The position numbers were made by a program, and so were the translations under genes. The notes below the pieces were generated by a model that did not search any database, was not told the origin of the DNA, and saw only the letters and a list, made by a program, of their open reading frames with translations. Source: a virus (Duplodnaviria; Caudoviricetes). Taken from it: a DNA stretch of 64,000 nucleotides. The stretch is from IMG/VR virus record IMGVR_UViG_3300014031_000001, positions 32,001 through 96,000 of that record. One strand, 5' to 3'. This document shows, piece by piece, positions 1 through 64,000 of this stretch (within the stretch, counting starts at the first letter, position 1; each line of letters starts with the position of its first letter).

Positions 1-2
1 AG

Positions 3-296
3 CTGACGAGTTCGGGCCCCTCGATGGTAGGCCAGAGCGCCCGCCATATCTGCGAGCACTGTTTGACGGAAGGTATGCCCGTCTACCGGCCCGCCAACTG
101 CGGCGGCAAGATGTGCCGGTGGCTGACCTGCCCCTACCACCCCGACCACGGCACGCAGCGTGCGGGGATGCACGGCTGGTACGGTCAGCACGGCCAGCTC
201 GCCGGCGGTAGCCTGCGGGTGAATTCGATGGTCCGGCGTGCTAGTTTGGATGGTACGCGACAGCCAACAATGAAGCAGCTAGAGGGGCCACGATGA
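3..296 (+). CDS. Cys/His-rich hypothetical protein (probably 5'-truncated)
   Basis: Open frame from the window edge with CxxC and CxxxxCPYH; stop overlaps the next ATG (ATGA). Confidence 0.5.
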   Translation: MTSSGPSMVGQSARHICEHCLTEGMPVYRPANCGGKMCRWLTCPYHPDHGTQRAGMHGWYGQHGQLAGGSLRVNSMVRRASLDGTRQPTMKQLEGPR

Positions 297-589
297 GCTT
301 CTGGGATGGATTTGAGAAGAGTGTGCTTTCCCCTCCTGGTGCACTTAGGATCGGCGAAAAGAAAGCTGGCCTTGCCAAAGGCTTTCTTGCCGGCGTGCTC
401 GGCGTCGAGGACTTGGCGACTGAGACGCTCGCGCGCCAAGCAGGCAAGGCCGCCCGTCACACGGTCGCACCCGTCGTCGCCGCCGGCGGCACGGCAGCTG
501 TGATTCGGCACAAAGACAGGTCGGAAAAGAAAGAAGAGGCCGCGGCCGAGAAGACCGCCTTCTGGCGCGGCTTCGGTAAAGCCGTTTAA
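293..589 (+). CDS. Small putative virion-internal protein with FWxGF tags at both termini
   Basis: Starts MSFWDGFEKS, ends EKTAFWRGFGKAV. Confidence 0.75.
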   Translation: MSFWDGFEKSVLSPPGALRIGEKKAGLAKGFLAGVLGVEDLATETLARQAGKAARHTVAPVVAAGGTAAVIRHKDRSEKKEEAAAEKTAFWRGFGKAV

Positions 590-646
590 TTCAGTGACCT
601 GCCGTGGTATTTTGGTGCAAACCGAGATAGCGCGGAGAGACGAACC

Positions 647-1066
647 ATGGACACCAACAAGGTCTGGCTGACCGGTCTTGTCATTTCCAGGCCGATTCTG
701 ACAAAATCTCCGAAGACGACGTTCGCGTCGTTCACGCTTCTCGTGCAGGAGAGCTTCAAAGATCGCGCCGGCGTCAACAAGATCCACCCCAACATCGTCA
801 TCGTCGAAAGCCTCGGACGCAGCGCCGAGACGGTGGCGGCAAGGGTCGTCGAGGGCCAGCGCTTCGGCGTCGAAGGCTACATGCGGCAAGACGAGCGCGA
901 CGGGCACAGCAACGTGCGCGTCCGCTCGTTTTCCGTCTACCCGGAAAAATCAGCAGGGGCAGAAAACTATCGCCAGGGCCTCGTCCAGGCCCTTAGCATC
1001 CTCGCCAAGCATGGGAGCCTCGGCAGCGCCGTCAAGGAGCTGGAGGCGCTCGTCTCGGCCGGGTAG
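647..1066 (+). CDS. SSB/PriB-like OB-fold ssDNA-binding protein lacking an acidic tail
   Basis: NKVWLTG..P, ASFTL, AETV....EGQRFGVEGYMR follow the SSB pattern; GGAG RBS. Confidence 0.7.
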   Translation: MDTNKVWLTGLVISRPILTKSPKTTFASFTLLVQESFKDRAGVNKIHPNIVIVESLGRSAETVAARVVEGQRFGVEGYMRQDERDGHSNVRVRSFSVYPEKSAGAENYRQGLVQALSILAKHGSLGSAVKELEALVSAG

Positions 1067-1078
1067 GAGAACACAGCA

Positions 1079-1762
1079 GTGCTAAAGCTTCAGCGCCACT
1101 ACGAGTCCTACGGAGCCTCCGTCAGGGCTAGCCTTCCCGACACCTACGACGCCTTCGCCAAGGCCACGCCCACGGAAGTCCCCGAGCGCTTTCCCACCAT
1201 CTTCGACTTTCTGGCCTACGCCGCCTCGCATGTCAAATCAGCCATCGACCTGGGCGACGAAGCCCACTACCAGCACACGCTCAAGGTCCACCAGAAGGCC
1301 TTGCTCCACATGTGCCTCACCATGGTGGAGCGCGAGCTTGCACTGTTGGGAGAGCCCTCGTCGGAGTCCTTAATGAAGCTGCTCAACGGAAAGGGCTACC
1401 TGTGGTATCGCTACTGCCCGCTGTCGGTCACCTTCGACATGCGCCGCCCTGACGGCACGCCGCGCTCGGTGGCGATCCTGCCGCGCTACGACGAAGCGCT
1501 GGTGGCGCGCGTGCCCGAGGGCTGCGAGTACATGGACGGCGAGGAGGCCGAGGCGATCCGCAAGGCACAAGATCCCGTCTTTGCCGATGCGCTGTTCGCC
1601 GCCAAGCGCGGCACAGCCGAGGGCCACTGGAAGCTCCTGCCATCCGATGCGCCCAGCATCTCGCCGCATGCCCAGGTCGTCATTGCCCCCTGGCAGACCT
1701 TCAACGCGGGGCTCGTGCGCGACTGGACCTTGCCGCTCTTCCCCGAGGTGACTCGTGGGTAG
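1079..1762 (+). CDS. Hypothetical protein
   Basis: GGAG RBS plus GTG, high GC3 codon bias. Confidence 0.7.
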   Translation: MLKLQRHYESYGASVRASLPDTYDAFAKATPTEVPERFPTIFDFLAYAASHVKSAIDLGDEAHYQHTLKVHQKALLHMCLTMVERELALLGEPSSESLMKLLNGKGYLWYRYCPLSVTFDMRRPDGTPRSVAILPRYDEALVARVPEGCEYMDGEEAEAIRKAQDPVFADALFAAKRGTAEGHWKLLPSDAPSISPHAQVVIAPWQTFNAGLVRDWTLPLFPEVTRG

Positions 1763-2183
1763 CACCGAAGGGGACTTCAACGCGAGACTGACGCGGGGCT
1801 TTAAGCCCCTGTCGCCGGACCTGCTGGCGTTGAAAACGTCGGACCGTTTTCACGCGGGCGTGCCCGACTTCATCTTGGTCTACAAGGCGCAGACCGCGGC
1901 CCTCGAGGTCAAGTACGTGTCGTCTTGGCCCACCAACCAAGCCAAGCTTCTGGGGCACCCCTTCCAGGGTCCGCAGATCACCTACCTTCGGCGCCTTCAC
2001 CTTGCGGGTGCGCGCGCCTTCGGCCTGGTGGGCATCAAGCCGGCGCACGCGATGTACCTCATCGCCCACGACGAGCTTCCCGAAGACGGCAACTGGTCGG
2101 TCGCCGAGTTCACCCGGCGGTTCGGGGACAGGGCGTTGCCGACCAGCAACGCGGTCGAGCTGGTGCGCAGGATCTTTTTTTAG
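1755..2183 (+). CDS. PD-(D/E)xK nuclease (VRR-NUC / Holliday junction resolvase-like)
   Basis: GVPDFIL...ALEVK motif and downstream QITYL. Confidence 0.75.
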   Translation: MGSTEGDFNARLTRGFKPLSPDLLALKTSDRFHAGVPDFILVYKAQTAALEVKYVSSWPTNQAKLLGHPFQGPQITYLRRLHLAGARAFGLVGIKPAHAMYLIAHDELPEDGNWSVAEFTRRFGDRALPTSNAVELVRRIFF

Positions 2184-2194
2184 GAGAGACACAC

Positions 2195-2686
2195 GTGAGC
2201 TCGCGCGACCTTCTGGGCGACATCTTCCGGGCGAAAGAGTACGACGTGCGGACGTTCATGGACGTCATCCGCGACGAGACCTTGCGCGAGACGCCGACAG
2301 ACATCGGGTCGGCCATCGCCAACGAGCCGGTGGCCGACGTGCACTCGACGGCGACTTCGGTCGTCCACACGTCAGGCTTCATTCGCATCGAGTGCGTCAC
2401 CAACAAGGACGACGTCGCCTGGCACGTGGCGCCCCTGCACCCGAAGAAGCCCTGGAGGGTCAACGAGGACCGCGTGATCTACACAATCATGCGGGTGATG
2501 GCGCAGACCCTGCCCAACACGCTGAAGGTCGAGGTCGGACTGCCCTACCATGACCCCGAGGGCAAGTGGGACATTAAAGAGATGACCTTCCGCGCCCGCG
2601 GCGTCAAGAAGGTCTGGAACGTCACCAGCCGGGACCTCGACAAGATGGTGGAGCGGCTCTTCGTCGCCCTCAACCAGCTGGTCTAG
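2195..2686 (+). CDS. Hypothetical protein
   Basis: AGGAG RBS then GTG at 2195, within the longer 1925..2686 frame. Confidence 0.7.
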   Translation: MSSRDLLGDIFRAKEYDVRTFMDVIRDETLRETPTDIGSAIANEPVADVHSTATSVVHTSGFIRIECVTNKDDVAWHVAPLHPKKPWRVNEDRVIYTIMRVMAQTLPNTLKVEVGLPYHDPEGKWDIKEMTFRARGVKKVWNVTSRDLDKMVERLFVALNQLV

Positions 2687-2771
2687 GCAGCGGAGAAACG
2701 GCCGCGTCGGGGTAAAAGCTTCCTAGCGGGGACGCGGCTGCTACAATGTGGCAAACACCGCGAGGTTCCCT

Positions 2772-3032
2772 ATGACCACTAAGGCTTTTAGTAGCGGGGC
2801 CGTAGCTCTGCTTTTGTCGGCGTGTGCGACCGCCAGCCCACCGCGAACGCGTCAGCAGCAGCTCGAACGCCGCGTGCTCCAGCTAGAGACCTGGAAGTCG
2901 GACGTCGAGCTGCGCATCGACGCCATCGAAAAGTTGCCGACGCGGTCGGCGGCACGCGTCTCCGAGCTGGAGAGCCTGCTTGGGCTGGCCTTGGCGACGC
3001 CGCGGGACGCCTGCCCGGCGAGTTCAGAGTAG
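2772..3032 (+). CDS. Putative lipoprotein with coiled coil
   Basis: Hydrophobic stretch, lipobox LSAC, then heptad-like helix. Confidence 0.5.
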   Translation: MTTKAFSSGAVALLLSACATASPPRTRQQQLERRVLQLETWKSDVELRIDAIEKLPTRSAARVSELESLLGLALATPRDACPASSE

Positions 3033-3065
3033 CCATACTTTTAGTCGAGGCAGGGAGAACACAGC

Positions 3066-3332
3066 ATGGAATTAGACCCGAAGGAGCTACGAAAAACGAT
3101 AGCGGACCGCCGACACGCGCGCCTTGGCGTACCATTTATCCATATGGCGGTGACAGATTTGCGCTTGGCGCTGCCGACGCCCGAAGAGCTGCGACGCTTG
3201 GCCGCTTACGTCGACGTCGCCGTTTTGCGCAGGATAGACGACCCCGACGTCATTGCCGAACAGTTTGATGAGCTCAAAAATAAGCTGCTTCTCTGGGCGA
3301 CGGCCCTCGAACTGTTCGATGCCAGCACTTGA
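3066..3332 (+). CDS. Hypothetical protein
   Basis: GGAG RBS plus ATG. Confidence 0.6.
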   Translation: MELDPKELRKTIADRRHARLGVPFIHMAVTDLRLALPTPEELRRLAAYVDVAVLRRIDDPDVIAEQFDELKNKLLLWATALELFDAST

Positions 3333-3370
3333 AAGTGGTATGTGTAACCTTAAACCTACGGCGGACGCCC

Positions 3371-3583
3371 ATGCCACGACGGCCACTCCTTCTGCTCGTA
3401 TTGCTCGGCTCGTGCGCACACCACGCCAAGCCGCACCACAAGCCGCAGCGCGACAGCTGCAGCGACCGTATGGGCGACCTGCAAGACAAGTTTGACACGG
3501 CGATCTTCGCCTGTCGCAACGACCTGGCCGCCTGCGAGCGCGCCTGCCCGGCGCTTCCCGGCCGCCCCCGAAGGAGACGCTGA
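3371..3583 (+). CDS. Small putative lipoprotein
   Basis: MPRRPLLLLVLLGSC signal peptide with lipobox. Confidence 0.5.
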   Translation: MPRRPLLLLVLLGSCAHHAKPHHKPQRDSCSDRMGDLQDKFDTAIFACRNDLAACERACPALPGRPRRRR

Positions 3584-3819
3584 TGGAAAAGTGCCGAGCA
3601 CGTACCTGCAAAGAGGTGGCCTTGCGCCATCAGCCGCTGTGCCAGGTCCACTGGATGAAGGTGCCGTGGCCCATGCGCCGCAAGCTCAGTAAGATGCTGC
3701 GCAAAAACGACCTGATGGCGCACTCTTTTCACAACGGCCTGGCGTCAACCGTCGTGGCCTACGTGAACAAACTTGAGATGGCGGCCAGGAGGCCGCTCCC
3801 GGGAGAACACAGTGCTTGA
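3583..3819 (+). CDS. Small Cys/His zinc-binding protein
   Basis: C-x4-C...CQVHW motif; coupled to the upstream stop. Confidence 0.6.
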   Translation: MEKCRARTCKEVALRHQPLCQVHWMKVPWPMRRKLSKMLRKNDLMAHSFHNGLASTVVAYVNKLEMAARRPLPGEHSA

Positions 3820-3843
3820 GCTTAGCTTTGAGGAGGCCATGTC

Positions 3844-4422
3844 ATGAAAGAGCTGTTTGACAACCCCAGCCCGCCGCTTGAGCTTTACGTCAAAGAGCCC
3901 GACGGAACGCTAAAGATTACGACCGCCATGGCGTGCGCCCACTGCCGTGCCGTGCGCCACTCGGAGGCGGCCGCTCTCAGGTGCTGCCTACAGCAAAAGT
4001 GCGCCGACTGCGGCGCCAACGTCGACCAGAGCGCCATGCGCTGTAACGACTGTCACGAGGTTCGTCGTGAGGGGCGAGCTGCCGAGGTGGCCGATGACGG
4101 GCACCCTGTGTTCGACGACAGCCGCGGCGAGTACTACGACAGCTTGGACGCCTACCTCGACGAGGTGCCGCCGGAGAACCGTAGCGAGTTCGTCTACGCC
4201 TGCAGGGCCCACGAGTACCCGGGAATCAACGTCGACGCCGTGCTAGAAAACATCCAAGAGGCCTACCACGAGGAGGCCGACTACACGGTCGTTGACCGCC
4301 TCGAGCTTGTGGACTTCATTGACGCCTGGAACGCCAAGCAGCCGAAGATCGAAGGCTGGGACGGCGACTACTCTCGCAAGATTCGTGTCCCCGCAGAGCC
4401 CCCAAAGGAAAGCGCACCATGA
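3844..4422 (+). CDS. Cys-rich hypothetical phage protein
   Basis: Several CxxC motifs, acidic C-terminal half, GAGG RBS. Confidence 0.7.
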   Translation: MKELFDNPSPPLELYVKEPDGTLKITTAMACAHCRAVRHSEAAALRCCLQQKCADCGANVDQSAMRCNDCHEVRREGRAAEVADDGHPVFDDSRGEYYDSLDAYLDEVPPENRSEFVYACRAHEYPGINVDAVLENIQEAYHEEADYTVVDRLELVDFIDAWNAKQPKIEGWDGDYSRKIRVPAEPPKESAP

Positions 4423-4461
4423 CTTTTGTTCCCGGAATCCGCGCCATCGAAGGAGTCTTCC

Positions 4462-4674
4462 ATGTGGCAAGAAATGAAAGCGTTCAGCTATCCAACAAAT
4501 GCGTGGGACTACCGCGGCGCACGCTTCCTCTTCTACTGCCCGGACCATGGCGTCGTCATTGGTGTCTGCATTCTCGAAGACGCTGAAGATGCAGACAACA
4601 AGGACTATTCATTCCGCGACGGCGAGAGAACTTTTTCGCCGACTCATTGGATGCCTCTGCCTCCGGCTCCGTGA
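4462..4674 (+). CDS. DUF551-like small phage protein
   Basis: C-terminal PTHWMPLPPAP signature; AGGAG RBS. Confidence 0.6.
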   Translation: MWQEMKAFSYPTNAWDYRGARFLFYCPDHGVVIGVCILEDAEDADNKDYSFRDGERTFSPTHWMPLPPAP

Positions 4675-4752
4675 GTCGAGTTGCTCGCGAAGCGCCGCAA
4701 CCTGTAATTACTTCTACCACCGCGATTTCATCGCAACCACTAGTAGGCCCCC

Positions 4753-5478
4753 ATGTCGATAAACCTGACGCCCCCTGACGCAAGCTTCGTGTTTCCGAGC
4801 CGCCAGCCCGCCCTTGGAGGGGCGATGGGGCTGTCCGCGCACGAGATCGCCGAGATTCTCGGCACGACCTTCTCGAAGGTCAAAAAAAAGATGGGAGGCG
4901 ACGACTTTGCCGAAATGGTTAAGTGCCTGCAATCGCAAACAAACCCGTATGGGATGGTTCACGATGTCAACGGGTTAGCCTTCACCACGATTGTGGTGGA
5001 CGAACTGACGGCGCGCGCCTTCATCGCCAAGTGGAACTGCCCCAAGGGGTACGCCTACCTGCGCTGGCTTTTCGCCTGCGAGCAGGCCGTGCCGAAACTG
5101 ATCGCTCGGCTGCACGAGGCCGAGCAGAAGATTAGCTTTCTGTGTAGACCGCGCCGGCGAGTACAAAGCGGCCGCACCGTGCACATTGGCTACAAGGTGC
5201 GCGAGCGCAAGAACATCTTTGGCGAGACCGAGTATTACCGCGAGGAAGTGCGCGAAGCGCTACTCGCACTCGGACAGGCCGACCGCAGTCTTTGGCAGCT
5301 GCGCCACATGGCCTCGGTCGGCGAGGGCCTGCTACGCCGCTCTAAGGAGCTGCAGGAGCAGCTGAGCCTGCTGGGCCTGCCCCCGTACGAGGAGCGCGTA
5401 AAAGACATGCCCCACAAGGTCTTTACCAAGCTCGAGGGGCCCCCAGGCCGCGAAGGCGCCCCCCTTACGAAACACTAG
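4753..5478 (+). CDS. Rha/antirepressor-like regulatory protein
   Basis: LSAHEIAEILG N-terminal helix and ARAFIAKW..PKGYAYLRWL..CE resemble Rha/AntA-type domains. Confidence 0.45.
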   Translation: MSINLTPPDASFVFPSRQPALGGAMGLSAHEIAEILGTTFSKVKKKMGGDDFAEMVKCLQSQTNPYGMVHDVNGLAFTTIVVDELTARAFIAKWNCPKGYAYLRWLFACEQAVPKLIARLHEAEQKISFLCRPRRRVQSGRTVHIGYKVRERKNIFGETEYYREEVREALLALGQADRSLWQLRHMASVGEGLLRRSKELQEQLSLLGLPPYEERVKDMPHKVFTKLEGPPGREGAPLTKH

Positions 5479-5488
5479 GAGCGCGCGG

Positions 5489-5869
5489 ATGTCGACACCA
5501 CCTATGAGCGACCCTGACAAGATCCTCCTGCCCTGCCCCAACACGCTCTGCAAGCTCACGGTGGAAGACCTTACCTTCGACTGGAAAGACCAATTCTTCA
5601 GCAGAGCCGTGCGCGTTGCCTGCCCTTGTGGCACGTCCGGCCCATGGTACGAAAGACGCCGGCCGGTAGTCGCGGCGCGCGTCGCCGCCAACGCGTGGAA
5701 CAAGCTACCGCGGCACAGCGGAAAAAGCGGCTGCTTACTCCCTGCCGCCGATGAAAGTGAGCTCGCGTCAGACCTTACGCTGTACGGAACCGCGTACAAG
5801 TACGCCTGTCCTTGCGGGCTCTTTCATCGCATGGTTCCCGACCGCGTGACGCTGGAGTTTAAGCGGTGA
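5489..5869 (+). CDS. Lar-like zinc-ribbon protein (restriction alleviation family-like)
   Basis: LLPCP..C, CPCG..GP, AANAWN. Confidence 0.5.
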   Translation: MSTPPMSDPDKILLPCPNTLCKLTVEDLTFDWKDQFFSRAVRVACPCGTSGPWYERRRPVVAARVAANAWNKLPRHSGKSGCLLPAADESELASDLTLYGTAYKYACPCGLFHRMVPDRVTLEFKR

Positions 5870-6144
5870 CCGCCAAAAAATCGACCGCCCGCGCCGACGT
5901 AAAAACCATGGGCGCCACGTTCGTCGCGGGCGAGCGCGCACCAAAAAAGAAGGCGCGGCGCGCCACAACCCTCCTGCCATGCCCATTCTGCGGTCACCGT
6001 CCCAAGGTGCTGCCCTCCGAATGGGACGAGCTTTTCTACTACTTCATTTCCTGCGAGGCGTTCAGCTGCGGCGTGCGCCCGCGCACTCAGCTCTTCTTTG
6101 CCCGCAGCGGCGCAGTATCCGTCTGGAACACGAGGAAGCCGTGA
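5866..6144 (+). CDS. Lar family restriction alleviation-like protein
   Basis: LLPCPFCG...C...C...AVSVWNTR. Confidence 0.7.
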   Translation: MTAKKSTARADVKTMGATFVAGERAPKKKARRATTLLPCPFCGHRPKVLPSEWDELFYYFISCEAFSCGVRPRTQLFFARSGAVSVWNTRKP

Positions 6145-6198
6145 CAGTGCGGCCCTTTCCGCGATACTTTGGTGGCATCCACCGACTGGAGAAAACAC

Positions 6199-6606
6199 AT
6201 GCTGCCCACTTGGACTGCAGGGACCGGCTCGGCCTATGATCTTGCGCTGCTGTGCACCTTGATCGCTGGCGCTGTCTGCGGCATGCTAGCCCTCTTCCTC
6301 GCTGCGCGCAGCGACCGAGACTGCAAAAAGCTTCGCACCGCATCACAGTCCTTCGCCGACGTGGTGCGCAAGCGCTGGGCCGATGAAGACCAGGGCGGCA
6401 CACGCGAAGCGCTACGCTTCCAGGCGGAGTCGGCGCTCTCGAGCTGGCACCTGGAAATCAAGCGGACCGGGGGGTTGGTGGGCGAGAACAAGAAGCTGCG
6501 CGCCGCCCTTGGCTGGTACGCCGGCCTCGAGGGCGCCGTGTACCCGCATGCTGTAAACAGAGACGAGGGCAGCCGGGCGCGCGAGGCGCTAAAGGGAAAG
6601 GCATGA
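6199..6606 (+). CDS. Membrane-anchored coiled-coil hypothetical protein
   Basis: N-terminal hydrophobic helix; ends with the phage-typical AREAL. Confidence 0.55.
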   Translation: MLPTWTAGTGSAYDLALLCTLIAGAVCGMLALFLAARSDRDCKKLRTASQSFADVVRKRWADEDQGGTREALRFQAESALSSWHLEIKRTGGLVGENKKLRAALGWYAGLEGAVYPHAVNRDEGSRAREALKGKA

Positions 6607-6854
6607 CAAGATTTAGAAGTCGAGACCGCATGGTAAGAGCCGTTCAGTGGCTAGTCAACGACGCCAGCTTTGAGGCCGTTGAGCGTATGGCCAGCGGGTT
6701 GCTCGAGGACATCAATGGCCGTGATCTTTACATCTTCGAGCGCTTCGAGACGATGACGCTGCTGCCGGGCTACTGGCTTGTCGACGACGGCCGGAGTCCC
6801 CCCTTCGTCATGCCCGATGACGCCTTTGCACAAGCCTATGAACAGCAAGACTAG
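6603..6854 (+). CDS. Conserved small phage protein (PGDYG-like)
   Basis: VRAVQW...PGYWLV...PDDAFAQAYE pattern. Confidence 0.6.
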   Translation: MTRFRSRDRMVRAVQWLVNDASFEAVERMASGLLEDINGRDLYIFERFETMTLLPGYWLVDDGRSPPFVMPDDAFAQAYEQQD

Positions 6855-6867
6855 ACAGGACGCCGCC

Positions 6868-7116
6868 ATGACAGCTGCCAAGAAGCAACCACCGACCGGC
6901 GTATTTTGCTGCGAGTCCCTTCGAAACGTGACGCAAGAAGAGCCCCTTACCAAAGGCATCGTCCGCGCCTACGCGCTCAGCTCCCGCAAGAAGGTGGGCG
7001 ACCCGTCGGCCGTGTCGTCCAGCCTTGCCTACCGCAGCGGCACGGGGCGCACGGCCCTGCAGCTGCGGCTGCTCTTTTGCCCCTTTTGCGGAGCTGTCCT
7101 GCAGTACGAGGGCTGA
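6868..7116 (+). CDS. Small zinc-finger protein
   Basis: FCC...FCPFCG. Confidence 0.55.
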   Translation: MTAAKKQPPTGVFCCESLRNVTQEEPLTKGIVRAYALSSRKKVGDPSAVSSSLAYRSGTGRTALQLRLLFCPFCGAVLQYEG

Positions 7117-7117
7117 T

Positions 7118-7540
7118 ATGTCGAGTCACCTCTGCAAGCGCCACGGCCAGCGCAGCTGGCTATACGTGAGGGCTGCCGGCGGCAAGGTCTGCGTGCGCGA
7201 GGGCCACTACAGCATCCTCGTGCGGCTCGAAACCGAACACGTCTACCCCGACTACTTCACCCAAAACGAGACAGGACAGCTTGTGGCAACCATCGATAAA
7301 GTGACGCTCCGCAACCTTCGCCTAGAGCTCATCGAGGCGGCCAACGACGAGCCCGGCGTTTTTCTTGCCCTCGACACGCCGCTGGAAGAAGTCCTGCCCT
7401 ACATCATCCCGGTCGTTCGCCGCCAGGTGAAGGTGACCGAAGACCGGCTCGACCTTGAGACCAAGGTTGAGGACTTGGAGCAGGAGCTCGCCGAGCTGAG
7501 AAGAACCCTCGGTGGTCTTAGCGGCAAGCCCGTGGCATGA
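7118..7540 (+). CDS. Hypothetical protein with C-terminal coiled coil
   Basis: Tight operon packing and codon bias. Confidence 0.6.
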   Translation: MSSHLCKRHGQRSWLYVRAAGGKVCVREGHYSILVRLETEHVYPDYFTQNETGQLVATIDKVTLRNLRLELIEAANDEPGVFLALDTPLEEVLPYIIPVVRRQVKVTEDRLDLETKVEDLEQELAELRRTLGGLSGKPVA

Positions 7541-7806
7541 AGTGGGGTCGCGGCTGGAAGCCAGAGTTTTCGCCGAGCTCAGCCAGCACGGAGCTGCTAC
7601 GCCACAGCCTCTCGAAGGCTGGCGTGACGCGGGCCTTCATCGTCGAGAGCAGCCTCACTTTAGAGATCTTTGTGCCGCGGTCTGAGAAGAAAAAAGCCTT
7701 AAAGATCATGACTAAAATCATGCCGCGCGGAATCTACTGGGAGGTGTCGGGCACTTTGCCTTGGTGGCGGTGCCGGCTTCGCCGTATCCGTGTCAGGTAC
7801 GGCTAA
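7537..7806 (+). CDS. Hypothetical protein
   Basis: ATG overlaps the end of the upstream gene. Confidence 0.5.
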   Translation: MKWGRGWKPEFSPSSASTELLRHSLSKAGVTRAFIVESSLTLEIFVPRSEKKKALKIMTKIMPRGIYWEVSGTLPWWRCRLRRIRVRYG

Positions 7807-7818
7807 AAAGGGGCACCC

Positions 7819-8190
7819 GTGAACTGCTTTTTCAGCCTTCCCCTCGCCTTGATCGCCGCCGTGCTCGCCACCGCTGCCTACGCGTTCTACCGCAGTCACG
7901 CGGTCTTTCGCTACCGCAGCAAGGTTCGCGAGGCCATCTACACCTACAACATGTCGGTCGTCGAAGAGTGGTCGACGCTGGACCCGATGCCCCACCTGCT
8001 TGACCACGACCTCTGCCTACCCTACGACTACGACACCATGATGCGACGCTTTTGGGTGTGGCCGCTGGCGCGCTTTCATGCCTGCCAGCGCGGACGCAAC
8101 CACGACGGCTGCCTCATCTGCGGCGAGCCTGTCGCGGAAGGGGGTAGCGCTAACCAAGCCAACCTAGGAGGCCACCCTGATGTCACCTGA
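7819..8190 (+). CDS. Hypothetical membrane protein
   Basis: N-terminal TM helix; YDTMMRRFWVWP. Confidence 0.55.
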   Translation: MNCFFSLPLALIAAVLATAAYAFYRSHAVFRYRSKVREAIYTYNMSVVEEWSTLDPMPHLLDHDLCLPYDYDTMMRRFWVWPLARFHACQRGRNHDGCLICGEPVAEGGSANQANLGGHPDVT

Positions 8191-8425
8191 CGACACAAGG
8201 CACTTCACCCTTGCGGACGTCGTCGCGATGACCGCACACAACCCGATCGTTGCGAAGTGCTGGCGGCTGCCGATCCCCGAGACGGAAAGGCTCGCGACGA
8301 TGATCGTCCACCTGGCCCGTGCCAACACAAGGCTTATCGACGAGGTGTCGCGCATGTACATGACGCGTGCCTTTTCTCCGGCGAGCATCGACGACATCCT
8401 GATTTTGCCAAAGGGAGGGGGGTGA
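8180..8425 (+). CDS. Hypothetical protein
   Basis: GGAGG RBS plus ATG. Confidence 0.55.
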   Translation: MSPDDTRHFTLADVVAMTAHNPIVAKCWRLPIPETERLATMIVHLARANTRLIDEVSRMYMTRAFSPASIDDILILPKGGG

Positions 8426-8426
8426 C

Positions 8427-9083
8427 GTGCTCCCGATCAAGACCTCCTGCCGATGCGGCGGCGCCGGCAAGATGCGAATAGACGACCCGCAGACCCCCCG
8501 CTACTCGGTGGTGTGCGAGCGTTGCAAGGTCTCGACAGAGCGCAGCTGGTACACGATGACAGTGGCGCTCCTCGACTGGGAGGCCTTCGTGCAGACGGGG
8601 CGAGTCGTAAACATGCCGGAGAGAAAAAAGGAGGCGCCCTACGTGGAGCTTACGGAAGAGGAAAGAAAAGCCATCGCCGCGCTTGTGGCCTATGCCGAAC
8701 AGCACCCGGTCTCGCTCGGAGACCTGCAAAGGCAGATGGCTGGCCGCGGCGCAAGCCCCGAGGTCAACCCGCTGCGCGTGCTGAAGCTGCGCGACTACCG
8801 CATCGTGTTCACGATCGAGCATCAGCCGATGGGGTGGTGCCGCCACGCGAGCCTCTCGTTCAACCGTGCCAAGCCGCAGAGCCCCGCCGAATCGCGCGCC
8901 CTGCTCAGCGCGCTCGGCTACCAGTTTGACTCGTCTACCGCCATCGACAAGACGGCGCGTTGGAACGAGGAGGGCCACACCATCACCGGCGAGGCCTTCG
9001 CCGCCGTCAACTATGTCCAGGCCATCGAAGGCCACTTCGCCCCGCCGGTCGTGACGCCGGCGACGGAGGAGCGCATCAATTGA
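8427..9083 (+). CDS. Hypothetical protein with N-terminal zinc ribbon
   Basis: CxCG...CxxC, then IEHQPMGWCRHASLS. Confidence 0.6.
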   Translation: MLPIKTSCRCGGAGKMRIDDPQTPRYSVVCERCKVSTERSWYTMTVALLDWEAFVQTGRVVNMPERKKEAPYVELTEEERKAIAALVAYAEQHPVSLGDLQRQMAGRGASPEVNPLRVLKLRDYRIVFTIEHQPMGWCRHASLSFNRAKPQSPAESRALLSALGYQFDSSTAIDKTARWNEEGHTITGEAFAAVNYVQAIEGHFAPPVVTPATEERIN

Positions 9084-9108
9084 AACCCTATAGCCTGGAT
9101 AAGCCCCC

Positions 9109-10350
9109 ATGGAAGAGACGCTCAACTCCTGCCAGATCGCCGCCAACGTCGCCATGCACAGTCCGCGCAACGTCTTCCTGACCGGCGCCGCCGGCACCGG
9201 CAAGAGCTGGCTCACCCGCCACTACCTCTCCTCGCGCGCCATGGAAGACTTTCCCGTCGTCGCCTCCACCGGCGCCGCCGCCATCCTGGTCGGAGGCCGC
9301 ACCTTCCACAGCTTCTTTGGGCTCGGCGTCTCCGGCCGCTCGGTCGCCCGTATGGTCGAGGCGGCCTGCCGGCGCCAGGACGTCGTGGAGCGCATGCAGC
9401 GCGTTTCGGGGATTCTGATCGACGAGGTGTCGATGATCCCGGGGCGCCTGCTCGACACCGCCGAGTGGATCGCCCGGCGCGCCCGGCACGACAAGCGCCC
9501 CTGGGGTGGCCTCAAGATCATCGCCGTCGGCGACTTCCGCCAGCTGCCGCCCATCGCCCGCGGCTCGGAAGCCAAAGACTGGGCGTTCCTATCGGAGGCC
9601 TGGGGCGATAGCGAGTTCGTGCCAGCCATGCTGAAGACGCCCGTACGGACGCCCGACCCGGTGTTCTTTCGCATCCTAAACCTCGTGCGCGCCGGCGTCA
9701 TCAACCAGGAGGTCAAAGACGCCCTCGACTCGCGCGTCTGTAAGCGCGTCGACGACTTCGACGGCACGCGCCTTTTCGCCTACAAGGGCGAGGTCGCCCT
9801 CTTCAACGAAGACCGCCTGGACGAGCTTTCGGGCGAGCCCACGTGCTTTCCCACCACCTACAAAGGAGACCCGACCGAGCTTGAAGCGCTGAAAAAGAAC
9901 GTCCCGATCCCCGAGGTGCTGCGCCTAAAGATCGGGGCGCTCGTCATGGTTCGCAAGAATTACGCCGATGCGGGCCTTGTGAACGGCACGCTCGGCCACG
10001 TCATCGAGATCAAAAGGGACCTCGTTTTCTTGGAACTCCTCTCCGGATCTGGCAAAGTGATAGCGTTGGGCCCCGACGCCTTCAACGTGGTGGACGACCA
10101 CGGCAAGCCGATAGCCACCGCCACTAACTTTCCTCTTTCGCTCGCCTGGGCTACGACCATCCACAAAAGCCAAGGCTGCACCTTGGACCGCGTGTTGGTC
10201 GACGTCAGCTCCCTCTGGGAGCCCGGCCAAGCCTACGTGGCGCTGTCGCGCGTCAAGACGCTCGACGGCCTACACATCTCTCGCTGGCACCCGCGATCCA
10301 TCAAAACCGACGCGGCTGTGACAGAATTTCACAAGCGCATCTTTGGGTGA
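9109..10350 (+). CDS. PIF1/RecD-like superfamily 1B DNA helicase
   Basis: GAAGTGKS, ASTGAAA, IDEVSM, GDFRQLPP, AWATTIHKSQG, GQAYVALSR. Confidence 0.93.
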   Translation: MEETLNSCQIAANVAMHSPRNVFLTGAAGTGKSWLTRHYLSSRAMEDFPVVASTGAAAILVGGRTFHSFFGLGVSGRSVARMVEAACRRQDVVERMQRVSGILIDEVSMIPGRLLDTAEWIARRARHDKRPWGGLKIIAVGDFRQLPPIARGSEAKDWAFLSEAWGDSEFVPAMLKTPVRTPDPVFFRILNLVRAGVINQEVKDALDSRVCKRVDDFDGTRLFAYKGEVALFNEDRLDELSGEPTCFPTTYKGDPTELEALKKNVPIPEVLRLKIGALVMVRKNYADAGLVNGTLGHVIEIKRDLVFLELLSGSGKVIALGPDAFNVVDDHGKPIATATNFPLSLAWATTIHKSQGCTLDRVLVDVSSLWEPGQAYVALSRVKTLDGLHISRWHPRSIKTDAAVTEFHKRIFG

Positions 10351-10361
10351 GGGGATCAGTC

Positions 10362-10700
10362 ATGCAGAGCGTAAGCGCCGACTTGGCGCATTTTTTGGAC
10401 TCGTTCAGTTTGGAAGCCCTGGTAGAGGCGAAGCTCCGCCGCGAAGCCCGTCAGCCGGGGGCGCTCGCGCCGGACCGCGAGCTCCACCGCCGGGTGATGG
10501 GGGCCGTCGAGCGCCCTTTGATGCGGATCGTCCACGAGCACACGAACGGCAACCAGGTGCACAGCGCCGCAATTTTGGGGCTGAACCGTACGACGGTGCG
10601 CAAGAAAATGCATCAACACGAGGTGATCGTCTGCCGCCCCCTAGCGGGTTTTACCGCTCGAGGTCAAGACAAGGGACCGGGCTTAAATTTGCCAAGTTAA
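10362..10700 (+). CDS. Fis-like HTH protein
   Basis: VERPLMRIV...TNGNQVHSAAILGLNRTTVRKKM matches the Fis/NtrC HTH. Confidence 0.8.
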   Translation: MQSVSADLAHFLDSFSLEALVEAKLRREARQPGALAPDRELHRRVMGAVERPLMRIVHEHTNGNQVHSAAILGLNRTTVRKKMHQHEVIVCRPLAGFTARGQDKGPGLNLPS

Positions 10701-10755
10701 TAAGAACTAGGTATTACCGTCGGGTTCGACCCCTTTCATGGGAGGAGGGCCAGTG

Positions 10756-11166
10756 ATGTCTTGCCGGAACCTGCGAGTACTCGTTGTCGAGGGGGACCCC
10801 CTTCTGCGCGCCACCTACGGGCGGCTGCTGAAAGGTCTGCGCGTCTACGACCACCAGGAAGTGGAGTCCGGAGCGGAGGCGCTCGGCGCGGCGGTCTATT
10901 TCCGCCCCGACGTCGTCATCGTGAACCTGGCGCTGTCGGCGGAGATGGGGGGCCAGGAGGTGCTAGAGCGCCTGCGCGGCAGCCCGCTGTTCGACCGCAC
11001 GGCCATCGTCGCCGCGACGCCGATGGTTCGGTGGATGCGGCGGGCGCCGTGCATCACCACCTTCGACGACGTCCTGGCGACGCCCCTTTCAGGGCAAGCC
11101 CTAGTCGGCCTGCTCGAGCGCGAGGCCGGCCGCCGGCGCGTGCTCGGGGAAGCCCTGGCGATATGA
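10756..11166 (+). CDS. Single-domain response-regulator-like (pseudo-receiver) protein
   Basis: RVLVVEGD, SGAEAL, PDVVIVNL, MGGQEVLERLR; Asn at the phospho-Asp position and no KP lysine. Confidence 0.7.
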   Translation: MSCRNLRVLVVEGDPLLRATYGRLLKGLRVYDHQEVESGAEALGAAVYFRPDVVIVNLALSAEMGGQEVLERLRGSPLFDRTAIVAATPMVRWMRRAPCITTFDDVLATPLSGQALVGLLEREAGRRRVLGEALAI

Positions 11167-11192
11167 GCGGGCCGCAGGGCCTGCTCTTTTTT
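11165..11192 (+). terminator. Intrinsic terminator ending the early block
   Basis: GAGCGGGCC-GCAG-GGCCTGCTC hairpin plus T6. Confidence 0.75.
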
Positions 11193-11210
11193 AGCCTACA
11201 TGCCTAAAAT

Positions 11211-11226
11211 TGTTCCACGTGGAACG
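11211..11226. promoter_or_regulatory. parS: Chromosomal-type parS site
   Basis: TGTTCCACGTGGAACG palindrome in the convergent intergenic gap. Confidence 0.7.
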
Positions 11227-11376
11227 ACGACGAATCGCGGCGTATCCCGTCAGCTTGCTGCGCCTTGGGGCCAATTTTAGTGTTCGGCTTTCAAACACTG
11301 ATGTTTGAAAGCGACACAGCAGGTGCGCCCTGGAGAGCCTCGGCCAGCCGGACCTGTTGCACTTGGCGCTATCTGC

Positions 11377-11904
11377 TCAAACTGCAACACCGTGGACCGG
11401 CCCGAAGCCCCGCCAGAAGGCGGCCTTCTGCAGCGGTGCCGCAGCGTCGGCGCGGTCAGCGCCGAGGGCCTTCATGAGCACGTTGCGCTCCATCGGCACG
11501 TGCAGGTTGCCCGCTATTTGAGCAGACAGCCCACCGGCGTAGTTGACCCAGTGCCAGCGGTGGACCTCGCCATCGGGGTCGCCGCGCATCGTCGTGCGCT
11601 GGGCGCCGCCGAGGTGGAGGCAGTAGGCGTGGACGGTGAGCTTGCCGCCGTCGGGCTTCACGACCTTGACGGTCTTCAGGTGAGACAGCTGCTTAGGATC
11701 CGCCTCGAGGCCGGACTCCTCGCGGAGCTCGCGTACGGCGCCCATAAGGGGGTCTTCATGATCTTCCAGGTGACCACCTGGGCAGGTCCAGCGACCGTTG
11801 TCGCGGCGGCGACCCATCAGCAGCTTGCCGCCGCGGACGACGGCGACCGTCGAGACAGCCTTGTCGGCTGCGGCGCGCTTGGCGAAGCCCGTCCAGAAGC
11901 TCAT
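11377..11904 (-). CDS. NUDIX hydrolase with FWxGF tags at both termini
   Basis: Nudix box PGGHLEDHEDPLMGAVRELREESGL; N-terminal MSFWTGFAKRA, C-terminal KAAFWRGFG. Confidence 0.9.
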   Translation of the reverse strand: MSFWTGFAKRAAADKAVSTVAVVRGGKLLMGRRRDNGRWTCPGGHLEDHEDPLMGAVRELREESGLEADPKQLSHLKTVKVVKPDGGKLTVHAYCLHLGGAQRTTMRGDPDGEVHRWHWVNYAGGLSAQIAGNLHVPMERNVLMKALGADRADAAAPLQKAAFWRGFGPVHGVAV

Positions 11905-12056
11905 GGGGATTCCTCAGGCGGTTTCGAATCCGTAACCGGGGCCGGGTCCTGCGGCGCCGGCGCGGCGATGGGCGACGCCGGACCGATCTTCTTCGCGAAG
12001 CCTGTCCAAAAGTTGCCCTTCATGGCCTCGGCCAGCGCCTCGAGCGACTTTTTCAT
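11901..12056 (-). CDS. 51-aa FWxGF-tag peptide (absent from the ORF track)
   Basis: MKKSLEALAEAMKGNFWTGFAKKIGPASPIAAPAPQDPAPVTDSKPPEESP; ATGA overlaps at both ends. Confidence 0.7.
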   Translation of the reverse strand: MKKSLEALAEAMKGNFWTGFAKKIGPASPIAAPAPQDPAPVTDSKPPEESP

Positions 12057-13144
12057 GCAGGCCTCTTAAGTAGTTGGGAGGCTGCGGGCTGGAGGTTGCC
12101 AGCGCGCGCCGCGTGCGCGGCCTCGGTTACGGGGTGCGTCGCGAAGGCGTGGGCCAGCATGTTCCCGGTGTTGGCCGCCTCGCCGGTGACGGGGTTGAAG
12201 GCGTAGTTCTGGACCGCACGGTTCACTGGTGACATGCGCTCGCCCGCCTTCCCGGCGGCGACGGCGGCGCTGACGGGTGCTTGGACGAACCGCTTGTCGG
12301 CCCAGTCGAGGGCCCGCTGGCCGCCCGGTAGCTTGCCAATGCCGGCGCGCGCCGTCGGGTTGGTAAGGCCGATCTTAAAGGCGTTGGCGGCCCCCAGCCC
12401 CGGTTCGACGGCTCCGCTGGCGGCCGCCCCCATCGCCCCGGCGACCAGGTTGGAGCCGTGGCGCGGCGCCGCCGCCGCGGGGTTCACCGGCACGGCCATG
12501 GTCTGGGCGACGCCGCCGCCCTTGCCGCCGCGGGTCAGGTTGGCCATGACGTTGGACGTGAAGGGCGAGTCAGGGCTCTTCCAGGTCTTCTCGAGGTCCT
12601 TCAGGGCGCCGATGGCGGCTGGGTGCTTGGCGCTTTGGGCCAGGTGGATGCCCTGGGGGGTCAGGTTGGCGCCAAACTTCTTGTTGAAGGCGGCGAGGAT
12701 CGCCTGGTGGGCGGGGCTCTTGGCGTCGAAGTACTTGGGGCTCATCAGCTTTGAGAAGTCGCCCTGCGTCAGTGCGCGCCCGAGCACCATGTCTCGCGGC
12801 GTGATGTGGGAGACGCCGTGGTCGCGCAGCGCCTGCGCCACGTCGACGCCCATCTCGCGCGCATGGTCGCGAAGCAGCGAGAGCTCTGGCACCGTGGCGC
12901 CCGCGGCCATGTTCTGGAGGAACGACCCGACGCGGCTTGGCGCCTGACCGGCGACGCCCTGACGGAATTCGTGGCCGAGCCCGCGTGCAAAGCCCTTGCG
13001 GTTTAAAAGAAACCGCATCGCCGTGTTCTGTCCGCCGTGGGCGACGCCAGCGGCGCCGAGACCCGCGGCAAGCGTCCCGAGGACCGCGCGCTTCTCGAGC
13101 GGATCAATCGCGCGCTCGTAAAAGCCGCTCAGAAACGGGCTCAT
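12053..13144 (-). CDS. Ala/Gly-rich putative internal virion protein
   Basis: MSPFLSGFYERA..EKRA leader; Gly/Ala hydrophobic segments; lies in the late operon. Confidence 0.7.
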   Translation of the reverse strand: MSPFLSGFYERAIDPLEKRAVLGTLAAGLGAAGVAHGGQNTAMRFLLNRKGFARGLGHEFRQGVAGQAPSRVGSFLQNMAAGATVPELSLLRDHAREMGVDVAQALRDHGVSHITPRDMVLGRALTQGDFSKLMSPKYFDAKSPAHQAILAAFNKKFGANLTPQGIHLAQSAKHPAAIGALKDLEKTWKSPDSPFTSNVMANLTRGGKGGGVAQTMAVPVNPAAAAPRHGSNLVAGAMGAAASGAVEPGLGAANAFKIGLTNPTARAGIGKLPGGQRALDWADKRFVQAPVSAAVAAGKAGERMSPVNRAVQNYAFNPVTGEAANTGNMLAHAFATHPVTEAAHAARAGNLQPAASQLLKRPA

Positions 13145-13203
13145 CCGCACCTCTCAAAGTGGAATGCCCCTATCCTACTGCAGTCTTTGGGGGCCAGCTA
13201 CGG

Positions 13204-13416
13204 CTATGGGCCGTAGTGGTCGTAGATGTCAGGGGCGGCGTTGCAGCTCGCTTCGCGCGGGTCTATCTGGTCGGTGTTGGTCTTCTGGTCGCGCGCGAGG
13301 TCACGCTGACTAGCCTCCTGCTCGTCCATCCAGCCGGAGATGGCGGACGGTCCTGGGTCGGCTTTCTTGTAGAAGCCGGCCCAGAACGAAGAGGCGTAGG
13401 TAGTAGGGACGTGCAC
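13204..13416 (-). CDS. Small FWxGF-tag protein
   Basis: SSFWAGFYKKA then an acidic tail. Confidence 0.65.
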   Translation of the reverse strand: MHVPTTYASSFWAGFYKKADPGPSAISGWMDEQEASQRDLARDQKTNTDQIDPREASCNAAPDIYDHYGP

Positions 13417-13426
13417 CAGGAGAGCC

Positions 13427-14140
13427 TCAGGTGATCATTTCGATGGGGCGCAGCATGTCGTACTGGAGGCTGGCGCCTTCCATGATCAGCACCGAACCCG
13501 ACGAGATCGTCATTTGGTGGCCCTGCACGTAGGCGTTCTCGAGGTAGAGCGCGCCGACGTCGTTGTGGCGGATGTCTTTGAAGTAGATCGCCATGCCGAT
13601 CGGCTGGGCGAACAGGTCGCTCGCCAGGTCGATGAAAAGGCTGTCGGCACCCGGAGCGCGGCGCAGCGACTTCAGGTCCTTAGGCGTCGACACGAGCCGC
13701 GCGTGCGGGTCGATGGCGATGGTGCCGTCTGGCAGCTCGACGGTCTTGTTGAGGTCGGCGTCGCCGAAGTCGGAGCCCGAGGCGTAGTAGGCGTAAAGGG
13801 CCCGCAGGAGCGACGGTCCAAAGAAGAAGGTGCGGCCGAGGCTGAGCGAGCCGATGACGCGCCCGGGGACGAAGTAGCTGCGCGACGAGCCGATCTCGAA
13901 GATGCGCTGCAGCTGCTTTGACTGCTGGAGGGCCGCCTGCTCGAGAAGGCCGATCGGGTAGACCTCGGTGGAGCTCGGCGCCTTGCCGGCCGTCTCGGCC
14001 GAGCCCGCGAGCTCCGGTGCGCCGGCGGCGACGAGCGTCGACTCGGCCGAGACGAAGTGCCCGCCGGTCACCTCGCGCTGGATGTGGTAGTTGGAAAAGT
14101 CCCAGTCGCCGAAGGCGGATGTCGCCGGAGTAGTCGCCAT
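13427..14140 (-). CDS. Tail tube protein
   Basis: Directly follows the sheath gene; IGLLEQ...QRIFEIGS.RSYFVPGR pattern. Confidence 0.7.
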   Translation of the reverse strand: MATTPATSAFGDWDFSNYHIQREVTGGHFVSAESTLVAAGAPELAGSAETAGKAPSSTEVYPIGLLEQAALQQSKQLQRIFEIGSSRSYFVPGRVIGSLSLGRTFFFGPSLLRALYAYYASGSDFGDADLNKTVELPDGTIAIDPHARLVSTPKDLKSLRRAPGADSLFIDLASDLFAQPIGMAIYFKDIRHNDVGALYLENAYVQGHQMTISSGSVLIMEGASLQYDMLRPIEMIT

Positions 14141-14173
14141 GATCTCCCTCTACTTCGCTTGGATGGTTAGAGA

Positions 14174-16357
14174 TTACGCTTCGATGGCGATGTCGATCCC
14201 GTTAAGGGGGACCGGGAAGTCATAGCGAAAGCGCAGGAGGACCGTGTCGATCTGGTCAGGCGACTCAACCAGGGTCTTCAGGGCGCCGGCGCGGATGACG
14301 CCGCCGAACTTAGCAATGCGCGTCGTATCGCGCAGGTAGAGGGTCGCGGCCTTCGCCGTGGACTTCAGCTCGGTGATCGTCGTGTCGACGATGTTGTACT
14401 GGCCCACGAAGCGGCGGTAGGTCGAGCGCAGGAACTTCGACGCGAAGTCGACGTTCTTCGTGATGCTGTACTCTTGGAACTTGATCGCCGAGCGGTCGGT
14501 CGTCAGCTGGTGGCGGCAGTAGAGCGGCTGGTCGCCGCCGTCCTGGGCCATGACCATCGTGCCGCCCTCGGCAACGGCGTCGAGCTGGTCGTCGTTGAAG
14601 TACTTGGACCCGTGCTCGCTGCCGAGGAAGCCCGAGAGCGCCAGGTTGGTGAGACCCTGCTGCGGCGGCAGGCCAGTCGTCAGCGCCGCGACGGCGGCCG
14701 TCAGGTAGTAGCCAGGGACCTTCTGGATCGTCTGCCCGACCGGTAGCTTCACGACGTCTGGCCAGACGTGGACGACGCGCCGGCTGCCAAGCGCGCTGCT
14801 GAAGCCGGCGACCAGCGCCGCCTGCTCGGACTTTTGCAGGTCGCGGTCGATCTGGTAGCTGAGCTGCGGCGTCACGGCCGAGACGCCGATGATGGCCGCA
14901 GAGAGCACCAGCTTTTTTTCGCTAAGAACGGTGGCGATCTTAAAGCGGCCGGCGTCGGCCCCCGCCAGCACCGTCAGGTAGTGGCCGGCCGAGACGCCGT
15001 TGCTCACGAAGGCGGCGTTGCGGTCGTAGAAGGTCTTGCCGTCGGCCTCGAGGCCGTCCTGGCGAGCGACCGTGTAGCTAAGGTCCGTCTGGCTGGCACC
15101 CGTGAGAAAGCTCGCGCTGAGCTGAAGGCTCGTCGCCGAGGGCTTCGCAAGGACCGTGTAGGTCCCGTCCGTGATGCCGGAGTGCGCCACCAAGATGACC
15201 GAGTCGCCGACCTCGACGGCGTCGAAGAGCCCCGACGTCACGTCGTTCAGGACGTCGGCCGAGCCGCTTGCGGCCGCGCCGACAGCGCTGGTGGCGACGA
15301 CGCGCGCCGCGAGCAAGTCACTCGTGGTGATCTCGCCGTCCTGAAGGACCTGCACCGACTTCAGGGTCGAGCTGAAGAGGGCGACGCGCTCGCGCTTCTT
15401 ACCGGGTGCCGACAGCTGCTCGGCGTGGTTTTTAAACGTCGTGGCGACCACGGGGTTTTGCGACAGCAGCGAGATGGCGTACATCTCCGTCTGGGAGAGC
15501 ACGTCGGCGGCGGCGACAAAGGCCGTCACCTCGTCGGTGGCGTAGTCGAGGCTGAGGCCGAGCCCGTTGACGGGACTCACCGTGTTTTGCTTCATGATCT
15601 GGAGGGCGAAGGCCAGCGGGTTGGCCGGGTGGATCTGGCCGCTTCCGAAGAGGGCTTCGATGTCTCCGATACGGCCGATCTCGTGCACTTCAGCGGCCAA
15701 GTCGCCGCGCAGCGCGCGGTAGCTCGCCTCGACGCGCGCGGACGTCACGTCGAAGGCGACGCTGTTGATCAGCACCTGGAGGCCCAGGGGCAAGGTGACG
15801 GCGGAGGCATCGGCCGTGAAGCCGCTGGCGCCCCGTGCGAGCTCGACGTCGACGGTAAGCGTGCGCGTCACCTTGTAGGCGATGCTGGCGCCGTCGACCG
15901 GAACCGGGATCTGCAAGGTGAGCGTGTTGGCGTCGACCTTGGCCATGACCAGGTAGGAGCCGGCGTTGGCGCCGGTCGTGACGACGACATAGTCGCCGGG
16001 CAGTACGGCGGCGAAGGCTGCGGAGGTAGCGTCCGTGAAGGCCGCGCCGGCGCCGACGCCGGTGGAGCGCGGGGCGATGATCTCGAGCGTGGGGCGCTGG
16101 AGAACCACGGTGAGGGGCTTTTTGGTGATCGGGAACTTCTCGTCGGGGGCAAGCACGGCCAGGTCAACCGCGGCACCGGCGATCACCGAGGCGTAGGCGT
16201 AGGCGTGCTGCGTACCGTCGTAGAGCCCAAGGTAGTCGTTATCGACGAGCTGGTAGGCCGGCCCCACCGTGACGCTTGGCAGAGCCGAGGCGCTGAGGGC
16301 AGGAACGAGGCCGACGAATTCTTGAGTGACGGTCACTCCTGGACGGCGGTACGCCAT
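14174..16357 (-). CDS. Contractile tail sheath protein
   Basis: N-terminal MAYRRPGVTVTQEF; C-terminal RHQLTTD...EYSITKNVDF...PVPLNGIDI. Confidence 0.85.
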   Translation of the reverse strand: MAYRRPGVTVTQEFVGLVPALSASALPSVTVGPAYQLVDNDYLGLYDGTQHAYAYASVIAGAAVDLAVLAPDEKFPITKKPLTVVLQRPTLEIIAPRSTGVGAGAAFTDATSAAFAAVLPGDYVVVTTGANAGSYLVMAKVDANTLTLQIPVPVDGASIAYKVTRTLTVDVELARGASGFTADASAVTLPLGLQVLINSVAFDVTSARVEASYRALRGDLAAEVHEIGRIGDIEALFGSGQIHPANPLAFALQIMKQNTVSPVNGLGLSLDYATDEVTAFVAAADVLSQTEMYAISLLSQNPVVATTFKNHAEQLSAPGKKRERVALFSSTLKSVQVLQDGEITTSDLLAARVVATSAVGAAASGSADVLNDVTSGLFDAVEVGDSVILVAHSGITDGTYTVLAKPSATSLQLSASFLTGASQTDLSYTVARQDGLEADGKTFYDRNAAFVSNGVSAGHYLTVLAGADAGRFKIATVLSEKKLVLSAAIIGVSAVTPQLSYQIDRDLQKSEQAALVAGFSSALGSRRVVHVWPDVVKLPVGQTIQKVPGYYLTAAVAALTTGLPPQQGLTNLALSGFLGSEHGSKYFNDDQLDAVAEGGTMVMAQDGGDQPLYCRHQLTTDRSAIKFQEYSITKNVDFASKFLRSTYRRFVGQYNIVDTTITELKSTAKAATLYLRDTTRIAKFGGVIRAGALKTLVESPDQIDTVLLRFRYDFPVPLNGIDIAIEA

Positions 16358-16361
16358 GGGC

Positions 16362-17009
16362 TCACCTCACATTGAAAAGAGTTTCGATGACGATTTGTTG
16401 AAGCTTACGTGCAGCTGTGTCAGAGAGCACCCAACGATCCTGCACCAGTGCCGTCACGTAGACCGGCACGAGCGTAGTCTTGTCGTTTGCTCCCTCCGTT
16501 TCGATCAACGACTCGGCACCGATGTTGAGGCTTTTGATGGTAAACAGGCCGTACTGTTGAAGGACCGGACGGAAGAATTTCAGCGAGTTGAACACGATGT
16601 GCCCAAGCTGCTCCGCCTCGACGCCTTCGCGGCTGATACACGAGAAAGCCACTGAACCGGTAAGCAAAGTGCTGAACGTAGTATCCCCGGAACGCATGTT
16701 GCGGCCTTCTACGGCGCTACCGCCGAGACCGCCCGCATCCTGCCAACCGAGGGGACCCCTTACTGCAATGATCGCGGGCCTGACGCTGATGGCGTCAAGG
16801 TCGACCGCGTGCAAGTCGCAGATTTGGAGCTCTGTCGCTGTGTTATCCGGGTCGTAGTGAAACGACCCTTTGTCGCGCTGTGCAAAGAGGATCTGCAAGA
16901 ATTCTAGCAGTGTACGTCTTAGAAATATAGCCAGATTGGGGATCTTCTCCCCTGTCGCGATGCTGCGCGGTTCGGTCGATACAGCGAAGCCTTCGGTTAT
17001 TTTGCTCAT
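16362..17009 (-). CDS. Putative tail terminator / neck protein
   Basis: Sits just upstream of sheath; RPAIIAVRG and CISREGVEAEQL. Confidence 0.55.
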   Translation of the reverse strand: MSKITEGFAVSTEPRSIATGEKIPNLAIFLRRTLLEFLQILFAQRDKGSFHYDPDNTATELQICDLHAVDLDAISVRPAIIAVRGPLGWQDAGGLGGSAVEGRNMRSGDTTFSTLLTGSVAFSCISREGVEAEQLGHIVFNSLKFFRPVLQQYGLFTIKSLNIGAESLIETEGANDKTTLVPVYVTALVQDRWVLSDTAARKLQQIVIETLFNVR

Positions 17010-17173
17010 CGGCGGCCCCTGCCGCGCGGTTTAGCGGCGGCCTTGTTGTGGTGGGCTTCCAGCGTCTTCACGACGTGCTGAAGCGCCCCCTGGAGGGACT
17101 TGAAAACCTGAATCCCCGCCAGGTTCTTGAGGGCTATCGGGGACTTCTTCGCCGCCGTGGCGTCGGTCGTCAT
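17006..17173 (-). CDS. 55-aa basic hypothetical protein (absent from the ORF track)
   Basis: MTTDATAAKKSPIALKNLAGIQVF...GRGRR; ATGA overlaps at both ends. Confidence 0.55.
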   Translation of the reverse strand: MTTDATAAKKSPIALKNLAGIQVFKSLQGALQHVVKTLEAHHNKAAAKPRGRGRR

Positions 17174-17496
17174 ACGGCCATGCTCGGCACGCCACGGCCG
17201 GTCACCCTGGAAGTCGGGCCACCGCCGGTCGGCGCCACGGTCGGCGGCTTCGTCGTCGTCGCCGTCACCTGTACGGGGGTCGCTGCGTGCGAGGGCTTGG
17301 GCGTCGGTAGCGGCGTGGGGGTCGCGCGCGAGGCGATGGTGATGCCGCTCGAGGGCTTCGCCATCGGCACCTTGCCCGACATGCTAGGCGCCTTCGGTAG
17401 CCCCGAGCGCAGCCCCGGCATCATCCCGATCAAGGTGTTGCCCTTGGCGAGCTTCTCGTGAAAGCCCGTCAGGAAAAAGCCCAGTGCGTTCATCAA
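17170..17496 (-). CDS. Pro/Thr-rich small protein with a degenerate tag
   Basis: GFFLTGFHEKLA leader. Confidence 0.6.
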   Translation of the reverse strand: MMNALGFFLTGFHEKLAKGNTLIGMMPGLRSGLPKAPSMSGKVPMAKPSSGITIASRATPTPLPTPKPSHAATPVQVTATTTKPPTVAPTGGGPTSRVTGRGVPSMAV

Positions 17497-18362
17497 AATT
17501 CGGTCTCCTTGCGGCGCTCTTCCAGAAGCGCCAGCATGGCGAGACAGCGCTCCTCGGGGAGGTCGAGCTTGTACTCGATGTCGGAGCGGTTCACGGCGTC
17601 GCCGCGCGCGAACTGCAAGGTCGTCGCGCGGTTTTTCTCGGCGCTACTCACCTGGGTCAGGTTCCAGAACTTGTGGGTCTGGGCCTCGTACAGCACGTCA
17701 TCGACGCGCAAGACCGGGTGGTTGGTAAACCGCAGGTCGGTCTGGTTGGCCTGGCGCAGGCCCCAGTCGGCCACCTGGACCACCTTCGGGTCAGGCTCGA
17801 AGCCGACCCAGGCGTCGATCGGCGGGTAGTAGCCACCGGTGACGCCCGTGCCAAAACAGACGGTACAGCTGGAGCTCGTGACCCGCTTTAGGACCGGATC
17901 AAAGCAGTTGGTGCAGCGCTCGCCGTCGTGTCTTTTTTGGAAGATGAGGCACGGCGTCCCGGCCGACGTGTAGCGGTAGAGGAAAAGGTGCTCCTCCACG
18001 ACGTAGAGGCCGACCAGGTCGAGGCTACCCGTCCACGTGAAGAGTGGCGACGTGAAGGTCTGTACGGCGGCGCCGGCGATGATCTCGACGGCGCGCACGC
18101 GGTAGTAGTAGACCTTGTGAAGGTCCAAGAGATTGGCCGTGTAGTCGACGAACTCACGCTTGGCCGACGTCGGGATGGCGTCGGTGTGGAGCTGGTGCAT
18201 TTCCTCGGGGCTCTCGCCGCGGTCGACAAAGAAGACGAGCCCGCGGATGTTCTGGGCCGTCTTCTCGAGCTCCCACTCGACGAGCACGCGCGAGATGTGC
18301 TCCACCGAGAGGATGGTAGCCGTCGCCGACTTGAAGCTAAGGTTTTTGAGGTTCCCGGCCAT
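17493..18362 (-). CDS. Putative neck / head-completion protein with zinc finger
   Basis: FN3-like YYYRVRA, then CTNC..CTVCFGTGVTGGY; lies between head and tail genes. Confidence 0.6.
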   Translation of the reverse strand: MAGNLKNLSFKSATATILSVEHISRVLVEWELEKTAQNIRGLVFFVDRGESPEEMHQLHTDAIPTSAKREFVDYTANLLDLHKVYYYRVRAVEIIAGAAVQTFTSPLFTWTGSLDLVGLYVVEEHLFLYRYTSAGTPCLIFQKRHDGERCTNCFDPVLKRVTSSSCTVCFGTGVTGGYYPPIDAWVGFEPDPKVVQVADWGLRQANQTDLRFTNHPVLRVDDVLYEAQTHKFWNLTQVSSAEKNRATTLQFARGDAVNRSDIEYKLDLPEERCLAMLALLEERRKETEF

Positions 18363-18830
18363 TTAGTAGCCGCGTCCATCGTCCTGCTCCTGGGCTTGGG
18401 ACTGCTGACGCTGCTTGTGGGCATGGTGCTGAGCCAAGCCCGCTAACGCGGCGGCCGTGGCTGTGCGGACCATGCGGTTTTGCCCGTCCGACTGGGAGTC
18501 CTGGATCTCCGCCGGCATCAGCTCGACGCGACGGCGGTGCTCCGTTTCATTGCTGGCGTCGATGCTGTTACGAACGCTCGGGCGCGTGCGCAGCATGTGG
18601 TCGGCAACGTCGCGCGAGGCGTTGGAGCGGCTGATCGCCGGCCACAGGCCCAGCGTTGGAATGCCGGTGAGCCACGGGTGCTTAAGGCCCGCGCGGCTGT
18701 TGTTCTCGCGGTCCAGCTCCGTCTGCGCCGCGGGAGCATCGTCGCCCGTCAGATAGTGCCCAAGGTGGGTCTCGACGTCGCTGAGGCGCGCCTTTGCCTG
18801 CTTTTCGAATCCGTTCCAGAAGTGGCTCAT
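18363..18830 (-). CDS. FWxGF-tag putative internal virion protein
   Basis: Starts MSHFWNGFEKQA. Confidence 0.7.
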   Translation of the reverse strand: MSHFWNGFEKQAKARLSDVETHLGHYLTGDDAPAAQTELDRENNSRAGLKHPWLTGIPTLGLWPAISRSNASRDVADHMLRTRPSVRNSIDASNETEHRRRVELMPAEIQDSQSDGQNRMVRTATAAALAGLAQHHAHKQRQQSQAQEQDDGRGY

Positions 18831-18840
18831 GTTCCTGTCC

Positions 18841-21573
18841 TTAAGCGATGGTGTCGATGCCTAGCTCTTTTTTCGTCTCAAACTCGTTCACGTAGCTCTT
18901 GGAGCCCACGTACTTGCGCTCCATCTTCTTGCGCAGCTTGTCGCTGTAGCGGGTGATGCCGACGTCCAGGTCCTTGCCGCCGCCGACGGCGCCCGACAGG
19001 ATCTTTTGCTTCGCCAGGGCCGACAAGATTGGAGTTGCGAGCCCAAAAGTGATGCCGGCCGCTACGGCAGGCACCGCCGCACGCGCGATCGGGTTGTTTT
19101 TCCACTTGGCAGGCAAGATCGTGGTAAAGGCCTTGTCGAGGGTGCTGTTGATGGCCTTTGTGGCCTTACCGCCCCCGCCGCCCATGCTGTGTAGCTGCCA
19201 AAGAATCGGCAGGCCCGTCATCGCGAGCTCCAGGCCTGCCTTAGCGTCGATGACGCGCTCGTCGAGCTTCGACTCTGCCAGGATTTTGGAGTAGTGCTGC
19301 TTTTTGGTGAGCGACTCCATGCCGCGGTCGAGCAGCATCTGCTTCATCTTGGCCTCGACCGCCTTCTCGGCGCCGGCGCTAACGCGTCTGCCGATAAAGT
19401 TTCCGGGGATGCTACCGACAATCCTTCCGATGGTATGGCCGTACTGATCGACCAGCATGTCGGCAGCCGCATCCAGGACAAGTCTTTCGGAGCCAGGTGC
19501 GAGCTCCTCTATGCCCAGAAGGGAGTGGTCGCCGGAGCTGCGTGGGAGGCCCAAAGTTCTCGGTTGGCCGACTTGGTGCGGACTTCTCGCTTCGTGGGCG
19601 GGCTTTTTACCCTCCCCGCCCAGCGCACCAATGACTGACCCAACATTGGCGCGAAGCTCGGCGGGCATCTCGCCAAACGCAGAGGTGGCCCGCTCTTGAA
19701 GCCCTTTCAGCAGACTGCCCATATCGACGGCGTCGTCGTCGCTTGCGCGCTTTTCGATGACGTCGCGAAAGTCCTTGTTGAGGTCGTCTTTCCTCTTTGC
19801 GATCGAGTAAATCCAGTGGTCGACGCCCTTGTTGCCCTTGGGCATAAACTTGGCGAGCCCGGAAGCCTCCGGCACGGCGTAGTAGCGGCGGATCTCGACC
19901 TTGCGCTCAGCCTCAGGGCGGTGGGCGAGAGACCCCATGCGCATGACGCGCGCTTCGGCCTGCTGAATCATCTCGGGGTTGTAGTGCCCCTCCATCATCT
20001 GCATCATCGTGCCGTGCTTTAGGTCAAGACCCTGGGCGCCAGCACTCGAGAGCAGCAGGATTCTCGTCTTATTGGCGTTGAAGTCCTTGATGGCCTTGGA
20101 GCGCGTGTCGGCCGTGACGCCCTCTTGGCCCGAGCCTACGAACTTGTCGTAGTGCATGTCTTCGGCCTTGAGCGCCTTTTCCACCGCGTCAAGCCCGCCG
20201 CGGAGCAGGTTGTGGTAGATGACGGTACGGTTTTCCGGGTGCGCCGCCAGGTGCGCCTTGGCGTCGTCCAGGACGGCACGCACCTTGGGCGAGTAGTCAG
20301 CGGGGTTTTTACCCTCGAGTCGCTTGTCGAAAAGGCCAGGGTCAGTCGCGACTTGACGCGCCTGCAGGAGCTTCGAGAAGGCGTCTCTGGCCTCGCGCTG
20401 GCCGACCGGGATGTTGTTGCGAATCTTCCAGCGGGTGATCGGGTCCACTGACGACATCGAGAAGTCGTAGAGCTTTTTTTGGTCCGGCGTCATCGTGACT
20501 TCGACGTCGATGGTCTTCTTGTCGGGCATGTCGCCCGAGACTTCGTCGCGGCCGACGTAGTCGATCTTGTTGCCCAGGTACTTGGCGAGCTGGGGCTTAT
20601 TTTTCAGGCTCTTCGTGATCTCGACTTTGGGGCTAAAGAAGCCGACCTTCTTCGCGTCCTTTTGGACAAAGAGGTTGTCGAAGAACTTCTTGTTCACGAG
20701 CTTGTGGCTGCCAGGACCGAAGGTGACGTCCATCAGCGGCACGACGTCGGCCGGCTCGTTATTCACGATGGAGCCGGTGAGAGTGATCGCCTGCTTGAAC
20801 TTGGGCCGCACCTCGCGCAGCATGTTGTAGGTCGACCCCTGTTCGTCGCGCACCTTGTGGACTTCGTCCATGATGAGCGTGTCGGCGCCTGTGTCGGCCA
20901 GGATCTGTGCGTGATGCTGGCGGAAGAGTTCGTACGAGACGACGTTGTAGTCGGCCTTGGAAGGCTGCCCGACGTCGAGGTTGTGACGCTCGTTCTTCGG
21001 GCCGTAGACGGCCGACGTCGAGTTGGTGAACTTCTTCACGCCGTTTTCGACAAAGTTCTCGCGCAGGCTGGCGGGCACGACGACGATGGCGCGCACGGCC
21101 TTGCCGGCCTTACGCAGCTTTTCAAAAGAGGCGATCGCCGTCAGCGTCTTGCCGCTCCCCGTTGGGTGAGCGGCCAGAAGACTGTTGTTGTTGCCCGGGT
21201 CGTCGAGGCGCTCGAGGGCGCGTGTCTGGTGCGGCTTTAGCTGGACTTCGGCGTTGAGTGCGGCTGCCTTGTAGAAACCGCGCAGGACGGGGTGCCCGAG
21301 CTTTCCCATCATCTTCTTGCCGACGCTATGACCGTACGCGCCGCCACCGACTATGCCGGCCAAGGCCCCTAGGAGCGGTGCCTTGGACAAAAGTTTGTCT
21401 TTGGTCGTGTGGTCGCGTTTGTCCTTGAGCTTGTCTTCGTAGCGGGCGCGTAAGAGTAGGCCGGCGCCGGTGCCGGTGATGGCCCCGCCGAAGCCGCCGA
21501 GCGCACTCGTCGCGAGGCGACCCATCAGGTCAAGTTTATCTGGTACCAACCCGGCTGTCTTCTCGTCTGCCAT
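18841..21573 (-). CDS. SNF2-like SF2 helicase with Gly-rich hydrophobic terminal extensions
   Basis: HPTGSGKT, VVVPASL, MDEVH, LTGS, AGAQGLDL, QQAEARVMRMG; EKTA, LRGFYKAA and EKRA bracket the domains. Confidence 0.88.
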   Translation of the reverse strand: MADEKTAGLVPDKLDLMGRLATSALGGFGGAITGTGAGLLLRARYEDKLKDKRDHTTKDKLLSKAPLLGALAGIVGGGAYGHSVGKKMMGKLGHPVLRGFYKAAALNAEVQLKPHQTRALERLDDPGNNNSLLAAHPTGSGKTLTAIASFEKLRKAGKAVRAIVVVPASLRENFVENGVKKFTNSTSAVYGPKNERHNLDVGQPSKADYNVVSYELFRQHHAQILADTGADTLIMDEVHKVRDEQGSTYNMLREVRPKFKQAITLTGSIVNNEPADVVPLMDVTFGPGSHKLVNKKFFDNLFVQKDAKKVGFFSPKVEITKSLKNKPQLAKYLGNKIDYVGRDEVSGDMPDKKTIDVEVTMTPDQKKLYDFSMSSVDPITRWKIRNNIPVGQREARDAFSKLLQARQVATDPGLFDKRLEGKNPADYSPKVRAVLDDAKAHLAAHPENRTVIYHNLLRGGLDAVEKALKAEDMHYDKFVGSGQEGVTADTRSKAIKDFNANKTRILLLSSAGAQGLDLKHGTMMQMMEGHYNPEMIQQAEARVMRMGSLAHRPEAERKVEIRRYYAVPEASGLAKFMPKGNKGVDHWIYSIAKRKDDLNKDFRDVIEKRASDDDAVDMGSLLKGLQERATSAFGEMPAELRANVGSVIGALGGEGKKPAHEARSPHQVGQPRTLGLPRSSGDHSLLGIEELAPGSERLVLDAAADMLVDQYGHTIGRIVGSIPGNFIGRRVSAGAEKAVEAKMKQMLLDRGMESLTKKQHYSKILAESKLDERVIDAKAGLELAMTGLPILWQLHSMGGGGGKATKAINSTLDKAFTTILPAKWKNNPIARAAVPAVAAGITFGLATPILSALAKQKILSGAVGGGKDLDVGITRYSDKLRKKMERKYVGSKSYVNEFETKKELGIDTIA

Positions 21574-21584
21574 GCCACAAACCC

Positions 21585-22058
21585 CTACCAGCTGTATCCG
21601 ATAGTGTCGTACTCGGAGCTAACGCCGCCCCAACCGCCGCGGATGTTTTGGAACATCTTCATGTTGCGCTTTTTGAGCTCGTACTCGTTGGCGAAGTTGA
21701 TCGCCCAGGTCATGTAGTAGTTGCTCTTGTTGGAGCGCATGAAGCTCGAGCCGCCTGCGTTGTACTGCAGCTCGTTTCGAGCTTGGACGATGCTCTGCGT
21801 CTTGAGCACCTGGATGGCGGCGCCGTGCATCAGCATGTAGAGGCTCGGGTAGTTCCCGATGTCCACAGAGCCGCAGAACGGCGCCGTCGCGTTCCAGTCG
21901 CTCAGCGCCATCTCGATGGCAAAGGTCAAAAGCTCGTCGTCCGTCTCTTCCTTGCGGATGAGCCGGTTGATCTCTTTGGTGTCACGTAAAAAAAGGCGAA
22001 GATACCGCTTCGCCTTTTGCAACCGTGCGGTCGCCTCTGCCGTCAAGCCAGCCATCAC
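21585..22058 (-). CDS. Putative head-tail adaptor
   Basis: Helical 157-aa protein downstream of the capsid gene; LRLFLRD, AIEMALSDWN. Confidence 0.55.
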   Translation of the reverse strand: MMAGLTAEATARLQKAKRYLRLFLRDTKEINRLIRKEETDDELLTFAIEMALSDWNATAPFCGSVDIGNYPSLYMLMHGAAIQVLKTQSIVQARNELQYNAGGSSFMRSNKSNYYMTWAINFANEYELKKRNMKMFQNIRGGWGGVSSEYDTIGYSW

Positions 22059-22594
22059 ACCCCCGTTGGGACCGCGTCAAGAGTGCTGCTTTTTTCTTGC
22101 TTGTCTTTTTTGCCGTTGCCGCTGCGGTTAGGCGCAGTGACGACGAAGTTCGGCGCACCGTCAGGGTTGACGGCGCCCGGGTACTCCTGGGTGCTCTCGG
22201 GGCTGCTAGCCTCGTTGCCCTTGCCCATCTCGTTGACGACGGCGCGGCGGCGGCCGTCGTCACCCTTCGCGGGCTGGCCAGCTTCCGAGACGGGGGCATT
22301 GGCCGTGCGGCTTTGCGCGTGGTCGCGCAAGACGGCGGCGACGCCGTCGATCTCTTCGATGGAGATGAGGCCGCCCGCCTGCAGGCGGTACATGCCCTCC
22401 GAGACTTCGTTCATGATGCGCGGGTTGTCGCGCGCATGGATAGCGATCAGGCCGTTCTTGTCGTCGCGAAACGAAACGCCGTGACCCACTTTTTCGATCG
22501 CTTTGCGCACGTCGACGCCATCCGCGTTGAGGCGGGGGGCTTTGATCGTCGTGTTCGTGATCTTGTACTTCGTCCGTTGTTGCTGCTGCGCCAT
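22055..22594 (-). CDS. Hypothetical virion protein
   Basis: AAGGAG RBS; lies in the head-neck operon. Confidence 0.65.
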   Translation of the reverse strand: MAQQQQRTKYKITNTTIKAPRLNADGVDVRKAIEKVGHGVSFRDDKNGLIAIHARDNPRIMNEVSEGMYRLQAGGLISIEEIDGVAAVLRDHAQSRTANAPVSEAGQPAKGDDGRRRAVVNEMGKGNEASSPESTQEYPGAVNPDGAPNFVVTAPNRSGNGKKDKQEKSSTLDAVPTGV

Positions 22595-22609
22595 GCTGAA
22601 TACTCCTTG

Positions 22610-22650
22610 AAAAGTGAGAAGGCGGCGGCCCTTTTGAGGCCGCCGCCGAT
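22610..22650 (-). terminator. Terminator after the major capsid gene
   Basis: GGCGGCGGCCTC-AAAA-GGGCCGCCGCC hairpin plus T-rich tail on the - strand. Confidence 0.65.
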
Positions 22651-22656
22651 GTCAGA

Positions 22657-23586
22657 TCAGATCGTGCCGCCGACGGGGATCGGGTTCGGAACGTCGAGCT
22701 CGATCTTGGCGATCGACTTGATGTTTCCGAAGCCTTCGGCGATGTACTCCCAGCTCTTCCAGAGGACCAGGTCGGCCTCCTTCTTGATCCAGAACTTGAT
22801 GTCGTTCAGGATGAAGAAGTTTCCGAGGTAGCTCGGCTCCGTATAGGCCCAGACTTCGCCTGGGGCCACGATGTCGTGCTTGTTGGTGACAACCAACTTA
22901 CGCTTCAGGATCGTCTGGTACTTGTAGCCGTCGACCGTGATCTCGGACGCCAGGGGCGAGCCGATTTCAGTGGCGGGCTGGATCAACCAGTCATCCCAGT
23001 CGACGGTGTTCATCAGCACGGTGCCGACGGACAGCTCATCGTAGTCGATCATCTTGAAGAGACTGTTGATCTCTTTACGGTCGATCGCCGTCGCCGCGGA
23101 AACGAGGCGCTTGCCCGTGATGGACACGGCCGCTTCCGAGTACTCGATGAACTTCTCGTCTTCGACGCGCTGGATGTCCTTGACCGAGTTCTCTTCGATG
23201 ACCTTGGTGATCGCGTAGTCGTAGGCGAGGAGCTCGCCTTCGGACTTCACGAACTTCTCGGACTCGACCTTGAAGAACGGCAGGGCGTAGCGCTTGCCTT
23301 GCAGGTAGCGCTCGTCGGCTTCGGAAGCGAAGTTGACGGGCATCGCCTTCGAGTTGTGCTCGATGTCGACGATCTTGATCAGGGTGTCGTGGTTCGTCGC
23401 GCGGGTCAATTCGGCCCGGGTGACGTTCTCCGGTGGAAGGACCCGCCGGGCAAACCCGATTTCACGGATCTTGCTACGGACGAAGGAGGCGCCGGCGGCG
23501 GCGGTCTTCTGGAGACCTTCGGTCGTATCCAACCGCTCAATGAAGAGGTTGTTGAACGTTTGCGCGTCCAAATCGTTGTTATGCAT
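22657..23586 (-). CDS. Major capsid protein (HK97-fold, encapsulin/linocin-sized)
   Basis: 309 aa; KIREIGFARRVLPP and IQRVEDEKF; downstream of protease and scaffold genes; strong RBS and terminator. Confidence 0.75.
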   Translation of the reverse strand: MHNNDLDAQTFNNLFIERLDTTEGLQKTAAAGASFVRSKIREIGFARRVLPPENVTRAELTRATNHDTLIKIVDIEHNSKAMPVNFASEADERYLQGKRYALPFFKVESEKFVKSEGELLAYDYAITKVIEENSVKDIQRVEDEKFIEYSEAAVSITGKRLVSAATAIDRKEINSLFKMIDYDELSVGTVLMNTVDWDDWLIQPATEIGSPLASEITVDGYKYQTILKRKLVVTNKHDIVAPGEVWAYTEPSYLGNFFILNDIKFWIKKEADLVLWKSWEYIAEGFGNIKSIAKIELDVPNPIPVGGTI

Positions 23587-23664
23587 CTAGTGCATTCTCC
23601 TGCGATGTTTTTTATGTGGCTTTTAGAAACGGGGAGCGTCGAGCCTTGATCAGGTCACTGCGAC

Positions 23665-24144
23665 TTAGGCGTTGGCCATTTCGCAGATCAGGTAGCCGGT
23701 GCCGACGGTCTGGACGACCGCAACGCAGGCTTCGGCGCTGACGACGGGCGCAAGCCACGCCTGGCCAGTGCCGCCGGACTTCGCCGCCAGCTTCACGCCA
23801 GGCGTGTAGGATCCCGCAGGGTCGTACACGGTGGTCTTGAAGATGACGCCAGGTCCCATGATCAAAGTGACAGCGCCCGTCGCATGGACGTCGAAACGGT
23901 CCGTGCCACAAAACACCGGGTAGGAGTTACGAACGCCAGTCGCGCCGGGGCGCTGAACTTTGTCGTCCGAGTTGAGAACGGCCCACTCGCCCTTGAGGAG
24001 CGTCGTGGTGTTCAGGTCAACGAGCTTCTTGTCGACGCGGTGCATGCTTTCCAAGCCGCGAAGGACTTGGAACGCATCGTCGTCGAGGGTCAGATCGGCC
24101 GTGACCGGTGCGACCCGGGTAGGATCGATTGCATTGAGCGACAT
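23665..24144 (-). CDS. Putative capsid decoration/cement protein
   Basis: Beta-rich 159-aa protein immediately upstream of the capsid gene. Confidence 0.55.
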   Translation of the reverse strand: MSLNAIDPTRVAPVTADLTLDDDAFQVLRGLESMHRVDKKLVDLNTTTLLKGEWAVLNSDDKVQRPGATGVRNSYPVFCGTDRFDVHATGAVTLIMGPGVIFKTTVYDPAGSYTPGVKLAAKSGGTGQAWLAPVVSAEACVAVVQTVGTGYLICEMANA

Positions 24145-24164
24145 CTCTTGCCTCCAGACAATGT

Positions 24165-25025
24165 TTAAACTTCATCCCCAAGGATAGCGGCCTGGAATTC
24201 TTCTGAGGCGTTAAGCGTGCGCGAGTCGAGTCTAGCTGCGACCTCACCAAGCTTCGTCGTACCACCTGTCAATTCCAGCGCCTTCTCGACAATCACAAGG
24301 TCTTGGTTGATCAGCGTTGCGAGTTTTTCCTCGAATTCGCCGAAAGAACGCGGCATCTCGCTTAGCCCCATCTCCACCTGGCGGTAGAGCAGTCGCGTAG
24401 CGTGAGCCCGCTTCCTGTGCCCCTTGTTCTCCGAGTGGAGATGAAGCATTGCAGAAGCAACTTTTTCGCGAAGCTGTCGATCGGCCATTCCGACCTCAGC
24501 AGACGCATCTTTTTCCATAGGGTTCTGTCCCCGAGTATGTCGGAAGTCCCGAACCTTTTCTAAACCTTTTTCTAGACCATACCCGATAATAAACGGTTCG
24601 CTGACATCCCGCAATTTCGTAAGCGGTGCCAAGGCCGAAGCGCGTTCAACATCTTTGTGGAGCTTGTCGCCCCAGGGGAGCTTCTCGGTCGTGCGAAAGA
24701 GCTTCTTGCCGACCAGCGGGATCTTCGAGAGAACGTGCCCCGCGCCGATGTCAGCCATCAGCGCCGGCTTGCTTACGTACTTCCACAGGGCGTCGTCGAC
24801 CTTGCCCTTGCCGAGCAGCTTTTCGGCGGCCCAAATAGCAGGAGTTGCCAGCAGCGAGTCAGGCCCGCCGCTGTGGGTCGCCTGGTGCTTGTAGCCGGCC
24901 AGCGCCTTCATGTGGTCGGGGTCGCCGACCGCCTTGGCGAAAAACTTGGGCACGTGCTCGGCGGCCTGCGCCACCTGGTGGCCAAGGCCCTTGAGTAGGG
25001 CGGTCTTGGAGGACTCTTTCTGCAC
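24165..25025 (-). CDS. Head assembly / internal protein with K-x-A sites
   Basis: SKTA, EKDA, EKVA, EKLA; C-terminal scaffold-like helices. Confidence 0.6.
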   Translation of the reverse strand: MQKESSKTALLKGLGHQVAQAAEHVPKFFAKAVGDPDHMKALAGYKHQATHSGGPDSLLATPAIWAAEKLLGKGKVDDALWKYVSKPALMADIGAGHVLSKIPLVGKKLFRTTEKLPWGDKLHKDVERASALAPLTKLRDVSEPFIIGYGLEKGLEKVRDFRHTRGQNPMEKDASAEVGMADRQLREKVASAMLHLHSENKGHRKRAHATRLLYRQVEMGLSEMPRSFGEFEEKLATLINQDLVIVEKALELTGGTTKLGEVAARLDSRTLNASEEFQAAILGDEV

Positions 25026-25034
25026 GATCCCTCG

Positions 25035-25583
25035 TTATTCGCCCGACTGGCCGCGGCGGTAGCCTTCGACAAAGCCCAAGGCGGCGCCTTCGCGGCGGCC
25101 CTCGTCTTTGCCCTTCTTCTTACCGCGCGAGTGCCCGACGGCACCTGCCGTCAGAAGGCCGGCGGCGCCGCCGGCGAGCCAGGGGGCAGCGCGCGCGAGG
25201 TTGGACTTCTGAGCGCCGGCCGTCTTGTCGAATTGGGCCTGGATCGCCTCGTCCGAATGCCCGGCGGCGCGCGCCTTCTCTTCAAACTGCGCCATCTTTA
25301 CGAGCAGCGGCAGGTTGGCCAGCGTGTCGTTGATGGCCGTCGCCCAGGCGACCTTCTCGCTTAGGGTCTCGAGGGCGTCGTCGCCGGCGGGGTCCGCCAA
25401 GTCGGGGGCTGCGACCTTCGCGGTGCCAAGAGGTGTACGAATCTGCTCGGCAAGCTTGAAGATGTCGTCATCGGCGAACTCGGGCTTCGCTCTTTGGGCC
25501 GCGGCCGTCTTGCTGTGGCCGCCGGCGCGCGTTTCCACAAGCAGGTCAGCTTCCGCGAGGAGCTGCTCCAGCGTCTGTGCCAT
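25035..25583 (-). CDS. Head internal protein with K-x-A sites
   Basis: SKTA, AKVA, EKVA, VKMA, DKTA; Gly-rich hydrophobic segment. Confidence 0.6.
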   Translation of the reverse strand: MAQTLEQLLAEADLLVETRAGGHSKTAAAQRAKPEFADDDIFKLAEQIRTPLGTAKVAAPDLADPAGDDALETLSEKVAWATAINDTLANLPLLVKMAQFEEKARAAGHSDEAIQAQFDKTAGAQKSNLARAAPWLAGGAAGLLTAGAVGHSRGKKKGKDEGRREGAALGFVEGYRRGQSGE

Positions 25584-25603
25584 GTCGTCCTCGATGGTGG
25601 GGG

Positions 25604-25633
25604 AAGAAAGGCCGGGACCGCACGGTCCCGGCC
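25604..25633 (-). terminator. Hairpin terminator
   Basis: GGCCGGGACC-GTGC-GGTCCCGGCC plus TTTCTT. Confidence 0.55.
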
Positions 25634-25643
25634 AGGCGAGAAC

Positions 25644-26384
25644 TTAGTCTTCTTTTTTGCCGAAGTAGCGGCTGGCACCGTAGCCAGCACCGCCGGCCGC
25701 GGCGACGCCGCCTGCGACGGGGGCCATCTTCTTGGCGCCCGAAGCCGCCAAGGCGAGCCGCGAGCCGCGGTCCATCTTGCCGACCATGTGCTCAGTGTTG
25801 CCGGTCACGGCGCGGCCGACTTCCTTGGCACCGGTGCCGGCCCTCGAGACCGCGCCGCGAACGGCGTCGCCGGCGCGCTGCGCGCCCTGGCGGGTTGCCG
25901 CGAACGCATCAGCGCCGTGCGCCTTCACCCGGTTTTTCGCTTGGCCGAGGGCGTTGCGGAAAACCTTGAGGGCCGAGTCGGCGCCAGCCGCCGCGACCTT
26001 CTGCTCGAGGTAGGGGTAGAGGTAGTGAAGCTGGTCGCCATGCTCCGAGGCGCCCTTCTCCATCAGGGAGTCGAGCGTGCCGCGCGCGATGAGCTTGCCG
26101 AGCTCGGAGGCGCTTTTTTCGGACTCGGGGTCCATCTTGCCTTCGTGCTCTTCTTTTTCTTCGTGCTCTTCCTTGTCCTTGGCGGCGAAGGGGTTTTCCT
26201 TCTTCTCGTCTTCGGAGGCGGTCTTGTTGAGCTGGTCGACGATCGCCGTGGCGATGACGTCGTAGCCCTGCTGGTACATTTCGTTGGCAAGGGCAACGCG
26301 CTCGGCAGCAATTTTTTCCACATCATCGCCGAAGTTCGTCTTAACGAGACGTTGATCTTCGGGCGACAGGTCTTGAAAACGCAT
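25644..26384 (-). CDS. Scaffold-like head protein
   Basis: EKIA, NKTA, EKSA, QKVA; acidic N-terminal half, Gly/Ala C-terminal helix. Confidence 0.6.
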   Translation of the reverse strand: MRFQDLSPEDQRLVKTNFGDDVEKIAAERVALANEMYQQGYDVIATAIVDQLNKTASEDEKKENPFAAKDKEEHEEKEEHEGKMDPESEKSASELGKLIARGTLDSLMEKGASEHGDQLHYLYPYLEQKVAAAGADSALKVFRNALGQAKNRVKAHGADAFAATRQGAQRAGDAVRGAVSRAGTGAKEVGRAVTGNTEHMVGKMDRGSRLALAASGAKKMAPVAGGVAAAGGAGYGASRYFGKKED

Positions 26385-26448
26385 GACTATCTCCCAGGAT
26401 AATTAGTGGTTCGTGACAGAGGCTCTCAGAGAAGCGGCACCGCGCAGC

Positions 26449-27015
26449 TTACCTGGTAAGCTGGCTCAGGATCATGTGCTTACGGACCGCGGCGGCCGTC
26501 TTCTGGCTCGAGACCGGGGTCGACTCGTAGTGGCCGACGGTCCGGCTGTCGTTGAGCTTCTTCACTTCGTCCGTGTACTCGGGCGTCGTGTCGATGGCCT
26601 GGCCGCCTTGGCCGGCGTAGTTGCTCGGCTGGGACTGCTCAGGGCGCGTGTCGCTGTGAACGTTGCCCTTGCCCATCTTGGCGACGGGGCCGAGCACTTC
26701 GGAGGCGATCTTGTCCATCGCTTGATCGAAGTAGTAGCCGAAGTAGTCGTGGGCGCGGGCGCCTAGAGCTTCCTGGTAGCTCGCCACTTTGTCTTCTTCG
26801 GCGCTTTTTTCGGTGCCGAAGGTGTCGTCGCCGCCGAAGAACTCGCCGTAGAGCCCCTCCAGGCTGCCAGCGGTCTTTTCCGTACCGACGTCATCGGTCA
26901 GGCCGATTTCGGTCGCCAACGTCTCGAGCGCCGGATCATAGGTCTCCGTCTGGCTCGCCACTTTGGTTTCGCCGAGCAGGTCCATGTCATCCATCAATTC
27001 TTGCAACGTAGGCAT
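26449..27015 (-). CDS. Acidic scaffold-like protein
   Basis: TKVA, EKTA, EKSA, DKVA, DKIA, QKTA; directly downstream of the protease gene. Confidence 0.6.
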   Translation of the reverse strand: MPTLQELMDDMDLLGETKVASQTETYDPALETLATEIGLTDDVGTEKTAGSLEGLYGEFFGGDDTFGTEKSAEEDKVASYQEALGARAHDYFGYYFDQAMDKIASEVLGPVAKMGKGNVHSDTRPEQSQPSNYAGQGGQAIDTTPEYTDEVKKLNDSRTVGHYESTPVSSQKTAAAVRKHMILSQLTR

Positions 27016-27039
27016 TCGTTCCCCTCCGAAAAGTTGAGT

Positions 27040-30000
27040 TTAGGCCTGCGGCACACGCGGTGCCGACGGACCTTTGTTTCTTTCGACCAGCTTCTGACCT
27101 GCTGCGAGGACAGCCTGATCAAACAAACCACCGACAATCTTGCCGGGGAGTGCCGACGATCCGCGCGCGAAGGCCAGCGGCCACACGAGCGCCTGCGTCA
27201 ACACGTCCTCGACCGCTGCCACCTTGGTCAGGGAGGAGGAGCTTGCCCACCGCTTGGCAAGGTCGACGCCTTTGCTGCCCATCGTGCGCAGCGCGGGGCC
27301 GACCTTCTGCAGGTGCGGGTGTGTTCCCTTCCCTCTCAAGTGCAGCATTGCATCGGCAATCAGAGCACCGCTAACGACGTCGGGGTTCAAACGGAAAAAC
27401 CGCTTGAGTTGGCCCTCTTCTTCGTTGGGGTTGAGCTCTCGATGCTTCTGCAACATCCCTGAACCTACATAAGCCCCGACAGGGCCTATAATCAGCCGAT
27501 TCATCAAAGGTGAGCTTGGAAACGCCACCTTATACATCGGCTTTTGCTTATGCTCTTCGATCCGGTCGTAGACGTCTTTGTTGGTGTCGGGGCTCTCGAC
27601 GCCGGGCTGCGCGTACTGCCCTTTCGCCTTGTCGCCCACGATTTTATTGAAAATAGCCGCAAGGCCGATGCCAAGCGCGGCCGCAAGCGGCGCGTGCTCT
27701 CCAACGACTTTATCGATACCGGACAGCGCCTCGCGCGGACCGCTCTTTGCTGCTGCGGCGTAAAGGCCAGCAGCAAGCATCATCATTGGCAATAGACCTA
27801 TGGGTTTTCTTTCCCGTTCATTATTGTCCGCGGCGAGCTTTTCCTCAAGCGCCTTGGCGTTCGTGGCGTTGATGAATGTCGGCAGAGGCTGGCGCGCGCC
27901 GCCCTCTTTGATCAGAATAAAAAGCCGCTTGCCAAGCGGCGGGGCGAGGTAGCTGCGATCGGCCAGAAACGGCTGCAGCAGCGAGAAGATCGATGGGTCA
28001 AAGCGCCGGTAGTCCATACCGACAGCTTGCGTCTGTGCCAGCGTCGGCTCGTCGACCAGCCCGGGGTCAAAGCAGCAGCCCATCTGGTCGAGCTGATCGG
28101 CCAGGCCGGGGCGCCCCATCTTGCGCAGGACGATCCTCTGAAACTCTTGGGGTTTCAAAAGCATGCCGCTCAGGGCGGTCGTGGACAGCAGCTCCGGCAG
28201 AGGCGCGCGCGCCAGCTGGTCCAAGGTCTGGCGCGGCAGGGAGGGCTCGTAGGACTTCACCTCGCGGATGCCGTCGGCCAGATCCTTCAGCGCCTCCTGG
28301 CTGAAAGGCGGCTCGTCGGCCGGGATCTCTTTTTCGATCGTCGCGGCCTTGTCGGCCACCGCCATCTTCTCGGCCAAAAGCGCGGAACTCGGCACGATGA
28401 CGCCCCCGGGGGTCGAGGTGTGCGCCACCTTCATCAAAGTCTTGGCGATGCGGTCGGCGCCGATGAAGACGATGCTGATATCGTGAAAGCGCGGGAACGT
28501 GTTGAGGACGTAGACGACCTTGTTGTACTTCGGGTGCCAGCGGCCAAGGTAGTAGCGGGCGCACTCGCAGTACTGCTTTCTCGTCGGCGCTTTGTTGCCG
28601 CAGCAGTTACAGACGTCGTAGGGGACGCGGCAGTTGTGCAGCGCGACGCCGTTGACCACGTACGAGTCGCTGTCGTAGGTTTCCGACCTAATGGCGACGT
28701 TGTAGACCGGCTCGTCGCAGACCTCGGTGCTGATCGCCACGATGGGGGACCAAAGATGTCCGTCGTAGATAAAGCGGTGGTTTTTCACCATTTTATTGGG
28801 GCCAGCGAGCTTGCGCGTTTTAAACGAGTAGCCCTTGAGCGCCGGCGCGGTGTCGCGCCCGACCCAAATCTGGTACTCGACCGTGTCCTTAAAGACCGCG
28901 GTCGAGGGCTTGTGCAAGTTGACGTTCATGGACGAGATGCAGCCTAGGCGCAGCAGCACCATCTGCACCTGGCCAGCCAAGTGGCGGTTGCACGTCGAGA
29001 AGTAGACGGCGTCCTTGTAAACGCCCCCGTCGCCGTCACAGTAGGCGCCAAGCAGAATCTTCTGGGACTCAACGTCCCAGCGCATAGCGGTCGCCGACAG
29101 CCGTTTCGTGCCGGCACCCCGCCCGGCGTGAGTGTCCACGTAGCGCGCGAGCGCTTTGTCGTAGATGTTGATCCTGGCGGCGTTGGTACTGTTGGTGCGG
29201 GGCGTCCACTTGATGCTCACGTCGGGAAAGTACGACGCCAGCTTATCGAGCAGCTGGCCCTCCGCCGCATTGACGTTAAGCTCGATATAGCCATCGGCGG
29301 TGATGTGCCCTTCAGCCAGGTAAAGGCCGAGAAGGTACGCCATCCTAGGCTCGGGTACTTCGCTGATCCCTTGAATCACCGGGGTGGCCACGTAGTCGCC
29401 CAGCTCAAGCTCGGCCGCGGGCTTCCACACCTTGGCGTACTGCCGCGCTTCTTCTGGGCAGGCGACGCAGCCCTTTTTTTGGCCCCTGTTTGGCAGGCAC
29501 AGGTTGATACGCCGGCTTTTGTTGTTCGGATTACCCGAGCACTCCGTCTCCTTGGCGGGGATGACAAGCCACGGGTGCTCTTCCGTCGTGGGCTCGAGCT
29601 CGGCACTGTGCATGCCTAACACGGTGACGTGGTACCACGTGCCCTTGTGGTGGTGGCTGTGGGGGTAGTCGACCTCAGAAATCCCACCGAGGCCGTTAAC
29701 CACGCGGTCGCCAGGTTGCAGCTCGGACACAGCCCTCGACGTGAAGTCTTCCAGAAGCACCGGAGCGTCGGCGCGTAAGCAGCCCATCGACCAATCTGGA
29801 TACTCGCCGTGCTCGATCTTTTTCACGACGTCGAGCGAGCCGGCGTTGTCCAAAAGGACGATCAGCTCGACCCGGTGATAGGTCGGGTTGTAGACGGCGA
29901 GCGCGACGGTGCCGAAGCTCGCGGTCGGGTCCTTGTTGACGTGGTGCTTGTAGATTTTGGCGTTGGTCTCGAACGTGCGAAAGCCGTACTGGGGGCCGTC

Positions 30001-30243
30001 AAAGGCCAGGCCCGCCTCGGTGAAGTAGTCGCCATTGACGTTGTGGCCCCACCACTCTCCGGCGCCAAGTGCGGTGATCAGTAGCTGCGTCTTGCCCTTG
30101 ATGGGCTTGGCGGCGTGGATGTAGGCGGCGATCGTCGGGTGATACTCGGCAGCCGTCTTCTCCAGAAAACGATGCTCGGCGTCGATCACGTAGGTGAAGA
30201 CGCCGCGGTCGGTCTTGCCGGGGAAAAGAAGGAGCTTATCCAT
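27040..30243 (-). CDS. Prohead maturation protease, intein-containing
   Basis: NVNGDYF, KHHVNKD and WSMG|C (His/Ser of herpes/HK97-like head proteases); Cys cluster after the intein; heads the capsid operon. Confidence 0.7.
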   Translation of the reverse strand: MDKLLLFPGKTDRGVFTYVIDAEHRFLEKTAAEYHPTIAAYIHAAKPIKGKTQLLITALGAGEWWGHNVNGDYFTEAGLAFDGPQYGFRTFETNAKIYKHHVNKDPTASFGTVALAVYNPTYHRVELIVLLDNAGSLDVVKKIEHGEYPDWSMGCLRADAPVLLEDFTSRAVSELQPGDRVVNGLGGISEVDYPHSHHHKGTWYHVTVLGMHSAELEPTTEEHPWLVIPAKETECSGNPNNKSRRINLCLPNRGQKKGCVACPEEARQYAKVWKPAAELELGDYVATPVIQGISEVPEPRMAYLLGLYLAEGHITADGYIELNVNAAEGQLLDKLASYFPDVSIKWTPRTNSTNAARINIYDKALARYVDTHAGRGAGTKRLSATAMRWDVESQKILLGAYCDGDGGVYKDAVYFSTCNRHLAGQVQMVLLRLGCISSMNVNLHKPSTAVFKDTVEYQIWVGRDTAPALKGYSFKTRKLAGPNKMVKNHRFIYDGHLWSPIVAISTEVCDEPVYNVAIRSETYDSDSYVVNGVALHNCRVPYDVCNCCGNKAPTRKQYCECARYYLGRWHPKYNKVVYVLNTFPRFHDISIVFIGADRIAKTLMKVAHTSTPGGVIVPSSALLAEKMAVADKAATIEKEIPADEPPFSQEALKDLADGIREVKSYEPSLPRQTLDQLARAPLPELLSTTALSGMLLKPQEFQRIVLRKMGRPGLADQLDQMGCCFDPGLVDEPTLAQTQAVGMDYRRFDPSIFSLLQPFLADRSYLAPPLGKRLFILIKEGGARQPLPTFINATNAKALEEKLAADNNERERKPIGLLPMMMLAAGLYAAAAKSGPREALSGIDKVVGEHAPLAAALGIGLAAIFNKIVGDKAKGQYAQPGVESPDTNKDVYDRIEEHKQKPMYKVAFPSSPLMNRLIIGPVGAYVGSGMLQKHRELNPNEEEGQLKRFFRLNPDVVSGALIADAMLHLRGKGTHPHLQKVGPALRTMGSKGVDLAKRWASSSSLTKVAAVEDVLTQALVWPLAFARGSSALPGKIVGGLFDQAVLAAGQKLVERNKGPSAPRVPQA
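28633..29781 (-). mobile_element. Intein with LAGLIDADG endonuclease in the protease (383 aa)
   Basis: Starts CLRADAPV; TEEHP block B; LLGLYLAEG and LLGAYCDGDG; ends VALHN|C. Confidence 0.92.
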
Positions 30244-30256
30244 GCGTCTGTGCTCG

Positions 30257-31369
30257 TTACGGCCTAGGGTGGAGGCTCGGCATAATTTCGCGGTTGAACT
30301 GCTTCACGTTTTCCACGAGGTGGCCGCCAAGCCCCATGGAGGCGGCGCCCGACGTGAAGCCTGCCATGAACGGCGACGGTCCGCCGGCCTGGCCGATGTT
30401 GCGCTCGATGTCGGTGAGGTCGCGCACGTCGGCCGTCTGGATGCCCATGTCGTAGGAGACGATCTTCTCCATGAAGGCGCGCGCCGCGTTGGGCTCGGTC
30501 GCCACGTGGGGGGCGAAGTGCACGAGGCTTTGGAAGGCCTGGAGTGCCTTGGCACGGTCGTTGTGCAGCGGCGACGTGTCGGGGTTGGCCATCTTCATGG
30601 CGGCCTCGAAGGTCTCCCGGTGGCGCTTCGCCATCGCCTCGGCGTTGCGGCCAGACATGGCGACGTTGAAGGCGCCGGCGCCGGCGGCGACCATCAGCGG
30701 GATGGCCGCGACGGTAAGGTGGGCGCCGAGCATGCGCTTGGTGGCGGCACCCACCTGGGCGACGCTGGCGGCTTCCTTCACCATGGTGAGCGCGTCGGCG
30801 TACATCTCGCCTAGGCGGCAGGCGGCGGTGACGTTGACCACGGCCGACGCCATCTTCTCACGGCCGAGGGCGGCCTTGAGCTTGGGGTCGGCGTAGCTCG
30901 CCTGCATCATCGCCAGCGACATGACGTCTTGGTCGGTAAAGCCGCCGTGCAGCTTCGCCTTCACCAGGCGCATCGAGAGGGCGCGATTGGCGGCGACCAG
31001 CGGGGCGAGCTCGGCCAGCTCGACAAAACGCGCCTGGGCCTTGTCCTTGTCCATGGCGAAATCCGCGTGGCCAAGGATGTGATCGCGGTTTTCGGTGATG
31101 GCCTTCATGGTGCCGGTGACCAGCATCCGCTGCTTCACCTTGTCTTCGGCATGCTCGAAGAGAGCGCCGGCGCCGAGGCCGGCAAAGCTACCCGCCAAGG
31201 AGCCGGCGGCGTTGCCGAAGAACTGCTCGCCCTTTGCCAGGAAGGCGTCGACCTTTGCGGGGTCCATCGCCGTCTTCAAGATCTCGCCGCAGTCGGCGTA
31301 GATCTTGATCATGGCGCGCTCGCTGATGATGCCGTCAGCCGCCAACTTCTCGACCCAGGAAATCTGCAT
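30257..31369 (-). CDS. Putative internal virion protein with two related hydrophobic modules
   Basis: Start MQISWVEKLA; LKTA, EKMA, VKEA; AQARFVELAELAPLVA resembles ALQAFQSLVHFAPHVA. Confidence 0.65.
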   Translation of the reverse strand: MQISWVEKLAADGIISERAMIKIYADCGEILKTAMDPAKVDAFLAKGEQFFGNAAGSLAGSFAGLGAGALFEHAEDKVKQRMLVTGTMKAITENRDHILGHADFAMDKDKAQARFVELAELAPLVAANRALSMRLVKAKLHGGFTDQDVMSLAMMQASYADPKLKAALGREKMASAVVNVTAACRLGEMYADALTMVKEAASVAQVGAATKRMLGAHLTVAAIPLMVAAGAGAFNVAMSGRNAEAMAKRHRETFEAAMKMANPDTSPLHNDRAKALQAFQSLVHFAPHVATEPNAARAFMEKIVSYDMGIQTADVRDLTDIERNIGQAGGPSPFMAGFTSGAASMGLGGHLVENVKQFNREIMPSLHPRP

Positions 31370-31379
31370 CAGCCTCTCC

Positions 31380-31589
31380 TCAGAACGTCTGCATTGGCCG
31401 CGCGGCGCGGGCCATGTTGTAGTAGAGGCCCTTGTTTTCGGTACCAGCTTTGGCGCCCTTGGCGGCGGCGCCGAGCATGTCGGCGCCCGTGCCGATCGCA
31501 CCGAGAGAGCCCACGACCTTGCCGAGGACGGTGCCGGCCGTGCCGAGCACGCCCGCCCTCTTTGAGAACCCCGCCCAAAATGGCGTCAT
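31380..31589 (-). CDS. Small FWxGF-tag protein
   Basis: MTPFWAGFSKRAG then a Gly-rich amphipathic helix; TGATG coupling. Confidence 0.7.
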   Translation of the reverse strand: MTPFWAGFSKRAGVLGTAGTVLGKVVGSLGAIGTGADMLGAAAKGAKAGTENKGLYYNMARAARPMQTF

Positions 31590-32506
31590 CAGAGGGCCCG
31601 AATTTTCTGACCCATGATGTGCAGGCGGTCGTCGATCGTTTGGTAGCGCTCACGGTGGAGATTCAAGGCGGCGCTGTAGCCGTGGTAGGTCTTGAGCGTG
31701 ATGTAGAGCGGGTGCTCGCCGTTCACGACTTCGGCGGGCAGGAAGCCGCTGATGAGCTCCTGGGGGGCCTTCTGGTCGGCGGTCTTCGTCAAGAAGAACT
31801 CGACCACCTGGTTGCCAAGCCGTGGCTCGACGAGGCCTTCCCCCTTGAGCACGTGCGCTAGCTTGCCAAGCGCCGGGCGCGCCAGGTCGGCCATGCCGGC
31901 CGCCTTCGTCATGTGATAGACCGTGCCGAGAAGCGACGTGCGCTCGGGGCCGCTGCCGCCGGAGAGGACCACCTGGCGGGCCTCCTTGATGAAGGCGCGC
32001 TCGGCGGCCAGACAGGCCACCTCGGCCTTGTAGACGGCGTCGCCGGCGCGCTGCTTGTCGAAGGCGACCTTCTCGGAGCGCTGGCGCAGCTCGCGCTTGA
32101 CGCCGGCCGTCTTGTCCATGAGTTCGGGCTCGACGCCGAACATCTCAAAGGGCGACGGGTTTTTGTCGCTGAAGACCGGGTCAGGCATCGCCATCGCGAT
32201 CTTCTGCGAGCCGCCGTCGACCTGAAGGCCAGCGATCACCGCCGTGGCGTCAGCCAGTGGGAAGTGCGCGGCGTGGTACTTCGACTCGTCGTTGGCGTAC
32301 TTGTGCTGGTGGATCAGCTTATTCGCTTCACCGGCCAACAGCTGCACTTGCTCGGGCGTCAGGTCTTCCGACTGCGCGATCTTGGTGAGGCTCGTCGTCG
32401 GCTCGGTCCCCTGCGTGAGGTAAGCGCTGGCGATCGATCCCGCCCACTCGCGGAAATGCTCCATAGAGAGCTTTTGCTCTGTGAAAGAGCTAGCGTCGAA
32501 AAACAT
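31589..32506 (-). CDS. Virion head-associated protein, first gene of the head operon
   Basis: TKIA, QKIA, DKTA, EKVA, IKEA, TKAA; LTPEQVQLLAGEAN. Confidence 0.65.
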   Translation of the reverse strand: MFFDASSFTEQKLSMEHFREWAGSIASAYLTQGTEPTTSLTKIAQSEDLTPEQVQLLAGEANKLIHQHKYANDESKYHAAHFPLADATAVIAGLQVDGGSQKIAMAMPDPVFSDKNPSPFEMFGVEPELMDKTAGVKRELRQRSEKVAFDKQRAGDAVYKAEVACLAAERAFIKEARQVVLSGGSGPERTSLLGTVYHMTKAAGMADLARPALGKLAHVLKGEGLVEPRLGNQVVEFFLTKTADQKAPQELISGFLPAEVVNGEHPLYITLKTYHGYSAALNLHRERYQTIDDRLHIMGQKIRAL

Positions 32507-32546
32507 GCTGACGTTCCTCGAATGTCGGGTGATGTAGATTTGTCAA

Positions 32547-32576
32547 AGTATAGCCCCCCTTCATATAAGAGTCCAA
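32547..32576 (-). promoter_or_regulatory. Sigma70-like promoter for the head operon
   Basis: TTGGAC-N18-TATACT on the - strand about 40 nt upstream of the 32506 start. Confidence 0.4.
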
Positions 32577-32632
32577 GGATTTCAACCAACTTACGCCTCC
32601 CGCCGCTTGACTTTTCCGACTTCGCCAAACGC

Positions 32633-32660
32633 AAAAAGGCCGGCGAGGTGCCGGCCTTTC
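32633..32660. terminator. Bidirectional hairpin terminator
   Basis: AAAAAGGCCGGC-GAGGT-GCCGGCCTTT. Confidence 0.6.
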
Positions 32661-33153
32661 GGGTGTTTGGTTTGACCCGTGATTAAATAGAAGGGCGCCG
32701 CCTACCCGGCGAGCGCCTTGGCGAAAGCCTGGCCGCCCCGGTGGGCCCACTTGGCGAGCACCCCGCGCAAAGAGGCCACGATGTGGGCGCAGAGCACCTG
32801 CTCGACTGTCGTTACGGCCGCCGCCGGGTCGGACGCGCCGTCGCGCAGCGCCCCCTCGAGCTTGCGCCGGGTCGTCGTCGAAAAGAGCGGTCCGTCGCGC
32901 TGTCCATCCATCTGCCGCACGTCACCCATGGCCAACCTCCTGGCTGTGTAATCCGACGTCACCATAGGAGCCGCGGCCCGCACGTGTCAACCGATCACCC
33001 CGGGGGCTGACATGTTCCAGTGCGAGATCTGCGAGGACCAGGTGTCAAAAGCAGGCACCCAGTGCACCTGTGGACATCTGACAATCGACCCGCAAAAACG
33101 AGTGACTGGGCTTTGTTTTCGACGAATCGCCGAAGCCGGACGGGCCGCAGGGT

Positions 33154-33161
33154 GGTATAAG
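33154..33161 (+). promoter_or_regulatory. GGTATAAG putative phage promoter (one of six exact copies seen)
   Basis: Same octamer at 36085, 36375, 39427, 53745 and 57170, all on the + strand, mostly 30-55 nt before a start codon. Confidence 0.6.
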
Positions 33162-33192
33162 TCTTCCGCAATAAACACTGCGGAGGATCCTG

Positions 33193-34206
33193 ATGGGTTT
33201 GAAGGCGTTAGTCGCGGGGTCGACCGTGGAGGACCCCCTCGAAGTGCTCGTCCTAGGCGTGACCGAAGGCATCACAAAAAAGGGCGACCCCTACCTAAAA
33301 CTGAACCTGCGGGACCTCACGGGGGAGCTTGAAGCTCGCCTGTGGAAGTACGACAAAGTGTTGATGGGCTTCATCAAAGTAGGGGTCGTCCTGGCCATCA
33401 CCGGGCGCGCCGACTCCTATATGGACCAGGTGCAGATGCACCTCGACTCGGTGACCCTGGTGGACAAAGACCCGATGGTGTTCGCCAAAATGACCCGATT
33501 TGACATCGACGTGATGTGGGGCTACGTCGGGGGCGTCATCACCGGCATGACCGAGCCGCTTACTAAGGCAGTGGCGCGCCAGATCATGACGGGTCACCAG
33601 AGCTTCATCGCCGCCTACAAGAAAGCCCCGGCCGCCAAGGCGGTCCACAACGCCTGGTATGGCGGTCTTTTAGAGCACGTCTACTCGCTGTGCCTTCTGG
33701 CGCGGCCGGTCATCGGCCACTACCAGCGCCACTACTGCGACCGCTTCAGCGCCGACAAGGTCTACTTCGGCCTGCTCCTCCACGACGCCGGCAAGATCAT
33801 CGAGTACGACGCCAGCAACCCCGCCTTTCCCCTTACGGGCGAAGGCATTTTCGCCAACCACATGGTGCTCGGGCCGGCCTGGGCCTACGAGAAGGCCAAC
33901 CTCTGGTGGGCCGAAAACAAGGACGTGATGCCGGTCGCCAAGTTTCGCCTCGAGCGCGCGCACCTCATGCACGTGCTCGCCGCCCACCACGGCCGCGTCG
34001 ACTGGGGCAGCCCCGTCGTGCCGGCCTCTCTTGAGGCAATCCTAGTGCACCACCTAGACAATTTGGACGCCAAGATGCTGCACGCCATGGACTATGTCGA
34101 CGGGGCTGAAGGGCCGACGGCGGGCTTTAGCGAGAAGAGCTGGATCGAGCGTGCTTGCTACTATCAGTACCCAGACTGTAAAGTCGATAGTGGCAAAGAC
34201 GGGTAG
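33193..34206 (+). CDS. YhaM/Cbf1-like OB-fold + HD-domain 3'-5' exonuclease
   Basis: TKKGDPYLKLNLRDLTGELEARLW; PAAKAVHNAWYGGLLEH; LLHDAGK; AHHG; LDNLDAK. Confidence 0.9.
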   Translation: MGLKALVAGSTVEDPLEVLVLGVTEGITKKGDPYLKLNLRDLTGELEARLWKYDKVLMGFIKVGVVLAITGRADSYMDQVQMHLDSVTLVDKDPMVFAKMTRFDIDVMWGYVGGVITGMTEPLTKAVARQIMTGHQSFIAAYKKAPAAKAVHNAWYGGLLEHVYSLCLLARPVIGHYQRHYCDRFSADKVYFGLLLHDAGKIIEYDASNPAFPLTGEGIFANHMVLGPAWAYEKANLWWAENKDVMPVAKFRLERAHLMHVLAAHHGRVDWGSPVVPASLEAILVHHLDNLDAKMLHAMDYVDGAEGPTAGFSEKSWIERACYYQYPDCKVDSGKDG

Positions 34207-34239
34207 ATCAACCTGGCACTGCCGGAAAAAGACGTGGAG

Positions 34240-34273
34240 GGCGCGGCCTAGGTCGCGCCTTTCGTTTTTTTTT
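34240..34273 (+). terminator. Intrinsic terminator
   Basis: GGCGCGGCC-TA-GGTCGCGCC hairpin plus T-run. Confidence 0.65.
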
Positions 34274-34309
34274 CTTGCGCGCTATAGTCTCTTTCCCCGG
34301 AGGAACACA

Positions 34310-34735
34310 ATGACGCGCCTGAACTTGCCGAAGATGAAAGTCCGCCGCCGCGGCTCGACCGTCTACTCGGAGGCTGTCGTCGACACGACGCCCCAGCTTC
34401 TCACCGACAAGATGCGCAGCTTCGAGGGGGCCTGCCTGCAGATACCGGCGACGGTCCCGGCCCACGCCGCCCTCACCCTGCGCGCTCTGTTCGACTGCTT
34501 TACGAAGGCGGGCACCGTCCGCGAGGGCCTACTCGGTGACATCGTCTACGGCTTTGCCGCCGCCGGGCACACGCCGCTTGCGACCATGCAAGGTCTCTTT
34601 GCGCTCGAGACGGCCGGCTACCTGCGCTTTCAAGCCGCCGACGGCGCCTTCGTCCACCCCGAAAGCGACCAGATCGGCCGCGCCTGGGTGCGCTACCAGC
34701 CGAAACTCCACGCCCTGCTTTACGTAAAGGCCTGA
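34310..34735 (+). CDS. Hypothetical protein
   Basis: GGAGG RBS plus ATG. Confidence 0.65.
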   Translation: MTRLNLPKMKVRRRGSTVYSEAVVDTTPQLLTDKMRSFEGACLQIPATVPAHAALTLRALFDCFTKAGTVREGLLGDIVYGFAAAGHTPLATMQGLFALETAGYLRFQAADGAFVHPESDQIGRAWVRYQPKLHALLYVKA

Positions 34736-34738
34736 CCC

Positions 34739-35134
34739 ATGTCGACGCTCTACACCCCCGATGGCTTCAAGGTCCCGCCCAAACGCGCCGCGCCGGTCAA
34801 CAACATGGCCCAGGTTTTAGGTAAGCTCGAGCGCGTGATGGGCCTTCCCGTCGGCTCGCGTTTTCCTCAAAACGAAGTCGGCGCCGTGTCGCTTAAGCCC
34901 GAGGACTCGATGACGGTGGCGCTCACCTGCGCCCTGGCCCTCGAGAAGTCCGGGGTGCTTGACCGGGCCGTGGTGGCCGTCGAGCTCGAGGCGGCCCGTA
35001 ACGATCTTGCGTCCGCTACCTCTGAGCTTCGGACGATGTCTGCCGAGCTCGCCATCGCCAAAGCCGAGGGCGCCTCGCTGCGCGAGAAGCTGGCCGAGGC
35101 CGCCCGCCAGGCGCGCGAGGCGGCGGCGCATTGA
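34739..35134 (+). CDS. Coiled-coil hypothetical protein
   Basis: C-terminal heptad pattern. Confidence 0.6.
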   Translation: MSTLYTPDGFKVPPKRAAPVNNMAQVLGKLERVMGLPVGSRFPQNEVGAVSLKPEDSMTVALTCALALEKSGVLDRAVVAVELEAARNDLASATSELRTMSAELAIAKAEGASLREKLAEAARQAREAAAH

Positions 35135-36075
35135 TCCGTGTCCTCCACCTTTCTGACACCCAGCTCTCCGGCAGCCCGGTTCGCATCGTCGACATGCTCA
35201 ACCGCCACGCCGAGGGCGTCGAGGCCCGCCACATGGTCTGGCACCCGACGATGGGCTACCGCTCGTTCAAGACCGACCTCGTGTCCAGCACCATGGCGGC
35301 CGACGAGGCCCAGTCGTGGCTCGCCTGGGCCGACATCATTCACTTCCACAACCGCTGGCGTCGCCAAGAGATTTTCCAAAAGCACGGCCTCGAGGTCCCC
35401 AAGCGGCCGGCCGTCATCCAGGTGCACAGCCCCCGCCAGTCGGAGGACTTTCGCGACGAGGTCGCCTCGAAGCTGCCGCTCGCCATCATCGCCCAGTACC
35501 ATGTGCGCCAGTGGCCGGAGCTTAGCTACATCGTACCGAACGTCGTCGACATCTCCGACGAGCCATACGTCAGCCGCGTGCGGGTGCCTGGCAACTCACT
35601 GCCGACCGTCTCCTACGCGCCGAGCAACACCAACGCCATGGGCTGGGACAACAAGGGCTACGGCGTCGTCGCACCGTTTCTAAAGCGCCTGCGCTTCAGC
35701 GGCGCCATCAACTTCCAGCTGCTCGTTGGTAAGCCCCACGACGAGGTCCTGGCGGCCAAGGCCGACGCCGACATCGGCATCGACGAAGTCGTCACCGGCA
35801 GCTACCACCTGAGCTCGCTCGAGTACCTGGCGTTTGGCATCCCGTGCATCGCCCACCTGGACGCGCTCACTGAAAAGGTCGTGAAGGTCCTGACCGGTGC
35901 GGCGACCTTGCCGTGGACGCCGGCCACGCGGGCGACCTTCACCGGCGTCGTCAGCGCCATCCTGCAGCAGCGCGACTGGGCTGCGCGCGGCCTCGAGGCC
36001 GCCTCGTGGATGGCCCGCTACTGGAGCCCCGAGACGCTTGCCCGCCACTACTGCGAGCTCTACGCGAAGCTCTAA
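35131..36075 (+). CDS. GT-B fold glycosyltransferase
   Basis: ADIIHFHN, IVPNVVD, NKGY, ADIGID, SSLEYLAFGIPCI. Confidence 0.78.
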   Translation: MIRVLHLSDTQLSGSPVRIVDMLNRHAEGVEARHMVWHPTMGYRSFKTDLVSSTMAADEAQSWLAWADIIHFHNRWRRQEIFQKHGLEVPKRPAVIQVHSPRQSEDFRDEVASKLPLAIIAQYHVRQWPELSYIVPNVVDISDEPYVSRVRVPGNSLPTVSYAPSNTNAMGWDNKGYGVVAPFLKRLRFSGAINFQLLVGKPHDEVLAAKADADIGIDEVVTGSYHLSSLEYLAFGIPCIAHLDALTEKVVKVLTGAATLPWTPATRATFTGVVSAILQQRDWAARGLEAASWMARYWSPETLARHYCELYAKL

Positions 36076-36131
36076 GCCCTTCTGGGTATAAGACTGTTGG
36101 ATAAAGTTGACAACCTATAGGGAGGTCCGAC

Positions 36132-36329
36132 GTGGAGCAGCCTGCCAGCATACGCAAAGCTTTTCGTCTTGTGGAAAACTTCGACTACCGCGCGGACCTC
36201 GCCAAGAGGGAGGGCCTCGCGGCGGCCGTCACCTGTCTTGGCCTTCTCGTGGCGCTCGTCGGGGTGGCGAAGATCGTCAAGGCCCGACAGAAACCTAAAC
36301 CGCGCGCCAAGCTGCGCGTCGTGGCTTAA
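36132..36329 (+). CDS. Small membrane protein
   Basis: GGAGG RBS; single TM helix plus basic tail; flanked by its own promoter motif and terminator. Confidence 0.55.
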   Translation: MEQPASIRKAFRLVENFDYRADLAKREGLAAAVTCLGLLVALVGVAKIVKARQKPKPRAKLRVVA

Positions 36330-36336
36330 CCAGGTA

Positions 36337-36364
36337 GCCCGGCCACAGGGCCGGGTTTCTTTTT
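36337..36364 (+). terminator. Intrinsic terminator
   Basis: GCCCGGCC-ACAG-GGCCGGGT plus T-run. Confidence 0.7.
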
Positions 36365-36419
36365 ACCAGTGCCTGGTATAAGTAATTCGGTATGCACTAC
36401 ACACCGGAGGACGCAGCCC

Positions 36420-38279
36420 ATGAGCTGGAACTATATCACCACGCAAGGTGAAGTTGAGGCACTTCTGCCCCGACTCATGGAGAAGCCGTCCTGGGGGTTT
36501 GACACCGAAACGACCGGCCTTGATTCACACGTCGACAAGGTGCTGACGATTCAGCTCGGGCGCCCCGAAGAGCAGTTCATCATCGACGCGCGTAAGGTCG
36601 ATGTCTCGCCGCTACGCCCCTTCTTCGAGTCATCGATCAAGAAGATCGCCCACAATGGCAAGTTCGACTACAAGATGATGAAGGGCAGCTTCGGCATCGA
36701 CGTCGAGAGCATCCGCTGCACCTATCTTGGCGAGAAGGCTCTGCACGTCGGGCGCCGCTTTGCCGGCTTTGATCTCGGCAGCATCATCCAAAACCGCCTC
36801 GGCATCACCGTCGACAAGGCCCTGCAAAAGTCCTTCATCGGCCACAAGGGCGAGTTCTCAAGAGAGCAGCTCGCGTACGCCGCGGCCGACGTCTCCCATC
36901 TTCTGCCGCTTTCCTTGAGCCAGTGCACCGAGATGATCGCCGACGGCATCGGCCCCACCTGGGTGCTCGAGTGCGAGGCCTTGCCGTGCTTTGGCGACAT
37001 GGAGTTCGCCGGCGTCCTTCTAGACCAAGACCACTGGAAGGAGCTTATCGCCAGCAACGAAGCCGAGGCCGCGCGCCTGCGCCAAGAGATGGACGAGTAC
37101 GCGCGTCACTTTTTCCCCGTCAATCTTTTCGGAGACGTCGAGATCAACTACGACTCGCCGCCGCAGATCCTTTCGCTCCTACAGCGCATGGGGGTGCAGG
37201 TAAACGAGATGGATTTCAAAACGGGAAAGGGGTTTCAAAAGCTCGTCTACAAGACCGACGACAAGACGCTTAAAAAGGTAAAGGACACGCCTTTCATCAA
37301 GCTTCTGAAGGCCTATCGTGGATACCAAATTCGTATCAACACTTTTGGCTACCCCTTCCTCAAAGCGGTCCACCCGGTAACGGGGCGCATCCACCCGTCG
37401 ATTCGCCAGTACGGCACCGAGACCGGACGGCCCGCCGCCGCCAAGGACAAGGGCTCGGTCAACATGCTGAACATCCCGCGTGAAAACGCTTTCCGGAAAG
37501 GGTTTATTGCCCCTGACGACTACGTTGTCGAGACCGACGACTACAGCGGTTGCGAGCTGCGCATCCTCGCCGAACGCTCGCGCGACCCCGGCCTGATCGA
37601 GGCCTTCGCCAACGGCATCGACGTACACTGCTACGTCGCCAGCCGGCTCTTTGGCGTGGAAGTGACTAAAACAAATGAGAATAAAGGGCTGCGCACGCCG
37701 ACCAAGCCGCTCAACTTCGGCATCGCCTACGGCATGGGCATCAGCTCCCTCTACGAAAGAATCAACGCCGAGGGCTACCCCATCACGCTCGACGACACGG
37801 CGAAGCTCTACCGCCGCTACTGCGACGTCGAGTTCAAGGTGGCCGTCAACCACCTGCGCGACACTGGCAAACTGGCCGTCGAGCAGGGCTACCTGGCCAA
37901 CGCCAACGGGCGGCGGCGCTACTGGATGCCGCCTAACGCGCGCGATCGCGACAAGTACCCCAACGGGGAGCGCGACCCGCGCTACCGCGGTGCCGTCGGC
38001 AAGCTCGAGCGCGAAGGCGGCAACTTCGACATCCAGTCGGTCAACGCCGACATGACAAAGGCGGCGATGGCGTCGATCCGCGCCTACAAGAAAAAGCACA
38101 AGGTCCGCACCGAATTCGCCAACCAGGTCTACGACGAAATCGTGACCATGACCCACAAGGGCGACACAGAGGCCTTCCACCCCATAAAGCAAAAACTGAT
38201 GATCGAAGCCGCTGCGCGCTGGCTCAAGGTCGTGCCGATGGAGGTCGACGGGCACGTCGGCCCCGCCTGGCAAAAATAA
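36420..38279 (+). CDS. polA: Family A DNA polymerase (3'-5' exonuclease + polymerase, no 5'-3' exonuclease)
   Basis: FDTETTG, HNGKFD, YAAAD; GTETGR; motif A DYSGCELRILA; motif B RTPTKPLNFGIAYG; motif C VYDE. Confidence 0.93.
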   Translation: MSWNYITTQGEVEALLPRLMEKPSWGFDTETTGLDSHVDKVLTIQLGRPEEQFIIDARKVDVSPLRPFFESSIKKIAHNGKFDYKMMKGSFGIDVESIRCTYLGEKALHVGRRFAGFDLGSIIQNRLGITVDKALQKSFIGHKGEFSREQLAYAAADVSHLLPLSLSQCTEMIADGIGPTWVLECEALPCFGDMEFAGVLLDQDHWKELIASNEAEAARLRQEMDEYARHFFPVNLFGDVEINYDSPPQILSLLQRMGVQVNEMDFKTGKGFQKLVYKTDDKTLKKVKDTPFIKLLKAYRGYQIRINTFGYPFLKAVHPVTGRIHPSIRQYGTETGRPAAAKDKGSVNMLNIPRENAFRKGFIAPDDYVVETDDYSGCELRILAERSRDPGLIEAFANGIDVHCYVASRLFGVEVTKTNENKGLRTPTKPLNFGIAYGMGISSLYERINAEGYPITLDDTAKLYRRYCDVEFKVAVNHLRDTGKLAVEQGYLANANGRRRYWMPPNARDRDKYPNGERDPRYRGAVGKLEREGGNFDIQSVNADMTKAAMASIRAYKKKHKVRTEFANQVYDEIVTMTHKGDTEAFHPIKQKLMIEAAARWLKVVPMEVDGHVGPAWQK

Positions 38280-38461
38280 GGAGGTGCCCGTGCCCCGCGA
38301 AACGCTCGCAGAGCAGCTCGCTCGCCTCGCCCAGCTTGCCCTCAAGGCGGACCGCCAAGGCCAAATGGTCAGCGTCTTTGAGGTCGGCGAGATCGTGACC
38401 ATCCGTTTTCAAAAACCCGACGCGCAGCCTGCGCGCAGGGTCCGCACATCTGGAGCCCGCG

Positions 38462-38776
38462 ATGACAGCGCAGTTTGAGACGTCCGACCTCGAGACGAAG
38501 GTTCTTCATTTCGAGGACAAGGTCCAGGAGGTACGCCGGCGCCACGGCCGCCTCCACTACCTCGACAAGACCGGTATGCGCACGGCCGGTGACATCGAAA
38601 CGGTCGTGCGGGCCTACTCGCCCAACGACAACCCGCGCAACTGTATGGTCGACATCGTGACCGACTTCATGCACTTTTGCACCGCTGAGCAGGTGAGCTT
38701 CGAAAAGGTCCTTACGGCTGCCCGTAAAAACTACCTGCGGGAAGCAAAGCCCGGACTTGACTCGTTTTTGATTTAG
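38462..38776 (+). CDS. Hypothetical protein
   Basis: GGAG RBS; DIVTDFMHFC. Confidence 0.6.
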   Translation: MTAQFETSDLETKVLHFEDKVQEVRRRHGRLHYLDKTGMRTAGDIETVVRAYSPNDNPRNCMVDIVTDFMHFCTAEQVSFEKVLTAARKNYLREAKPGLDSFLI

Positions 38777-38815
38777 CTAGAAATTGGTTGCTACCACTGC
38801 GAAGGAGAATTCAGC

Positions 38816-39205
38816 ATGGCAAAGAAGAGCAAGGCCACCCGCGGCCAACGTAAGACAGGCCGCCCCGCGGCGGTGAAGGCCGCCGCCCGCAAGGTCGCCA
38901 AGGTCGGCGGACGCGGCAAGCGCACCGTCGTCAGCCCCTTCACCGTGCCTGAGGGCTACGCCGGCACAAAGCTCAGCTTCCACAACGACGCGCCGTTTGT
39001 GGCGCTGTCGATCGAGACCTTCACCGTCGGCTCCGACGAGTGGCTTTCGGCGACGGGCGGCGACGGCAGCCGTATTGTGGTGCGGCTCAACAGCGTTGCG
39101 CGGCTGGCATCGTTTCTTGGAAACGATCTGCTGTCGGACGATTTTGACGAGCTCGAGAAGGAGACGGAAGAAGACAAAGATCCGCACGCGGGTCTGCATG
39201 CCTAA
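38816..39205 (+). CDS. Hypothetical protein with Lys/Ala-rich N-terminus and acidic C-terminus
   Basis: AAGGAG RBS; MAKKSKATRGQRKTGRPAAVKAAARKVAK. Confidence 0.65.
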   Translation: MAKKSKATRGQRKTGRPAAVKAAARKVAKVGGRGKRTVVSPFTVPEGYAGTKLSFHNDAPFVALSIETFTVGSDEWLSATGGDGSRIVVRLNSVARLASFLGNDLLSDDFDELEKETEEDKDPHAGLHA

Positions 39206-39419
39206 GGCAGCACGCAGAAAGCGCAGCCCGACGCCGCGCCCTGGGCAGGTCTGGCAGGACAACGACCCGCGCTGCATGGGCGAGCGGCGGGTCGCCGTCG
39301 TTGAGCTGCACCCCAGCTATGCGTTGGTTCGCAACGTCCTGACGGGGCGCTGCACGAAGACGAGCCGCGAGCGCTTTGACGACCGCCGCAGCGGCTTCAG
39401 CTACGTCTCAAAACGCTAG
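39198..39419 (+). CDS. Small SH3-like hypothetical protein
   Basis: PRPGQVWQDNDPR motif. Confidence 0.55.
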   Translation: MPKAARRKRSPTPRPGQVWQDNDPRCMGERRVAVVELHPSYALVRNVLTGRCTKTSRERFDDRRSGFSYVSKR

Positions 39420-39487
39420 AATCCCAGGTATAAGTATCCTGCAGGCGCCGCTCACTTTCGAGCGGCGCCTTCTTTATTGGGGGCGCG

Positions 39488-39679
39488 ATGGTTCCAGACT
39501 TCCTTTTCTTGTGGCTCATCCACAGCCTCTTTTGGTTCGTGCTCAGCGTGCTGGCGGCCGTCCTACGCGGCGGCTATAACGCTATGCGTCCGCGCAGCGC
39601 CGTCGCCATGGCGCTGGCGTCGACAGCCCTTCAGACCCTATCGCTCGTCTACATCAGAATGCATTGGAGGCTCTTATGA
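39488..39679 (+). CDS. Small two-TM membrane protein
   Basis: Two hydrophobic helices; stop overlaps the next ATG. Confidence 0.45.
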   Translation: MVPDFLFLWLIHSLFWFVLSVLAAVLRGGYNAMRPRSAVAMALASTALQTLSLVYIRMHWRLL

Positions 39680-40455
39680 CCGCCGTTTCTTATGACTTTC
39701 CCGTGGCCCTGGAACCGGTCTTCACCAGCAAGGGTAAAAGTATCGCCAACTCGCGCGCCGTTGTGCGCACCGACACGGGCGAGGCGTTGTCGGTCGTCAG
39801 CGACCGCTACAGCATCATCCGCCACGACACGGTGCTGAAGGCCGCCGATGCCTTCGTCAGCCACTTCGGCGCCCCCGAGGTGCGCCACCACCTGACCGGC
39901 AACGGCGCCAACCTGGTGGCCGAGTACTCGTTTAAAGACCAGCAGGCCGACGCCGGCGTCAACGACACGGTAGGGCTCGTCGTCTACATCCGCAACGCCT
40001 ACCGGCCGGGCGTGTCCGCGCAGGTGCGCGTCGGCGCCCTCGTCTTGGCCTGCAAAAACGGCATGGTGATCCCGCGCACCGTCTTTAACCTGTCCGTGCG
40101 CCACACCGGTAACGTCCAAGACGTCCGCTTCCCCGAGCCTGACCAAGTCATGACGGCCTTCCGCGAGCAGTCGGCCGGCTGGAGGACGCTGGGCAGGATC
40201 CAACTTTTAAAGGACACGGGTTACGACTTCCTTGCCGAGGGCGGCCCACTTAGAGACGCTCTGCCCGCCGCGACGGCCCGCGAGGCCTACGCTATGTGGC
40301 TCGACAACTACGACAAGGACCAGAACACCGCCTGGCACATGATGCAGCACATCACCAACCTTGTGACGCATCGGCCAGGGAGGCTCTCTTACCTCGGGCA
40401 GCTTGCCCGCCTTGAGCGGGTCGTCGGCACGTTCAATAAACACTTCGTGGACTGA
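39676..40455 (+). CDS. DUF932/DUF945-like phage/plasmid protein
   Basis: AVVRTDTGEALSVVSDRYSII, RNAY, LVLACKNGM, RHTG, NTAW...ITN. Confidence 0.75.
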   Translation: MTAVSYDFPVALEPVFTSKGKSIANSRAVVRTDTGEALSVVSDRYSIIRHDTVLKAADAFVSHFGAPEVRHHLTGNGANLVAEYSFKDQQADAGVNDTVGLVVYIRNAYRPGVSAQVRVGALVLACKNGMVIPRTVFNLSVRHTGNVQDVRFPEPDQVMTAFREQSAGWRTLGRIQLLKDTGYDFLAEGGPLRDALPAATAREAYAMWLDNYDKDQNTAWHMMQHITNLVTHRPGRLSYLGQLARLERVVGTFNKHFVD

Positions 40456-40463
40456 GGCTTTTC

Positions 40464-41114
40464 ATGCAACCAACCATGGCGCTGGCCCCCGCAGCGCCGG
40501 CGCCGGATCCGGCCTACATCATCGAAAACAGAAAGCGCCTCCTGGCACTCGACTGCCGCGAGGCGCTTCGCTACGTGCGGGTGCTGAGCGGGGTGGCCTC
40601 GATCACCAACGGGCTCGTCCTTCTGCGCGCCCCTCTCGACATCCCCAACGGCCTCTACACCTACACCGACTCCAACCAGCTGCGGCCCGAGCGCGCTGGC
40701 TGGATGAGCTACCCCGACATCGAAGTCATGGCACCCCCTTTTGCCCGCATGCAGCCCTACTGCGAGATCCTAAACACCCCGGAAATGCCCACACTCGGCA
40801 GCATGATCCCTTGGGTGGAGCGCGCCCGCGAGCTCAACGGCACCATCGTTTTCGCAAAGGACGGGGCCTACTTTCAGCAGCACCCCGACTTCTGCTTCAA
40901 CTTCCCCTTCAACGTGCGCGACGAGATCGTCGTGTCGGCGCACTATCTGCGGCTGGTTCTTGGCGAAATGTTGCGGTACGATCGCATTTATCTTTCCAGA
41001 GAAGAAAACCGCTTCGACAAGATCACACCCCTGGTGTTTGGCAAAAGCTGGGCCGAGTGCGCACTGCTCATGCCGCAAGACTCCGCCGGTTACGGACTAG
41101 GCACCAGGTGGTAA
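40464..41114 (+). CDS. Hypothetical protein, possibly sliding-clamp-like
   Basis: TNGLVLL, SAHYLRLVL and PLVFG...ALLMP resemble beta-clamp domain elements. Confidence 0.45.
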   Translation: MQPTMALAPAAPAPDPAYIIENRKRLLALDCREALRYVRVLSGVASITNGLVLLRAPLDIPNGLYTYTDSNQLRPERAGWMSYPDIEVMAPPFARMQPYCEILNTPEMPTLGSMIPWVERARELNGTIVFAKDGAYFQQHPDFCFNFPFNVRDEIVVSAHYLRLVLGEMLRYDRIYLSREENRFDKITPLVFGKSWAECALLMPQDSAGYGLGTRW

Positions 41115-41147
41115 AAGAGGGCTGCCATCGACACTTCGTTCGACAAG

Positions 41148-42008
41148 ATGTTCTACCAGGAGGGTGAGCGCCTTGGCGGCGTCGACGAATCAGGGGTCAG
41201 CGACATCGCTGGCCCGCTGATCGCGGCCTGTGTAATTTTACCTCGCATCGACATGCAGCGAGACGACCTCAGGATCTTCAACGTCGACGACTGCAAGAAG
41301 ATCCCTGAGAAGTACAGAAAGCAGCACGCCGAGGTTATCTTGCAGACGGCGACGGCCTTCGGTATCGGCGAGGTGAGTCCCGCCGAGGTCGACTACCTCG
41401 GCAAGCCCAACGCCTCGCGGCTGGCGATGATGCGCTCGATCCTGGCGTGTAAGACTGTGGCACGCAGCAAGCCCATGCGCCCCGACTTCCTCATTGTCGA
41501 TGGCGAGAACCCCGTCCAGGTGTCGATCCGCCAGCGCGTCGTTCAAGACGGCGACCAAAAGAGCCTTTGTGTGGCCGCCGCCAGCATCATCGCCAAGGTC
41601 TACCGCGACGACATCATGGCCGAGCTCCACAAGCGCTACCCCCAGTACGACTGGATCAGCAACAAGGGCTACCCCTGCGAAAACCACTTTCGCGGGATGG
41701 ACCGGCACGGTATTCAGATTGGCATACACCGCATACGTTTTTGGCCCTTCACGCCCTCGACGATGCGCGCCGAAGACGACCCCGGCGCTATCGTGCGCTG
41801 GGACAGGCGCCGCAAGAAGTGGCGCCAGGCGACGGAACAAACCCTCGGACAGGAACTAGGAGAGCAGCTTTGGACGTCAAAGCCTCCATTGTGGAAGCCC
41901 TCGGTCAGCTCCAAAGCCTCACCGCTCCAGGGAGTGACGACTACCAGGAGCTCGAGCGCCAAAAGGCCGCCATCCACGGAGAAACCGATGAGCGGAGGCT
42001 CTTTATGA
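41148..42008 (+). CDS. rnhB: Ribonuclease HII
   Basis: GVDESG..AGP, DDCKK, VDG, GD.KSLCVAAASIIAKVYRD, YPQY..SNKGY, HR. Confidence 0.9.
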   Translation: MFYQEGERLGGVDESGVSDIAGPLIAACVILPRIDMQRDDLRIFNVDDCKKIPEKYRKQHAEVILQTATAFGIGEVSPAEVDYLGKPNASRLAMMRSILACKTVARSKPMRPDFLIVDGENPVQVSIRQRVVQDGDQKSLCVAAASIIAKVYRDDIMAELHKRYPQYDWISNKGYPCENHFRGMDRHGIQIGIHRIRFWPFTPSTMRAEDDPGAIVRWDRRRKKWRQATEQTLGQELGEQLWTSKPPLWKPSVSSKASPLQGVTTTRSSSAKRPPSTEKPMSGGSL

Positions 42009-42184
42009 TGCACCAGACCTTGCGCGAGTTGACCAACGGCGCCATCACCGGCACGGCCGAGGCGCCCTTTAAAGTCCGCCAGCCCGACGGCACGGTGCGC
42101 GAGTTCAAGCACCTAGGCGAGCTTCCCGCCGCCGAGACGCTTCCGCCGCGCACGGGCAGCCAGCCGCGCCGGCGCCGCCGCTAG
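41870..42184 (+). CDS. Hypothetical protein overlapping the rnhB tail
   Basis: AGGAGAG RBS plus TTG; coding-like LDVKASIVEALGQL... Confidence 0.55.
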   Translation: MDVKASIVEALGQLQSLTAPGSDDYQELERQKAAIHGETDERRLFMMHQTLRELTNGAITGTAEAPFKVRQPDGTVREFKHLGELPAAETLPPRTGSQPRRRRR

Positions 42185-42217
42185 CGGGCGCCCACCTGGT
42201 CGGGCTATAATCGCCCT

Positions 42218-42415
42218 ATGCCTGCACCTAAAAAAGCGCGCTGCCGTATCCCCCTACAGCGCGAGGGGATCTGGATCCCCGAGGACGCCGAGGTCCTTTG
42301 GACGCCGAGTACGTGCGGCGGCGGCCGCGTCGTTGTCACCTTCGATGACGTCGACCATGTCATGGCCGACGTTGAGTTTTGCATGCACTTTTACACCACC
42401 CACGAGGCCGCCTGA
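42218..42415 (+). CDS. Small hypothetical protein
   Basis: TATAAT immediately upstream (possibly leaderless). Confidence 0.45.
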   Translation: MPAPKKARCRIPLQREGIWIPEDAEVLWTPSTCGGGRVVVTFDDVDHVMADVEFCMHFYTTHEAA

Positions 42416-42689
42416 TGGCAGCGTCTTGGACCGGGTTTGAGAAGTCGGCGGGCCTGATCGGGTGTTTTTTTAGAAACGGCGTGAGCGCATCCAGCCCGTA
42501 AGCGTCCTCGAGGGCGGCGCGGTCGAGCGTCTCGCGCTCGTCGGGCGCGGCCGACAGCACGAAATCGCCGAGCTCTTGCGTCGTCCCTTTCGGGTACTTC
42601 TGCATGATCAGCGCCTTCAGATGCTTCTCGTTTCTCTCGGCCAAACGCCGGCGGCGCGTCGCCTCAAAGAGGTTGCGCACGGTCGCCAT
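42360..42689 (-). CDS. Hypothetical protein
   Basis: Coding-like N-terminal 75 aa (ERETLDRAALEDAYG). Confidence 0.5.
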   Translation of the reverse strand: MATVRNLFEATRRRRLAERNEKHLKALIMQKYPKGTTQELGDFVLSAAPDERETLDRAALEDAYGLDALTPFLKKHPIRPADFSNPVQDAAIRRPRGWCKSACKTQRRP

Positions 42690-43059
42690 CAGCTCGATTT
42701 TCTCGTGAAACTCCGTCCTCGCAGTCCGTAGTTATAACTAGCGTGTTTCGCAAAAGATACACGCGACAAGACCATCTGCGGAGCATCAGGGATTGGGGGG
42801 CGGGACCGTATGGTTGTGCGATAGCACGTCAAAACTGGCTCAGGAAGGATGAGCGCGGCGTGGTCCCCGAGGCATCCAGGGGGACTTTCTAGCAAGGAGC
42901 GCGCCAATAAGAAAAGGCCCATATAGGGCCTAAAAAGTGCGCAAAGCAAGGGGCCGCCGGCGGATGCCGGGGTCTCCCTCAAAGAGGCAAGAGTGACGCT
43001 CAAATCACTGTTGAGCGGGCATCGTGGCCCCTTCGCAAAGTACTGTCAACGCGGGAAAG

Positions 43060-43132
43060 TCGGCACGTCTGGAGTCGAACCAGAGACCTCCGCCTTATCA
43101 GGGCGGCGCTCTACCAGCTGAGCTACGTGCGG
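43060..43132 (-). tRNA. tRNA-Ile (anticodon GAU)
   Basis: D-arm GCTC-AGCTGGTA-GAGC; anticodon arm CCGCC-CTGATAA-GGCGG; T-arm TCTGG-TTCGACT-CCAGA; A73; C2:C71 mismatch; no encoded CCA. Confidence 0.9.
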
Positions 43133-43135
43133 GCA

Positions 43136-43399
43136 TCAAGCACTTTCCGGCAGACTGTGGGCGGACGCGTAGGCGGCCATCACGGCCAGCACGACGTCGA
43201 TCTTGCTCTCCGCACCGGTCTTAGCAAAGATCCCCTTCAGGTGGTTGTTCACCGTGTGGGGGCTCATCCCGACCTTCGCCGCGACGAGGTCGGTGCGCGT
43301 CGGGCCGACGCACAGCCGGCGGACGATGTCCGTCTGGCGCTTGGTGAGCTTGTGGCGACTGGCCACGAGCAGCACGGCCTCCTCATAGAAGCTGTCCAT
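43136..43399 (-). CDS. LuxR-type HTH regulator (HTH only)
   Basis: LTKRQTDIVRRLCVG....VAAKVGMSPHTVNNHLKGIFAKTG. Confidence 0.85.
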   Translation of the reverse strand: MDSFYEEAVLLVASRHKLTKRQTDIVRRLCVGPTRTDLVAAKVGMSPHTVNNHLKGIFAKTGAESKIDVVLAVMAAYASAHSLPESA

Positions 43400-43755
43400 C
43401 GCTGCCTCGCATTTCATCAGGCTGGTTTGACATGAGACTAGCTTAAGTAAGTCAGTTCGGGCAACCAGCAGCGAGGCGCAGACGCTTATCTATGCGATTA
43501 AAGCAGCACATTAACAACACAACGGTTGCCATAGAAATCATAAAAAGCTTCTACGTCGCCGAAAACGAGACGTGGAAGCTCAAGGTGCGGTGGTGGGGCG
43601 TCTCGTCGCGCCGCGCGACCTGAATATCCAGCAGCGCATCACGGTGTCGAAGGCGGCGATGCAGGACTGGAAGCCTTACGTATGGCTGGAAGTTACGAGT
43701 CCGTAACCTGACCCGCCAGAGAGACGGCCGAGGGGCTGCCAACGGTCAAGGGGGC

Positions 43756-43920
43756 TGTGGACAAGCTGAGGATAACTTGGGGATGCGTGGCTGGCGGCAA
43801 GGCGAGATGGGTGACGACCGTGGCTGCCTGTCTTTCGGCCCCAGCACGAGCTTCTTTAGAAATGTCATGAAACTATAACACATATCAAGATATTGCATAG
43901 TTGATTATAAAATAGACATG
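43756..43920. promoter_or_regulatory. DnaA-box-like triplet plus AT-rich tract (candidate origin)
   Basis: TGTGGACAA, TGAGGATAA and TGGGGATGC at 11-bp spacing; AT-rich tract about 43855-43920 in a ~0.9-kb gene-poor gap. Confidence 0.4.
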
Positions 43921-44354
43921 TCGACGTTTTGTCGTTTCTTCGCCCTATCAAGGGCGACGTGTCGTTGTTTTACCGCATTGTCGATGTATCGCGTGGTCGG
44001 CTATGGTGCCGCCACACCGGGGAGACATCGCAACGCGGCGGGTGAGTGACCGAAGGCCACCGGGCCTTCGTGCGTCCGTACCGGCGCCCTGGGGGGATAA
44101 GCCTCCGGGGCGGTTTCTTTAAGTCAGCCTTATCGGTGACTTATAATGGCTACCCGGTGGCGCTGTACCAGCGGTTGCTGATAGACTGTACACATTCAGC
44201 TCTGCGGCGACGGCCACCCGGTCTAGCCCAAAGCCCCCGCCGCCCGCTGCGAGCGCCCCGCGACGCTCGGAGAGCCGCTCCCCCGCCGGGAGCGGCTCTC
44301 TCGCTTCTAGGGCCCGTTTTGCCAGCCGAGGGGGCACTCCTGGGGGCGGCCGCC

Positions 44355-47300
44355 CTAGTACATCGGCCCGCCCTCGATCTGGGTGTAGCGCCGCGACTTG
44401 CCGTGGAAGATGTCGGCCGCGAGCTTGCAAAAGAGCAAGCTGTGGAAAAAGTCATCAGGGTCCGAGGGCCGGTGGTCAAATTTAATCTCCCGGCGGAACT
44501 CGTTGTACTCCGTGTAGATCGACAAAATGTCCTTGGCATACGGCTCGAACTCTGCCCACTTCGGAAAACCGACGTGGCCGTTTTTCATGTCGTAGAAGAG
44601 CTCCGACATGAAAAGGTTGCGGTGCAAGTGGTAGCGCGTGCCGAGCGCGTCCCACTTGATGCGGTTTTTCAGCTTGTGCAGATACTGAAACTGCATGACG
44701 CGCTTCGGACCAAGCTTGCGCACGAGCACGTTGTTGAGGCCCCAGCCGTGGCCGTAGTCGACCCCGAGCACACGCACGCCTAGTCCGGCCGAGATGCGGC
44801 AGATGTCGTTGACGACGTGCTCGGGGTCAACCTCGCGGCCGACGTACTTCTTCACGAGCACGGTGCGAAACTTCCGCTGCGTCTCGTAGTAGCCGAGCGT
44901 GAGCACCGTGTAGGAGGCGTTACGGATCTTGCCGCTCGGGCTCTTCTCTGAGCCGTCGTTGCCCTCGCCCCAGTCGACGCCCCCGATCAGCACGCGGCTG
45001 CGCGCGTCGGCCAGATAAGGCGTCAGGTTGTTGGGGTCCCAGAGGGCGTAGTCGCCGCAGATCCCCATCAGCGCCGCTCGGCTAATCGGCTTTGACGCGG
45101 CGTCGTAGGAAAGCCCAAGCACCTCATTGGCGAACTGCCCGAAGGGGTAGTGGTCTCTCTTCCAAAGCAGCCGCGACCACTGCGACATGGTCGAGATGAT
45201 CCAGGGCACCATGAGCTGCGGGATGCGGTAGCCGGCGATGGCCTTGCCGCCCGACAGCGACATCCACTGGCCTTTCGTCACGTCAAGCGGGCGCACGCAC
45301 TTGGAGCAGACGGGGCCGGGCGGCAGGCGCCCCGACTCGTACCACTGCGTCGGCCCGATCGTCGTCTCGTCGAGCATGTTCCAGTGGCCGCAGCCGCATG
45401 GGACGAGCCACTCGTTTTGCGTCGAGCTCTGCCAGTAGATCTCGATCGGGTTGTCGAGGCTCTTTGGCGTCCCCGCCATGATCTCGATGGCGTCAGGAAA
45501 GTGCGACGTGCACTCGCGGATGACCGGGATCTCCGAGATGAGCATGTCCTGGAACTCGTCGAGCGCCAGCACGCGCGCCGAGATCCCGCGCGCTCTGTCG
45601 GCGCTGCGAAAGGCCGAACGCAGGAAGATGAAGGCGCCGTTGGTGAAGCCCTTCTCGAAGACCTGGTTACTGACGCCGGAGTCCTGCAGGTACTTCATGA
45701 TCAGCGGCGACTTCTCGATCGCCGGCTTCAGCTTCTCGGACGAAAACTGCCGCGTCTGCGTGTGCGACGGCGACACGTAGAGGCACTTGTTGAAGGGCTT
45801 GACGGCGCTGATGGCGACGAGGTTGTTTGCGAGGAATGTTGTGTTGTGGTTGAGGATGAAGTCCGCGACAAAGGTCTCGGTCTCGGTCTGGATGCCCCAG
45901 GTGGGCTGCATGCCGAGGTCTTCGATGGTGACTATCTCGTCCCAGATGACGTCGGACTCAAGAATCGCCGCCAACGCGCCGCTCTCAAGCTCGACGTTCA
46001 TCGCTGCGACTTTTTCATAGGTCGGGCAGTAGCTGCGGTTCACCCGCAATCCGGCCGACTGAAAGCCGTTGCGCTGCCAGTAAGTGCCGCGATCTTTTCT
46101 GGCCTGCAGAATGAACTCGTGGATTTCTTTTGGGAGGGTGTCGAGGTTGCTGTTGGCACGGCACGTCGACAGGGTGAAGGGCTTACCTGGAATAGGACCG
46201 AGCTCGCGGTGGAAACACGCAACAGCACGCCGCGTGATGACGCGAATATTGTAGGCGAGGCGGCCGCCGTTGCTTAGTTTGTTTTCGCGCTGGACCGTGA
46301 CCACCCCAAACTTGCGCAAGAGGAGCCGCACCTGCCGCGCCAGCACCGGGCTCGTCGTGCAGTAGACGAGGTCTACTTTGGAGCTCGAAACATTTTTGCA
46401 GTGGCCGTCGGTGGCCCATAGGCCACGAAGAAGATCCCGCGTCGTCTCTTTGTCCCAACCAAAGACCTCGGCCGGGAGGTGCTTCTCGCGGGCGCAGGTG
46501 TTGGCGATGCCGCGGTCGCGAAACCAGACGGCAAGTGGCCCCTTTAGGCTAAACGCGTAGCGCTTCGTGCCCGACCGCTCGTCGATCCAGGTGCGCGAGG
46601 GGCGGTCACCGGCGAGCTCGAGCAGACGGTCGGCCCAGGCGTTGACCTCGTCGCCCTTTTGCGTGAACCCGAAACTACTGCCGCCCGCCTTGTGCCGGTA
46701 GTAGTGGCCATCGCCCACCAGCAGCCCGAGAAGGGCCGCCCAGGAGAGGCGCGCCGTGCCGAAGGTCCCGACCGTGCGCAGGGCGGCGACGCGGTCTCCA
46801 GGCACCAGCCTGCCCGCCTCAACCCAGCCATCAAAGCGACGCAGTGGGTGATTGAGGGTCACCTCGAGCGTCGACCCAAGCCGCGTCCTTAGGCGCACGC
46901 ATCGCCGCGGCCCGTTGTCCTCGGAGGCGACGACGGTGTCGACCGCCTGGTGGCCGGCCGCATCGATGGCGATGACAGTGTCGCCGACGGTCATCTGGTC
47001 GATGGGCTTTTCGGAGCCATCCGACAAGGTGCACTGGCTAGACGCGACTAAACATTTTTCGACCTGCCTGGCCGTCTTCAAGAGGATGCGCTGATCGGAG
47101 CGGTCGTAGATCGGCTCGAGGTAGCGGCGCCCCGTGAAGTCGAACTTCTTGCCGTCGAGATGGATCAGGTTGTGGACGAAGGCCGACTTGCGCGCGCGGA
47201 TCAGTTTGCGCACCGTGCCGTCGTCGTTGAAGAGCTCGTTGATGCGGGCGGCGTGAAGAGCCGACGGCAGCTGCAGATCCTTCTCGTCGGTGTAGTCGTC

Positions 47301-47384
47301 GGCGTCGCGACCCTCGAGCTCGGCGAGCTCGTCGGGATCTAAATGGTCAGTGATGACCATGCTGTTCACATTAGAGTCAGTCAA
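44355..47384 (-). CDS. Terminase large subunit, intein-containing
   Basis: KTARQVEK|TT Walker A, RARGISARVLALDE Walker B, GTPKS, GVDWG nuclease motif, PDDFFHS. Confidence 0.88.
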   Translation of the reverse strand: MTDSNVNSMVITDHLDPDELAELEGRDADDYTDEKDLQLPSALHAARINELFNDDGTVRKLIRARKSAFVHNLIHLDGKKFDFTGRRYLEPIYDRSDQRILLKTARQVEKCLVASSQCTLSDGSEKPIDQMTVGDTVIAIDAAGHQAVDTVVASEDNGPRRCVRLRTRLGSTLEVTLNHPLRRFDGWVEAGRLVPGDRVAALRTVGTFGTARLSWAALLGLLVGDGHYYRHKAGGSSFGFTQKGDEVNAWADRLLELAGDRPSRTWIDERSGTKRYAFSLKGPLAVWFRDRGIANTCAREKHLPAEVFGWDKETTRDLLRGLWATDGHCKNVSSSKVDLVYCTTSPVLARQVRLLLRKFGVVTVQRENKLSNGGRLAYNIRVITRRAVACFHRELGPIPGKPFTLSTCRANSNLDTLPKEIHEFILQARKDRGTYWQRNGFQSAGLRVNRSYCPTYEKVAAMNVELESGALAAILESDVIWDEIVTIEDLGMQPTWGIQTETETFVADFILNHNTTFLANNLVAISAVKPFNKCLYVSPSHTQTRQFSSEKLKPAIEKSPLIMKYLQDSGVSNQVFEKGFTNGAFIFLRSAFRSADRARGISARVLALDEFQDMLISEIPVIRECTSHFPDAIEIMAGTPKSLDNPIEIYWQSSTQNEWLVPCGCGHWNMLDETTIGPTQWYESGRLPPGPVCSKCVRPLDVTKGQWMSLSGGKAIAGYRIPQLMVPWIISTMSQWSRLLWKRDHYPFGQFANEVLGLSYDAASKPISRAALMGICGDYALWDPNNLTPYLADARSRVLIGGVDWGEGNDGSEKSPSGKIRNASYTVLTLGYYETQRKFRTVLVKKYVGREVDPEHVVNDICRISAGLGVRVLGVDYGHGWGLNNVLVRKLGPKRVMQFQYLHKLKNRIKWDALGTRYHLHRNLFMSELFYDMKNGHVGFPKWAEFEPYAKDILSIYTEYNEFRREIKFDHRPSDPDDFFHSLLFCKLAADIFHGKSRRYTQIEGGPMY
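45843..47054 (-). mobile_element. Intein with LAGLIDADG endonuclease in the terminase Walker A (404 aa)
   Basis: Starts CLVASSQ; TLNHP block B; LLGLLVGDG and LLRGLWATDG; ends ILNHN|T. Confidence 0.92.
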
Positions 47385-47388
47385 GGTT

Positions 47389-47863
47389 TGTCACCACTTC
47401 GACTGGTGACAAACGCAGGCGCGCAACATGGCAACACTGCTGACTTAATCAAGAAGTATACAGGGGCTGTCACCAAGAGGCGGTTTCGACCGGTGACAGC
47501 CAAACCCTTGCAGCCCAAGGGGTTGGCCGATTTGTCACCGATGTCACCGGTATTTTCGCCCGTAAGAGAACTTCCTGGGGATGACATATGTGGGACGAGG
47601 CCCCTATGTGTACGTGTGAGTATCCTGTGTGAAATCCCACGGGAGGTCTTATCCTGTATATACGTGGTGACACCGGTGACAAGGATGACAGTCTATATAT
47701 AACCCCTTGTTTTTCTGAGCCTATTTTGGCCAAAATTTGTCACCACTTTTACTTATCCCCAGGTGACAAGCGGTGACAGAAAACTTGTCCACAGACTTAG
47801 AAAGCTTGAAGCGCGGTCACGGCGCCCAGTTCAGAGCGATTGCGGTTAGCTAGGTTTGTCACC
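47389..47863. repeat. Cluster of 12 TGTCACC/GGTGACA heptamers plus DnaA-box-like sites
   Basis: Copies at 47389, 47405, 47468, 47492, 47533, 47542, 47666, 47675, 47738, 47762, 47772 and 47857; TTATCCCCA at 47753, TTGTCCACA at 47785. Confidence 0.85.
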
Positions 47864-47873
47864 AGCAACTAAA

Positions 47874-48833
47874 TTATACAGGCGTCGCAGGGGCGTTTTG
47901 GGGGGTCTCAGGTTCGCCCTCCGGGCTGCCGGAAAAGCCCATCGCGTCCATGTCTTTGTCTTTAGATTTAGCTTCCTTAGCCTTGATCTCGGCCTGCAAT
48001 CTGGCGAGCGTCTCACCGTCGGGTGTTGGGAAGTCCGTATCGACAAATTCGAACTCCATTTGCAGCGCATTGCCAAAATCAGTGCTGTCGCCTGACCGAT
48101 ATTTTTCATACTTATCAGCTAGTTCCACGGTCAGTGTGATGAACCGGCGGGCCTCTTCGTTTGACTCTTTTGTAGACAGCGCGAGGTAGGTTTTCGCCTT
48201 CTGAAAAGTCTTGGACAGCAAGTGCTGCAACATGTCTGAGACGGAGACCTTCGCCGGAAGCTCGAGCTCCGTCTTGACGACGTCGATCCCCTCCGTGAGT
48301 GCCAAGAAGTAGAGATGCTGCTCGTGGGGCTCGAGCCAGGCGAGGTAGTTCTTCCAGTCCCCCCGGCTCATTCTAGCCGGGTTAAAAAAGAAGTTGCGGT
48401 AGAGGGCGACGTGCTCCTCCTTCAGCATCGAGGCAAACCGCGAGCGGATCGAGTTGAGCAGGTCGGCCGGCGGGACGCCCTTGATCAGCAGCGCGTTGAT
48501 CACCAGCCGGATCTGAAGGTCCTGGTGGATGTCGTAGGTGAGCTTCACGACCGGGCGCTTTACCGGGTCGCGAAAGGCCTTCTCGTAGGCCCACAGCGCG
48601 TCGACCTCGAGGACCCGCATCCACTTCATAAAGTCGACGCTGTAGCTCTGGTTTTCGATCTGCGCGAGCACGCCCTTCGGCACGGTCGAGGAGACCTGGC
48701 GGTACTGCACGTCGAAGACCGCCTGGCGGACCTCAGGAAGGTTCAGGTCGGCCAGAGCCGCGTTGACGTCGCGCAGGTCGACCACGTTCTTGGTCGCCAA
48801 AAACCGTAGAAAAAGATCGTACGGTACAGCCAT
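47874..48833 (-). CDS. Helical hypothetical protein upstream of terL (candidate small terminase)
   Basis: Position only; no diagnostic motif. Confidence 0.55.
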   Translation of the reverse strand: MAVPYDLFLRFLATKNVVDLRDVNAALADLNLPEVRQAVFDVQYRQVSSTVPKGVLAQIENQSYSVDFMKWMRVLEVDALWAYEKAFRDPVKRPVVKLTYDIHQDLQIRLVINALLIKGVPPADLLNSIRSRFASMLKEEHVALYRNFFFNPARMSRGDWKNYLAWLEPHEQHLYFLALTEGIDVVKTELELPAKVSVSDMLQHLLSKTFQKAKTYLALSTKESNEEARRFITLTVELADKYEKYRSGDSTDFGNALQMEFEFVDTDFPTPDGETLARLQAEIKAKEAKSKDKDMDAMGFSGSPEGEPETPQNAPATPV

Positions 48834-48842
48834 AAGCCTGCG

Positions 48843-49154
48843 TCACACGTGCGCCTTGCGGAAGAGCTGCTCCAGCAAGGTCTTGTTGCTTCCAACGAGG
48901 CGATCCACTTCACGTCCGTCTTTCAAAAGAAGGACCGTGGGCAGCGAAAACACACTGTGCCGCGAGGGCTTCGCCGGGTCTTTTTCGAGGTTGATGACTT
49001 TTACTTTAACAGACGGGTACTTAAAAGACAGCTGTTTCACGCCGTCGCGCATCCGCGTGCCGGCGTCGTCGGACGTCCAGTAGCAGATGATGACGTGCTT
49101 TTTAAAGGAGACGGGGGCGGCACTTTTGGCGAAGCCGTGCCAGAAGGGCTTCAA
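48843..49154 (-). CDS. Thioredoxin-fold protein lacking CxxC, FWxGF-tagged
   Basis: TTG start overlaps the upstream stop, giving MKPFWHGFAKSA; SVFSLPTVLLLKDGREVDRLVG thioredoxin C-terminal half; WTSDD replaces WCxxC. Confidence 0.75.
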   Translation of the reverse strand: MKPFWHGFAKSAAPVSFKKHVIICYWTSDDAGTRMRDGVKQLSFKYPSVKVKVINLEKDPAKPSRHSVFSLPTVLLLKDGREVDRLVGSNKTLLEQLFRKAHV

Positions 49155-49666
49155 CCTAGGGGCTTCTTTCCCCGACGAGCCCTCCAAAAATCAATCCCGT
49201 CACTCTTCTGTTCGGCAGAAGGTTTGATCCGCGCGCCACTGTTTTCGAGGTGGGCATACATAGCCGTGGCCACGCCCTTTCTGCGAGCTGGTGCGCCCAC
49301 GTCTACAGCGTGTGCTTCGAAAGCATGCGCACTGGGCTTGTAATGGAAGCCCGCCCGCCCGATCTCCGCCCCGTCGCGCGCTCTAGCCCGAATAACCCGT
49401 CCGCCGACGCCGGCCAACTCTTCACGTACGAAGAAATGTCCCGGGGCGCCTTTGAACGCGCGCCTTCCGTTGATTCGGTCGTTTAGGCTGAGCGCCGTAG
49501 ACGAGTCTGGAAGCTTGGCTTTCAGGGAGACCTCTTTCACCATCTTATCGAAGAGGCCGGCTTTGACGTAGTCAGGGTCTGTCTTGCGCAGGAAGCGCTT
49601 CAGCGCGTTTGAGGCCAGCTTCTGCAGCTCGCCGCGCCTTTCAAACCCGGCCCAAAAGCTAGTCAC
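49151..49666 (-). CDS. GNAT acetyltransferase, FWxGF-tagged
   Basis: VDVGAPARRKGVATAMY acetyl-CoA motif and SDGIDFW; leader MTSFWAGFERRGELQKLA. Confidence 0.75.
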   Translation of the reverse strand: MTSFWAGFERRGELQKLASNALKRFLRKTDPDYVKAGLFDKMVKEVSLKAKLPDSSTALSLNDRINGRRAFKGAPGHFFVREELAGVGGRVIRARARDGAEIGRAGFHYKPSAHAFEAHAVDVGAPARRKGVATAMYAHLENSGARIKPSAEQKSDGIDFWRARRGKKPLG

Positions 49667-49677
49667 GCCGGCACCTC

Positions 49678-51672
49678 TTAGTTGATGCCCATCGTCTGCG
49701 TCGCGCGCAGCTTTTCCAGGCCATTCACGACTTCTACGAGCTTCGCCATGGCGCTCGTCGCGGCCTGCTCGGGGATCTCTTGGATGCCCAGGCGACTTGC
49801 GATGAGGCAGCTCGCCATGTGCGAGATGGCGCTTTTGAAGAGCGGAATCTTGCCGACGAACTTCTGGACGTTCTCGGGGTTGACGAAGTTGAGGCTGAGC
49901 AGCGCGTCGACCGTCTGGCTGTCGGCGAAGTAGCTCGCCTCCTTCACCAGGTCGGTGCGCAGCGCGGCCGCCGAGGCCAGCTTCAGGCGCGCCGCGGGGA
50001 TCGCCGCGGCGATCTTCTCGCCCTTGAGCTGCACGTCTTTGAGGCCGTGGATCTCAGCCGAGCCGGCGCGGTGCGCGTGTAGCAGCACCTCGGCGATCTT
50101 CTCCGTGCCGCAGCCGAGCGAGGCGAGGAGAAACTTCACCTGGTAGCGCTCAAGACAGGTGCGGTCCCAGCCGGCCTCGGCGGCGTACTTGTTGACGCCC
50201 CGCATGGCGTACTGGCTGAAGCCCGTTGGGATGAGCGTCACCGGCGTCGTCGTCAGCCGCGCGCCCGCCGTCTTCACGGCGTAGTCCTCGGCCGAGTTGG
50301 TGACCTGGTCGAAGCCCTCGAGGACCTGCCAGCGCATCTTGTGGGGGATGATGTAGCCGCCTTCGACCTGGGCGATGCGGTGCAGCTCCAAGTCGGGGCT
50401 GATCTTCACCGAGAAGCTGGCGCCCAAGGCGTCCACGACTTTCATCTTCACCGTCTTGTCGGTGTCCTGGAGGATCGACTCGATCGTGACCGGCACGGTG
50501 GCGATGGCGTGCGTCTGGTCGGGCTGGAAGACGAAGGTTCCTGTCTGGCCCACCGCCGGCATCGAGCCGCGAATCGCGAAGCGGTGGTTTTTCACCCGCA
50601 CGCCGTAGATCTCGGCTTGGATCGTGCCCATGTTGCCGCAGACGAAGATCTTCAGGTCGACGGGCTTTTGGTTAAACGCGATGACGTGCGGGATGACGAG
50701 CCCTGTGTAGGCCACGCCGTTTTTGTTCTTGACGACGTAGTGGTCAAACTCGTCGCAGCTTTCGGCGACGTCGCGGTCGGGCTTCGCGAGGAAAATGCCG
50801 CCGTCGTCTTTCGGCACAGCCAGCAGCTTTTCACCGTTGCGGTCGACTTCGTTGATGTCGTCATTGACGTGGTCAGACACCGTCGAGAGAAAGTGGACGG
50901 CTTCCTGGCGCTTCATGGGCGAGAGGGCCGGCGAGAAGACGTTGTCGGCGTTTTGGAGAAGCGTGTATTTGTTGGGGCCGTCAAAGCGCAGCATCGAGAT
51001 GTTGCGCGGGATCAAGGCGTCAGCCGAGCGACGAAACTCGTTCATGTTGACGGGCTGCAGGTTGGCGATCTTCTTGATGGCCTCGGCGTGGCCGTGCTTG
51101 TGAAAGCGCATGGCCGAGCTCGCGTCCTTTACGAGCTGGGCCTTGAACGCCGTGGCGTCGACCGACTCGCAGATCAAGTCCATCATGGGCCAGCTGGCCG
51201 ACGCGTAGGCGTAGCGGCCCATGCTCGGCGGGTAGATGGCGCTCCACAGGTTACTGTCTTCAAAGCGCGCGAGCCCACCGAAGCTTGGGAAGTCTTCAGT
51301 CTTGTCGAACACCTGGTTGGTCGAGAAGACCGACATAAAGTAGTCGGGCGTCAGCGGCAGGATCTTCTTCTCGGTGATCATGACGTCCAAGGGGTACATC
51401 ATGAAATCCTTGATGATCACCGGGATGACGGCACTCTTGTCGGTCGAGTTGAGGACGATCGAGCCGGTGGCAGCGCCGTTCTCCGCGTCTTTCTTCATAA
51501 ACTTGATCATCATGTTCAAGTTAGCGGCCACGGGCACGCGCTCTTTGAGCTTCTGCGTGATCTCTTCGGGCCAGCTATCGACGTCGCTGGAAAGCTGGTG
51601 CAGCGAAACGTCCTGCATCTCCGGCGTGTCGATAAAGAGATTCGTAGGAATCGATGCCAGCTTTTGCGTCAT
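49678..51672 (-). CDS. Large putative virion structural protein
   Basis: 664 aa in the late block; QKLA, KKIA, VKTA, EKIA, VKEA. Confidence 0.65.
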   Translation of the reverse strand: MTQKLASIPTNLFIDTPEMQDVSLHQLSSDVDSWPEEITQKLKERVPVAANLNMMIKFMKKDAENGAATGSIVLNSTDKSAVIPVIIKDFMMYPLDVMITEKKILPLTPDYFMSVFSTNQVFDKTEDFPSFGGLARFEDSNLWSAIYPPSMGRYAYASASWPMMDLICESVDATAFKAQLVKDASSAMRFHKHGHAEAIKKIANLQPVNMNEFRRSADALIPRNISMLRFDGPNKYTLLQNADNVFSPALSPMKRQEAVHFLSTVSDHVNDDINEVDRNGEKLLAVPKDDGGIFLAKPDRDVAESCDEFDHYVVKNKNGVAYTGLVIPHVIAFNQKPVDLKIFVCGNMGTIQAEIYGVRVKNHRFAIRGSMPAVGQTGTFVFQPDQTHAIATVPVTIESILQDTDKTVKMKVVDALGASFSVKISPDLELHRIAQVEGGYIIPHKMRWQVLEGFDQVTNSAEDYAVKTAGARLTTTPVTLIPTGFSQYAMRGVNKYAAEAGWDRTCLERYQVKFLLASLGCGTEKIAEVLLHAHRAGSAEIHGLKDVQLKGEKIAAAIPAARLKLASAAALRTDLVKEASYFADSQTVDALLSLNFVNPENVQKFVGKIPLFKSAISHMASCLIASRLGIQEIPEQAATSAMAKLVEVVNGLEKLRATQTMGIN

Positions 51673-51826
51673 TGCAGCTTCTCCAGATTTACCTACGATG
51701 TTAGCGCACTAAGCTACGCGTCGCCAGCTCAACACACGGGGGCAGAGTTGATTGCGTTTGGGGTCTGCCGCGGCGCGGAGTAAAATGGTTGGTTTTGTAC
51801 GAGCATTCTAACACCGATTGGGGCCT

Positions 51827-52462
51827 CTACGAGAGCTTTCCACCGGTTGCGACCCCTGAGGCAAGCGGGCCGCCGCCGGGTGGGCAGGTGCCCTTGACGT
51901 CGCCCGGCAGGTAGGTTGCCTCGCAAGCATCTGTGATGTGCTTCACGATCGCGCCACATTCGGCTTTGAGGGTAGCACTTACGCCCCCGCGCGAAGCACC
52001 GATCAGCGCGGCCAGCGCGTCGCCGTCGAGGCCCAACACCTGACCTTGTTTGCCCTGCGCCGCGGCAAGCGGCCCGGGCGAGCTGGACGAGCTCGTGGCA
52101 GACCCGGTGATCTTGCCAGGGGGGAACAAGACCTGGGCCGTGAGCATGTGTTTTACGAAGGCGGCGGCGTAGTCTTTCGTCTCTTTCGTCACGGACGGTG
52201 CGACGCCGTTGGCGACAAAACGGCCCGCCAGACTTGCCGCGACAAGCCCCGTCACCGTGCCGTTGGCGGCGGCGCCGGCGGCCAGCGGCGACCCGGCTGC
52301 CGTCGTTCCAGTGACGAGCGCGTGGGCGACCTTGCCGCCTTCTTTGATCTCGTCGACGATCGACTTCGTCAGGCCCTTAGCCTGCGGGGAGATCGCCGTG
52401 CTCGCCGGCTGACCGAGGGCCTTGTGGACGGCCTTCGCCATGTCGTCGGCCGACATCGCCAT
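51827..52462 (-). CDS. Baseplate/spike-associated protein with three internal repeats
   Basis: GSPLAAGAAANG / PGPLAAAQGKQG / GGPLASGVATGG; follows the spike gene. Confidence 0.5.
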   Translation of the reverse strand: MAMSADDMAKAVHKALGQPASTAISPQAKGLTKSIVDEIKEGGKVAHALVTGTTAAGSPLAAGAAANGTVTGLVAASLAGRFVANGVAPSVTKETKDYAAAFVKHMLTAQVLFPPGKITGSATSSSSSPGPLAAAQGKQGQVLGLDGDALAALIGASRGGVSATLKAECGAIVKHITDACEATYLPGDVKGTCPPGGGPLASGVATGGKLS

Positions 52463-53703
52463 TAGATTTTCCCTAGCGTGGCTTGGACGAGAACGATCAG
52501 CTGCTGCACGGTGAGCTGAGCATCGATGTAGGCCGACGGGTCGATCGGCGGGCTCGTCGGGTAGCCCATGTTGCCCATGTGGGTCATGGCCTGGATCGCC
52601 GTGAGCACGCCGTCAAACTTCTGGAGGAGCTTTAGGAGCGTGTCGACCAGGCCGCCGGCGGGTCCGCCAACTTCGACCTGGCCGGCGCCGATCACGATCT
52701 TGGCGGTCGTCGCGTCCAAGGTGATCTTGCCCTCGGGGGTCTGCGAGATGGTCGTCGACTGGTTGAAGCTCTTGACGTTGCCGTCGACGCCGGCGGTGAT
52801 CTCGACCAGCGGGTTCTTGAAGGAAAAGTTCCCGAGCGCGTCGACCGCGACCGTGGCCCCCTGGTTTTCGAAGGTGAAGTCCCCGAGCGGCGACACGGTA
52901 AAGCTCGCCGTGGGGGTTGTGACGCTCGCGGCGCCCGTCGGTAGGACCTCGGTCACCACCTGGAAGCCGGCGAGGCCGACGGTCGCCGTGTGGCTGCCGT
53001 CGAGGTCGATCTCCTCAAGATAGGTCGCAATCGGCACCGTGAAGGGCGGAGCTCCGATGGAGGCGCCAACCTCGCGCCTAAAGACCGTTGTGCCCTCGAC
53101 AGCGCCCTTTTGGTCGACCAAGGCCCCGGTCTTCAGGATGTCGGTGCGGAACTCGCCCCGCCAGAGCGTTGCCCCGTCGGTGTCTTCCCAGGTGAGAAGG
53201 CCCCCGTCAGTCTGCATCGAGTAGTTGCGGCAGAGGTCACGGATCGAGCTTGTCGTCGGAAAGTAGACGCGCTTTAGGGTCTCGCTCGAGAAGACCTCGA
53301 TGAGGCCATTGCTTTTGATGACGACGCGGTTGCCGCCGGCCGTGCGCAGGATCTTGTCGCCTTCGCGCAGGACGACCGGGTCGTTGTCGCCGATCGTCTT
53401 ACCTAACTTCGGGATCGGCCGGAAGGCACCAAGGACGAAGCCCTCGCCGTCGATGATGGCGAGGACGACAAAGGAGCCGACGCGCGGGATCGCTGTCGAC
53501 TCGTCGCCGTCGATGTGGAAGTCTGCGGCAAGCCACTGACAGCCGGCCATGTGTTGGTCGTCCATCTCCTTGCGGGGACTGAAAGTCTTCACGTCACACA
53601 GACGTTCGTTCGGGTCGACGCGCACGATGCGGCCGAACGTCAGCAGAAAATTGCGGTCCATACGCCGCGGATGCCGCCCCTCGAAGAGGCTGTAGTCGCC
53701 CAT
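52462..53703 (-). CDS. Baseplate central spike (gpV/gp5-like)
   Basis: N-terminal OB fold GRIVRVD...PRVGSFVVL; beta-helix repeats; C-terminal THMGNMGYPTSPP. Confidence 0.7.
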   Translation of the reverse strand: MGDYSLFEGRHPRRMDRNFLLTFGRIVRVDPNERLCDVKTFSPRKEMDDQHMAGCQWLAADFHIDGDESTAIPRVGSFVVLAIIDGEGFVLGAFRPIPKLGKTIGDNDPVVLREGDKILRTAGGNRVVIKSNGLIEVFSSETLKRVYFPTTSSIRDLCRNYSMQTDGGLLTWEDTDGATLWRGEFRTDILKTGALVDQKGAVEGTTVFRREVGASIGAPPFTVPIATYLEEIDLDGSHTATVGLAGFQVVTEVLPTGAASVTTPTASFTVSPLGDFTFENQGATVAVDALGNFSFKNPLVEITAGVDGNVKSFNQSTTISQTPEGKITLDATTAKIVIGAGQVEVGGPAGGLVDTLLKLLQKFDGVLTAIQAMTHMGNMGYPTSPPIDPSAYIDAQLTVQQLIVLVQATLGKI

Positions 53704-53797
53704 TTATGCTGCTCCGAATTATACGGAAAGAGTAGCAAAGGGACGGTATAAGCACAATGAAAGCCCTTTAGTAACAGCCACTTTTGGAGGACAGCAG

Positions 53798-54292
53798 ATG
53801 TCGTACAACCGCGTGACTTTGGTCGGCCACCTAGGCGCCGACCCGGAACTTCGCCACACTCCCGACGGCACCCCCGTCGCCACGATGAACGTCGCCACCA
53901 ACGAACGCTGGGTCGGCAAGGACGGCCAGTCGCAAGAGGAGACGACCTGGCACCGGGTCGTCGTCTGGCGCAAGACGGCGGAAAACTGCGCCAAGTATCT
54001 CGCCAAGGGCCGCCAGTGCCTCGTCGAAGGTCGCATCAAGAACACGCGGTGGACGGACGATAAGGGCGTCGAGCGCTACGGCAGCGACATCGTCGCCACG
54101 ACCGTGCAGTTTCTAGGCGGCGGCGAAGGCAAGGCGCGCGCGCCGCATCCGGCATCGGGCGACGCGCCGCCCGAAGGCAACCAGCGCTCGACGTCACCGT
54201 CGGCCTCGTCGTCACACTACGACCCGGGCTCTCCCGACAGCGCCTTCACGGGCAACAACAGCAACCCCGGACTCGACGATATTCCTTTTTGA
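53798..54292 (+). CDS. ssb: Single-stranded DNA-binding protein
   Basis: NRVTLVGHLGADPELR, TTWHRVVVW, YLAKG..CLVEGRI, C-terminal DDIPF. Confidence 0.95.
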   Translation: MSYNRVTLVGHLGADPELRHTPDGTPVATMNVATNERWVGKDGQSQEETTWHRVVVWRKTAENCAKYLAKGRQCLVEGRIKNTRWTDDKGVERYGSDIVATTVQFLGGGEGKARAPHPASGDAPPEGNQRSTSPSASSSHYDPGSPDSAFTGNNSNPGLDDIPF

Positions 54293-54507
54293 TACACCGT
54301 CTTACCGACGAATGCGCGACGCTCTTGTCGTCGCTCGCGGCGAGCTAGAGGTCGCGCGTGACGACTGCAAAACGGCACGCGCGACCTTGCCGCTTGGCGC
54401 GATGGCGCGCAAGAATCATTGACGAATGCAGTGCTCACAACTTGCAATTTCTCCAATGAACCTTATCATCGGTTGACTGCTGCCAAGCAGAGAGCAAGGG
54501 GGGTTCA

Positions 54508-55023
54508 TTGAATACTGCGGAGCTAAGTCAACGAATTGCAGAAAAAGCTGGCTTCACCCGTGTGCAAGCTAAGCGCGCCGTGGTCTCGGTCATTGCCGAG
54601 ATCCAAAATGAGGTTCTTGCGGGCCACAAAGTGACGCTGTCGGGATTTGGCACCTTCGAAAAGGTGACACGCCGCGCTCGCCAGGGCCGCAACCCCTACA
54701 CCGGCGAACCCGTTGCAGTGCCAAAACGCGCAGTCGCGCGGTTTCGCCTAGGTAAGAATTTCAAGGACGCGCTGAACAGCCCAAGACACGGAGAAGACAA
54801 GTTGAAAAAGACCACCAAGAAGAAGACGAAAAAAGTGAAGGCCGCCGGCAAGGCGAAGGCCAAGCGCACCCCGGCGAAGACGGCGGTCGCCAAGCGGGCG
54901 CCGGCGAAGAAGGCAGCGTCGTCGATCAAGCCCGGCAGTAAGAAGGTCGCCCGCAAGGTCGCCAAGAAGAAGAAAGCGACGGGCCGCATCGGTCGCCCGC
55001 CGGCAAAAAAGAGCAAGAGCTAA
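54508..55023 (+). CDS. HU/IHF-family protein with a histone-H1-like Lys/Ala tail
   Basis: VTLSGFGTFEK..R.ARQGRNPYTGE, then about 75 aa rich in K and A. Confidence 0.9.
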   Translation: MNTAELSQRIAEKAGFTRVQAKRAVVSVIAEIQNEVLAGHKVTLSGFGTFEKVTRRARQGRNPYTGEPVAVPKRAVARFRLGKNFKDALNSPRHGEDKLKKTTKKKTKKVKAAGKAKAKRTPAKTAVAKRAPAKKAASSIKPGSKKVARKVAKKKKATGRIGRPPAKKSKS

Positions 55024-55028
55024 AGCAC

Positions 55029-55060
55029 GAAACCCCTTCTACCGAAGGGGTTTTTCTTTT
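55029..55060 (+). terminator. Intrinsic terminator after HU
   Basis: GAAACCCCTTC-TACC-GAAGGGGTTTTT. Confidence 0.8.
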
Positions 55061-55113
55061 ACGTGAGAGCCGTCTATACTCAAGGCTTCCCTCCACCGCA
55101 AGGCCCCCAACGT

Positions 55114-55446
55114 ATGCGCCCACCCCCGGTCAACGGCGTCCCGGCCGCAGCCCCCTCGGCTGTCGCGACCACGGTGTCGGTGGGCGCCGTCAACGACCTT
55201 GTGGCGACCGAGCAGGTCGTCCTCTGGACGCTCGTCGGCGGCGGCGTCCTCCTGGCCCTCACCTTGGTCGGCCTAGTCATCTATATGGCCGTGAAGCGCC
55301 GGGCGCTGTCGATGGCGGAGCACCTGGAGCAGGTCGAGCCGCGCTCGCGGGCGGCGCCCTCCAACGATGCCCCTATGACCCTTACGCAAGACGACCTTTT
55401 GAAGTCGAAAGTAGAGTCGAAAATCGAACCCGAGTGGTTTAAGTAA
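55114..55446 (+). CDS. Single-TM membrane protein
   Basis: VVLWTLVGGGVLLALTLVGLVIYMAV then KRR. Confidence 0.55.
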   Translation: MRPPPVNGVPAAAPSAVATTVSVGAVNDLVATEQVVLWTLVGGGVLLALTLVGLVIYMAVKRRALSMAEHLEQVEPRSRAAPSNDAPMTLTQDDLLKSKVESKIEPEWFK

Positions 55447-55707
55447 CTCCTGGGTGCGTGTGCGTGCTTCGGCGCGCCGAGCATCCGAAAGCTGAAGTAG
55501 AGCATGGAGCTGACGAGCGGCCAGCCTTCGGGCACCAAGTCGCCGATCTGGAACATGCGCGGTCGCAAGTACCTCAAGACAGAGGGAAACAGGTGCTAGC
55601 CCTGTGCGGTCGGCCCGAGACGTCGGAGGTGGGGGTCGCGCCCCGCCTGCTTCAGCCCTTTTCCCTCCCCGCGCGGCCATCCCGCGAAGACCTAGCACGA
55701 GGCCCCC

Positions 55708-55986
55708 ATGACGAGCGCGCAGGTCCACATCGGGCAGTGGTTGGCCCTGGCGGCCATCGTCGCCGGCAGCAGCCTGATCAGCTTCCTTGTCGGGCGCCGC
55801 AGCGGCCGTGAGGACGAGCAGCTGCGTCTTTTCCCCCTCTACGGCGCCTACTGGGCCCTCTCGCGTCTTCTAGACGCCGAGCTGCGCCACGGCAAAGACA
55901 GCGTCGAGTACGGCACGGCCGTGCTCGCGGCGCGCGCCCTCGCCAACGAGATCGCCACCAACACAAGCCTCCACCAAAACTACTAA
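55708..55986 (+). CDS. Small membrane protein
   Basis: N-terminal TM helix, GAGG RBS. Confidence 0.5.
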   Translation: MTSAQVHIGQWLALAAIVAGSSLISFLVGRRSGREDEQLRLFPLYGAYWALSRLLDAELRHGKDSVEYGTAVLAARALANEIATNTSLHQNY

Positions 55987-56104
55987 AAGCCGTACCAACA
56001 AGGCCCCTTGCGCCGGCGCGAAAGTCTTCGTCAAGTTGCCGCCGGCGGCCGACGAAAGCTCTATGGCGGGACGTCGGTAAGCGCGCTACGGTTGGGGGGC
56101 CGAT

Positions 56105-56572
56105 ATGGGAGACTTGTTTGTGGTGACCTTCCTCCCCGCGATGATGGCCTTGGCGGCAGCCGCCAATGAGCCGGCGTGTGTGCCGAACGCCGCGACCTTC
56201 TGCGCCGTGCGCTACGTCGACTGCGCCGCGCCAGGCGTCGTCGAATTCATGTCACCGTCGGGGCGCCTAAAGCCCATCGTCGTCCACATCGCCGGCCTAC
56301 GTGTGCCGCGGCTTGAGACGAGAGACGCGTGCGAGCACGAGGCGGCCGTACGCGCTCGCGACATCGCGCACCGCTGGCTACAGGCCGTAAGTCGCGTCGA
56401 CCTGCGTCGCTGCAGGAAGACCCCCGACCGCTTCCTGACGTGCGACGTCGAGGTTGACGGCGAGTCGCTTGCGGCGATCTTGCTGAAAGACGGCAGCGTC
56501 GTTGACGCCTACACGGCGCCGAAGAAGCCCGACTGGTGCGCCTTTTTGAAGCGGCTCGACGATCTTCCTTGA
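56105..56572 (+). CDS. Secreted thermonuclease (SNase)-fold protein with degenerate active site
   Basis: Signal peptide; VHIAGLRVP, ARDIA, CDVEVDGESLAAILLKDG; DGDT and DAPE catalytic motifs absent. Confidence 0.55.
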   Translation: MGDLFVVTFLPAMMALAAAANEPACVPNAATFCAVRYVDCAAPGVVEFMSPSGRLKPIVVHIAGLRVPRLETRDACEHEAAVRARDIAHRWLQAVSRVDLRRCRKTPDRFLTCDVEVDGESLAAILLKDGSVVDAYTAPKKPDWCAFLKRLDDLP

Positions 56573-56706
56573 CACCTTTGATCTTGCCGTTTAGGCAGTT
56601 CACCGCCACAATACACCCCAGAGTTTACCTACACTGGCAGCGGTTCCTTGGCTTGGCGTGCAGTCGCGCGCCGGGCCGCCGGTGTGTTTTGCCCGCGGAG
56701 ACCTGA

Positions 56707-56964
56707 ATGAGTCGGAAGTTATTTGTGGCGAAGCTCCCCTACGACATGACGGAAGCGGAGCTGCGCACGACGTTCGAGTCGTTCGGCACCTTGAAGTCGG
56801 TGCGCGTCATCATGGACCGCGACACCAAGACCTCCAAGGGCTTCGGCTTCGTCGAGTTCGAAAGCGACATCGATGCCGCGCGCGCCATTACGGCGCTCGA
56901 CGGCGCGCAGGCGGGCAGCATGAAGCTCGTTGTGAAGCCTGCCGAAGAGCGCGGCGCCCGCTAG
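56707..56964 (+). CDS. RRM (RNP-1) RNA-binding protein
   Basis: RNP2 LFVAKL and RNP1 KGFGFVEF. Confidence 0.92.
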   Translation: MSRKLFVAKLPYDMTEAELRTTFESFGTLKSVRVIMDRDTKTSKGFGFVEFESDIDAARAITALDGAQAGSMKLVVKPAEERGAR

Positions 56965-56978
56965 AAAACGGAGGGCCG

Positions 56979-57176
56979 GTGTCGGAAGCTTTAGCCCCCC
57001 TTGTCATCTGGCTGAGCTCGGTCTTCTCTGGCGCCGCCCTGGGCTTCATCGTGGGCGGCAGCTTTATGAAGTGGTGGCTGCGCCGGCGCGCCCGTGACTC
57101 AGGGTTTGTGCCCTACGACGCCCAGCTCTTTGACGCCCACGACCGGCCACGAAAACGTCGGTGGCCCTGGGTATAA
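56979..57176 (+). CDS. Small membrane protein
   Basis: GGAGG RBS plus GTG; TM helix plus basic tail. Confidence 0.5.
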   Translation: MSEALAPLVIWLSSVFSGAALGFIVGGSFMKWWLRRRARDSGFVPYDAQLFDAHDRPRKRRWPWV

Positions 57177-57336
57177 GAGGGTTGAGGCAGTGAGCTGTAG
57201 GATTTCCAGCGGGGGTCTAAAGAGTTCGCTGATTGTGCGCCTGCGGGCTGAGAGCCCCCTCGACTGGAGGGTTTGCGATGAATGATCTAGCCGATGTTGA
57301 ATGTTCTGCCTCGAGAGAGTCGAAAAACACACACGC

Positions 57337-57382
57337 AAAAAAGCCCCGAGAGGGGCTAGGCCGCTAAGGCGGTCTCTTTTTT
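57337..57382. terminator. Double-hairpin bidirectional terminator
   Basis: A6-GCCCC-GAGA-GGGGCT, then GGCCGC-TAAG-GCGGTC followed by a T-run, between convergent blocks. Confidence 0.6.
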
Positions 57383-58029
57383 TAGCTACGGAGCGTGCGC
57401 GCCGTGAGCCGGTTGAGCGCCGCCGAGGCCTGCTTGCCGAGCTCCATGTTGCCGGCTCCCGGGCTCGCCACCGCCGTTGGCGGTGGCGCTAGGCCAGCCG
57501 AAGGCGGCGCGCCGGCGGCAGGACCCGCAGGACCCGTCGACATCGTCTCGGCGGTCTGCGGCGCCATGGCCGGCTCGATGATGGTCTTCTTCTCGATGAT
57601 GGTCTTGCGTTGGCCGCCAGCGCCAGCGGCCGGCGGAGGCATGAGCCCGGCCGAGGGGGCCGCGCCTTCTTGCGCCGCGGCGGCCGCTTCGGCCTGGGCG
57701 CCCTGGGCCTCCATGTTGGCCTGGAAGCCGTCGGGCGACTCGCTTGGCAAAGGGATCCCTTGGGCCATGGCGTTGGCGTCGTCCAAGACGGGGTTGCCCT
57801 GGGAGGTCGTGTCGCCGTCGGCGCTTGGCTGGGGCTGGCCGATGTCGCCGCCCTGCTCTTGCACCTGCGCGCGCATCGCCTCCTCGGCCTGTGCCTGCGG
57901 CGACTGGGTCACCTTACGGCCGGCGCCGGGCCCCATCAGGCTGTCCTGCATCGACGGCGTCTTCGCCGGCTCGGCGCCCTGCAGGTTGGCCCGGTCGTTG
58001 GCGGTCTTGTCGAAAAGGAACTTGCGCAC
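57382..58029 (-). CDS. Low-complexity Pro/Ala/Gln-rich protein
   Basis: MRKFLFDKTA leader, GKQA near the C-terminus; follows the RNAP gene. Confidence 0.6.
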   Translation of the reverse strand: MRKFLFDKTANDRANLQGAEPAKTPSMQDSLMGPGAGRKVTQSPQAQAEEAMRAQVQEQGGDIGQPQPSADGDTTSQGNPVLDDANAMAQGIPLPSESPDGFQANMEAQGAQAEAAAAAQEGAAPSAGLMPPPAAGAGGQRKTIIEKKTIIEPAMAPQTAETMSTGPAGPAAGAPPSAGLAPPPTAVASPGAGNMELGKQASAALNRLTARTLRS

Positions 58030-58055
58030 GGCGTCTCTCCCCTAGCGGTGGATGG

Positions 58056-61000
58056 TCAATATTTTCCGTCCTTGCCCTGTCCGAAGGTGGCTCCGTGTGC
58101 GAAGGCAGGGATCGGGTGCGTTCCGGCAAGGTCAGTTTTCCAGCCTTGTGCCGCGCCCTCGGTGATCGCCTTCGACAGGTTCTGGAAGCCCAAAGCCGCC
58201 ATCCAGTTTTGCCGCATGAGCGGCACCGAGCCCATGCCCTTCATCAAGGGGGCATGCTTCAGCGGCTCGCGCCGGACCGAGATCTCTGCGTGTCCGTGCG
58301 ATTTTAGAACTTTTGCGTCGCGCGCGTCCACCACGTGGCCCTTCTTCAAGTCCTCATAGTCGGCGTCGAGCTCGTAGCCGATGGCGTCTTCCGGCTTGGC
58401 CGTGAAGCCGAGGTTGGCGTTGTAGTGGTTGGCGACCGTGTAGCCGATGACGTCGCCCGGCAGGTGCGGGCTGTCCTTGGGGCTGTTGAGCACCTGGGTG
58501 AAGTTGCCGAGGCTGCGGACGACCGTCTCGAACATCTTGCGCTCGATGCGGATGCCCTGGTCCTTGTAGGTCTTGTGGAGCTCGTCGACCAGGTACTCCT
58601 GGGCCGGGCGCATGCCCTTGAGCTTCACGAGGTCTTGGGGCTTCACGGCGCCGTCGGAAAGGACGTCGCCCTTGGTCACCTCGTCGCCGACCTTGACGGT
58701 GAGCTTGCGGCCGACGGGTACGTAGATTTTGTGGCTGCCGACGAAGACGTTGTGGCCGCCGCCGATGCCCTTATCGATGCGCTCCACCTTGCCGCCGACG
58801 GGCGTCAGGGGGGCGGCCCCTGGCAGGTCACCCGGCATCTTCAGAAGCTGGCCGATGCGCGCGTAGCCGCCAACGTCGGTGCCGGTGCCCGCAGCGCCCC
58901 CCGTGTGGAAGGTGCGCATGATCATCTGGACGAGCGGCTCCGAGATGGTCTGGCTCGCCTTGGCGCCAATGTTATCCCCGATGGCAGGCGCACCCCCGTG
59001 CTCATCGTGTCCAAAGCACTTGGCGCAAGTTCCTCGGGGCTGAAGGCATGTGAGAGGGGAGCGAACCTCGATTTTAGAAACGCCCCTCTTTTGAAGCGCA
59101 CTGACCAGCTGCTGGTCGACAGGGGTATTACGCGCGACGCCGTCTTGATCGTGGGCCAGGTAGCGCCCCACTGCATCAGGACTGGAAATGCCGAGGGTAA
59201 TACCCGCTTTAACGCCACAGTCCACCGCCGTGATGACGTTGTCTAGCGTGGTGGCCGAAATCGATTTCGAGAAGGCCCCGGGCTCACTTGTTTGGATGGC
59301 TCTGTCCATCATACCACGGCGCGCACCGTACATACTTGTCCAGTAGTCGCCGATATTTAGCCCTTCTGAATAGGACTTTTTGATGGCGCGCGGGACGATC
59401 TTGCCGCGTGCGTCGGAGACGAAAAGCGGGGTCGCCATGATCTGGCGCAGCTGGGTCGGCTCGCCGCGGCCGCCGCCTTCGACCATGTCGAAAAGCGAGT
59501 TGCCCGTGCCGCGAAGCTTCGTCGCGAGCATGCGGTCCAAAAGCCCGACGGCGTCCTTGTTGATCTTGGTGAGGTCGGCCTCGGTCTTGGCCTTGGCGAG
59601 CTCCTTGTCGACGTGCGTCGTGATGAGGTCGCGGCTTTTGCTAAAGTCGTGCAAGTCGTCGAGCCCGAGCGAAAAGCCCTTCTCGTAGGAGTGCGTCTCG
59701 CCGGCGCTCTTGAGGGCCTGGAGGACTTTGGCGAAGTCGCCTGACGGCAGCTCTTTGGCCATACGGTTAAGCATGGCAGCCGTACCTTTTTTGTCGAGGA
59801 CGGCGGTGACCTTGTACTTTTCGCCGACGATAGCGTCGAGCTTGGCGCGCCCTGCGGGGGTCTGCGACAGGTAGAAGATCCCCGTCTGCGCTTCCCAGGC
59901 GGGCGCCATCATCAGAGCGCCGCTGCCAGGCTGGAAGAGGTTGCGCGACGGCAGCATGCCCTCGGCTTCCTTGTTGGCCTCGTTGCTGATCGGCACGTGC
60001 ACCGTCATGGTGTTATGCGTCAACAGTCCGTTCTGGATGCAGAAGATCTCGCCATCCGGCACGGTGAAGTCGAACATTACCTCGTGCCGTGGAACTTCAG
60101 TGATCGACGTCACCTCCTCCCAGAGCAGATCTTCGTTCAGGACGAGCTGAGCCCACTTCTCGAAAAGTCCTGAAGCCAACATGCCGTACGTGTGGAGAAT
60201 ATCTTTAGCGATGTGTCTCGAGATGAAGTGCGTTTTTTTCTTGAAGTGGTCATGTAGATTGACTCTGCGTCCAGGAACCGCCTCTCGCCAGGCTGCAATC
60301 TTCGCGCGCAGCTCCTTGTTCGGGACCCGGAGCTCCTTCCCGATTTCTGCTATTTCGTCAAACAGCGCAGCGCTGAAAGGAACGATGTCGTAGAGATTTT
60401 TACGTCGGCGCCCCGCTTTGACTTCGCAGGCTGTCTTCAGAAGCTCGGATTTACGCCCCTCTTTCAGGGCCAGTCTGTGCATATCGTCTTTGACAACGCG
60501 CACTATTGCGAAGTCGCGGCAGCCCTTGTGCTCGCTGTCGCGGATATAGGCGCCTATCCCGACGCTAGCCATGATGAAGCGAAGCGCCTCAAGAAAGGGG
60601 CGGTTCTTCATCTCAATGCGGGCGAGCCAGTTGCCGAGCGCATCCTTGCCGATGCTGCCTTCTGCCTGAAAGAGGCCCTGCACATAGGCAAGCCGTACGC
60701 TGTCGGGGCTTGAGACGATGCAGTCGGGAACTCGCTTGTCCTCGCACCGTGCCCCGCACTCGTCTGCGAACCAGGCAGCGATCGTTTTGTTGTAGATGCG
60801 GGCAATACAGCCGGCATGCTTGGCCGTGCTCTGTCGTTTTGTGTCCGAGTTGAAGACTGCCTTGATTGTCCGACAGCTCCGGTCGAGGAGGGCGCGCTCG
60901 GTATCGCAGATAGTGACGGTGTTGTCTGCGCTACACCCATCGCCAGCATAGTGGCCCAGGAGCCAAGCGAAATCTTCATCTACGACGTGCGACTTTTCCC

Positions 61001-64000
61001 CGATTTTTACGCTCTGTATGTCCTGCCCGAGCCTCGGCCGTGCTTTTGGGAGCAAGACCCCCGCGGGCATAACTTCTGTTTTGACGCACTGAAGGTTGAA
61101 CTTCTCGTCGATGTAGCTGAAGTTGTGGTGCTCGGTAGCGACGACGCGCGTGCCGGTGTGCGTCTCGAGCTGGTAGCACGGCCCGTGCGATGTATGCACG
61201 GTAAGTCTGCGCACGTCGGCCCAGATGGGGGTGCTGTTGACCATAGAGATCGTCTGCAGGCGGCCTGGCGAGAGTTCGTAAATAGCTGTGTAGCCCCCGG
61301 CGTCTGCCACCATGTCCTCCACGCTCTTGCCGACAAGGAGGGGGAATAGCTCCCCCGCGCGGAGACTTAGGTACACCCACTGTCCGTCGTCTGTCAACAG
61401 GCGAGTGTGGCACAACGTGCTGATATCGCAGCTGTCTCCATTGAAGTCAGCGTTGAAGCCTTTGATTACCAACGGCGGAATCTTCAGCGCACGCCCCGTC
61501 GTGATCTTCGGCTTGAACGCCATGATCGAAAACTTGTGGAGCGACGGCGCGCGGTTTAGAAGGACGTGGCGGTCTTTCATGACGCGGTCAAGCGCCGTGC
61601 GTGCGAGCTTCGTGCGCCCCTTCACCTCTTCGGTGGCGGCCAGCGGGCTTTTGCCGTGGCCCTTCAGCTCGCGGATGACGAACGGCTCGAAGAGCTTCCA
61701 GGCCATCTCTTCGGGCATCGCCATCTCGTCGATGCCAAGGTCAGGCTCGGGGATGATCGTGCCGCGGCCGACAAGATCCTGCTTTTTGGAGAGCAGCTTC
61801 GAGATGAAGTAGCCCTCTTTCGGCTGCCCACCGTCGGCGCCGCCCTTGATGGCGGCGATGAAGCCGTCACGCGTGCGACCCTTGACGTTGAGGTTCGTGA
61901 GCCCCGAGACGGCCGACACGTGGTCGTAGAGCTCCTTGCGGATGTCGGCCTTCTCGGTCTCCGGCAAGAGCTTGGCGCCCGGCAGCTGGGCCACGTAGTT
62001 GACGACGCCCGTGTTGTGGTAGAGGACGTTGATGTCGCTCGTCGTGACGTTGCCGTCGGGCAGCGGGTAGAGCGGGCGAAACTGCGGCGGGATCACCGGC
62101 AGCTTCCTGCGGATGTAGGCGTCTTCCGGGCGCAGGTTGAGCCGCACCAGGTTCTTTAGGATCTTCAACTTCTTGTTGATGTCGTCGAGCTTGTCGGCGC
62201 GCACCGTCTTGGCTTTTTCCTCGAGACGCGTGATGGCGCCCGCGACGTCGACGCCCTTCAGGATCGACTCGATCGCCTCGCCCGAGGTGAGGCCCACGCC
62301 CGTCTCGTTGAAGGTCTTGGTCTTGGGGTCCAAGAAGAGCTTGCCCGCCATGATCTTGTCGTAGCGGCTGCCGAGGTCGGTGATCTTCTTGACGGCGTCT
62401 TCGAAGACGGGGTTCACGACGGCGTGCGCCAGGTCCAGGTGGGACCACTTGTCGCCCTGGAAGCCGCCGAGCTTTTGGTGATCGAAGAAGCCACCCTTGA
62501 CCGGCACGAAGTCTTTGGCGCGGAAAAACTGCGGGTCCTTGATCGCCATGACCGAGATCTTCTCGACGTGCTTATCAGTGAGCGGCCCGAGCGTCAGCTC
62601 CGTGCCGTTCTTCTCGACGTCGACGCCCGCAGCCTTCAGGTAGTTCAGAAACTTGGTGTAGGCGAACGTCTGGCGCGGCGCCGGCACCGGGTCGCCGACC
62701 TTGAGGGCCCGCCAGAACTCCTCGTTCTGGTCGCTCTTGTAGGTGGCCATCTCGCGCAGGTTGTGGCGCGCGCCGTGGGCCAGCATGGCGTTCATCGTGA
62801 GCACGTCGAGGGCCTTGGCCCCCTCGGCGCCGCCGGCCTTCAGCGGCTGGTGGTTGCCGTCGTAGGGGTGGCCGCTGCCGCCCTGGCGCACCGAGTAGTT
62901 GTGGGTGCCCTGCTTGTAGAGCTTCAGGATGTAGGGGTTGCCGACGTGGACCTTGCCGAGGCTCTTGCCCGTCGCGGCGTCGAAGAGCTCCTCTTTGTCG
63001 AGAACCCCCGACTTCTTGAGCTTCTGGCGCGTCGTGTCGAGGTAGTTCTCGCCTGAGAAGTTGTCGACGACGTGGGGCTTGCCGTCCTTCAGCGCGGCCT
63101 TGCCGGCGGCCGACTCGTAGATCTGGCCGATGTTGATCCGGCTGATGACGCCGTGGGGGTTCAGCAACATATGGACGGGGTTGCCCGCCTTGTCCTTCGG
63201 CGCCTCGCTGTCGGGGATGATCTTGGTGATGATCCCCTTGTTGCCGTTGCGGCCCGCGATCTTGTCGCCGATGCGCGCGCGTTCTTCGGTCTTCACGTAG
63301 ACCAGGATCTTGTCTTTGCGCTTTTGGACGTCCATGACGTAGCCGGTGTCTTCGTAGTGCCAGTAGACGGAGACGTCGCGGGGCCTTTCCGACAGGGCCT
63401 TGTTGATGACGGCGATGACCTGGCTTGGCGGGCGCTGCTTGAGCGCCGCGACGAGGATCGTGCCCTGCGTGACCTTCGAGCCCTTCTTGATGACGCCGTC
63501 TTCGTCCAAAAGCTGGGCGTTCGCCGGGGTCAGCTGGCTCGGGTAGGTGGCGCGAAACTTCGCCAGGTTGAGCTGGATCGTGACGTCGCGGTCGATCGCT
63601 TCCTTGTGGACGTGCTCGCTTGTGAGCTGGTCGGCCCCCGAGTTGGTGATGACGACGCCGTCTTCGAAGTTGAGGCCCTTGTAGGGCAGGTAGGCGACGC
63701 GCATGTTGGTGCCGAGCGCGAGCGTGCCGTTTTTGCTGAAGTTGCTATCGGCGAGCAGGTCGCCCTTGGCCACCTTGTCGCCGACTTTGACCTTCACCTC
63801 GTGGTTGAGAAAACTTTTCCGGTTGAGCGTGAAGTTGTTGTATAGGTTCACCTGCTTGTCGCCTGACGGTGTCGCCAGCACGAGAAAGTCGGGGGTCACC
63901 TTTTTTACCGTGCCGCTGTCGGGCGCCATCGCCGCGACCGAGCCGCCGATCACCTCCTCCATCGAAGCCCCGGGGGTCGCGCCGACTTGGACGAGAGGCG
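58056..64000 (-). CDS. Multisubunit-type RNA polymerase, beta-beta' fusion (5'-truncated by the window), intein-containing
   Basis: Beta motifs PLVQVG, NFEDG, GDKIAGRNGNKG, NPHGVISRINIGQ, YILKL; beta' motifs PVIPPQFRP, LLNRAPSLH, NADFNGD, GARRG..D.A..T, RSPLTC..CAKCFG, SEP..Q..MRTFHTGG. Confidence 0.93.
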   Translation of the reverse strand, partial: PLVQVGATPGASMEEVIGGSVAAMAPDSGTVKKVTPDFLVLATPSGDKQVNLYNNFTLNRKSFLNHEVKVKVGDKVAKGDLLADSNFSKNGTLALGTNMRVAYLPYKGLNFEDGVVITNSGADQLTSEHVHKEAIDRDVTIQLNLAKFRATYPSQLTPANAQLLDEDGVIKKGSKVTQGTILVAALKQRPPSQVIAVINKALSERPRDVSVYWHYEDTGYVMDVQKRKDKILVYVKTEERARIGDKIAGRNGNKGIITKIIPDSEAPKDKAGNPVHMLLNPHGVISRINIGQIYESAAGKAALKDGKPHVVDNFSGENYLDTTRQKLKKSGVLDKEELFDAATGKSLGKVHVGNPYILKLYKQGTHNYSVRQGGSGHPYDGNHQPLKAGGAEGAKALDVLTMNAMLAHGARHNLREMATYKSDQNEEFWRALKVGDPVPAPRQTFAYTKFLNYLKAAGVDVEKNGTELTLGPLTDKHVEKISVMAIKDPQFFRAKDFVPVKGGFFDHQKLGGFQGDKWSHLDLAHAVVNPVFEDAVKKITDLGSRYDKIMAGKLFLDPKTKTFNETGVGLTSGEAIESILKGVDVAGAITRLEEKAKTVRADKLDDINKKLKILKNLVRLNLRPEDAYIRRKLPVIPPQFRPLYPLPDGNVTTSDINVLYHNTGVVNYVAQLPGAKLLPETEKADIRKELYDHVSAVSGLTNLNVKGRTRDGFIAAIKGGADGGQPKEGYFISKLLSKKQDLVGRGTIIPEPDLGIDEMAMPEEMAWKLFEPFVIRELKGHGKSPLAATEEVKGRTKLARTALDRVMKDRHVLLNRAPSLHKFSIMAFKPKITTGRALKIPPLVIKGFNADFNGDSCDISTLCHTRLLTDDGQWVYLSLRAGELFPLLVGKSVEDMVADAGGYTAIYELSPGRLQTISMVNSTPIWADVRRLTVHTSHGPCYQLETHTGTRVVATEHHNFSYIDEKFNLQCVKTEVMPAGVLLPKARPRLGQDIQSVKIGEKSHVVDEDFAWLLGHYAGDGCSADNTVTICDTERALLDRSCRTIKAVFNSDTKRQSTAKHAGCIARIYNKTIAAWFADECGARCEDKRVPDCIVSSPDSVRLAYVQGLFQAEGSIGKDALGNWLARIEMKNRPFLEALRFIMASVGIGAYIRDSEHKGCRDFAIVRVVKDDMHRLALKEGRKSELLKTACEVKAGRRRKNLYDIVPFSAALFDEIAEIGKELRVPNKELRAKIAAWREAVPGRRVNLHDHFKKKTHFISRHIAKDILHTYGMLASGLFEKWAQLVLNEDLLWEEVTSITEVPRHEVMFDFTVPDGEIFCIQNGLLTHNTMTVHVPISNEANKEAEGMLPSRNLFQPGSGALMMAPAWEAQTGIFYLSQTPAGRAKLDAIVGEKYKVTAVLDKKGTAAMLNRMAKELPSGDFAKVLQALKSAGETHSYEKGFSLGLDDLHDFSKSRDLITTHVDKELAKAKTEADLTKINKDAVGLLDRMLATKLRGTGNSLFDMVEGGGRGEPTQLRQIMATPLFVSDARGKIVPRAIKKSYSEGLNIGDYWTSMYGARRGMMDRAIQTSEPGAFSKSISATTLDNVITAVDCGVKAGITLGISSPDAVGRYLAHDQDGVARNTPVDQQLVSALQKRGVSKIEVRSPLTCLQPRGTCAKCFGHDEHGGAPAIGDNIGAKASQTISEPLVQMIMRTFHTGGAAGTGTDVGGYARIGQLLKMPGDLPGAAPLTPVGGKVERIDKGIGGGHNVFVGSHKIYVPVGRKLTVKVGDEVTKGDVLSDGAVKPQDLVKLKGMRPAQEYLVDELHKTYKDQGIRIERKMFETVVRSLGNFTQVLNSPKDSPHLPGDVIGYTVANHYNANLGFTAKPEDAIGYELDADYEDLKKGHVVDARDAKVLKSHGHAEISVRREPLKHAPLMKGMGSVPLMRQNWMAALGFQNLSKAITEGAAQGWKTDLAGTHPIPAFAHGATFGQGKDGKY
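60012..61433 (-). mobile_element. Intein with LAGLIDADG endonuclease at the RNAP catalytic loop (474 aa)
   Basis: NADFNGD|SCDIST...; ATEHH block B; LLGHYAGDG and YVQGLFQAEG; ends LLTHN|TMTVHVP; visibly lower GC. Confidence 0.9.

Follow-up and report, generated by a model that had tools for sequence, protein, structure and literature searches.

The three aspartates of the NADFDGD loop in multisubunit RNA polymerases (Asp460, Asp462 and Asp464 in E. coli beta') bind the catalytic Mg2+. In the D-x-N-x-D loops of EF-hands and integrin repeats (DFNGD in integrins), asparagine is a neutral ligand of divalent cations, and Asn-Gly, the context most prone to deamidation, acts as a 'molecular clock'. 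The phage polymerase gene described here resembles these systems in having both an Asn-Gly pair and a D-F-N-G-D loop; EF-hand and integrin loops bind structural Ca2+, whereas the loop site here is that of the catalytic Mg2+, and conversion of the asparagine is only hypothetical.

The intein in this gene shares several features with class 1 LAGLIDADG inteins, for instance PI-PkoII (PDB 2cw7) and the VMA intein of Thermococcus (7qss): in-frame insertion in a conserved active-site loop, Ser1, the block B motif Thr-x-x-His, a terminal His-Asn pair, Thr+1 and two LAGLIDADG motifs. Matches to the solved structures were weak (E = 7e-8 for 2cw7 and 6.5e-5 for 7qss), both over the endonuclease part. 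Unlike those inteins, the present one goes strictly with the replacement, at position -3, of an invariant catalytic residue in the host protein, and a literature search found no published description of a link of this kind. For the Sce VMA, Pho RadA and Npu DnaE inteins, flanking residues modulate the N-terminal reactions by contacting block B (PMC4031507, PMC4513877), and the co-variation reported below is of the same kind. The native extein residues in those systems are the normal ones of the host; here the residue that is apparently needed replaces a universally conserved metal ligand and travels with the mobile element between hosts. The host enzyme resembles other multisubunit polymerases, including those of phages (mReC lineage, PMC7481178; jumbo phages, PMC7598289), in its double-psi-barrels, loop position, KGF...TMTVHVP stretch and beta NFED motif. 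It differs from them in the middle aspartate, which is asparagine, and in having beta joined to beta' in one extein of 2,010 aa. No cultured phage relative with more than 36% identity over the N-extein stretch was found.

The polymerase gene and its intein

The soil phage record IMGVR_UViG_3300014031_000001 is 118.6 kb long and 81% complete; the window analysed here is a stretch of 64,000 nucleotides within it (positions 32,001 to 96,000). In the record, beta and beta' were matched by one fused gene only, the stop-free ORF of which (2,484 aa) runs past the window edge to record position 97510 and matched the Pfam families Rpb2_6 (3e-51), Rpb1_5 (4e-24), Rpb1_2 (4e-22) and Rpb1_1. These Rpb1/beta' and Rpb2/beta domains place the product among multisubunit (two-barrel) DNA-dependent RNA polymerases, with transcription as its predicted activity. 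With the record 81% complete, the phage may yet have a second polymerase. The beta-subunit NFEDG motif was intact (Table 1); in bacterial RNA polymerase it supplies the two acidic residues close to the second metal site.

As the original prediction had it, the catalytic loop reads NADFNGD directly beside an intein: the minus-strand codons from 61454 to 61431 are aac gct gac ttc aat gga gac agc (N-A-D-F-N-G-D-S). D-x-D-G-D was intact in 112 of 120 N-extein homologues; the window polymerase, with asparagine in the middle, lacks the full set of three aspartates. The glycine that follows (codons AAT GGA, 61442-61437) is invariant in the loop among homologues. AAT is a rare codon here (AAC 57, AAT 3 in the window polymerase exteins), and it likewise encodes the asparagine in relatives L136 and L137/139/140, and in all three DNA lineages seen.

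A sequencing error had been among the explanations first offered; it would have GAT misread as AAT. No evidence was found in its support. Contigs from three runs covered 61000-61900 without differences (word depth 12.6, 32.9 and 18.8), although the runs belong to one study, are possibly the source samples, and were compared as contigs, in which rare variants are invisible. Every relative with this intein family had the same asparagine, which recurred in a further 38 protein clusters and in the related viral loci L004, L005, L006 and L008. The identical assemblies and the recurrence in relatives refute a misread base, and we assign this explanation practically no weight.

Between DFNGD and TMTVHVP lies an insert that was missing from that site in 85 of the 119 homologues of the extein tree. 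Because intein-free homologues (e.g. P0003 and P0011) read NADFDGD-TMTVHVP, its borders could be fixed at Ser1 (61433-61431) and Asn474 (60014-60012), followed by Thr+1. With these borders, canonical splicing would yield NADFNGD-TMTVHVP, the product originally proposed; splicing itself is predicted. Profile matches were to Pfam Intein_splicing (38.9 bits, cut-off 35.8) and LAGLIDADG_3 (36.1 bits, cut-off 22.5). In-frame insertion, junction residues, blocks B, F and G, and these profiles together identify the insert, by sequence, as a putative class 1 LAGLIDADG intein.

Its family, here called type A, comprised 36 members with both junctions located. Position 1 was Ser in 35 members and Cys in one, with a Ser1 codon that differs by lineage (AGC, TCA or TCC); position +1 was Thr in 34, Ser in one and Cys in one. 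Conservation was 100% at His103, Asp455 and Asn474 and 97% at His473, and block B of the window intein begins Thr100-Glu-His102-His103. The GC3 of the intein was 0.72, as compared to 0.92 and 0.83 in the exteins.

Table 1. Features of the polymerase gene and intein, in window coordinates
Feature	Position	Strand	Basis
Fused beta-beta' multisubunit-type RNA polymerase gene (part in window)	58056..64000	minus	ORF and Pfam
Beta-subunit NFEDG motif, intact	63657..63671	minus	sequence
Catalytic Mg2+-binding loop, NADFNGD in place of NADFDGD	61434..61454	minus	codons and homologue alignment
Odd Asn codon AAT (residue 1357 of full protein; position -3 to intein)	61440..61442	minus	sequence
Type A intein, 474 aa, class-1-like, Ser1...His-Asn, embedded LAGLIDADG homing endonuclease	60012..61433	minus	absent from intein-free homologues; Pfam
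Ser1 codon AGC, N-terminal nucleophile	61431..61433	minus	family conservation
Block B, TEHHNF (Thr100, His102, His103, Asn104, Phe105)	61119..61136	minus	sequence and co-variation
First LAGLIDADG motif, LLGHYAGDGC	60933..60962	minus	Pfam; Gly160, Gly164 and Gly166 conserved in family
Second LAGLIDADG motif, YVQGLFQAEGS	60654..60686	minus	Glu258 kept in 33/36 members
Blocks F and G (VMFDFTVPDGEIF ... NGLLTHN), penultimate His and terminal Asn	60012..60080	minus	family conservation
Thr+1 codon, first C-extein residue (TMTVHVP)	60009..60011	minus	same residue after DFDGD in intein-free homologues

Distribution of the asparagine

One check proposed at the outset was whether DFNGD tracks with the presence of an intein. 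It clearly does, for one intein family only. D-x-N-G-D was found in seven of the 120 N-extein homologues, all seven with a type A intein, and a search with the intein alone returned 13 polymerase matches, every one reading DFNGD followed by an intein Ser. When 1.84 billion proteins were searched exhaustively, 28 of the best 150 representatives had the same DFNGD-Ser junction. When 175 classified proteins were pooled, 39 had a D-N-D triad with an insert, 99 had D-D-D without one, and none had an Asn variant without an insert; the 39 Asn protein clusters share the intein family, with intein identity down to about 25%. A pattern search of IMG/VR for an intein-free Asn allele returned four matches, none of them a polymerase loop (the Asp control gave at least 118), and the same search of metagenome_contigs (241 million metagenome records) returned three, again none in a polymerase loop.

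On the extein (polymerase) tree of 119 homologues, the Asn trait requires at least seven changes. On the intein tree a single change suffices, and the Asn-linked clade of 36 has a support of 98. Judged by these trees, the asparagine is, in evolutionary terms, a property of the intein and not of the polymerase.

Other inserts at this polymerase site keep DFDGD: type B, type C (which lacks the nucleophile) and the ...THQ clade. By itself, then, an acidic loop does not rule out splicing. A second family, of Cys1 inteins ending in Asp, reads DFDGN-C...[WYF]D-T across both junctions in 46/46 members. The pattern that links intein to triad asparagine is the same in this second family, at the third aspartate. 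Like the window intein, the type C and Asp-ending Cys1 inserts directly follow the third triad residue, occur in phage beta-beta' polymerases and carry a LAGLIDADG domain; they differ in the state of the triad: DFDGD with type C, asparagine at the third position with the Asp-ending family, and asparagine at the second with the window type A intein.

Transfer of the intein and retention of the asparagine

Two pairs of relatives recorded the passage of the intein between genes. In P0045 and P0052, 13 of 37 extein differences fell within -60 to +35 aa of the site (p = 4e-9). L004 and L005 share a nearly identical tract that starts 39 nt ahead of Ser1, takes in the Asn codon and the intein, and ends 16 nt beyond the first base of the Thr+1 codon; the six bases at which it differs all lie inside the intein. 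For this pair dS was 0.006 in the intein and 0.20-0.27 in the extein, which points to a recent transfer of the intein between the two loci. The low intein dS relative to that of the extein, the co-conversion tracts and the repeated changes on the extein tree argue for mobility by homing.

A tolerated variant, co-converted during homing, was one of the original explanations for the asparagine. Co-conversion was borne out by both pairs; the role of mere passenger was not. Only one of 120 flank columns was tied to the intein, namely the Asn column (10/10 with the intein vs 0/109), and over 30.1 substitutions per site of intein clade length the asparagine was unchanged and never another residue. 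Because it is the sole intein-tied flank residue and has stayed constant over this length, these comparisons show the asparagine to be held by selection, and so to be more than a passive passenger.

Pure hitchhiking would make the asparagine a neutral or mildly harmful founder mutation, dragged along by co-conversion with no role in splicing. The co-conversion tracts do contain the Asn codon, and the rare AAT, used in all three DNA lineages against an AAC:AAT ratio of 57 to 3, fits imported DNA. Such dragging sits poorly with a flank in which no other marker follows the intein, and with the lack of any reversion in the clade of 36, vertical lineages included, when one A-to-G transition restores aspartate. 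The Asp-bearing sister clades also differ at the intein's own catalytic residues, and the second family is equally strict for asparagine at another triad position. We consider hitchhiking alone to be quite improbable.

The difference within the intein lies in block B. The Asn-linked clade has His102, Asn104 and Phe105 without exception, and all three differ in every Asp-keeping sister intein, a comparison group of only five sequences in two clades; the window intein has His-His-Asn-Phe where the sister clades have Asp-His-Gly/Ser-Met/Leu. Extein and block B residues are established to act jointly on the N-terminal scissile bond (PMC4031507).

Function of the substituted polymerase

The explanation toward which we lean, with slightly more confidence than doubt, is that the type A intein needs asparagine in its N-extein for splicing and carries it between hosts by co-conversion, and that the D-N-D polymerase transcribes with asparagine as a Mg2+ ligand. 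The proposed order of events is as follows: the type A Ser1...His-Asn LAGLIDADG family would have become co-adapted to an N-extein with asparagine as the middle triad residue. The Asn codon, only 7-9 nt from the insertion point, would then have been copied with the intein into each newly invaded polymerase gene, by the co-conversion shown above, and the selection also shown above would have retained it. The reason may be that the splicing site, notably His102 and Asn104 of block B by the N-terminal scissile bond, fails beside a metal-binding loop with three carboxylates (positions -5, -3 and -1). The spliced polymerase would carry D-N-D. In the preferred reading the asparagine side-chain oxygen would bind the catalytic Mg2+ as a neutral ligand, the metal probably being held less tightly, and slow Asn-Gly deamidation to aspartate would be at most a bonus. 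A selfish element would in this way dictate an active-site residue of its host; as the residue spreads with the element by co-conversion, the state of the catalytic residue follows the tree of the parasite, not that of the enzyme. Practical returns could include rules for intein splicing at strongly acidic metal-binding junctions and, possibly, splicing-gated polymerases.

In the D-N-D enzyme, asparagine may be tolerated as a ligand, or it may be deamidated to aspartate, and either would be surprising. Since asparagine is wholly absent from intein-free alleles, the comparisons suggest that aspartate is clearly better, and that function with asparagine is no safe assumption. In cellular RNA polymerase, triad substitutions are reported to cut catalysis about as much as deletion of the trigger loop does (PMC3105419). 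If D-N-D and D-D-N enzymes do transcribe, the minimal needs of the catalytic Mg2+ site will have to be revised.

The asparagine could instead be a masked aspartate, deamidated after translation to complete the triad, such that only the converted enzyme is fully active. Conversion might proceed spontaneously by way of the Asn-Gly succinimide, be helped by the bound metal, or be tied to splicing. The asparagine does precede an invariant glycine, and across 36 lineages, over some 30 substitutions per site, it has always been asparagine, the one residue convertible to aspartate. Its confinement to intein-bearing alleles would be expected if conversion makes it cost-free. Second-site compensation was not found either: in seven matched pairs, only column 1357 differed in 7/7 in one direction. 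Against conversion, the half-time of spontaneous Asn-Gly deamidation is about a day and isoaspartate is the main product, both of which suit an infection cycle poorly. The isoaspartyl repair enzyme PCMT (PF01135) was absent from the record, in a search whose positive control worked, and no deamidase-like or isoaspartyl-repair Pfam family was found among the 71 window genes. Moreover, after splicing the asparagine of the Asp-ending family precedes Thr (DFDGN-T, 46/46), and that of P0202 precedes Phe; these are slow contexts, in which spontaneous deamidation takes weeks to months. We regard a masked aspartate as unlikely overall, and the same doubt applies to its extended form, in which zymogen polymerases, with Asn-to-Asp conversion coupled to or following removal of the intein, would have arisen two or more times, at different triad positions and in two intein families. 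If true, it would amount to a new kind of enzyme activation, in which a mobile element imposes on a catalytic residue a form of 'editing' at the level of the protein.

Another concern is that the polymerase does not work at all, the insert remaining unspliced or the Asn form being dead while the phage relies on another polymerase. Severe effects of triad substitutions in the cellular enzyme (PMC3105419) would agree with this. A record that is 81% complete leaves room for another polymerase, as does a search for a single-subunit RNA polymerase in which the control was silent. Set against it are the 2,484-aa ORF without stops, the conservation of all canonical splicing residues, and an extein dN/dS of 0.03 in Asn-bearing relatives, a pair that includes a recent intein transfer, such that part of the divergence may stem from the Asp state. 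In P0123/124/125 the intein and the asparagine have been retained through 25-31% extein divergence. A non-working enzyme is, in our judgement, very improbable: at a triad that ranks among the most invariant features in biology, natural Asn alleles under selection occur in 39 clusters at the second aspartate and, as DFDGN, in 46 at the third.

The polymerase gene and its intein

The catalytic loop lies in a fused beta-beta' RNA polymerase gene of the multisubunit type, whose reading frame (2,484 aa) extends past the window's right edge and carries the Pfam domains Rpb2_6, Rpb1_1/2/5, Intein_splicing and LAGLIDADG_3. It is the sole beta' match and the sole beta match within the virus record (118,652 bases, estimated completeness 81%). 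The phage gene set includes a tail sheath, major head protein, large terminase, PolA, Pif1- and SNF2-type helicases and RNase HII; the closest cultured-phage polymerase is at most 36% identical over the N-extein stretch (exteins being the polymerase flanks of the intein).

Homologues without an intein read NADFDGD-TMTVHVP, which fixes the borders of the insert. Given those borders, with Thr+1 next, canonical splicing is predicted to yield NADFNGD-TMTVHVP, a D-N-D rather than D-D-D triad, within a junction peptide that spans ...GFNADFNGDTMTVHVPISNEANK. Codons and alignment to the intein-free homologues agree, so the loop and borders of the original prediction were exact. Two other readings of the insert were rejected: shifted borders restoring DFDGD, because the C-extein begins TMTVHVP as in intein-free homologues and the insert end has no D-G-D; and Cys2 or Cys8 as the true nucleophile, because relatives have Ile or Val there and conservation is seen at Ser1 only. 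The Asn codon, for residue 1357 at position -3, is AAT at 61442-61440; in the exteins of this gene AAC occurs 57 times and AAT 3 times. GC3 is 0.92 and 0.83 in the exteins and 0.72 in the intein.

A sequencing error had been one of three proposed origins of the Asn. Contigs of three runs showed zero differences from the window at 61000-61900 (word depths 12.6, 32.9 and 18.8), although all three stem from a single study, possibly from the source samples themselves, and minor alleles are invisible in such Logan contigs. Run X4 (Logan contigs) covered 61651-61752 only, by a diverged relative. The stronger argument is that every relative bearing the window's intein family also has Asn. The residue is confirmed, and sequencing or assembly error is excluded.

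Coordinates of the loop, the intein and further features (window positions unless a locus is named; C1, the whole virus record; L012, a stretch of C1; L005 to L007, related viral loci)
Feature	Position	Strand	Description
Catalytic loop	61454-61431	minus	aac gct gac ttc aat gga gac agc = N-A-D-F-N-G-D-S
Intein	61433 to 60012	minus	Ser1 to Asn474, then Thr+1; borders from intein-free homologues
Large terminase	44355-47384	minus	1,009 aa; own intein (Hint/Intein_splicing + LAGLIDADG_3, residues ~105-514), ATPase after it
LAGLIDADG_3 protein	27040-30243	minus	1,067 aa, LAGLIDADG_3 at residues 397-444; no known family, no PHROG match; probably a structural or replication gene that carries an intein too
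Portal-like protein	L012:2107-5676 (C1 99106-102675)		1,189 aa; just past the window's right end, adjoining the polymerase gene; region 420-689 matches PHROG 9666, as does the terminase intein region, so a further intein is likely
Fis-type HTH protein	10347-11166	plus	beside a response-regulator receiver domain
HU-like DNA-binding protein	54508-55023	plus
RRM-domain RNA-binding protein	56707-56964	plus	small; near the polymerase gene
Type C insert	L007:3865 onward		at the catalytic-loop site
Intein in polymerase beta part	first ~1,000 nt of L005, L006 and L007		...HTPES-xKIG... site; ends ...CGN-S or ...LGN-S

Asparagine and insert families at the catalytic loop

Whether DFNGD tracks the presence of the intein was answered affirmatively for the window's family (type A: Ser1, terminal His-Asn, LAGLIDADG). 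A search with the N-extein only returned 120 homologues; seven have D-x-N-G-D, all seven with a Ser1...[T]HN-T type A intein, one has DFDGN beside a different insert, and 112 retain all three Asp and are insert-free or carry other inserts. Searching with the intein alone recovered 13 polymerases with intein identities down to 27% and very different exteins, and 13 of 13 read DFNGD-S. An exhaustive HMMER run over 1.84 billion representatives, with only the intein as query, returned 889 matches, the best 150 of which include 28 D[FYH]NGD polymerase loops with a type A intein. When 175 classified proteins were pooled, 39 combined D-N-D with an insert, 99 were D-D-D without one, 32 were D-D-D with other inserts, and three D-D-N and two N-D-D proteins each had an insert; none was an insert-free Asn variant.

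Intein-free Asn alleles were also sought as patterns in DNA. The four matches to D[FY]NGD-TM in IMG/VR all fell in unrelated chance contexts, none an intein-free polymerase allele; the control pattern with Asp gave at least 118 matches, and nearly all of the 80 examined were polymerase loops. Adding a downstream Pro, the pattern matched three times in metagenome_contigs (241 million records), never in a polymerase loop. NADFNGD matched genome_contigs at least 124 times, with no RNA polymerase loop among the matches listed, many of which look like calcium-binding repeat proteins. NADFNGD followed by Ser or Thr was found at seven IMG/VR loci, comprising four known relatives and three unrelated proteins.

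Asn occurs at other triad positions beside other inserts. Searching with the insert of homologue P0120 revealed a large family that begins with Cys1 and has [W/Y/F]-Asp at its end, in which all 46 Cys1 members read D[FY]DGN-C, placing Asn at the third triad position and the -1 residue; two distant members beginning Ser-Cys keep DFDGD. On the intein tree D-D-N forms a single clade of 44 rows with support of 100 and a span of 29 substitutions per site, and the 15 IMG/VR matches to D[FY]DGN-TM include no RNA polymerase loop and no intein-free polymerase allele. In P0202 the Asn occupies the first triad position. Neutralization of one triad carboxylate beside an intein thus recurs as a solution, each family having its own position. 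Judged by sequence alone, a one-residue upstream shift of both borders in the Cys1/DFDGN family (P0120, P0278-P0323) would restore DFDGD-TM; we know of no splicing chemistry with such borders. Type C inserts (P0005-P0010, P0017, P0025 and others) begin with Glu, Gln, Asn, Asp, Ser, Tyr or Leu and so lack a nucleophile; they have 'TDDDP' in place of the block B His, end ...LSN-T and keep DFDGD.

Inheritance, homing and selection

Ancestry was reconstructed separately for exteins and inserts. The extein tree contained 119 rows (250 aa either side, the loop itself removed); P0019, P0108, P0114, P0120, P0121, P0122 and P0126 were missed by the junction pattern, and two rows were omitted by design, P0001 (the fragment from the window) and P0128 (a ribonucleotide reductase). 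Well-supported branches force at least seven gains or losses of the type A intein on this tree. P0045 and P0047, with intein and Asn, have exteins nearly identical to those of P0052, which lacks the intein and has Asp (branch lengths 0.006-0.014). In the tree of 89 Ser1/Cys1 inserts from the site, D-N-D is one clade of 36 (support 98). On these trees the Asn trait follows the ancestry of the intein, not that of the polymerase.

The manner of transfer is preserved in close pairs. Between P0045 and P0052, the roughly 2,009 extein residues show 37 differences, of which 13 fall in the stretch from -60 to +35 aa around the insertion point (Fisher's test, p = 4e-9). The exteins of loci L004 and L005, both Asn-bearing, have diverged to a dS of 0.20-0.27, as against 0.006 for their inteins; within a tract that starts 39 nt ahead of Ser1 and ends 16 nt beyond the Thr+1 codon's first base, and which includes the intein and the Asn codon, there are six base differences in total, all within the intein. 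This pattern indicates recent homing with co-conversion. DNA of the Asn codon was compared in three independent lineages. The window and P0014 inteins share 71% identity, their exteins 59%. Some lineages have kept the intein and the Asn together through long vertical descent: P0123, P0124 and P0125 have exteins 69-75% identical and inteins 55-64% identical.

The second proposed origin, a tolerated variant co-converted during homing, is supported as to co-conversion, but the Asn is clearly under selection rather than a passenger. Among 120 flank columns, the Asn column alone is tied to the intein (10 of 10 with, 0 of 109 without; the runner-up column reached 0.6 versus 0.15). The D-N-D clade spans 30.1 substitutions per site with zero changes at the Asn, though one transition would restore Asp.

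The inteins themselves suggest why. The nearest clades flanked by DFDGD differ in their own catalytic residues. The clade sister to the window's intein (P0160, P0167 and P0175) ends ...THQ, with His-Gln in place of the His-Asn of ...THN, beside an intact DFDGD, so that triad state co-varies with the terminal residue of the intein. In block B the Asn-linked clade has an invariant His102-His103-Asn104-Phe105, as against Asp-His-Gly/Ser-Met/Leu in all five sister sequences. The N-terminal scissile bond is shaped jointly by block B and the adjoining extein residues, according to PMC4031507. From this joint role and the co-variation in block B, across few sister sequences, we infer indirectly that Asn may be a cis-requirement of the type A splicing site.

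Function of the D-N-D polymerase

The evidence says that the Asn-bearing polymerase would be a working gene: the 2,484-aa frame is open, the beta NFED motif is intact, and the Asn form has been maintained across deep extein divergence. In a pair of Asn-bearing relatives, whose intein recently arrived, the exteins show a dN/dS of 0.03; the value for the window versus L008 was discarded because the ungapped alignment (54% identity) was out of register. Across seven independent matched pairs, the Asn column alone shows a consistent change, so no compensating residue was found elsewhere in the polymerase. A search for a second polymerase with PF00940 gave no match, and its control was likewise silent.

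According to PMC3105419, triad substitutions in cellular RNA polymerase are about as damaging as deletion of the trigger loop. Asp is evidently the preferred residue, as Asn was found only in intein-bearing alleles. The third proposed origin, by which deamidation of the Asn to Asp after translation activates the enzyme, is favored by the Asn-Gly context of the window's family but not where Asn precedes Thr or Phe, as in the other families; we consider it unlikely. PCMT was absent from the record, and nothing relevant among repair and deamidase families occurred in the 71 window genes; in the record flanks, 12 larger genes were scanned, against PHROGs only. The overall explanation that we judge best, and hold to be somewhat probable, includes an Asn whose oxygen would serve as a neutral Mg2+ ligand, with the enzyme working well enough. 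In other proteins D-x-N-G-D forms a known loop for divalent cations, and the motif occurs in integrins.

The intein-linked change from Asp to Asn is real and widespread, and apparently undescribed. No description of the link was found in literature on inteins with co-conversion, phage multisubunit RNA polymerases or deamidation, most subscription journals and supplements lying outside the search, and no occurrence of DFNGD there concerned polymerases. The word 'intein' is absent from PMC7481178, on phage multisubunit RNA polymerases; PMC7886860 describes crAss-like phages as rich in inteins and is silent on polymerase triads.

Related polymerase genes differ from the window's in two further respects. 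The window's gene is without the beta-part intein of L005, L006 and L007. A 13-residue tandem duplication, absent from L004 and the window, is present in a conserved part of the beta' N-terminal region in L005 and L006, where FQPVKGGFFDTRT occurs twice.
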